Source of the DNA: Chthoniobacteraceae bacterium
GTDB lineage: Bacteria > Verrucomicrobiota > Verrucomicrobiia > Chthoniobacterales > Chthoniobacteraceae
DNA: 28,249 bases
Assembly (NCBI GenBank): GCA_031409335.1
Contig: JANNWY010000070.1
Span: forward strand, 1-28,249
Direction of reading: 5' to 3'
Positions 1 through 28,249 of the stretch are shown piece by piece. The position numbers and the translations under genes are program-made. The number at the start of each line of letters is the position of its first letter. Position 1 is the stretch's first letter. The notes below the pieces were generated by a model. It had not been told where the DNA came from and searched no databases. It was given only the letters and a program-made list of their open reading frames with translations.

Positions 1-2636
1 CGCAAATTGCACGTTGGCCGGCGGGGTTGCGTGCATCCGGCCCTGATTCTCCGCGACGATGCCATCGACGGGATAACCCACCAGCGTCTTGAGCGCGGAT
101 GAAAGCAAAAACTCGTTGTCCGTGGCATCGCTCGCCAGATACCCACTGAAGCGCCCGCGCGCGGCGTCCTCTGTAAAATAGATCGCCGCCACATCAAGGT
201 GCTGCGATTGCGCTGATGAACTGCCGGGCGTCGCCTCCGCGATTCGCCGCGAGGCGTATCCGTCGAAGACATACGCACCACGCGGAATGAGTGGCTTCGG
301 CTCGTAGGTCCCGCGATCCCGCTGGAAGAGCCATTGCAACCCCGCCGCATAACTTAGCGCGCCATCGTCAAAGACCACATGCCCCGCCGTCGCCACCACG
401 CGCGCCCCTCCGGTTCGCATCAGATCGACCCTCACCGCAAAACCCGTGGCCACCCCCACACTGCTGCGGAGCTGCCCCACGAAGGCATAAGGCAGATTCG
501 TACTCGTCGAGACTGTTTCAAAAGGCAGCACACCCGGTGTCGTTCCACTCGGCGCATCCGCGAGGAAGTAGGTGGCCGTCGGTGCGCTCGGCGGGCCGTC
601 TTGCACCGGCACATTGAGCGGGGGCGGTGTCGTCCGCCCGGCCACCGGCTTGCACTCCACGAGATAGTTGCCCGGCACCAATCCCGTGACCAGCGCTCCA
701 CTGTCCCGCCAAGTCGGCGAGGTTGCATCGTTTGGAGCCGTCGGATCGCCCTCCCCGAGCAGCCGCCACTGCGCCCGCACCGGCTGCGCGACTCCGGCCG
801 CGGCCAGCGCATCCGGTTTCAGAGTGACCGTCAATCCTCCGCTACCCACCGTTTCGGCTTCGTAGTATTCCTTCTCCAGTTCCACCTGTGCCCCGCCGCT
901 GATCACACTCACCGTTTCCGGCGGCGGCTGGGTGTAACCCGGCACCGGCCGGAACTCGACCGTCCGGTCCCCCGTCGTCAACCCACCCGCCAGCACTCCC
1001 GAAGCCCGCCACTGCTGCTCCCCCACAAACCGCCACCCGAACCCCGTTACACCACCAGGAATCAGCGTCACGAACACACTTCCCTGCCGCTCCCCAAACC
1101 CCACCAACCCAGGAAATTGCTGCGTAAAACCCGAAAGAAGATCCAGCACAAGAGGCATTGCCGCACTCACCCCCACGCCCCCCGCACTCGTCCCCTTCAC
1201 GCGGTAGAAATATGTCGCCTGCTGCGGCAGTCCGCTCAACGTCGCGCTCACCGCGACAGGAGCGCTGCCATTCACCGTCAGCGGTGTCGCCACCACGTTG
1301 TTTGGGAAATTGACCCCATCGGTCCCATACTCAAACACCACGGTAGTCAACGCCGCCAGCGCATTGACTGTCCCGTGAAGCGTCGCGCTGCTCGAAGTCA
1401 CAGCCGTCGGTGCCAACGCCAACGGCACGGGGTCCGTCAGCGTGGTAAAACTCTGCACACCGCTGACCGTCGTTCCTCCCGCATTGGTGGCCACGATCCG
1501 GTAGAAAAAAGTCGTTCCAGGAGGCAGACCGGTCGCAGTAAACGTCACCGGCATCGGGCTATTTCCCAGCACTAGCGGTACGCTGGACGATGTTTTGAAG
1601 ATAAAGCCATCATCCGTGGCATACTCGAAAGTCACAGTCGCACCGTAGTTGCGCGCGTTCACCGTGCCGTTCAAAGTCGCGCTGCCATTGGCATTGGTAT
1701 TCGGGCTCGCCAAGTCCCGCACGATCGCCGTGGCGGGCGTGGCTACTGCCAGTGGTCCAGCGAGCGTGGAAAAACTTGTTACCGGGCTGACTGTCGTTCC
1801 CGCACTGCTCACCGCGCGAAAGCGGCAGAAATAGGTCGTCGCTTCGGCCAGCGGGTCCAGCGTGGTGCCGACGAGCTGGGTCTGGTAGCCACTCAGACTC
1901 GCCACGACCGGCACCGTGTTCAGAAAACTCACGCCGTCGGTTCCGTATTCGAGGGATACTACAGTCGCCGCACCCCGCGCATTGACGTTGGCGTCCACCA
2001 CAACGCTTGCACCGCCTTGGAGCGAGACGTTTCTCACCGCGACTGTGGGGGCGCCGGCAAAGATCAAGCGGTAGATGGTGCCATCGCCACCAGTGCCGAA
2101 TCCAGAGGTCGTTCCATAGAGATTTCCATCCGCAGCGACGATGAGATTCCCCAATGGATTGTCACCATCTGATCCCCCAAGGAACTCTCGTATGGTCGTC
2201 AGGTCCCCCGCAGTTGTCATTTTGAACACCGTCCCAAGGCCGTTCGCTCCGCCTAGTTTAGTCGTCCCGTAGAAATTGCCGTCAACGCCCTCCACCAAAC
2301 CCGCAACGGGCTGTCCCTTGTTCGTTACCCCATCGCCGGTGAATTCCACCAGCGTCATCAGCGCCCCCGCAGGTGTCATCTCGAAGACCGTGCCAAGGCC
2401 ATGCGCACCCCCATTTCGAGTCGTCCCGTAAAATTTGCCGCCAATGCCGCGCACCAAGCCCGCATATGGGTAAGCGCCCTTGGACGCCCCCCCGTCGCCG
2501 GTGAACGTCACCAAAGTCGTCAACGTTGTTCCCTCGGCTGTTCCGTTGGTAGTCAATTTGAACACGGTGCCTAGGCCGATCGTGTCGTTTTGTTGTTCAG
2601 TCAGCCCGTCCGTTGTCCCGTAGAAAGCGCCGTCGC
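1..2636 (-). pseudogene. C-terminal continuation of paralog A (3 more GloVer repeats, 3 FN3-like domains, PEGA-like domains, trypsin-like protease domain); runs off the window edge
   Basis: Manual translation gives an open frame from YGTTDGLTEQQNDTIGLGTVFKLTT through GTIYRLIFAGAP, GWRFVGEQQWRASG, VVATAGHVVFDDG (His codon 379-381), QHLDVAAIYF and KTLVGYPVDG to MHATPPANVQFA at base 1. It is colinear with paralogs B and C. Absent from the ORF track, probably because it has no stop in the window. Confidence 0.88.
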
Positions 2637-4400
2637 TGTCCCGTAGAAAGCGCCGTCGCTGTCCCGCACCAAGGCCGCATGAGGATACGCGCCCTTTCGC
2701 TCTCCCACGATGCCCGTGAACTCCACCAACGTTGTCAACATCGTTCCCTCGGCTGTTCCGTTGGTAGTTATCTTGAACACCGTGCCAATGCTGTTCGCAC
2801 CACCCCGTTCTGTCGTTCCGTAGAAATTCCCGCCGCTATCCTGCACCAAGCGCGCATAAGGGCGAGAGCCCTTGTTCGTCCCGCCGTTGAAGGTGAACTC
2901 CACCAAGGTCGTCAGCACGCCCGCAGGCGTCATCTTAAACACCGTGCCATGGTTATTCACGCCGCCGTGTGTGGTCGTCCCGTAGAAGTTGCCGTCGCTG
3001 CCCTTCACCAAGCACTGACGCGGGAAACTGCCGTTGTTCGCCCCCCCAATGCCAGTGAACTCCACCAAGGTCGTCAGCAGCCCTGCAGGCGTCATCTTGA
3101 ATATCGTGCCAACGCCGTTCGTACCGCCGTTAACAGTCGTCCCGTAGAAACTGCCGTCGGTATCCTGCACCCCCTGAAAAGGATACACACCCTTATTCGA
3201 CACTCCGTTGACGGTGAAATCGACCAAGGTCGTTAGCACCCCAGCGGGCGTCATCTTGAACACCGTGCCACTACCGATCGGACCGTTCGCGCCGCCCGCG
3301 TAAGTCGTCCCGTAGAAGTTGCCGTCGTTGGCCTGAATCAAGCCCGCACGCGGGTAAGCGCCCTTGTCCGAAGCCTCGTTTCCGGTGAAACTGACCAGCG
3401 TCTGCAGTGTAGTGCCGGAAGGGGTTCCATCTGTGGTCATCTTAAATATTGTGCCAAGGCCGTTCGGGCCGCCGTATTCAGTCGTCCCATAGAAGTTGCG
3501 GTCGCTACCTTGCACCAAGCCTGCACTAGGTGATCGGCCCTGGTTCGACGCCCCGATGCTGGCGAACTCCACCAAGGTCGTCAGCAGCCCTGCAGGCGTC
3601 ATCTTGAACACCGTGCCAGTGTCATTCACGCCGCCAATGTAAGTCGTCCCGTAGAAGTTGCCGTCGTCGCCCTGCACCAAGGCGGCCTCGGGATCACGCC
3701 CCTTGTTGGACGTCGCATCGCCCCTGAACTCCACCAAGGTCGTCAGCGTCCCCACACTCGTCATCTTGAACACCGTGCCATAGCCGTATTCAAGATTGCC
3801 GGGATTTTGCCCAAACGTGCCACCCTGGGAGGTTGTGCCGTAGAAATGCCCGTCAGCCCCCTGCACAAGCCCGCCGGGGCGCCGTCCCTTGTTGCTGGTG
3901 CCGTTGTTGCTGAACTCCACCAAGGTCGTCAGCGCGCCATGCGGCGTCACCTTGAACACCGTGCCAAAGTTATTCGCACCGCCTTTGCTAGCCGTTCCAT
4001 AGAAGTTGCCGTCGCCGCCCATGCCATGCACCAAGCCTGCGATAGGGCGAGAGCCGTTGTTCGCTCCCCCGATGCCGGTGAACTCGACCAAGGTTGTCAG
4101 CACCCCGGCAGGCGTGACCTTGAACACCGTGCCATAGCCGGCCTCATCGCCTGCTCCGCCTTGTGCACCGCCTTGTTCAGTCGTCCCGTAGAAGCTGCCG
4201 TCGCTGCCATGCAATAAGCCCGCATAAGGGTAAGCACCCTTGTTCGCCCCCCCGATGCCGGTGAACCTAACCAAGGTCGTCAACACTCCCGCAGGCGTCA
4301 TCTTGAACACCGTGCCAAAGCCGCTCGGGCCACCGCTTCGAGTCGTCCCGTAGAAGTTGCCGTTGCTGCCCTGCACCAAGCCTGCAAGAGGGACCGCGCC
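2060..4400 (-). repeat. Intragenic GloVer repeat array of paralog A
   Basis: 14 copies once the frameshift is corrected; recurrent gtcatcttgaacaccgtgcc...gtcgtcccgtagaagttgccgtcg. Confidence 0.88.
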
Positions 4401-4556
4401 CGTGTTAGCTATGTCCGCCGCTCGCGCCTCGGTGAAGTCGAACGTCTTCTCATACACCTGCCCGGTAGCAGCGGGAGTCAACGCTAACAAGTAAAGGGCG
4501 AGGATTGAAACGATCCGACTGAAAACCACCCGAAGGCGCAAAAGATTCTGACTCAT
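2601..4556 (-). CDS. N-terminal part of paralog A: signal peptide plus about 11 GloVer (Gloeo_Verruco, TIGR03803-like) repeats, truncated by a frameshift
   Basis: 651-aa ORF with signal-like start MSQNLLRLRVVFSRIVSILALYLLALTPAATG/QVYE and tandem ~54-aa repeats P-x-AGLVQGSDGNFYGTTxxGG...GTVFKMTPAGVLTTLVEF. Ends in an out-of-frame tail (ATALSTGQRTG*) after the duplication at 2614-2659. Confidence 0.9.
   Translation of the reverse strand: MSQNLLRLRVVFSRIVSILALYLLALTPAATGQVYEKTFDFTEARAADIANTGAVPLAGLVQGSNGNFYGTTRSGGPSGFGTVFKMTPAGVLTTLVRFTGIGGANKGAYPYAGLLHGSDGSFYGTTEQGGAQGGAGDEAGYGTVFKVTPAGVLTTLVEFTGIGGANNGSRPIAGLVHGMGGDGNFYGTASKGGANNFGTVFKVTPHGALTTLVEFSNNGTSNKGRRPGGLVQGADGHFYGTTSQGGTFGQNPGNLEYGYGTVFKMTSVGTLTTLVEFRGDATSNKGRDPEAALVQGDDGNFYGTTYIGGVNDTGTVFKMTPAGLLTTLVEFASIGASNQGRSPSAGLVQGSDRNFYGTTEYGGPNGLGTIFKMTTDGTPSGTTLQTLVSFTGNEASDKGAYPRAGLIQANDGNFYGTTYAGGANGPIGSGTVFKMTPAGVLTTLVDFTVNGVSNKGVYPFQGVQDTDGSFYGTTVNGGTNGVGTIFKMTPAGLLTTLVEFTGIGGANNGSFPRQCLVKGSDGNFYGTTTHGGVNNHGTVFKMTPAGVLTTLVEFTFNGGTNKGSRPYARLVQDSGGNFYGTTERGGANSIGTVFKITTNGTAEGTMLTTLVEFTGIVGERKGAYPHAALVRDSDGAFYGTATALSTGQRTG
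2614..2666. repeat. 23-bp perfect tandem duplication with 7-bp microhomology, causing the frameshift in paralog A
   Basis: TGTCCCGTAGAAAGCGCCGTCGC at 2614-2636 and 2637-2659, followed by TGTCCCG at 2660-2666. Removing one unit restores DSDGAFYGTTDGLTEQ. Confidence 0.93.
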
Positions 4557-4659
4557 GGGATTTGGGTTCTTGGTGGGTTTTCGTTGTCTATTTCTTTGCC
4601 TCTGAACTTCCGCTCTCGAAGCAGTATGAAAGGGGTGATTCCGGCTGGGTCATCGTCTC

Positions 4660-4872
4660 GGGGATGTCATCAAAATTTCCATCACTGGCGCGTGAGCGTA
4701 AATCGGCTGCTGGTGACTTTCGTGGGAGACGGCTCGGCGTCGGTGACAAACGAAGCCTGAGCGCGGCGAAGGCCGTCGAGCCGATCCCGCCCAAAAACAA
4801 AGCCGTGGTGAATTTCACGAGGCAGATGCGATGCCGGGGGAGGGATGGATGCACGCGGGGATGCGAAGCGGG
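4660..4872 (-). repeat. Decayed copy 1 of a GloVer-gene 5' end (signal-peptide N-region plus ASDGNFD fragment)
   Basis: 4799-4871 is similar to 6201-6272 (ASHPRVHPSLPRHRICLVKFTTAL vs MKTASHHPLHPSLPRHRISIVKMT). 4668-4690 (catcaaaatttccatcactggcg) matches 5342-5364 and encodes ASDGNFD. Confidence 0.7.
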
Positions 4873-4876
4873 GAAA

Positions 4877-4936
4877 GTGACACGGGTTTTCCAGCCCGTG
4901 AATCTCGCCATGCACCGACTGGAAAGCCGATGGCAC
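4877..4936. repeat. REP/REPIN-like element of two inverted palindromic arms
   Basis: Left arm gtgacacgggttttccagcccgtg (4877-4900) and right arm caccgactggaaagccgatggcac (4913-4936). Each arm is a hairpin and they are imperfect inverted copies. A sibling element is at 5467-5565. Confidence 0.7.
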
Positions 4937-5004
4937 AGGACCATCGCAGTAAGACCGGGCCGTGGGGAGAACATGACCGGAAAAAGCCGCACCCGCTTTT
5001 CGCC

Positions 5005-5253
5005 CTACCCCTGGGGCGCGGCACCCTGTTGAGCCGACTCGGGCTGCGGCTTGTAGTTCAAGCGCGTGATTTGCGAGATGCTGATGTGATCCACCTGCCC
5101 ATCGCGCTGCTCGACGAAGACCATGAGGCCGGTGTGCAACATCCACGCGTAATCGTGGTGATGGACGACGATTTCCTGCCCGTCAGCCGTGAAGATCGAG
5201 AAAGGACGGAAAGGCTGCGCACGCAGCATGGAGCGGAGTTCATCGGCGATCAT
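5005..5253 (-). CDS. Small hypothetical protein (82 aa, PFRPF motif)
   Basis: MIADELRSMLRAQPFRPFSIFTADGQEIVVHHHD... is protein-like and resembles small hypothetical proteins I recall from Planctomycetota/Verrucomicrobiota. Function unknown. Confidence 0.75.
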   Translation of the reverse strand: MIADELRSMLRAQPFRPFSIFTADGQEIVVHHHDYAWMLHTGLMVFVEQRDGQVDHISISQITRLNYKPQPESAQQGAAPQG

Positions 5254-5465
5254 GGCGGGAGAGTAGGATGAGGAATATCGGCAGGCAAGCAGACGTTTGA
5301 AAAGTGAATGAGGCCAACCGCGCCGCCGACTTCGGTGGAACCATCAAAGTTTCCATCACTGGCGAGGAGGAGCTTGCCGGAAGGGAAGTTGCCCGCCGCC
5401 GTGTCCTGGAGCGAGACGAGCCTTTCCAAAACCTGCCCCCGCGCCCCCGCCGCGAGGAGGAGCAG
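5250..5465 (-). repeat. Decayed copy 2 of a GloVer-gene 5' end
   Basis: Encodes LLLLAAGARG/QVLERLVSLQDTAAGNFPSGKLLLASDGNFDGSTEVGG...PTLPP*. 5356-5465 matches 6061-6170 at 104/110 nt by manual count. The stop overlaps the ATG at 5251-5253 (ATGA). Confidence 0.85.
5254..5265 (-). promoter_or_regulatory. Possible -10 element for a leaderless transcript of the 82-aa gene
   Basis: The minus strand reads TACTCT-CCCGCC-ATG, a TANNNT hexamer 6 nt before the start codon, with no Shine-Dalgarno sequence. Confidence 0.35.
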
Positions 5466-5466
5466 A

Positions 5467-5565
5467 GTAACACAGGCTTTCCCCATCGACAGGCTCAGGG
5501 CCTTGAGCTTGGCGAAACGGCAGCCTGTGAGCCCGCCCACGCACCGGCTGGAAAGTCTGTGCCAC
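5467..5565. repeat. REP/REPIN-like element with a second hairpin nested in its left arm
   Basis: gtaacacaggctttc [39-bp insert 5482-5520, hairpin tcgacaggctca..tgagcttggcga] cagcctgtg ... caccggctggaaagtctgtgccac. Confidence 0.7.
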
Positions 5566-5581
5566 CTTGAGCGCGCCGCCT

Positions 5582-5782
5582 TCACAGGCCCAACTCGCGC
5601 GCGACATCCTCGAAAGGCCGGGTGGGTGCGCCGCCTTCCTCGCGTTTGGCTTCCCGCAGGGCGAGCAAGTCCTCGGCATCGTCGATCCATGCGCGCATGG
5701 CGATGTATTCCTCGTAGGGCAGGACGACGAATTCTTCGCGCCCGTTTTTTCGCAGGATTTCAGGGTGCAGTTCGATGGGCAT
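5582..5782 (-). CDS. Type II antitoxin (Phd/YefM- or RelB-like, 66 aa), partner of the RelE toxin
   Basis: MPIELHPEILRKNGREEFVVLPYEEYIAMRAWIDDAEDLLALREAKREE...FEDVARELGL; acidic and directly downstream of relE. The start is the ATG at 5780-5782; the 160-aa track ORF is over-extended. Confidence 0.85.
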   Translation of the reverse strand: MPIELHPEILRKNGREEFVVLPYEEYIAMRAWIDDAEDLLALREAKREEGGAPTRPFEDVARELGL

Positions 5783-5802
5783 GGTGTGCGGTATTTGGAT
5801 GG

Positions 5803-6051
5803 TCAGCGATAAGCCTCGCGGCGATGGAGGATGCGATAAACGACGACGGCGTCGTTTTCGATCTCGAAAAGGACGCGGTAATCGCCCACGCGCAACCGGT
5901 AACTCGGGACGAATTGAGTGAGGCGCTTTACGTCGCCCTGCAAGTCTTCGCGCAAAGCACGGAGTTTTTCCGCCACGCGCTCCTGCTCCGCGCGAGGCAG
6001 CGCCCGGATGTCTTTTTCGGCTTTGGGCTTGAGGTCGAGGGAGTAAGTCAT
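5803..6051 (-). CDS. relE: RelE/ParE family type II toxin (82 aa)
   Basis: MTYSLDLKPKAEKDIRAL...VKRL...YRLRVGDYRVLFEIE...VVYRILHRREAYR carries the canonical RelE motifs. Confidence 0.93.
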   Translation of the reverse strand: MTYSLDLKPKAEKDIRALPRAEQERVAEKLRALREDLQGDVKRLTQFVPSYRLRVGDYRVLFEIENDAVVVYRILHRREAYR

Positions 6052-6279
6052 GCGACGCGATCACTGGCGAGGAGGAGCTTGCCGGAAGGGAAGCTGCCCG
6101 CCACCGCGTCCTGGAGCGAGCCGGGCCTTTCCAAAACCTGCCCCCGCGCCCCCACCGCGAGGAGGAGCAGGCAACCCATGATGGCGCTACTGCCGCGCAT
6201 AAAGCCGTGTCATTTTCACGATGCTGATGCGATGCCGGGGGAGGGATGGATGCAGGGGGTGATGCGAAGCGGTTTTCAT
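6048..6279 (-). repeat. Decayed copy 3 of a GloVer-gene 5' end (most complete, with its own ATG); includes a 43-aa mini-ORF at 6048-6179 overlapping the relE start
   Basis: ATG at 6277-6279 gives MKTASHHPLHPSLPRHRISIVKMT; after a frameshift it reads MGCLLLLAVGARG/QVLERPGSLQDAVAGSFPSGKLLLASDRVA*. The TGA overlaps the relE ATG. Confidence 0.82.
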
Positions 6280-6301
6280 GGGGGAGGAACGCGAGAGCTT
6301 T

Positions 6302-6704
6302 TTAGAACAGCGCGTGGAAACCCGCTTCGGTGAAATGCCGGTCATTCGTGAACGCCCGCCGCAGTCCGAGCCGGCGCATGACCGCGAAGGACAGTTCATC
6401 GACGAGACCGGGCGCGCCGGGGAATCCGCTCTGGTAGTGTTCCCAGGCTGTCTCGAAGTCCGCCTCGGTCGGATGAATCAGGCCGCGATACGAGGCCAGC
6501 AGCGTCCGCAGATCGACGACGGATTCGCGAAAAGGCCGACCGCGCGGTGGCGTTCGCACATTCAGCCAGTACGAAGGTCGTGGTGAAAAGCGTGGCGCGC
6601 TCCCGCTTCACCGCTGTGAAGGCAGTCGAGGCCGCGCTGTGCCATTGGTCATCTTCATTCCAGACGGCTAAAAGCCCCACGGTGTCGAGGAACACTGGGC
6701 TCAC
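6302..6704 (-). pseudogene. vapC: PIN-domain VapC toxin with a +1 frameshift near 6540
   Basis: N-half MSPVFLDTVGLLAVWNEDDQWH...TTTFVLAECANATAR and C-half RPFRESVVDLR...GLVDELSFAVMRRLGLRRAFTNDRHFTEAGF are in different frames. The 403-nt span equals 134 codons plus 1 nt. PIN acidic motifs are intact. Confidence 0.88.
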
Positions 6705-6913
6705 GGCTGATGCTCATTGTGGCGCTCGGCGGTGTCGTGGCACCCTGAGCGAAACCGTCGTGAGAGCACTTCGTAAACGGCGTCGAGGGTCGCCGGGTCT
6801 GGCTCCGGCAAGGGGGCCGAGAGCGAAAGCTCCACCCGCGAATGCTCCGGGAGATCGACCTTCTCCAGCGGGCGAAAAACGCCGTGCTCGTAGATGGCGG
6901 TGACGGTGCTCAT
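6701..6913 (-). CDS. DUF104/AF2212-like antitoxin (70 aa), upstream partner of VapC
   Basis: MSTVTAIYEHGVFRPLEKVDLPEHSRVEL fits the AIYE-GVF-PL..V.LPE signature; GTGA overlap with the vapC start. Confidence 0.88.
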   Translation of the reverse strand: MSTVTAIYEHGVFRPLEKVDLPEHSRVELSLSAPLPEPDPATLDAVYEVLSRRFRSGCHDTAERHNEHQP

Positions 6914-7035
6914 GGGCGGGAGGAAAGCAGAGAATGGCCGTTAGCGCGACGTGAAAGTTTCGGACCGCAGTCCGAGCCGCCGATCTCGGATGAGCCATAA
7001 AAGTTCCCGCTACTGGCGGGGAGGAACAGTGTGAC
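6910..7035 (-). repeat. Decayed copy 4 of a GloVer-gene 5' region
   Basis: Encodes VTLFLPASSGNFYGSSEIGG (compare LLLASDGNFDGSTEVGG). The frame runs to a TGA overlapping the antitoxin ATG at 6911-6913. Confidence 0.65.
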
Positions 7036-7280
7036 ACGGCCTTTCCTCTTCTGCTGGCTCAGGCGGGGCGGGCGATGAGGTGGATGTCGCGCTCGGCCGC
7101 GCCATGACAACGATCCGCGTGAAGCGCCCATTCATTTTAGCGGCCTGCGGCCAGTTGCTCTTCATTGCGCGGCGGAGCGACGCCATCCACCTTTCCAAAT
7201 CACGCCGGCGCCGACTTCGGGGACTCCCTCTGAGAAAATGTTTGTCGGACGCCGCTGGAGAAGCGCATCTTCCCAGCGCT

Positions 7281-10200
7281 ATGCACCCTCGAATTGCTGG
7301 TTGTCTCCTGGTTCTCACTCCGTTGATTTTTCTCCCGCAACTGGCGCGAGGTCAGGATGCGTCGGTGATCGAGGTGGAGCGGGTGGTCTCGATCGAGAGG
7401 CCGGGGGCGAAGGCGGCTGCGGCGAAGAATGATGATCCGCTGGCGGTACGGGATATTTTGCGGACGGGGTTGAAGAGTCGGGCGACGGTGCGGCTGAATG
7501 AGCGGGAGCAGTTGCGCGTGGGACAGACGACGGATTTGCAATTGCTCGGGCTGCAAGTGCCGGGGGGACAGGGGGAGCCTCGGGAGATTTCGATCCGGCG
7601 TGGGGTGGTTTACATTTTTAGCCGGGAGCCGGAACAGCGGGTGAATATTAAGACGCTGGCGGGGAACGGGGCGTTGCGCGGGACGCAGTTGATCGTGGAG
7701 GTGCGGGGGAATCGGGCGCTGTTTGCGCTGCTGGAGGGGGAGATGGATTTGTCTAACTCGAAGGGGAAACTGACTTTGAAGCCGGGGGAATTTGGGGAGA
7801 TGCGTCCGGGGCAGGCTCCGCGCAAAACGGCGGTGTTGGAGGCGAAGAATATTTTGCAATGGGCGTTGTATTATCCGGCGGTGCTGGATCCGACACAGTT
7901 AGGGCTAACTCCTGGTGAGGAGTCTAAGATTGCGGGTTCGCTGGAGGCTTATCGCGCGGGGGATTTGCTGGGGGCTTTGGAGAAGTACCCGCTGGGGCGG
8001 AGCGGGGGACCGTCGGCAGCGCGGGTGTATCGCGCGGGGATTTTGCTGGCGGTGGGGCGGGTTGATGATGCGCGGGCGGAGTTGCGCGGGGTGTCGAGTG
8101 CGGCGCCGGGGCGGCGGGCGATTGAGCAGTTGATCGCGGCGGTGAACTTTGAAGATTTTCCCGAAGGTGAACCTTCGGATGCGGCGGGATGGGTGGCGCA
8201 GTCTTATTACGAGCAGTCTAAGAGCAAGCTGGATGCGGCGCTGGCGGCGGCGAAGAAGGCGGCGGAGTTATCGCCGGACAATGGTTATGCGTGGACGCGG
8301 GTGGCGGAGATGGAGTTTTCGTTTGGGCACACGCCGCAGGCGCTGGATGCGCTGAAGCGGGCGCTGGAGCTGACTCCGCGCAATGCGCAGGCTCATGCGG
8401 CGAATGGGTTCGCGTTGAGCGCGCAGAATCGGATCAAGGAAGCGCGCGCGGCGTTTGATGAGGCGATCGCGCTGGATGGGGCGCTGGGGAATGCGTGGCT
8501 GGGGCGTGGCTTGGTGACGATCCGGCATGGCGACTTGGCGGCGGGGCTGCTCGATCTGCAAACAGCGGCGACGCTGGAGCCGCAGCGGGCGATTTTTCAT
8601 AGCTATCTCGGCAAGGGATATAGCCAGTCGGACGATAGCTCCAGTGCGACGAAGGATCTGGATTGGGCGAAGACGCTTGATCCGAATGATCCGACGCCGT
8701 GGCTGTATTCGGCGATCCAGAAGAAGCAGGAAAATCGCTACAACGAATCCATCGCCGATCTGGAGCAGTCGCTCGCGCTGAATGAAAACCGGCGCGTGTA
8801 TCGCTCGAAGCTGCTGCTCGATCAGGATCGCAGCGTGCGGAGCACAAACCTGGCGTCGATTTACCAAAACAATGGGATGACGGATGTGAGTGTGCGCGAG
8901 GCGGCGAAGGCGGTGACGAGTGATTACTCGAACGCCTCGTCTCACCTTTTCCTGTCGAACAGCTACGAGGTGTTGCGCGATCCACGCCGCGTGCAATTGC
9001 GGTATGAGACGGCTTGGTTCAATGAACTATTGCTCTCGAACCTGCTCTCGCCCGTGGGTGGCGGGTCGCTTTCGCAGTATGTTTCGCAGCAGGAATACTC
9101 GAAACTGTTCGAGAGTGAGGGCCTGGGGATCAGCAGCGTGACTGAGTATTTTAGCAATGGAGATTTCCGGGAGACGGGGTCTCAGTATGGAACGGTTGGG
9201 AATCTGAGCTATGCGCTGGATGCGGAGTATCTGTATCAGAATGGCATTCGCCCGAACAACGAGATCAGCCGCTTTGAGGCCTATGCGACGTTCAAACTTC
9301 AGATCACTCCACAGGATACGATCTTCCTAAAGACGAAGTATGAGGACTTGCAGAATGGGGACATTTTTCAGCGGTTCGATCAGCGGGAAGTGAATCGCAC
9401 CAATCGCTTGGCGAATACTTTCGACTTCCGCGAATTGCAGGAGCCAGCGCTGATCCTTGCGGGGCTGCATCACGAATGGTCGCCTGGAAATCACACGCTG
9501 GTGCTGGCGCAGCGGCTGGCGAATGATCAGGTGCTGACGGCGGAAGGTGGCGGGTTCGATATATTGCAGCGGGACATTACGGGGGAGATTCCACCGGGCT
9601 TCGATGCCTCGGGCATTGATCCCAACCGACCGCTCGCGAACCGCAGCCTGCTGGATTTGCTGAATGGTCTGCGCGGACGGGGCATCCTGGAGCAATACTT
9701 CCCGGCTGGGATCGCGCTGGATGTGGATTACCGCGCGAACTTTGAAATCTATGGCGGGGAAGTGCAGCAGATTTTCACGATCGGGCCACACACGCTGGTT
9801 GGCGGAGGGCGCTTTCAGTCGGGGACGTTCGAGACGCAATCGCTGCTGCAAAATCTGCCGCCTAATCTTGCCGGTAGTGAGAGCCTCTTTCTCGATCCGC
9901 CGGCCCGGCAGAATTTCTCGGTCGATTTCGAGCGGATCAATCTCTACTTCTACGAGACATGGAAAGTGGCTCCCTGGCTGTCGCTAACCGGCGGCGTGAC
10001 CTACGACAAACTCACTTACCCGGAGAATTTCCGCAGCATTCCCATTTCAAATCAGGATCAGACGCTGGAGCAGACTTCCCCCAAGGCCGGCTTCATCTTC
10101 CAGCCGCACCGATCTGTGACTCTACGCGGCGCATATACCCGCGGTATTTCAGGCGTGAGCTTTGATGAAAGTGTTCGTTTGGAGCCGACGCAGGTCGCCG

Positions 10201-10934
10201 GATTCAACCAGGCTTTTCGGACCCTCATTCCCGAAGACCTGACTGGTGCTGTTGGCGGTTCCTCGTTTGAGACTTACCACCTGAGTCTTGAGCAAAAGCT
10301 GCCGACGAGAACCTATTGGGGAGTCCAATACGAAGTCCTCCAACAGGATCTCGATCGAACCGTGGGGGCGTTCGATTTTCTCTCCGATACAAATGATCCC
10401 GGGCGGATTCGCGGCATCCTGCCGTCTTCCCTGCGGCAGCAACTCGACTATCGCGAGGACAGTCTCACCGCGACAGTAAACCAGCTCATCGGGAACTCCT
10501 TTGCCGTTGGAATACGCTACCGGGTGAGCGATGTGAAGCTGCGGCAAACCACTCGTGAAGTGGTCCCAAGTCCGGTCCGCGGCGCCGCTGGCGATTCGGA
10601 TACCACGCGCTCGTCGATTCTCCACGAACTCGGAATCACCGCAGTTTACAATCTTCCCAGCGGCTTTTTTGCAAGGGGCGAAGCCTTGTGGTTCAATCAG
10701 GAGAACGATGGATTTGCCGTCAATCCACTCCAGCCTTCGCGTGATCCCCGGCCGGGCGATAGCTTCTGGCAGTTGAATGCGACGGCGGGCTGGCGGTTCC
10801 GTCGCAATACCTGCGAGTTGAGCGCGGGCGTGCTGAATATCACCGGTTCCGATTACCAACTCGAACCGCTGACCAGTTACAATGAGCTGCCGCGCGACCG
10901 GACCTTCTTCGTACGGTGCAAGCTGACGTTCTAA
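7281..10934 (+). CDS. Outer-membrane protein with signal peptide, FecR domain, TPR repeats and TonB-dependent-receptor-like beta-barrel (about 1217 aa; NsrA-like architecture)
   Basis: Probable start MHPRIAGCLLVLTPLIFLPQLARG/QD at 7281. FecR motifs (DILRTGLKSRATV, ALRGT, LLEGEM), TPR motifs (ALELTPRNAQAH, LDPNDPTPW), alternating beta-strand C-terminal region, terminal Phe (CKLTF). Confidence 0.88.
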   Translation: MHPRIAGCLLVLTPLIFLPQLARGQDASVIEVERVVSIERPGAKAAAAKNDDPLAVRDILRTGLKSRATVRLNEREQLRVGQTTDLQLLGLQVPGGQGEPREISIRRGVVYIFSREPEQRVNIKTLAGNGALRGTQLIVEVRGNRALFALLEGEMDLSNSKGKLTLKPGEFGEMRPGQAPRKTAVLEAKNILQWALYYPAVLDPTQLGLTPGEESKIAGSLEAYRAGDLLGALEKYPLGRSGGPSAARVYRAGILLAVGRVDDARAELRGVSSAAPGRRAIEQLIAAVNFEDFPEGEPSDAAGWVAQSYYEQSKSKLDAALAAAKKAAELSPDNGYAWTRVAEMEFSFGHTPQALDALKRALELTPRNAQAHAANGFALSAQNRIKEARAAFDEAIALDGALGNAWLGRGLVTIRHGDLAAGLLDLQTAATLEPQRAIFHSYLGKGYSQSDDSSSATKDLDWAKTLDPNDPTPWLYSAIQKKQENRYNESIADLEQSLALNENRRVYRSKLLLDQDRSVRSTNLASIYQNNGMTDVSVREAAKAVTSDYSNASSHLFLSNSYEVLRDPRRVQLRYETAWFNELLLSNLLSPVGGGSLSQYVSQQEYSKLFESEGLGISSVTEYFSNGDFRETGSQYGTVGNLSYALDAEYLYQNGIRPNNEISRFEAYATFKLQITPQDTIFLKTKYEDLQNGDIFQRFDQREVNRTNRLANTFDFRELQEPALILAGLHHEWSPGNHTLVLAQRLANDQVLTAEGGGFDILQRDITGEIPPGFDASGIDPNRPLANRSLLDLLNGLRGRGILEQYFPAGIALDVDYRANFEIYGGEVQQIFTIGPHTLVGGGRFQSGTFETQSLLQNLPPNLAGSESLFLDPPARQNFSVDFERINLYFYETWKVAPWLSLTGGVTYDKLTYPENFRSIPISNQDQTLEQTSPKAGFIFQPHRSVTLRGAYTRGISGVSFDESVRLEPTQVAGFNQAFRTLIPEDLTGAVGGSSFETYHLSLEQKLPTRTYWGVQYEVLQQDLDRTVGAFDFLSDTNDPGRIRGILPSSLRQQLDYREDSLTATVNQLIGNSFAVGIRYRVSDVKLRQTTREVVPSPVRGAAGDSDTTRSSILHELGITAVYNLPSGFFARGEALWFNQENDGFAVNPLQPSRDPRPGDSFWQLNATAGWRFRRNTCELSAGVLNITGSDYQLEPLTSYNELPRDRTFFVRCKLTF

Positions 10935-13039
10935 AGTGGCTGCTGAAGTTTCGCGGTGAGCGGCTGACTGTCGGCGAGCGGCGGCAATTGCTGCGTCGTG
11001 GTTTGCTCGGGGCGGTGCTGGTCGCGCTGGTGACGCTCGCGATTTGGCAAAGCCAGGAGGGCCATGCGTGGTTCGAGCGGCTGAGCTATGACTTGCCTCA
11101 TCTCTTCAAACAGAAGCGGCCACCAGAAGTGCGCATGGTTTATATGTCGGAGACGGCGGCCATCGCTCTCGGACAAAGCTTTGGGATTTGGAATCGCAGT
11201 ATTCACGCGAAGTTGATTCACGAACTGAAGAAGGCAGGCGCGAAGGCGGTTTTCTTCGACTTGGTGCTGATCGAGCCGGGCGAAACGATCGGGCTCGATC
11301 CGAAGATCGACGAGAGTCTGCACGCGGCGATCCGCGAGCATGGACAGGTTTACTTCGGCGCGATGTTTGATCCGCGCACTCGCACGATCGGTAGCATGGG
11401 TGTTTCGCTGCAAAGCGTGGTGCCGCCTCACGATGCCCTGCTGGATGCCGTGGGCGATCACTGGGGTCTTCTGGCGATGAATCCGATCGACTCCGATTAC
11501 GCAGTGCGGCGCTACTATGGTGGGACGATGTATGTGCCTTCCACAACTTGGGTTTTGGCCAATGAGATGGGTGCGGGACTCGGCGACGACCCGGACGAGC
11601 GCGAGCGCGAGCGCTGGCTCAACTATTACGGGCCGCCGGAAAGCGTGGGGCCGGTGGGGCTCGATCGCGCTAAACCCAATGAACGCAGTCGCGAGTTCAC
11701 GTTCGATTCGCTGGATTACGACACGGTGCTGCTGCGGCCTGAGGAAGTGGCGAAAGAATTTTTTCGCGACAAGGTGGTCTTTGTCGGACTGCGGAATCAG
11801 CTCGGGATCGTGAGTGCGGGCAAAGACGAATTCAGGCATCCCACTAGTCGTTGGACGAATCAATACATCAGTGGAGTGGAAGTCCACGCCACCGCTTTTA
11901 TGAACCTGCTTAAACACGAATGGCTCACGCGCTTTGACCGGCGATGGGAGGTGGCGCTGATACTGATATTCGGTGCGATGCTGTCAGTGGTCAGCGCGCG
12001 TTCGGTGCCGTGGGTTGCTTTCTCAATCGCGCTGCTCGCGGTGCTGCTCATGGGATGGCTGGGCTTTTGGAGTCAGTTGCACCGTAGCGTTTGGTTTAAC
12101 TGGTCGCTGCCGGTCATCGTGCAGGTGCCGATGGCATTGATCTGGGGAATCGCGACGCGCTATGCGGTGGTCGAGCGGCGTCGGGCGCGGTTTCGGTTTT
12201 TGCTGGGGACTTATCTATCCGAGGATGTGGCGGCGGCGATGGTGGACCATGGGTTTCAGGCGATGCCGAGTAAGAAGTGTGTCGTGACGACGATGTTCAC
12301 GGACATCGAAGGCTTCACCACGCTTTCGCAGAAGCTGCCGCCAGAGGATGTGGCAAAAGTGCTTTCCGCCTATTTCCAGCGAACGAATCCGCACATTCAT
12401 AAGAACTCGGGAGCCATCCTGCGTTACGTCGGCGATGCCATCGTGGCGGTCTGGAATGCTCCGCGCGAATGTGCCGACCACGCGGAGCGGGCGTGTGCGG
12501 CGGCGCATCAGATCGCGCTACTGAATGCCGAACCGTTGCGCGTGGATGGCGAGGCATTCATCGTGGATGGCCAGCCGCTGAAGCTGCGGACGCGGGTCGG
12601 TGTTCACACTGGGAATGTCATTGCGTGCAACGTCGGCTCCGAGGATCGCTTTGATTTTACCGTGCTCGGCGACGACGTGAATCTTTCGGCGCGGCTGGAG
12701 GGTTTGAACAAATACTTCCGCACGACGGCGCTGACGACGCGGAGTTCGGCGCGGCTTTTGCGGGATGCGAGCGCGGTGCGGTGTCTGGGCACGATCGTGG
12801 TGAAAGGGCGGACGAAAGGGGTGCGCGTGTTTGAATTGCTGGATGCGCCGCTCGACGCGGAGTGGCAGCGTCGATTCATGCGGGCAGTCGTGCTGCTTGC
12901 GAAAGGCCAAGACCTGAAAGCAAAGGCCGAATTTCTGGCGCTCAAGCAATCAAGGCCCGCAGACGGTCCGACGGACTTCTACCTAAGTCGCATCGAGAGT
13001 GGAAAAACATCATGGCCCTTGGAAATGGATGATAAATAA
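10916..13039 (+). CDS. CHASE2-domain membrane class III adenylate/guanylate cyclase
   Basis: N-terminal TM, CHASE2 motifs (W-RSIHAKLI, GAKAVFFDLVL, DSDYAVRR, FRDKVVFVG, SGVEVHATAFMNLL), 3 TM helices, cyclase motifs MFTDIEGFT, YVGDAIVAVW, RVGVHTG, FTVLGDDVNLSARLEG. Exact start uncertain. Confidence 0.93.
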   Translation: MQADVLKWLLKFRGERLTVGERRQLLRRGLLGAVLVALVTLAIWQSQEGHAWFERLSYDLPHLFKQKRPPEVRMVYMSETAAIALGQSFGIWNRSIHAKLIHELKKAGAKAVFFDLVLIEPGETIGLDPKIDESLHAAIREHGQVYFGAMFDPRTRTIGSMGVSLQSVVPPHDALLDAVGDHWGLLAMNPIDSDYAVRRYYGGTMYVPSTTWVLANEMGAGLGDDPDERERERWLNYYGPPESVGPVGLDRAKPNERSREFTFDSLDYDTVLLRPEEVAKEFFRDKVVFVGLRNQLGIVSAGKDEFRHPTSRWTNQYISGVEVHATAFMNLLKHEWLTRFDRRWEVALILIFGAMLSVVSARSVPWVAFSIALLAVLLMGWLGFWSQLHRSVWFNWSLPVIVQVPMALIWGIATRYAVVERRRARFRFLLGTYLSEDVAAAMVDHGFQAMPSKKCVVTTMFTDIEGFTTLSQKLPPEDVAKVLSAYFQRTNPHIHKNSGAILRYVGDAIVAVWNAPRECADHAERACAAAHQIALLNAEPLRVDGEAFIVDGQPLKLRTRVGVHTGNVIACNVGSEDRFDFTVLGDDVNLSARLEGLNKYFRTTALTTRSSARLLRDASAVRCLGTIVVKGRTKGVRVFELLDAPLDAEWQRRFMRAVVLLAKGQDLKAKAEFLALKQSRPADGPTDFYLSRIESGKTSWPLEMDDK

Positions 13040-13090
13040 CCATTTTCGCCAGCGCCTTTCGCATCCCATTCTGCGACAAACGACGAGTAG

Positions 13091-16000
13091 CTACGGCATG
13101 GTAACTTTGAGCCTGCCGTAGCGCGTGGTCGAAGCTGGCTGTGGGTCAGTGACCTTGACCCGCTCCCAAGTGGTGTCGATGGGTGTCACTACTTCCGTGC
13201 TGCCTGTAGTCCACCCATTCGGATTGGTTAGAACGCTGTTAAATTCAACGCTGTAAGCAATCCCGGGCGAGCCAGCCGCCCTCCGCCGGACGAACTCCGC
13301 CGTGAGCCTCTGCTGGCCGCTGACGTTTTCCGAGCGGATCAGCGGTAGTCCGCGTGTGCCCGTCACTGCGGTCATCGTGATCCGATCTCCTAGTTTCGGA
13401 TCCAGGTTGAGCGAAAATTCCAGGAGCGTATTCACCCCATCGCCGTCAAAGTCCGCGAGCGAACCGGAGATCAGCGGGTTGCCGAGTTCGGCGGCGGTAA
13501 AGCGCCGCGTCCGCCATGCATTCAAGTTGTCGCCCAGCACATCGAAAGATTGAATCTTGTTTGCCGCGGCGCTGTAGTTGCCGCTGCCGGGCTGACTCGC
13601 CCGCACCGTGACCGTGCCGAGGCCCGTCGGTGTGAGCGTTGCGCCCGCGATCGTGGCGGGTCCGGAGAGGATCTGGAAGGCCACGGCCAATCCCGAACTG
13701 GCCGGTGCATCGAGGATGAAGCTGCCATCATCGAGGATGCGGTTTGGCGGTTGCGGGAAGGTGATCACCTGCGCCGTGGGATTCACCGTCAGCGTCGCGA
13801 AACTGCTAAGGATTACTCCATTCGGCCATGTCACCGCTACGGCGTATTCGCCTTCGTCGGAGTTGTCCGCATTGGAAAGAGTGTAGGAACTCGATGTGGC
13901 TCCGGGAATCAAAACCGTCGCGCCTACCGGGGGCCTGAAGCGCCACTGATAGCTATTCGGTGTTCCCGATACAGCGACGCTGAAGGTCGTGTCTTGAAAT
14001 GCGAAGATGGTGCGGTTGGCTGGGTGGGTGGTGAAGCCATTGTAGGGCACGCTGATGGTGGAAAGCACTCCGGCGGTCAGCGTCCGGGAGGTCGTGGCGG
14101 GTGTGATGAAACCGGGAACTGCCGTAAGCACGAGATTATAGTTTGCCGGTGTCAGACCCGTAAGCTGTGTGCCGCCGGTATAGGCCGTTCCATTCGTGCC
14201 CAGCCTCCACCGGGCGCCTCCGTTTACCGCGCTCGCTGGGCTGATATCTACGACGAGTGAGGCCAGCGAAAACCCCCCGCCCCCGATCGGCGTGTTGATC
14301 TGCACGATGCCCCCGCCGGTATTGTTCGGATCTTCGTCATAGCCGCTGTCCTCGGCGCGGCGAAAAAGGGCGATCAACTCGCTGTCGATGGAGCGCACCA
14401 CGGTCTGCCCCGCACCGCCGAGGAAGATGCCTGCCGGGTAGTAGGTGCCGTCGTCAAACTGGACGCAGAGCGGGCCACCCGAATTCCCGCCACTGGAGTG
14501 GATTTCGCTCGTCGCGTAGAGCCGGAAGGGCGTGCCGTCGGGGTAGGGCGAGGCAGGCGCGGGTGGGTCTAAAACGGTCGTCGTGCCCGGCACGCGCGCA
14601 AAGTGGATGTTCGCCACCGGAGTCGCGTGCATCCGGCCCTGGTTTTCCGCGTCGATGCCATCCAAGGGGTAGCCCACCAGCGTCTTGAGCGCGGGCGAGA
14701 GCAGGAAGGGGTTGTCCGGCGCGTCGCTGGCGAGATACCCGCCGAAGCCGCCGCGCGCCGCGTCTTCGAGGAAGTAAATCGCCCCCGCGTCGAGGTGCTG
14801 CGACTGCGGCGAAAAATTACCGGGCATTGCCTCCGCGGTGCGCCGCGCCGCGTAGCCGTCGAAGACGTAGGAGCCGCGTGGGATGAGCGGCTTCGGCTCG
14901 AAGGCGCCGGCATCGCGCTGGAAGAGCCATTGCAGCCCGGTCGCAAAGGCCAGCGCGCCGTCGTCGAAGATCACCTGCCCGGCGGTCGCGACCACGCGCG
15001 CCCCACCCGTCCGCGCCGGATCGACCCGCACCGCGAAGCCCGTGCCCACACCTACATTGCTGCGAAGCTGGCCGACATATCCGTAAGGCAGATTCGGGCT
15101 CGCGGTCACGGTCTCAAACGGCAGCACGCCGGGCGGTGTCCCGGTCGGCGTACTGGCTGGGATATACGTGGCCGTCTTCGCGACCGTCTGGCCGTCGAGC
15201 AGCGGCACATTGAGGGGCGGCGGCGTGGCCCGCCCGACCACCGGCTTGCATTCCACGAGGTAATTGCCGGCCAGCAGCCCCGTGATCGTCTCTCCGCTAT
15301 TCCGCCAGGTCGCCGATTGATTGTCGTCCGGATCGGTCGGATCGCCCTCGCCGAGAAAGCGCCACTGCGCCCGCACCGCCTGCGCCATATTCACGTCGGC
15401 CACGTCGTCCGGTTTCAAAACCACCGTCAGCGTGCCCGACCCGACCGCGCCGGTCGGAGTATAGGTGCGACTCCAGAAAACCGGTGCCCCGCCGCTGATC
15501 ACACTCACATTCTCCGATGGTGGCTGGAGGTAGCCCGGCACGGGGCGAAACTCCACCGTGCGATCCCCGGTGGTCAGGCTCCCCGCCAGCGCCCCCGAAG
15601 GCCGCCAGGCCTGCTCTCCCGCAAAACGCCAGCCTGCAGCGATCCCCGCGGGGCTCAGATCGATCACGACAAAGCCCAGCGCCTCGGGCGGCGTCTCTGG
15701 GAACGTCTGGGCAAACTGCGAAAGCAGATCCAACTCCAGCGGCAGCTCCGCGCTCACGCCCACGCCGCCCGCGCTCGTCGCCTTCACCCGGTAATAATAG
15801 GTCACCCCCGGCGTCAATCCGCTCACGTTCACGGTCACCGGCACCGGCGAATTTCCGCTCACCGTCGCGGGCATCGCGACCACGGTATTCGAATAAGTTC
15901 CCGGAACTGTCCCATACTCGAAGACCACCGCAGTCAGCGTCCCCCGCGCCTCGACCGTCCCGTGCAGCCGCGCGCTTTGGTCCGTCACCGCCGTCGCCGC

Positions 16001-18823
16001 CCCCACGACCGCGACCGGTTGGGCCAGCGTCGAAAAGCTCTGCGTCGCACTCACCACCGTCCCCTCCGTATTGGTCGCCACGATCCGATAGCGATAGGCC
16101 GTCCCCTGGACCAATCCCGTCACCGTCGCGCTCACCGGCACCTCGCTGGCACCCGTTAGCGGTGATGGCGTCGCCGCCACTTGATTTGGAAAGCCCTGTC
16201 CGTCCAAGCCCCACTCGAAGATCACGGTCGTGGCGTAGCCTCGTGCGTTCACGAGGCCCTGGAAGCGGGCGCTGGTGGCGAGGACGCTGCTCGGCGCACT
16301 GACCGTGGCGGTCGGGGCCGACAGCGTGGTCAAAAAGTTCGCCACCTGACTGACCGACGTCCCCGCGCTACTTACCGCGCGGAAGCGGTAGTAGTAGCGC
16401 GTGTTGGGGGTCAAAGCCTCCAACGTGGTGCCCACTAGGCGGCTTTGGTAACCGGTCAGATTAGTTGCGACGGGCACGATGTTGGGGAAGTTCACGCCGT
16501 CGGTCCCGTATTCGAGCGCCACGGCGGTCGCCGCACCGCGGGCGTTGACCGTGGCATCGACGACCGCACTGAAGCTCCCCAGGGCCGCGGCATTTGCAAA
16601 GACCAGCGGTGCGCCGGGAAAGAGGAGCCGGTAGATACTGCCATCCGGCCCGGCCGTGGTCCCGTAGAGATTGCCATCGGCTCCGGGAATCAATCCCGCC
16701 GTTGGATTTCCCTCCTCGGGAATGGTGAACTCGACCAGCGTCGTCAGCACCCCGGCGGAGGTCATCTTGAAGACGGTGCCGACGCCATTCGTGCCACCCT
16801 CCGAGGTCGTGCCGTAGAAACTGCCATCGCTGCCCTGGACCAAGCCGGATCGAGGCTGAGCCCCTTTGTTGCTCGCCCCGTTGTCCGTGAACTCCACCAA
16901 GGTCGTCAGCACTCCGGCCGGTGTCATCTTGAAGACGGTGCCACGGTCGGCCGCGCCACCGAATCCGGTCATGCCGTAGAAACTGCCATCGCTGCCCTGG
17001 ACCAAACCAGCGTAAGGATAACTCCCTTTGTTGCTTGCCCCGTCGCCCGTGAACACCACCAAGGTCGTCAGCACTCCGGCCGGTGTCATCTTGAAGACCG
17101 TGCCGAAGCCGGCCGTGCCACCCTCCGAGGTCGTGCCGTAGAAACTTCCATCGCTGCCCTGGACCAAGCCAGCGTAAGAATAACTCCCTTTGTTGCTCGC
17201 CCCATTGCCGGTGAACTCCACCAAGGTCGTCAGCACTCCGTCCGGCGTCATCTTGAAGACCGTGCCGAAGCTGGCCGCGCCACCCTCCGAGGTCGTGCCG
17301 TAGAAATCCCCATCGCTGCCCTGGACCAAGCCAGCTCGAGGATGAGCCCCTTTGTTGCTCGCCCCGTTGCCGCTGAACACCACCAAGGTCGTCAGCACTC
17401 CGTCCGGCGTCATTTTGAAGACCGTGCCGGAGTTGGAGCCACCCTCCAAGGTCGTGCCGTAGAAAGTTCCATCGCTGCCCTGCACCAGACCAGCAAGAGG
17501 AGAACTGCCATTGTTGCTCGCCCCGTTGCCGGTGAACTCCACCAAGGTCGTCAGCACTCCGGCCGGCGTCATCTTGAAGACCGTGCCGGCATTATTCGCG
17601 CCACCCCTAAAGGTCGTGCCGTAGAAACTTCCATCGCTACCCAGCACCAAGTCTGCAGCAGGGGAACTCCCCTTACTGGATGTCCCGCTGCCGGTAAACT
17701 CCACCAAGGTCGTGAGCACGCCGGCCGGTGTCATCTTGAAGACGGTGCCGACGCCATTCACGCCCCCGAAAATGGTCGTGCCGTAGAAACGTCCGTCGCT
17801 GCCTTGGACCAAGCCAGCTTGAGGTTGAGAGCCTCGGTTGCTCGCCCCGTCGCCGGTGAACACCACCAAGGTCGTGAGCACGCCGGCCGGTGTCATCTTG
17901 AAGACCGTGCCGACGCCACCCGCGCTACCGGATTGGGTCGTGCCGTAGAAACTTCCATCGCTGCCTTGGACCAAGCCAGCTTGAGGATTCCTCCCTTTGT
18001 TGGTCGCCCCGTTGCCCGTGAATTCCACCAAGGTTGTGAGCACTCCGGCAGGCGTCATCTTGAAGATCGTGCCGAAGCCGATCGCGCCACCCTGCGAGGT
18101 CGTGCCGTAGAAACTCCCATCGCTGCCCTGGACCAAGCCCGCTTGAGGATTCCTTCCTTTGTCGGTCGCCCCGTTGCCGGTGAACTCCACCAAGGTCGTC
18201 AGCACTCCGGCAGGCGTCATTTTGAAGACCGTGCCGAAGCCGGTTGCACCACCGGTTAGGGTTGTGCCGTAGAAATTTCCATCGCTGCCCTGAATCAAGT
18301 CAGCTCGAGGTTGAGCCCCTTTGTTGCTGGCCCCGTTGCCGGTGAACTCCACCAAAGTCGTGAGCACTCCGGCCAACGTCATCTTGAAGACGGTGCCGGA
18401 ATCGGACGCGCCGCCCAGCGCGGTCGTGCCGTAGAAATTTCCATCGCTGCCCGGGACCAAGCCAGCGAAAGGATAAGCTCCTTTGTTGCTTGCCCCGTCG
18501 CCCGTGAACTCCACCAAAGTCGTCAGCACTCCGGCCGGCGTCATCTTGAAGACTGTGCCGACGCCGTCCGCGCCACCTCCAGAGGTCGTGCCGTAGAAAC
18601 TTCCATCGCTCCCTTGGACCAAATCAGCCACAGGCACACTCCCTTTGTTCGGGGTATTGCCCTGATCGGTGGCACGCGCCGCAGCAAAGCTGTAGATATT
18701 CTCGTACACTTGGGCACAGGCTGGCGGGACGAATCCCGCCGCCCCGAGCGCCACGGCGCAAAGCGCGGCGGCGAGGCGGACGGGGAACAACACGGGGAAC
18801 CGGCGGGGGAAGAGGGTGTTCAT
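13091..18823 (-). CDS. Paralog B: 1910-aa secreted protein (13 GloVer repeats, 3 FN3-like, PEGA-like, trypsin-like domain with His->Gln, Ig-like, conserved C-terminal domain)
   Basis: Signal peptide ending ACA/QVYE; 13 YG(T/M)T repeat cores; TAGQ, HLD and GNSGGP motifs; C-terminus ADFDGDG...ERVKVTD...RYGRLKVTMP. Confidence 0.93.
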   Translation of the reverse strand: MNTLFPRRFPVLFPVRLAAALCAVALGAAGFVPPACAQVYENIYSFAAARATDQGNTPNKGSVPVADLVQGSDGSFYGTTSGGGADGVGTVFKMTPAGVLTTLVEFTGDGASNKGAYPFAGLVPGSDGNFYGTTALGGASDSGTVFKMTLAGVLTTLVEFTGNGASNKGAQPRADLIQGSDGNFYGTTLTGGATGFGTVFKMTPAGVLTTLVEFTGNGATDKGRNPQAGLVQGSDGSFYGTTSQGGAIGFGTIFKMTPAGVLTTLVEFTGNGATNKGRNPQAGLVQGSDGSFYGTTQSGSAGGVGTVFKMTPAGVLTTLVVFTGDGASNRGSQPQAGLVQGSDGRFYGTTIFGGVNGVGTVFKMTPAGVLTTLVEFTGSGTSSKGSSPAADLVLGSDGSFYGTTFRGGANNAGTVFKMTPAGVLTTLVEFTGNGASNNGSSPLAGLVQGSDGTFYGTTLEGGSNSGTVFKMTPDGVLTTLVVFSGNGASNKGAHPRAGLVQGSDGDFYGTTSEGGAASFGTVFKMTPDGVLTTLVEFTGNGASNKGSYSYAGLVQGSDGSFYGTTSEGGTAGFGTVFKMTPAGVLTTLVVFTGDGASNKGSYPYAGLVQGSDGSFYGMTGFGGAADRGTVFKMTPAGVLTTLVEFTDNGASNKGAQPRSGLVQGSDGSFYGTTSEGGTNGVGTVFKMTSAGVLTTLVEFTIPEEGNPTAGLIPGADGNLYGTTAGPDGSIYRLLFPGAPLVFANAAALGSFSAVVDATVNARGAATAVALEYGTDGVNFPNIVPVATNLTGYQSRLVGTTLEALTPNTRYYYRFRAVSSAGTSVSQVANFLTTLSAPTATVSAPSSVLATSARFQGLVNARGYATTVIFEWGLDGQGFPNQVAATPSPLTGASEVPVSATVTGLVQGTAYRYRIVATNTEGTVVSATQSFSTLAQPVAVVGAATAVTDQSARLHGTVEARGTLTAVVFEYGTVPGTYSNTVVAMPATVSGNSPVPVTVNVSGLTPGVTYYYRVKATSAGGVGVSAELPLELDLLSQFAQTFPETPPEALGFVVIDLSPAGIAAGWRFAGEQAWRPSGALAGSLTTGDRTVEFRPVPGYLQPPSENVSVISGGAPVFWSRTYTPTGAVGSGTLTVVLKPDDVADVNMAQAVRAQWRFLGEGDPTDPDDNQSATWRNSGETITGLLAGNYLVECKPVVGRATPPPLNVPLLDGQTVAKTATYIPASTPTGTPPGVLPFETVTASPNLPYGYVGQLRSNVGVGTGFAVRVDPARTGGARVVATAGQVIFDDGALAFATGLQWLFQRDAGAFEPKPLIPRGSYVFDGYAARRTAEAMPGNFSPQSQHLDAGAIYFLEDAARGGFGGYLASDAPDNPFLLSPALKTLVGYPLDGIDAENQGRMHATPVANIHFARVPGTTTVLDPPAPASPYPDGTPFRLYATSEIHSSGGNSGGPLCVQFDDGTYYPAGIFLGGAGQTVVRSIDSELIALFRRAEDSGYDEDPNNTGGGIVQINTPIGGGGFSLASLVVDISPASAVNGGARWRLGTNGTAYTGGTQLTGLTPANYNLVLTAVPGFITPATTSRTLTAGVLSTISVPYNGFTTHPANRTIFAFQDTTFSVAVSGTPNSYQWRFRPPVGATVLIPGATSSSYTLSNADNSDEGEYAVAVTWPNGVILSSFATLTVNPTAQVITFPQPPNRILDDGSFILDAPASSGLAVAFQILSGPATIAGATLTPTGLGTVTVRASQPGSGNYSAAANKIQSFDVLGDNLNAWRTRRFTAAELGNPLISGSLADFDGDGVNTLLEFSLNLDPKLGDRITMTAVTGTRGLPLIRSENVSGQQRLTAEFVRRRAAGSPGIAYSVEFNSVLTNPNGWTTGSTEVVTPIDTTWERVKVTDPQPASTTRYGRLKVTMP
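16640..18650 (-). repeat. Intragenic ~162-bp tandem repeat array (GloVer repeats) of paralog B
   Basis: Recurrent gtgaactccaccaaggtcgtcagcactccggccggtgtcatcttgaagaccgtgcc...gtcgtgccgtagaaacttccatcgctgccctggaccaagcc with ~162-bp period. Confidence 0.9.
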
Positions 18824-18845
18824 AGCGGCTGGACGGTTGACTGGG

Positions 18846-21800
18846 CTACGGCATGGTGACCACGAGGCGACCGTAGCGGACGCTGGGGTTGATTTCCGGG
18901 TCGATGACTTTCACCCGCTCCCAAGTGGCGTCGATCACCGTGGCGGTGCCGGGGCCGCCATCGAGCCAGGCGGCGAGGTCGCCGGAAAACTCCACCCGGT
19001 AGGTGATGCCCGGCTGGCTCGTGGCCCGGCGGCGCACGAATTCCACCGTCACCCGGGCCTGGCTGGCGATGATTTCGCGCTGGATCAGCGGCAGGCCGCG
19101 GGTGCCAGTGTCGGCGAGCATCGTCTCGCGGTCGCTGACCCTCGGGTGAAGGTTGAGGGCGAATTCGAGGAGCGTGTTCAGCCCGTCAGCTTCCACATCG
19201 GCCAGCGGACCGGAAATCAGCGGATCCTCCCGCTCGGTGGCGGTGAAGTATTGGCCGCGCCACTCGTCGAAAACACTCTCGACCTGGAAGGTGCGGTCTT
19301 GGGACGCGGGGAGGTAATTGCTGCTTCCGGGCTGATTCGCGCGCACCGTAATGGTGCCGCCCGCGGTCGGGGTAAGCGTCTTGCCGCTGAGTGTGGCCGG
19401 GCCGGAGACGACTTGGAAGCTCACCGCGAGGCCCGAACTGGCCGTGGCGCTGAGCATGAAAGAGCCCGCACTGACCTGCCGGTCGGCGATCGCGGGGAAA
19501 GCGATCGTCTGGGCGGCGCGGGTGACGGTGAGCGTCGCGTCGGCGCTGGTCACCGCGCCATTCGGCCAGGTCACGACGACGCTGTAGCCGCCTTGCGTGC
19601 TGCTGGTCACACCCGTCCGGACATACGGATTGGTGGTGGCACCGCTGATGTTGGCGCCGTTGCGCCGCCATTGGTAGCCGGTGGGCGTGCCGGAAACGCC
19701 GACGCTGAAGGTGGCGCTGGTAAAGGCGGTGACGGTGCGATCCTGCGGCTGGGTGGTGATGCCGTTATAGTGCAGGGTGATCGTGGAAAGCATGGCTGCC
19801 GTCAGCGTCCGGACCCGATCGCCGGGTGGCAGGAAATACGGGACATCGGTGAATTTCAGGGTGTGCGCTCCGGGCATCAGACTATCGAGTTGCGTCCCGT
19901 TCGGGTGGATCGTCGCGTCAGCATCCAGCTTCCAGGCCGCGCTCGCGGGCGTCAGATTCACCTTCAACGACGCCAGCGAAGGATCCCCACTGCTCAGCGT
20001 ATCGTCCTGCGTGAGGCCCCCGCCGGGGTTGTTCGGATCGTCGTCAAAGCCGCTGTTCTCGGCGCGGCGGAAAAGGGCGATCAAGGCGCTGTCGATGGAG
20101 CGCACGACGGTCTGCCCCGCGCCGCCGAGGAAAATGCCCGCCGGGTAATAGGCCCCGTCGTCAAACTGCACGCACAAGGGTCCACCCGAATTTCCGCCCG
20201 CGGAGCGGATCTCGGTCGTCGCGTAGAGTCGGAGAGGCGAGCCGTTGGGGTAGGGTGAGGGTGGGTCAAGAGCCGTGGTTGTGCCCGGCACGCGCGCGAA
20301 GTGGACGTTGGCCAGCGGGGTCGCGTGCATCTTGCCCTGGTTCGCGGCGACGATGCCATCCACGGGATAGCCCACCAGCGTCTTGAGCGCGGACGAGAGC
20401 AGGAATGGATTGTCCGGCGCGTCGCTGGCGAGATACCCGCCGAAGCCCCCGCGCGCGGCGTCTTCCAGGAAATAGATCGCCCCCGCGTCGAGGTGCTGCG
20501 ACTGCCGTGTGGAAATGCCGGGCGTCGCCTCTGCGGTGCGCCGCGCCGCGTAGCCGTCGAAAACGTAGGAGCCGCGCGGGATGAGCGGCACCGGCTCGAA
20601 GGTGCCGCGATCGCGCTGGAAGAGCCATTGCAGCCCCGTCGCAAAAGCCAAAGCGCCGTCGTCGAAAACCACATGCCCGGCGGTGGCAACCACGCGCGCC
20701 CCACCCGTCCGCGCCAGATCGACCCGCACCGCGAAGCCCGTGCCCGCGCCCACATCGCTGCGGAGCTGGCCCACGTATCCGTAGGGCAGATTCGTGCCCG
20801 CCGAGACGGTCGCAAACGGCAGCACCCCCGGCGGTGTCCCGGTCGGCTCACTGGCCAGGAAATACGTCGCCGTCCTCGTGGCCGTCTGCCCGTCCAGCAC
20901 CGGCACATTCAGTGGTGCCGGCGTGGCCCGGCCGATCACCGGCTTGCATTCCACGAGGTAGTTGCCGGGCAGCAGCGCCGTGACCATTTCTCCGCTATTC
21001 CGCCAGGTCGCCGATTGATTGTCGTCCGGATCGGTCGGATCGCCCTCGCCGAGGAAGCGCCACTGCGCCCGCACTGCCTGCGTCACGTTCACGTCGGCGA
21101 CATCGTCCGGTTTCAAAATCACCGTCAGCGTGCCAGACCCGACCACGCCGGTCGGAGTATAGGTGCGACTCAAAACCACGGGCGCCCCGCCGCTGAGCAC
21201 AGTCACATTCTCCCGCGGCGGCGCGAGGTAGCCCCGCACCGTCCGATACTCCACCGGGCGAACTCCGGTCGTCAGCCCACCCACCGGCAGCCCCGAAGCC
21301 CGCCAGGCCTGCTCCCCCGCAAAGCGCCAGCCTGCGGCGATCCCCGCGGGACTCAGATTGATCGCGACAAAGCCCAGCGCCGCCGGCGGCACGCCCGGAA
21401 ACGTCTGCGCAAATTGCGAAAGCAGATCGGGCGAAAACGTCCCGACCGCACTCACCCCAATCCCGCCCAGACTGGTGCCTTTCACCCGGTAGGAATAAAT
21501 CGCGTCCGGCGTCAACCCGCTCAAATCCACGCTCACCGGCACCGGCGAATCTCCGCTCACCGTCGCGGGCGTGGCCGCCACGCTGTTCGGAAAAGTGACG
21601 CCATCGGTCCCATACTCAAAGACCACCGAAGTCAGTGTCCCCCGCGCATCGACCGTCCCGTGGAGCCGCGCACTCTGCGCCATCACCGCCGTCGCCGCCC
21701 CCACCACCGCCACCGGTTCGGCCAGCGTCGAAAAACTCTGCGCTGCACTCACCGTCGTCCCGCCCGCATTGGTCGCCACGATCCGATAGTGATAATCCGT

Positions 21801-24641
21801 CCCCTGGGCCAACCCCGCCACCGTCGCACTGACCGCGACTTCGCTGGCTCCCGTCACCATCGCCGGCACCGCCGCCACTTGATTCGGAAAGCCGCTCCCA
21901 TCCACCCCCCACTCGAAGATGACCGTCGCGTCATAGCTCCGCGCGTTCACGAGGCCGTGGAATCGGGCGCTGGTGGCGAGAACCTCGCTGGCCGCACTGA
22001 CCGTGGCCGTCGCCGCCAACGCCGCCGTCGAAAAGCTCGCCACGGGGCTGACCGTCGTCCCCGCGCTGCTCACCGCGCGGAAGCGATAGTAGTAGAGCGT
22101 GCTCGGGGCCAAAGCTACCAGCGTCGTGCCCACCAGTCTCGTTTGAAAGCCGGTCAAATTGGACGCGACAGGCACGGTATTGGGAAAATTCTGGCCATCG
22201 TTCCCGTATTCGAGAGCCACGGCGGTCGCCGCCCCGCGGGCATTGGCCCTGGCCTCGACGAGAGCGCTAAAGCTCCCTGGGAGCGCCCCCTTTGCAAAGA
22301 CCAGCGGCGCCCCGGGAAAGATGAGCCGATAGATACTGCCATCCGGCCCGCTCGCGGTCCCGTAAAGATTGCCATCGGTTGCTGGGATCAAGTCCCCCCG
22401 AGGACGTCCTTCGTCCGCAAGCGTGAACTCCACCAGCGTCGTCAGAACCCCAGCCGGCGACATCTGGAAGACCGTGCCGTAGCCGGATGCACCACCCAGA
22501 GCGGTCGTGCCGTAGAAATTCCCGTCGCTGCCCTGCACCACGCCAGCAAGAGGATTGGCACCCTTGTTGGTCAGGCCGTTGCCCGTGAACTCCACTAAGG
22601 TCGTCAGAACCCCGATTGGCGTCATCCGGAAGACCGTGCCGAGGTTGAAGGCACCACCCACAACGGTCGTGCCGTAGAAATTCCCATCGCTGCCTTGCAC
22701 CAAGCTGGCGGGAGGATAACTGCCCTTGTTGGTTGCCCCGTTGCCCGTGAACTCCACGAGAGGCGTCAGCACTCCGGCGGGCGTCATCTTGAAGACCGTG
22801 CCATGATTCGATGGGCCGCCGCCACTGGAAGTGGTGCCGTAAAAATTTCCATCGTTGGCCAGCACCAGGCCGGCTCCCGGATAAAAGCCCTGATTTGACC
22901 CGATTACCTGCGAAAACGCCACTAGGGTCGTCAGCTCCCCGGCGGGCGTCAGTTTGAAGACCGTGCCGCGGCCGAACGCGCCACCAAAGAAGGTGGTGCC
23001 GAAGAAGTTCCCAACGCCGTCCTGGACCAAGGCCCCGTAAGGCTGCTCCCCGTTGCTGACATTGAACGTCACCAGGGTCGTCAGCACCCCGTCGGGCGTG
23101 ATCTTGAAGACTGTGCCATGACCGGCCCCGCCAAGCCGGGTTGTGCCGTAGAGGTTACCATCGGCGGCGCGCAGCACACCGGCCGGAGGTTGTTCTCCAT
23201 TGCTGCCGGTGAACCCTGCCAGGGTGGTTAGTGCCCCGATGGGCGTCATCTTAAAGACGGTGCCGCGGCCATTCGGGCCACCGCTCGAGGTCGTGCCGTA
23301 GAGATTTCCCTCGTTGTCCTGCGCCATGCGACCTTCAGGGCTACGGCCTTCAATAGACGTCCCGTTGCCCGCGAACGCCACCAGGGTGGTTAGCACTCCG
23401 GCGGGCGTGATCTTGAAGACCGTGCCATGACCACCCGTTTCACCGCCTGAAGTTGTGCCGTAAAAGCTCCCGTCGCTCCCCTGCACCAAGCCGCCATAAG
23501 GCGCATTGCCACCGGCGAAATCCGAATCCCCCAAAGTCGTCAGGGCACCGGCAGACGTCATCTTGAAGACCGTGCCGAGGCCGAAAGCTCCACCGCTGGA
23601 GGTTGTGCCGTAGAAGCTCCCATCGCTGCCCTGGACGAAACCAGCAACAGGCCGACTCCCGTTGTTGACCTCGAACTCGACCAAGGTCGTCAGCAGCCCG
23701 GCGGACGTGATCTTGAAGACCGTGCCGTAGTCGGACGCGCCGCCATATTCGGTCGTGCCGTAGAAGATTCCGTCGCTGCCCTGCACCAGGCCAGCTTGAG
23801 GATAAGCCCCTTTGTTGCTCCCCCCGCTGCCCGTGAACCCCACCAAGGTCGTCAGCACGCCGGCCGGCGTCATCTTGAAGACCGTGCCGTAATCGGACGC
23901 GCCACCCTGCGAGGTCGTGCCGTAAAAGTTTCCATCGCTGCCCTCGACCACGCCACCGGAAGGGTAGGCCCCGTTGCTATACGTGAACTCCACCAGAGTC
24001 GTCAATACCCCGGCCGGCGTCATCTTGAAGACCGTGCCGATGCTGGGTGTGGCGCCACCGCCACTCGCGGGGAGACTGGAGGTCGTGCCGTAGAAATTCC
24101 CATCGCTGCCTTTAATCAGAGTAGCACGAGGAGAGGCGCCATTGTTGGTCATTCCGTTGTCCGTGAACTCGACCAGTGTCGTCAGCACTCCTGCCGGCGT
24201 GATCCGAAAGACCGTGCCGAGGTTTTGTGAGCCACCTTCGAGAGTCGTGCCGTAGAAATTCCCGTCGCTGCCCTGTGCCAAGACACCATGAGGATAGCGT
24301 CCCTTGTTGGTCGGCCCGTTGCCCGTGAACTCCACCAGATTCGTCAACACCCCGGCGGAGGTCATCCTGAAGACCGTCCCGTTATTGGCAGACTGTCCAG
24401 TGGGGTCATAACCGAAGGTCGTGCCGTAGAAATTCCCATCGCCACCCAGCACCAAACCAGCCACAGGGCGACTTCCCCGGTTCGGGCTATTGACCTGATC
24501 CTCGCTCCGAGCATCAGCAAAGCTGAACAGCCTCTCATACACCTGCCCGTTCGTGGCGGGGGCCGAAGCTGAAAGGCACAGGCCGAGGACTAGAACGATC
24601 TGATTGAGGATCGCTCTCAGGGGGAAAAGATTCCGACTCAT
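18846..24641 (-). CDS. Paralog C: 1931-aa secreted protein (14 GloVer repeats, 3 FN3-like, PEGA-like, trypsin-like serine protease, Ig-like, conserved C-terminal domain)
   Basis: Signal peptide ending ATNG/QVYE; 14 repeat cores; intact TAGH (20673-20675), HLD and GNSGGP; C-terminus RYGRLVVTMP. Confidence 0.93.
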   Translation of the reverse strand: MSRNLFPLRAILNQIVLVLGLCLSASAPATNGQVYERLFSFADARSEDQVNSPNRGSRPVAGLVLGGDGNFYGTTFGYDPTGQSANNGTVFRMTSAGVLTNLVEFTGNGPTNKGRYPHGVLAQGSDGNFYGTTLEGGSQNLGTVFRITPAGVLTTLVEFTDNGMTNNGASPRATLIKGSDGNFYGTTSSLPASGGGATPSIGTVFKMTPAGVLTTLVEFTYSNGAYPSGGVVEGSDGNFYGTTSQGGASDYGTVFKMTPAGVLTTLVGFTGSGGSNKGAYPQAGLVQGSDGIFYGTTEYGGASDYGTVFKITSAGLLTTLVEFEVNNGSRPVAGFVQGSDGSFYGTTSSGGAFGLGTVFKMTSAGALTTLGDSDFAGGNAPYGGLVQGSDGSFYGTTSGGETGGHGTVFKITPAGVLTTLVAFAGNGTSIEGRSPEGRMAQDNEGNLYGTTSSGGPNGRGTVFKMTPIGALTTLAGFTGSNGEQPPAGVLRAADGNLYGTTRLGGAGHGTVFKITPDGVLTTLVTFNVSNGEQPYGALVQDGVGNFFGTTFFGGAFGRGTVFKLTPAGELTTLVAFSQVIGSNQGFYPGAGLVLANDGNFYGTTSSGGGPSNHGTVFKMTPAGVLTPLVEFTGNGATNKGSYPPASLVQGSDGNFYGTTVVGGAFNLGTVFRMTPIGVLTTLVEFTGNGLTNKGANPLAGVVQGSDGNFYGTTALGGASGYGTVFQMSPAGVLTTLVEFTLADEGRPRGDLIPATDGNLYGTASGPDGSIYRLIFPGAPLVFAKGALPGSFSALVEARANARGAATAVALEYGNDGQNFPNTVPVASNLTGFQTRLVGTTLVALAPSTLYYYRFRAVSSAGTTVSPVASFSTAALAATATVSAASEVLATSARFHGLVNARSYDATVIFEWGVDGSGFPNQVAAVPAMVTGASEVAVSATVAGLAQGTDYHYRIVATNAGGTTVSAAQSFSTLAEPVAVVGAATAVMAQSARLHGTVDARGTLTSVVFEYGTDGVTFPNSVAATPATVSGDSPVPVSVDLSGLTPDAIYSYRVKGTSLGGIGVSAVGTFSPDLLSQFAQTFPGVPPAALGFVAINLSPAGIAAGWRFAGEQAWRASGLPVGGLTTGVRPVEYRTVRGYLAPPRENVTVLSGGAPVVLSRTYTPTGVVGSGTLTVILKPDDVADVNVTQAVRAQWRFLGEGDPTDPDDNQSATWRNSGEMVTALLPGNYLVECKPVIGRATPAPLNVPVLDGQTATRTATYFLASEPTGTPPGVLPFATVSAGTNLPYGYVGQLRSDVGAGTGFAVRVDLARTGGARVVATAGHVVFDDGALAFATGLQWLFQRDRGTFEPVPLIPRGSYVFDGYAARRTAEATPGISTRQSQHLDAGAIYFLEDAARGGFGGYLASDAPDNPFLLSSALKTLVGYPVDGIVAANQGKMHATPLANVHFARVPGTTTALDPPSPYPNGSPLRLYATTEIRSAGGNSGGPLCVQFDDGAYYPAGIFLGGAGQTVVRSIDSALIALFRRAENSGFDDDPNNPGGGLTQDDTLSSGDPSLASLKVNLTPASAAWKLDADATIHPNGTQLDSLMPGAHTLKFTDVPYFLPPGDRVRTLTAAMLSTITLHYNGITTQPQDRTVTAFTSATFSVGVSGTPTGYQWRRNGANISGATTNPYVRTGVTSSTQGGYSVVVTWPNGAVTSADATLTVTRAAQTIAFPAIADRQVSAGSFMLSATASSGLAVSFQVVSGPATLSGKTLTPTAGGTITVRANQPGSSNYLPASQDRTFQVESVFDEWRGQYFTATEREDPLISGPLADVEADGLNTLLEFALNLHPRVSDRETMLADTGTRGLPLIQREIIASQARVTVEFVRRRATSQPGITYRVEFSGDLAAWLDGGPGTATVIDATWERVKVIDPEINPSVRYGRLVVTMP
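22340..24480 (-). repeat. Intragenic GloVer repeat array of paralog C
   Basis: Same repeat unit as in B but more diverged; 14 copies. Confidence 0.88.
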
Positions 24642-24722
24642 AAGTTTTGTCTCCGGGTTTGGGATTTGTGTCGGCAGCTCTTCCTCTCACTTTGCACGTC
24701 CCGCGAAAAACTCGTCGCGCGC

Positions 24723-27700
24723 CTATGGTTGGGTAACCACCAGTCGCCCGAAGCGACCGACCGCAACGGGCTGGCTGTCGGTGACTTTGACCCTCTCCCA
24801 AGTTTCGTCAATCGCAATCGCCGCCCCGGCACCCCCATCGGACCACGACCCGGCGGCGCTGAGGCTGCTCGTGAATTCGATGCGATAGGTGATCCCCGGC
24901 TGGCCAACAGCTCGGCGGCGCACATACTCCGCCGTGAGCTTCTGCTGGCCGCTGATGTTTTCCGAGCGGATCAGCGGCAGGCCGCGGGTGCCCGTCACTG
25001 CGGTCATCGTGACGCGATCTCCTAGTTTCGGATCAAGGTTGAGCGAAAACTCCAGCAGCGTATTCACCCCATCGCCGTCAAAGTCTGCGAGTGGGCCGGA
25101 GATGAGCGGGTTGCCGAGTTCGGCGGCGGTAAAGCGCCGCGTCCGCCAGGCATTCAGGTTGTCGCCCAGCACATCGAAAGACCGAATCTTGTTGGCTGCG
25201 GCGCTATAGTTAGTATTGCCCGCTTGTAACGCTCGCACTGTTACCGTGCCGAGTCCGGTGGGTGTGAGGGTGTTGCCGGTCAATGTGGCCGGGCCGGAGA
25301 GAAGTTGAAAGGTCACGGGTAGGTCAGAACTAGCCGATGCGTCGAGGACGAAGCTGCCATCATCAAGGATGCGATTCGGCGGCTGTGGGAAGGTGATCGC
25401 CTGCGCCGTGGGACTCACCGTCAGCGTCGCGAAGTTGCTGAGGATTGTCCCTTCCGGCCATGTCACCGCGACGGCGTATTCGCCTCGCGCGGTGTTGTCC
25501 GCATTGGCCCGGGTGTAGGAACTCGAGGTGGCTCCGGGGATCAATACCGTGGCGCCCACGGTGGGCCTGAAGCGCCATTGGTAGCTCGTGGGCGTGCCCG
25601 ATACGACGACGCTGAAAGTCGCATCTTCAAACGCGAACACCGTGCGGCTCACCGGATGGGTGGTGACGCCGTTGTAGGGTACGTTGATGGTGGAAAGCAC
25701 TCCAGCGGTCAGCGTTCGGGAGGTCGTGGCGGGGGTGATAAAACCGGGGGCCGCCATGAGCACGAGATTGTAAGCTGCCGGTGTCATCGAGGTGAGCTGT
25801 GCGCCGCTGTTGTAGGGTGTTCCATTACTTCCGAGCTTCCACTTGGCACCTCCATTGACCGCACCCGCCGGAGTGATATTTACCGTGAGCGAGGCGAGGG
25901 AAAAGGCACCGTTGGCAGCCGGCGTGTTGACTTGGATGATGCCGCCGCCGGTGTTGTTGGGGCCGTCATAGCCGCTGACTTCGGCGCGGCGAAATAGGTC
26001 GATCACCTGGCTGTCGATGGCCCGCACCACGGCCTGGCCCGCGCCGCCGAGGAAGATGCCCGCCGGGTAGTAGGCGCCTCCTTCAAACTGGACACAGAGC
26101 GGTCCGCCGGAGTTCCCGCCGCTGGAGCGGATCCCGCTCGTCGCGTAGAGCCGGAAGGGCGAGCCGGCGGGGTAGGGCGAGGCGGGCGCGGGTGGCGGCA
26201 AAACGGTCGTCGTGCCCGGCACGCGCGCGAAAGGCACGTTCGCGGGCGGGGTGGCGTGCATCCGGCCCTGTTTGGCCGCGTCGATGCCATCCACCGGATA
26301 ACCCACGAGCGTCTTGAGCGCGGGCGAGGTTAGGAACTCGTTATCCGTCGCATCACTCGCGAGATACCCACCGAAGCCGCCGCGCGCGGCATCCTCGGTG
26401 AAATAGATCGCCGCCGCGTCGAGGTGCTGCGACTGCGCCGACGAAACGCCGGGCGTCGCCTCCGCGGTGCGCCGCGCCGCATACCCGTCGAAGATATAGG
26501 CCCCGCGCGGGATGAGCGGCTTCGGCTCGAAGGTGCCGCGATCGCGTTGGAAGAGCCATTGCAGCCCCACCGCATAGGCCCGCGCGCCGTCGTCGAAGAC
26601 CACATGCCCCGCCGTCGCGACCACGCGCGCCCCGCCCGTCCGGGCCAGATCCACCCGCACCGCAAAGCCCGTCGCCACGCCCACATTGCTGCGGAGCTGG
26701 CCCACGTAGGCGTAGGGCAGTCCCGTGCTCGTCGCGACCGTCTCAAACGGCAGCACGCCAGGCGGAGTCCCGGTCTGGGCCTCGGCCAGGAAATACGTCG
26801 CCGTCGCCGCCGCCGCCGTCTGCACCTGCACATTGAGCGGTGGCGGCGTGGTGTAACCGGCCACCGGCTTGCATTCCACGAGGTAATTGGCCGGCACCAA
26901 GTTCGCGGCCAGCGCTCCGCTATTGCGCCAGGTATCCGACATCGCATCTCCCGGCGCCGTCGGATCACCTTCCCCCAGAAAACGCCACTGCGCCCGCCCC
27001 GGCTGCGCCACCCCGACCGCGGCCAGCGCGTCCGGCTTCAAAGTCACCGTCAACGCTCCCGACCCGATCGCATCGCTTTCAAAATATTCGCGATTCAAAA
27101 TCACCGTGGCCCCACCACTGACCACACTCACCGTCTCCGCCCCCGGCTGGATGTAGCCTGGCGTCGGGCGAAACTCGACGGTGCGATCCCCCGTCGCCAA
27201 TCCACCCGCAGCCGCGCCCGAGGTCCGCCAAACCTGCTCCCCCACAAAGCGCCAGCCCGACGCAATTCCCGCCGGCGTGAGCGTGACCACGACGAGCCCT
27301 TGCGCCGCAGGCGGCGCTCCGGGAAAGAGCTGCGAGAACTGCGAAAGCGCATTCACCGTCAAGACCGCTGGCGCGCTGGTCACCACGCCGCCGATATTGG
27401 AGACCACCACGTCATAGGTGCCTTCAAATGCGGCGAATGGGCTAAAGAACGGCACTTGGATCGCATAGCTCGACGAGCTCGCTCCGGCGATCTCAAAGCC
27501 ATTTCTTCGCCACTGGTAGCGCAAGGGAGCGTAGCCGGTGGCCACCACGCTGAAAGTTACTTGCGCGCCCGGCAGCACGGTCCGCGAGACCGGCTGCACG
27601 GTGATATTCGGCAGTTCTCCGAGCAGGAAGGCATACGCACTGCCGTGACGGGCCCCTGCCGTAGCATCAAAAGGAGCTCCCACCAGTGCGGTGTTCCCGC

Positions 27701-28249
27701 TCAAGGCCACCGAGTAGCCGAACTGGTCGTCTTCCGAGCTATCCAATCCGGCGGTCAGCTTGGCTTGCTGGCTCCACAGCGTCCCGCTGCGCACAAACAC
27801 ATACGCACTTCCGGCTGTGAGGCCGGTGCCCGGGTTGGAAAAGCGAGCGCCCGCCAGCGCGGTATCCCCGCTCAAGGCCACCGACCAGCCAAAGAAGTTG
27901 GCGGCCGAACCATCGCTGGCGGTCAGCTTGGCTTGCTGGGTCCACAGCGTCCCGCTGCGCACAAACACATACGCACTTCCGGCATAGATTCCGGCCGGCG
28001 TGGAATCCAAAAAAGACCCCAGCAGCGCGGTATCCCCGCTCAAGGCCACCGAGTAGCCGAAACGGTCTTAGGCCGCGCGATCGCTGGAGGACAGCTTGTC
28101 TTGGAGGAACAGCAGAGTACAGCTGAGCACAAACACAAAAGCACTTCCGGGGTCGGTTCCGGCAGGCGGGTCGTCGAATGGAGCGCCCACCAGCGCGGTC
28201 TCCCCGCTCAAAGCCACCGAAAGGCCGAAATTGTCGCGGACCGCGCCAT
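24723..28249 (-). CDS. Paralog D (5'-partial): FG-GAP repeats, Ig-like domain, shared protease core and C-terminal domain; in-frame TAA at 28068-28070
   Basis: Repeats FGYSVALSGDTALVGAPFD...GSAYVFVRSGTLWTQQAKLTASDG; Ig motif ITVQPVS...YQWRRNG...YDVVVSN; TAGH (26604-26606) and GNSGGP. The same frame continues upstream of the TAA to the window end with another FG-GAP repeat. Confidence 0.88.

Follow-up and report, generated by a model that had tools for sequence, protein, structure and literature searches.

In transformable bacteria, insertion-duplication (Campbell-type additive integration) places an insert between direct copies of its target and regenerates the gene on one side, a state that recombination reverses; it is known chiefly as a laboratory tool or from single events. 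Integrons and CALINs hold co-oriented small cassettes, many of them toxin–antitoxin (TA) modules, with one spacer per cassette, and integrative elements that duplicate the end of a protein gene (e14 at icd, the dusA islands) leave that gene intact and can accrete in tandem. Close to the array described here are the orphan cdiA-CT/cdiI and rhs-CT/rhsI modules and the Vibrio cholerae T6SS arrays, in which, as at our locus, toxin modules are stacked beside a host gene and parted by variable fragments of that gene, without an integrase (PMC3150448, PMC5361080). What they carry is the host protein's displaced tip, which the fragment allows to be fused again (PMC3150448, PMC5361080), and illegitimate recombination facilitated by homology was proposed as the route (PMC5361080). 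Transformation is described as making duplications (PMC3784515). Chromosomal TA islets, clusters of TA pairs lacking mobility genes in which toxins pseudogenize, have been ascribed to transposon or res-site origins and to spread by recombination in flanking core genes (PMC13617665, PMC7167474).

Results

The window, a stretch of 28,249 nt that makes up a whole contig, carries on its minus strand three cargos and four broken copies (F1 to F4) of a single GloVer (TIGR03803) gene start, in the order F1, AF2212/PIN, F2, RelE/Phd-like, REP, F3, 82-aa gene, REP, F4 and gene A. ORF order and family matches bear out this co-oriented arrangement, which the first-pass annotation had described. The features are as follows (G165 is a relative's genome).

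7031..7046, minus strand: end of a palindromic, dispersed REP-like repeat lying just upstream of F1
6966..7026, minus strand: F1, the GloVer parent fragment that has diverged most, with the first repeat only (TIGR03803, E 0.028); aligns to the intact G165 homolog
6914..6965, minus strand: leader (predicted promoter) of the AF2212/PIN cargo; in G165 a homologous leader precedes the related pair, where the host gene is an unrelated one
6701..6913, minus strand: AF2212-like (DUF104) predicted antitoxin, 70 aa (PF01954, E 1.1e-10)
6302..6704, minus strand: predicted toxin gene of PIN/VapC type, broken across two frames (PIN_3, E 0.0025); the G165 homolog matches PIN
6060..6279, minus strand: F2, longest fragment, with leader or alternative start, signal peptide and beginning of the first repeat
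5803..6051, minus strand: RelE/ParE-family predicted toxin, 82 aa (PF05016, E 9e-12)
5582..5782, minus strand: Phd/RelB-like predicted antitoxin, 66 aa (PF02604, E 8.8e-5; NF048017, E 0.0036; both below the curated cut-off)
5467..5580, minus strand: nested REP-like repeat, parts of which match 14 contigs
5318..5465, minus strand: F3, signal-peptide end and first GloVer repeat (TIGR03803, E 2e-4)
5254..5288, minus strand: leaderless promoter predicted for the 82-aa gene (TTGCCT, 17 nt, TACTCT, 6 nt, ATG; read from the sequence)
5005..5253, minus strand: 82-aa gene of an unnamed family common in Planctomycetota and Verrucomicrobiota (Atlas clusters 'hypothetical')
4877..4945, minus strand: REP-like repeat directly upstream of F4, parts of which match 15 contigs; motif end at 4877
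4660..4871, minus strand: F4, composite fragment (leader 4799-4871, middle, repeat piece 4668-4690) at the expected position of the intact parent
2601..4556, minus strand: gene A, a neighbouring GloVer gene (TIGR03803, 11 repeats)

The homology of the fragments, proposed earlier from a count of 104/110, stands at 105 of 111 identical positions between F2 and F3 (6060-6170 versus 5355-5465), and the resemblance of 4799-4871 in F4 to 6201-6272 in F2 at 89% over 73 nt; F1 and F3 share ~76% identity over 51 nt, counted by eye. F1 to F4 have no other match in the 7.9-Mb assembly, so they do not belong to a genome-wide dispersed repeat, and an exact-pattern scan of genome contigs returned none. Of the ATG, signal peptide and first repeat that together they were suggested to rebuild, the start is ambiguous: the ATG at 6279 requires a frameshift, and that at 6200 is in frame and aligned with the start of the intact homolog. 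There are indeed four fragments of one gene start, but they are less clean than first drawn. F4 consists of 73 nt of leader, ~110 nt with no clear homology and a 23-nt piece matching F3 at 22 positions, and the final ~50 nt of F1 before the AF2212 ATG are the AF2212/PIN cargo's own leader. When folded, the three REP pieces and F2 were no more stable than shuffled sequences, and the single Rfam match, at chance level, lies outside the array.

Gene A was ruled out as parent of the fragments, its N-terminus being different. The search for the parent, which the first-pass annotation had suggested in this genome and its relatives, was half successful: blastn, tblastn and a six-frame GloVer profile located no intact copy in this genome (G000), which leaves the order of events unreadable, but G165 holds an intact homolog of at least 1234 aa with a signal peptide and tandem GloVer repeats, 83% identical to F2 over 81 nt and 79% to F3 over 116 nt. 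A strong fragment match occurred in 1 of 150 family genomes, the same locus in 0 of 40 relatives' genomes, and a metagenome scan with the fragment gave at least three matches, all to generic GloVer genes. Boundaries nonetheless differ among relatives, as expected if units are gained or lost: in run X6 an F3-like copy runs into an AF2212-type leader rather than the 82-aa leader, and one contig of run X3 fuses 4683 to 7012 in exact F4b/F1 register, weak evidence from a diverged relative (81% identity, with a short side of 35 letters). A gap in coverage over the 82-aa gene in runs X5 and X6 carries no weight, less than half of each having been read, and the small-share runs X5–X8 were left out of any account of habitat.

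The predicted pairs place toxin- and antitoxin-family genes side by side, as in type II TA systems, with the Phd match below cut-off; AF2212/DUF104 beside PIN has been predicted to be an antitoxin (PMC2701414). The frameshifted PIN gene is, judging from its reading frames, probably inactive, and a related contig in run X6 is one base shorter in this region. The 82-aa gene has no Pfam or NCBIfam match, yet its family is represented in 63 of 150 family genomes, with the same promoter spacing upstream of many homologs; a consensus promoter scan reported no sites, missing the AF2212/PIN leader and scoring the 82-aa promoter below the tool's threshold. Searching viral contigs for AF2212 gave no match. 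The RelE/ParE ATG overlaps the stop of the F2 frame, and in F1, F2, F3 and a single G165 stub the frame runs out on the cargo's ATGA; open frames P0002–P0004 are biased by a length filter. Translational coupling as a rule was rejected, the stubs on C301, C176, C242 and C252 not stopping on a cargo ATGA.

That the array is an artefact of collapsed strains we consider barely credible: the genome is metagenome-assembled in 326 contigs and no unitig spans the identical F2/F3 core, but unitigs from run X1, the possible source, and from X2 of the same study repeat the fragment–cargo junctions with 0–2 differences and at even depth (X1 pieces 8.9–14.4), so that the layout is not an assembly invention, the copies differ by 5–24%, and the layout recurs in other assemblies.

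Scoring a non-dispersed direct repeat on both 1-kb flanks as a footprint, with PIN, DUF433 and ParE genes as anchors, we found it in this genome at 9 of 50 TA loci (~18%) versus 3 of 364 control small genes (Fisher p 4.6e-7), or at 10 of 54 anchors before collapsing, and at none of 400 cross-paired flanks. The three control hits comprise two TA-like genes absent from the anchor list and one attC cassette; 41 of the 50 TA loci lack a repeat of this kind within 1 kb. The repeats are mostly host-gene ends, 5' and 3', at many unrelated genes, here cas1 (C301, C252), a TIR gene (C176) and genes for secreted proteins (C242, C68, C280). In relatives, where TA-type loci only were counted and cross-pairs served as control (0 of 300), the footprint appeared at 11 of 87 sampled small-module loci (~13%), with thiC-like, acylphosphatase and proA-like 3' ends among the hosts.

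Four of these eleven are serial stacks. G165:C1 has five copies of a gene start, four cargos and an intact 1424-aa gene last; G015:C473, G132:C71 and G008:C1 are further n+1 stacks of five, four and three copies, and in our genome C280 combines an intact gene with three stubs (three cargos, four copies). An intact gene is seen on one side at G165:C1, C301, C252 and C280, and is absent in the window. Within the G165 stack, at an unrelated gene, lies a pair closely homologous to AF2212/PIN of the window; its leader is the same, and it is not bounded by terminal repeats.

Discussion

Direct target copies on both sides of each insert, three cargos among four copies, are what insertion-duplication would leave, here serially, in nature and with enrichment at TA loci. 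Compared with Rhs and CDI arrays, modules are likewise parted by adjacent host-gene fragments, but what is carried is a self-contained TA-like operon, leader included, rather than a fusible C-terminal toxin at a conserved motif (RelE, PIN, AF2212 and Phd-like are separate genes with their own start codons), and the choice of host gene is arbitrary, with 5' as well as 3' ends in use. Elements of the e14/dusA type differ in that our cargos, of 0.3–1 kb, come with no integrase or remnant of one and have variable crossover and stub ends. As for TA islets, neither 'direct repeat' nor 'repeats' occurs in the main text of PMC13617665. The array architecture itself is not unique, Rhs/CDI arrays being close; the addition is the measured link to TA loci, and among open-access main texts we found no description of TA pairs flanked by duplicated host-gene ends.

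We think that the array probably arose by repeated insertion-duplication through the cell's homologous recombination, with events stacked on one another and addiction likely protecting otherwise unstable inserts. The incoming DNA would be a module beside 50–300 bp of a host gene end, integrating by one homologous crossover (the DNA being circular, or its second joint illegitimate), and the crossover would leave a stub on one side and regenerate the gene on the other. Each stub could then be a fresh landing site, allowing alleles with different cargo to accumulate; recombination between copies may revert the inserts, a filter that an addictive cargo would pass. At the GloVer locus the last copy, the expected intact parent, has decayed too. 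Between F2 and F3 the contigs, as distinct from reads, show neither an excision junction nor one from a circle, and the mechanism is accordingly one that we infer. The earlier claim of serial cargo gain that duplicates the host gene's 5' end is supported, neither of the outcomes set to refute it having appeared, but not the dedicated integron-like cassette system at the GloVer gene that went with it. TA systems are reported not to conserve their chromosomal neighbourhood (PMC13617665), which limits the addiction argument. Reverse transcription of cargo mRNA was rejected because the cargo leaders, which bear promoter-like boxes, travel with the genes.

Copy pairs in relatives are consistent with such a history: 41 of 75 differences are silent, versus 38% expected for an intact-plus-dead pair (p 0.004), which fits two copies that were once both working alleles. 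Pairs in G000 tell otherwise, with 75 of 178 silent (42%; p 0.76 versus 41%), equal to identical duplication followed by decay of one copy. ComEC is encoded by the genome, a weak point as it is also found in 10 of 14 control genomes.

The G000 value is one of several observations that would suit a purely intragenomic origin, in which a TA module from another place is copied into the gene by replication template switching, or by microhomology-mediated repair, with a return upstream that duplicates 50–300 bp of target; tandem duplication and cargo exchange at start codons would follow. F2 and F3 differ at six coding and no silent sites, so foreign alleles are not demonstrated at the GloVer locus, and F3 and F4 share a derived NFD-for-NFY change. 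Junctions fall in ATG contexts: G165 copies start a few nucleotides from ATG, three thiC-like stubs share one internal ATG start, and two G165 cargos have a common leader and differ after the ATG; a ~10-nt overlap of parent and cargo leader at the X6 junction is a single case, across species. Against this, the silent excess in relatives' pairs is not accounted for, and none of the cargos is closely matched a second time in the genome (best RelE paralog 41%, the others none). We regard this origin as unlikely.

A REP-associated HUH enzyme (RAYT/TnpA-REP), cleaving at REP ends and inserting or amplifying cargo with adjoining host DNA, seems to us more doubtful still. A REP end lies 1–5 nt ahead of the start of each of F1, F3 and F4, pointing to a REP-linked step at the window locus; these three of the genome's 32 REP-end motifs lie within 2.2 kb, each immediately upstream of a fragment, and the genome has 11 Y1 matches. 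Yet F2 has no REP, the G165 stack shows none by eye, and the junctions of 12 of 14 other footprints are free of dispersed repeats. Nor is there the arrangement of IS, MITE or REP-RAYT elements, in which a cognate transposase accompanies cargo bounded on either side by terminal repeats or REPs: the AF2212/PIN 3' end has no REP, and PF01797 (Y1) has no match within 1.5 kb of a motif, for all 32 of them. A REP of the nested family upstream of the intact G165 parent suggests instead that the window's REPs may have been duplicated with the gene start and then trimmed.

The integron-like reading of the first-pass annotation is not supported as it stood, and a degenerate integron (CALIN), or another array on which a site-specific recombinase acts in trans, the fragments being att-like sites, is very improbable and already largely refuted. 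The genome does carry an integron integrase on C166 and attC-like arrays on C122 and C268, and the F3/82-aa junction falls at G-TT. But an attC profile built from the genome's own attC-like elements detected the C122 positive control and nothing in 4.5–7.2 kb, and a strict R-box pattern matched once, inside coding sequence. No intI or attI lies beside the array, at least two cargos have their own leader, and the spacers are variable-length coding fragments, with the same footprint at many unrelated host genes. As had been noted, integrases and transposases are missing from the window; none of those families, nor any other recombinase, was matched among its 12 scanned proteins.

Beyond repeated insertion-duplication, we tentatively suggest, at somewhat less than even confidence, that TA modules in this lineage travel as minimal 'homology-primed' cassettes consisting of a promoter, a TA pair and up to 300 bp of host gene end. 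Circles would pop out between flanking copies and re-enter homologous gene ends by host recombination, addiction deciding which are retained; as circles could re-enter at any homologous gene end, any gene end might become the seed of a cassette array free of integrase. The footprint also accounts for short 'pseudogene' stubs next to genes such as cas1, as scars of cargo gain. The footprint, which can be counted in any genome collection, predicts pop-out junctions and could be rebuilt in a laboratory strain, likely records the entry of selfish TA modules into chromosomes by the cell's own recombination, free of an integrase; if true, homology-primed cassettes would be a general, countable answer to how TA modules integrate into chromosomes.

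Array structure in the window

The window is all of contig C70 in a 7.94-Mb, probably verrucomicrobial assembly (62% GC, 326 contigs), here called G000. On its minus strand, at 4660–7050, four broken copies of one GloVer (TIGR03803) gene start (F1–F4) alternate with three cargos, an AF2212/PIN pair (F1–F2), a RelE/Phd-like pair (F2–F3) and an 82-aa gene (F3–F4), an order claimed by the first-pass annotation that we found again in the sequence and its domain matches. The claimed homology among fragments also holds, with 105/111 identity between F2 and F3 and 89% across 73 nt between the leader parts of F4 and F2, as does their GloVer origin, F3 and F1 both matching the GloVer model; the N-terminus, described as unlike those of genes A, B and C, is absent from every GloVer gene of G000. 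Fragment–cargo junctions were recovered in contigs of metagenome runs X1 and X2, a result that tests assembly rather than spread, as both runs come from one study and X1 is a possible source of the genome. We conclude that the array architecture is real.

The gap from F2 to the relE ATG is only 8 nt. The frames of F2, F3 and F1 stop on an ATGA overlapping the cargo start (6048–6051, 5250–5253 and 6910–6913), and one stub in a relative's genome, G165, ends likewise (locus L151, 6741–6744); judged from sequence, this overlap, missing at four other loci, may couple translation of stub and cargo. The unnamed 82-aa family (5005–5253) occurs in 63 of 150 family genomes, with 11 copies at most; a predicted leaderless-type promoter usually precedes it, and 4/29 sampled loci are repeat-flanked. 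Nearby, ORF 1–2565 and gene A (2601–4556) are seemingly one GloVer gene split by a 23-nt tandem duplication (2589–2682), which an X1 contig spans with zero differences; between GloVer genes, at 7080–13039, lie a FecR–TPR–TonB-barrel gene and then a CHASE2 adenylate/guanylate cyclase gene.

The array had also been called integron-like, a likeness that proves outward only, since it has neither attC nor intI. An attC profile built from attC-like elements on contigs C122 and C268 found no match within it, and the one match to a strict R-box pattern extends from within relE into the antitoxin gene. The genome does encode an integron integrase (C166, 399–1334), with no attC-like site within 9 kb; its attC-like arrays lie elsewhere, on C122 and C268.

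A genome-wide footprint

Self-comparison of G000 yielded 122 local, low-copy direct repeats, and 40 repeat clusters surround small genes (called by our own hexamer script), many of them toxin–antitoxin (TA) pairs. As a less biased test we anchored on all PIN (31), DUF433 (11) and ParE (12) matches. With dispersed repeats (9% of the genome) masked, the 1-kb flanks of each anchor were aligned to each other, and scores of at least 40 were counted. A footprint, meaning a local direct repeat on both flanks, was present at 10/54 anchors, from families picked after the pattern had been noticed, versus 3/364 small genes drawn as controls (400 originally, less 36 with short flanks) and none of 400 cross-paired flanks; merged to loci, the count is 9/50 (p = 4.6e-7), the window locus being among the nine. 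The three control matches are two TA-like genes not listed among the anchors and one attC cassette. Junctions between two long genes carried a footprint in 3/300 cases.

The C46 footprint is a non-coding, repeat-like sequence resembling REPs (dispersed palindromic repeats); the remaining ones, that on C279 included, translate as gene pieces. The clearest case, on C301, reads cas5, cas1 5' stub, DUF2281/PIN, intact cas1. A TA-like pair with a duplicated cas1 start is found in two different cas operons (C301, 27152–28376, L023; C252, 994–1906, L030). The first cargo of a stack on C280 (16407–17057, L026) is a 216-aa gene that we take to resemble DUF4263/Shedu-type defence proteins. Next to ardC on C325 (2627–5618, L038), small genes, a Gp49/HI1420 pair among them, are surrounded by four copies of a non-coding repeat of 90–260 nt. 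Upstream of a gene A paralog on C9 (L021, 9371–12905), 91-nt inverted repeats flank three tyrosine-recombinase genes, an arrangement we presume to be RIT-like; the locus also has a PIN pair whose homolog is cargo in a G165 stack.

Stacks and parent genes in relatives

Searches with DUF433, AF2212 and the 82-aa family (best 30 each, minus two G000 loci) gave 88 loci in relatives, 87 with usable flanks. Footprints occurred at 11/87 versus 0/300 cross-pairs, the only comparison made, among kin that are not independent; eight are gene pieces and three are short or REP-like. A wider view of ten loci, nine of them from the 11, revealed four serial stacks. On contig C1 of G165, the start of a secreted gene of 1424 aa occurs five times, the copies beginning at the ATG or just before and varying in end point; they enclose four cargos (three PIN pairs and one unnamed pair), with the intact gene last. 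The window's AF2212/PIN pair has a close homolog in the first of these cargos, which shares its leader and is without terminal repeats; in this G165 unit the toxin stop lies 20 nt from the next ATG, against 22 nt in the window unit. On contig C473 of a second relative, G015, five copies of the 3' end of a presumably thiC-like gene (named from its peptide) surround DUF433, Phd, MNT/HEPN and PIN modules. By eye, the final stub codons there provide a -35-like hexamer, and a -10-like hexamer lies 17 nt away, before the next cargo (L153, 3729–3880 and 4509–4662), possibly making a hybrid promoter.

The window fragment itself has a strong match in 1/150 family genomes: G165, at 79% over 116 nt. This homolog, a secreted GloVer/Fn3 gene, is intact, spans at least 1234 aa and is truncated by the contig end; it has an upstream REP of the same nested family as in the window and no adjoining TA. 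Three proteins from other assemblies (P0002–P0004), 82–84% identical to F3, terminate just past the same first repeat, two reading as REP plus stub, so related lineages also carry the parent as a stub. That relatives differ in cargo at these boundaries, as expected from the first-pass annotation, fits metagenome contigs weakly, the relatives being diverged and the contigs short: in X6, the F3-like copy on two contigs is followed by an AF2212-type leader in place of the window's 82-aa leader, and one X3 contig links 4683 to 7012, skipping 2328 nt, the register from F4b (the repeat piece of composite F4) to F1.

Mechanism and meaning

The layout has one more copy than cargos, arbitrary host genes, use of both gene ends, a variable inner boundary and TA enrichment; for the array layout we found no recombinase or att site. 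Integration would probably proceed by a single homologous crossover within a gene end, unequal recombination between alleles would then stack units, and addictive cargo would survive; no pop-out product was observed.

Silent-site evidence, from analyst-picked frames and manual sums over pairs other than the window's F2/F3 and two duplicates of whole genes, is mixed overall. Fourteen G000 pairs gave 75/178 silent differences, above the neutral 26% and equal to the 41% expected for an intact copy beside a decaying one; six pairs in relatives gave 41/75, exceeding expectation (p = 0.004). Between F2 and F3, 0/6 differences are silent, so the window locus is best explained by duplication of a fragment that was already dead. 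A REP end is the start point of three of the four window fragments; because at 12/14 other footprints the 50 nt flanking the junctions are free of dispersed repeats, we treat REP trimming as local.

Belot et al. (PMC13617665) report that most tested chromosomal TAs are addictive, yet their neighbourhood is not conserved, a result that cuts both ways for the addiction argument. Rhs/CDI and T6SS orphan arrays, as PMC3150448 and PMC5361080 describe them, work alike, but their defining fusion feature is missing in the window array. No account of TA pairs lying between duplicated ends of host genes was found in the main texts of the open-access literature. The arrays give the question of how TA modules integrate a footprint that can be measured.

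Follow-up and report, generated by a model that had tools for sequence, protein, structure and literature searches.

Truncated GloVer gene copies and ATGA overlaps in a toxin–antitoxin gene array of a Chthoniobacteraceae bacterium

Three small gene units in a Chthoniobacteraceae genome each start on an ATGA whose TGA closes the open frame of a truncated gene copy immediately upstream, which raises the question of whether these overlaps serve expression of the downstream genes, record a filter on how the pieces were joined, or are fortuitous. The window analysed here is a complete contig of 28,249 nucleotides (G000:C70) from a 7.9-Mb assembly with 62% GC. On its minus strand, from 7191 to 4556, the array runs REP element, stub A, AF2212 antitoxin and frameshifted PIN toxin, stub B, ParE/RelE toxin and Phd-like antitoxin, REP element, stub C, orphan gene MIADE, REP element, stub D and a GloVer gene (Table 1). 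The cargo comprises three small units, namely two toxin–antitoxin (TA) pairs and one orphan gene. All three overlaps read as the original prediction had described them: the first stop of the GloVer-homologous frame of stubs C, B and A is the TGA within the cargo ATGA, giving ...PTLPP-stop/MIADE at 5253, ...LASDRVA-stop/MTYSL at 6051 and ...LSSRP-stop/MSTVT at 6913, each on the minus strand. Contigs of public sequencing runs bridge every junction by at least 31 nt on each side (5253 and 6913 in X1 and X3, 6051 in X1 and X2); the three runs belong to one study, and X1 may be the source sample. The proposal that the junctions are independent also held, as the three represent separate events.

Table 1. 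Features of the array and the adjoining GloVer gene, in minus-strand order (window positions).
Feature	Position	Strand	Remarks
REP-like imperfect palindrome	7079..7191	.	Many genome copies; holds ATG 7131, the only in-frame ATG of stub A
Stub A ORF, 73 aa	6910..7131	-	REP end, internally deleted GloVer stub (~7026-6960) and cargo leader; stop on AF2212 ATGA
AF2212 residual leaderless promoter	6914..6949	-	TCGCGC-17-TTTCCT-7-ATG; both boxes altered; 19th percentile of unfused homologues
AF2212-like antitoxin	6701..6913	-	PF01954, 42.2 bits (cut-off 21.6)
PIN-domain toxin gene	6302..6704	-	Frameshifted near 6515-6560; same in X1 and X2 contigs
Stub B leader	6201..6272	-	89% identical to 4799-4871; homologous to parent promoter/5′ UTR; no recognisable promoter left
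Stub B ORF, 50 aa, MRGSSAIMG...LASDRVA	6048..6200	-	Original ATG, signal peptide, first blade start; stop on relE ATGA
ParE/RelE toxin (relE)	5803..6051	-	PF05016, 45.9 bits (cut-off 23); without own promoter
Phd/RelB-like antitoxin	5582..5782	-	PF02604, E 9e-5; 22.6 bits, below cut-off 29.8
REP-like element, second repeat nested inside	5466..5570	.	Replaces stub C start, supplies ATG 5486
Stub C ORF, 78 aa	5250..5486	-	Frame open from 5759; GloVer-homologous 5465 to ~5305; stop on MIADE ATGA
MIADE own leaderless promoter (predicted)	5254..5288	-	TTGCCT-17-TACTCT-6-ATG
Orphan gene MIADE, 82 aa	5005..5253	-	Predicted Hfq/Sm-like small beta-barrel
REP-like palindrome	4874..4937	.	Between MIADE and stub D
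Stub D, start lost, degenerate	4588..4871	-	Frame stops 34 nt before next ATGA (GloVer gene at 4556); negative case of the window
GloVer gene MSQNL, downstream	2601..4556	-	Paralogue, not the parent of the stubs; frameshifted near 2640 by short tandem duplication

The ParE/RelE–Phd-like and AF2212–PIN units both consist of family matches in a two-gene operon, the criterion for type II toxin–antitoxin systems, and are predicted type II modules on this sequence evidence. The PIN fragment scores 19.1 bits against PIN_3, below the cut-off of 27. Stub A has lost its start to a REP element, the PIN partner is frameshifted, and the AF2212–PIN unit appears to be in decay. For one cargo gene, the best named homologues are found in Verrucomicrobia/Chthoniobacteraceae and Planctomycetota MAGs. 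Family searches did not place MIADE among TA genes and returned no match in Pfam, NCBIfam or PADLOC; its family occurs in 32 of 151 genomes of the bacterial family and in large unnamed Atlas clusters, with members that are usually leaderless and standalone. Its predicted fold (pLDDT 85) is an N-terminal helix followed by a small beta-barrel that probably resembles Hfq/Sm, the model matching Hfq with a Z score of 7.3 and an rmsd of 2.3 over 60 residues, values that other small barrels tie. Canonical Hfq (TIGR02383) was not found in this genome or in the relatives G002 and G165.

Judged by homology spanning the leader, ATG, signal peptide and first blade, the stubs are 5′ fragments of a secreted GloVer gene. 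They score 19.9 and 12.9 bits against the GloVer-repeat profile TIGR03803 (cut-off 44) and cover only part of one repeat; they are 5′ fragments of a GloVer-repeat gene, not members of TIGR03803. The source assembly contains no parent gene; a search of the 151 family genomes located a full-length homologue, a 1374-codon ORF in G165:C6 with 64% amino acid identity. Neighbouring MSQNL was considered as the parent and rejected, the stubs having no close match in the source genome. The MSQNL frameshift (2601-2670, minus strand) is a tandem duplication of ~23 nt that is identical in the X1 and X2 contigs. Farther along the window (13091-28249, minus strand), three more giant secreted genes with C-terminal domains in common lie in tandem; two are GloVer genes (1910 and 1931 aa), and the third, which reaches the contig end, has a disrupted 5′ part there.

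The complete list of in-frame ATGs in stubs A, B and C (7131, 5486, 5690, 6200 and 6179) confirmed that two of the three stubs lack the original start. Stub B alone keeps it: of its two in-frame ATGs, 6200 and 6179, the former aligns with the ATG of the parent. A REP end replaces the start in stubs A and C; ATG 7131 lies inside a REP hairpin, while ATGs 5486 and 5690 of stub C are REP-derived and inside the antitoxin gene, respectively. The palindromes resemble repeats flanking a transposase gene on contig C23, which we take to be RAYT-like, and Rfam gave no match for the window palindromes or the array. Stub B joins relE ~9 nt ahead of its ATG, and the final ~12 codons preceding MIADE and ~15 preceding AF2212 belong to the cargo's own leader and not to GloVer. 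Since the MIADE promoter geometry and the ...CGCC-ATGA end recur in a stubless homologue in G002, the last codons of the open frame correspond to the cargo's own promoter. Stubs B and C differ at six positions, all six non-synonymous, a pattern compatible with plain decay of a peptide that is probably under no selection.

ATGA starts are abundant in this SD-poor genome, where they account for 53% of 4581 ATG starts and form the commonest overlap among its own gene pairs (103 of 341 close same-strand pairs); 20 of the 28 ORFs called upstream of its 31 PIN loci start this way. Homologue counts that leave out the query and one duplicate give the same start for 15 of 16 distinct AF2212 genes and 17 of 28 MIADE genes, and the wider set of AF2212 loci has it in 103 of 143. 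Strict ATGA was found in 1 of 21 other relE homologues; for the closest, in G165, the script called no start, and inspection showed ATGA. These counts suggest that the cargo ATGA is mostly intrinsic. An ATGA start closes one upstream frame in any case, and therefore it is the frame register that needs testing. Among 45 arbitrary repeat frames ahead of an ATGA start, 18 end on its TGA, as do 2 of 6 stubs of low-copy genes, giving a per-junction null of 0.33-0.40 once ATGA is granted. Against this null, three of three window junctions, picked post hoc, correspond to p 0.021-0.064 given intrinsic ATGA (0.003 unconditionally). The genome-wide survey that the original prediction had proposed as its check therefore offered no enrichment, low-copy stubs standing at 2/6 against 18/45 for arbitrary repeat frames in a small sample. 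In the underlying survey of 5′ ends, 97 of 110 cases were REP-like and served only as the null. A survey for fragments of the genome's own proteome upstream of 1730 small genes produced 68 'truncated-like' rows, mostly frameshifts or mis-calls, and was unusable. Screening the genome for short ORFs with signal peptides gave 417 candidates, among which only the two stubs of the window were recovered and no further array.

Further junctions were found at a paralogous locus of the same genome and in G165. The paralogous locus, on contig C9 (21030-20000, minus strand), carries a HEPN-like gene, a 33-aa mini-ORF, an antitoxin–PIN pair and a GloVer gene; the mini-ORF contains the same stub remnant and has an ATGA overlap with the HEPN-like gene, the antitoxin–PIN pair follows the mini-ORF by ATGA, and an element with three recombinases lies just upstream. 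In G165, contig C1 has four stubs derived from a different secreted gene; a distinct cassette stands behind each of them, and the intact parent comes last. On C127, the closest relE homologue is joined to a HEPN stub, and a further stub precedes an AF2212–PIN unit. Each G165 cassette closes with a spacer and first codons of its own, after which the shared signal-peptide sequence begins. Neither the AF2212 loci (143 usable out of 160) nor 308 loci scanned for repeats yielded another stub-fused array, and among the loci searched such arrays were found only in the source genome and G165. Twelve junctions were tabulated; dropping the last C127 stub, whose next gene does not begin with ATGA, and merging three G165 stubs that share one joint left nine. 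A stub on G165:C32, at a contig end and without cargo, is likewise outside the count.

At these nine independent junctions the stub frame stops on the TGA in six, stops early in three (stub D and G165 stubs 2 and 4) and never reads into the cargo; the absence of read-through has a chance probability of ~0.005 using approximate gap lengths. Past a 1-nt break, the frame of G165 stub 4 is in register, which brings the junctions in register to 7/9 (p 0.008-0.025). These statistics come from few junctions, three of which prompted the analysis. When those three are set aside, 3/6 stop on TGA, and the five TA junctions outside the discovery set are open in 3/5 (p 0.21) and in register in 4/5 (p 0.045-0.087). 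The overlap is present at C9 and at 4/6 of the G165 stub–cassette junctions. The register bias recurs at these junctions of C9 and G165, which were unseen when it was first noted. Two stubs of unrelated origin, GloVer in the source genome and HEPN in G165, both join relE in register no more than ~10 nt from its ATG; the HEPN stub was noticed because of its overlap. The three G165 descendants of one joint have diverged strongly, with the frame still open and a length change of only 3 nt. The G165 junctions may nevertheless be relics or assembly errors, because the cassettes carry several frameshifts.

A consensus promoter scan returned 0 sites, being too strict for this genome, and we scored promoters instead with a matrix built from 52 unfused homologue leaders (-35 TTG, -10 TAnnnT; leave-one-out median 9.7, control 95th percentile 3.7). 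By this matrix the cargo's own promoters score 14.6 for MIADE, 5.8 for AF2212 and -2.0 for relE. The MIADE homologue of G002, which has no stub, shows identical promoter geometry and an identical ...CGCC-ATGA end, and MIADE is predicted from sequence to be expressed from its own leaderless promoter. A leaderless transcript starting at the cargo ATG is the outcome that the original prediction had named as speaking against it, and for MIADE that is what is predicted, with the top score. The leaders of stub-fused AF2212 and of G165 stub 3 retain an altered ancestral leaderless promoter (2.3-5.8; 10th-19th percentile). The ~45-nt AF2212 leader also occurs in G165, behind a different parent, and in G129 an AF2212–PIN unit with an intact TTGCTA-17-TACTTT-7-ATG lies directly upstream of an intact GloVer gene, plausibly the ancestral arrangement. 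Among the other cargo, C9 scores 7.5 (TTGGCA-17-CACCTT-6), G165 stub 2 10.4 and G165 stub 4 13.2, with an alternative of 9.7 for G165 stub 3; the HEPN stub itself likewise has a promoter-like score, 8.4.

The intact parent promoter TTGACG-17-CACCCT reaches 8.9 and the sequence ahead of stub B 0.6, and the trained matrix found no promoter for this stub; translation of any stub is thus putative. The idea of a captured host promoter consequently finds no support. Nor do the data favour a device for expressing SD-less cassettes. In a home-made gene call of the source genome (6061 genes, 86% coding), first genes have no SD peak; TAnnnT peaks among them at a spacing of 6 nt ahead of the ATG (29 of 824, versus mostly 2-10 at other spacings). 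TA operons of this genome are typically leaderless. Translational coupling, the remaining part of the proposal, is plausible at relE, with its promoter score of -2.0 and a stub that has the original ATG; it loses ground at MIADE, where an own promoter is predicted.

Arrangements with some of these properties are known. In polymorphic toxin systems, orphan cassettes lie downstream of the secreted gene and replace the C-terminal toxin of its product. Here 5′ stubs stand upstream within the array, and the cargo stays a separate cytoplasmic operon. What the two share is homology of the cassettes to a large secreted gene, with which recombination can occur (PMC3482391). Class 1 integrons have short ORFs at attI1 (ORF-11, ORF-17 and ORF-18) that end at or near the cassette start; in the ORF-11 type the peptide is irrelevant, the stop is partly supplied by the cassette, and translation of cassettes without an initiation region of their own is boosted (PMC8876359). 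The likeness lies in a short upstream ORF ending at the cassette start, a geometry present at all three window junctions, although a genuine start exists only at stub B, for which no promoter was found. ORF-11 sits in a fixed attI with an SD and the Pc promoter, and IntI moves the cassettes, whereas the mini-ORFs of the array are decayed 5′ ends of secreted genes with no attC or nearby integrase, and coupling is putative. By analogy, a stub–relE relay would work like ORF-11, through ordinary ATGA termination–reinitiation. That process acts at the same -4 overlap (PMC6728339), and coupling to uORFs is described as well (PMC13285730); the upstream partner here is a pseudogene stub and not a functional gene or regulated uORF. 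Chromosomal (super)integrons hold TA pairs in tandem arrays, often with their own promoter (PMC3948777), as does our array, but its spacers are stubs and REP elements and not attC sites. No attC pair (RYYYAAC...GTTRRRY) was found on either strand of 4540-7300, and no integrase among the ORFs of the window, which is the whole contig; by the attC test the array is not an integron array. One IntI above the TIGR02249 cut-off lies near the start of another contig of the source genome (C166, 399-1334), apparently unlinked to the window, and none over the cut-off was found in G165. Our search of mostly openly accessible literature found no description of such stub–cassette arrays.

We favour, with a probability of about 0.5, an integrase-free TA array produced by stub recombination, in which joints that led ribosomes from a translated stub into the cargo were weeded out and coupling is likely only at relE. 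Small TA-type cassettes would each have been placed behind a truncated 5′ GloVer copy by recombination between stubs, without an integrase. As the cargo brings its own ATGA, which its homologues show, a stub joined in one of the three registers stops there automatically; in the other two, ribosomes would run into the cargo start or a signal peptide would be fused on, and such joints would survive only with an early stop. The register excess would then reflect a translation-dependent filter, with stubs that were presumably translated when the joints formed. Termination–reinitiation would be likely only at stub B–relE, which combines the original ATG, a cargo without promoter and probable read-through transcription, the last because no terminator was found between PIN and stub B. 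The architecture alone suggests that recombination between stubs may enlarge the arrays and reorder their cassettes. Surviving junctions divide 6:3 between overlap and early stop, which fits the ~0.26:0.35 expected under the null at 15 codons, and avoidance and positive coupling are therefore inseparable here. A more ambitious version, in which the stub is both a recombination handle for cassette insertion and shuffling and a throw-away leader ORF that relays ribosomes via ATGA, leaving the cassette promoter free to decay, strikes us as rather doubtful.

Chance combined with inheritance could also account for the pattern: recombination scars and an intrinsic ATGA would yield a lucky register, which duplicated fused units and post-hoc selection would amplify. 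The null that leaves three of three at p up to 0.064 fits this explanation, as do the predicted MIADE promoter, the missing genuine starts of two of three stubs, stub evolution free of amino acid constraint, the joint common to three G165 stubs and the 2/6 of low-copy stubs. It sits less easily with the absence of read-through at nine junctions, with relE in register behind two unrelated stubs and with the open frame of the strongly diverged G165 descendants, and we hold it to be possible but not probable. The original prediction, that cargo was retained by capturing a host promoter and start, with coupling at the ATGA serving SD-less cassettes in general, can draw on the overlaps in the window, at C9 and in G165, on the altered ancestral promoters of the AF2212 and G165 stub-3 leaders, and on ATGA coupling being established (PMC6728339). 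The degenerate stub promoter, the own promoters scored for MIADE, C9 and G165 stubs 2, 3 (alternative) and 4, first genes without an SD peak, and starts of stubs A and C within REP elements all argue against it, making it unlikely as a whole. Least probable of all in our estimation is a purely mechanistic bias, whereby joints at short microhomologies between codon-biased sequences favour one register with no selection on translation. Stubs B and C9 do break directly after the same GAT, stub A and the C9 stub look like products of a stub-C-type in-frame deletion between two CTCCTCCTCGC repeats, and the G165 relE deletion lies between short repeats; at MIADE and AF2212, however, the joints have non-coding promoter DNA on the donor side, which lacks the codon periodicity that could bias the register.

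Should the register bias hold in a larger set, the arrays would provide a natural experiment on how new genes become expressible in an SD-poor bacterium and a route to cassette arrays without an integrase. Should it fail, they would serve as a warning that about one-third of arbitrary upstream frames end in an ATGA overlap where more than half of the starts are ATGA.

In run X5, from another study, a stub-like contig (window 5324-5444) has a depth of 27.8 versus 3-8 for neighbouring pieces, and a relE–antitoxin contig (window 5581-5937) continues with different sequence past 5581; this hints weakly that a related organism has variable arrays in several copies. G165:C16 (L301, 790-4410) contains a different type of TA array, with five copies of a 31-nt repeat. 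Four of the copies are followed by a -10 box 7 nt before the ATGA start of TA or presumably DUF433-like cargo, and the last one directly adjoins a convergent pheS-like gene at its 3′ end.
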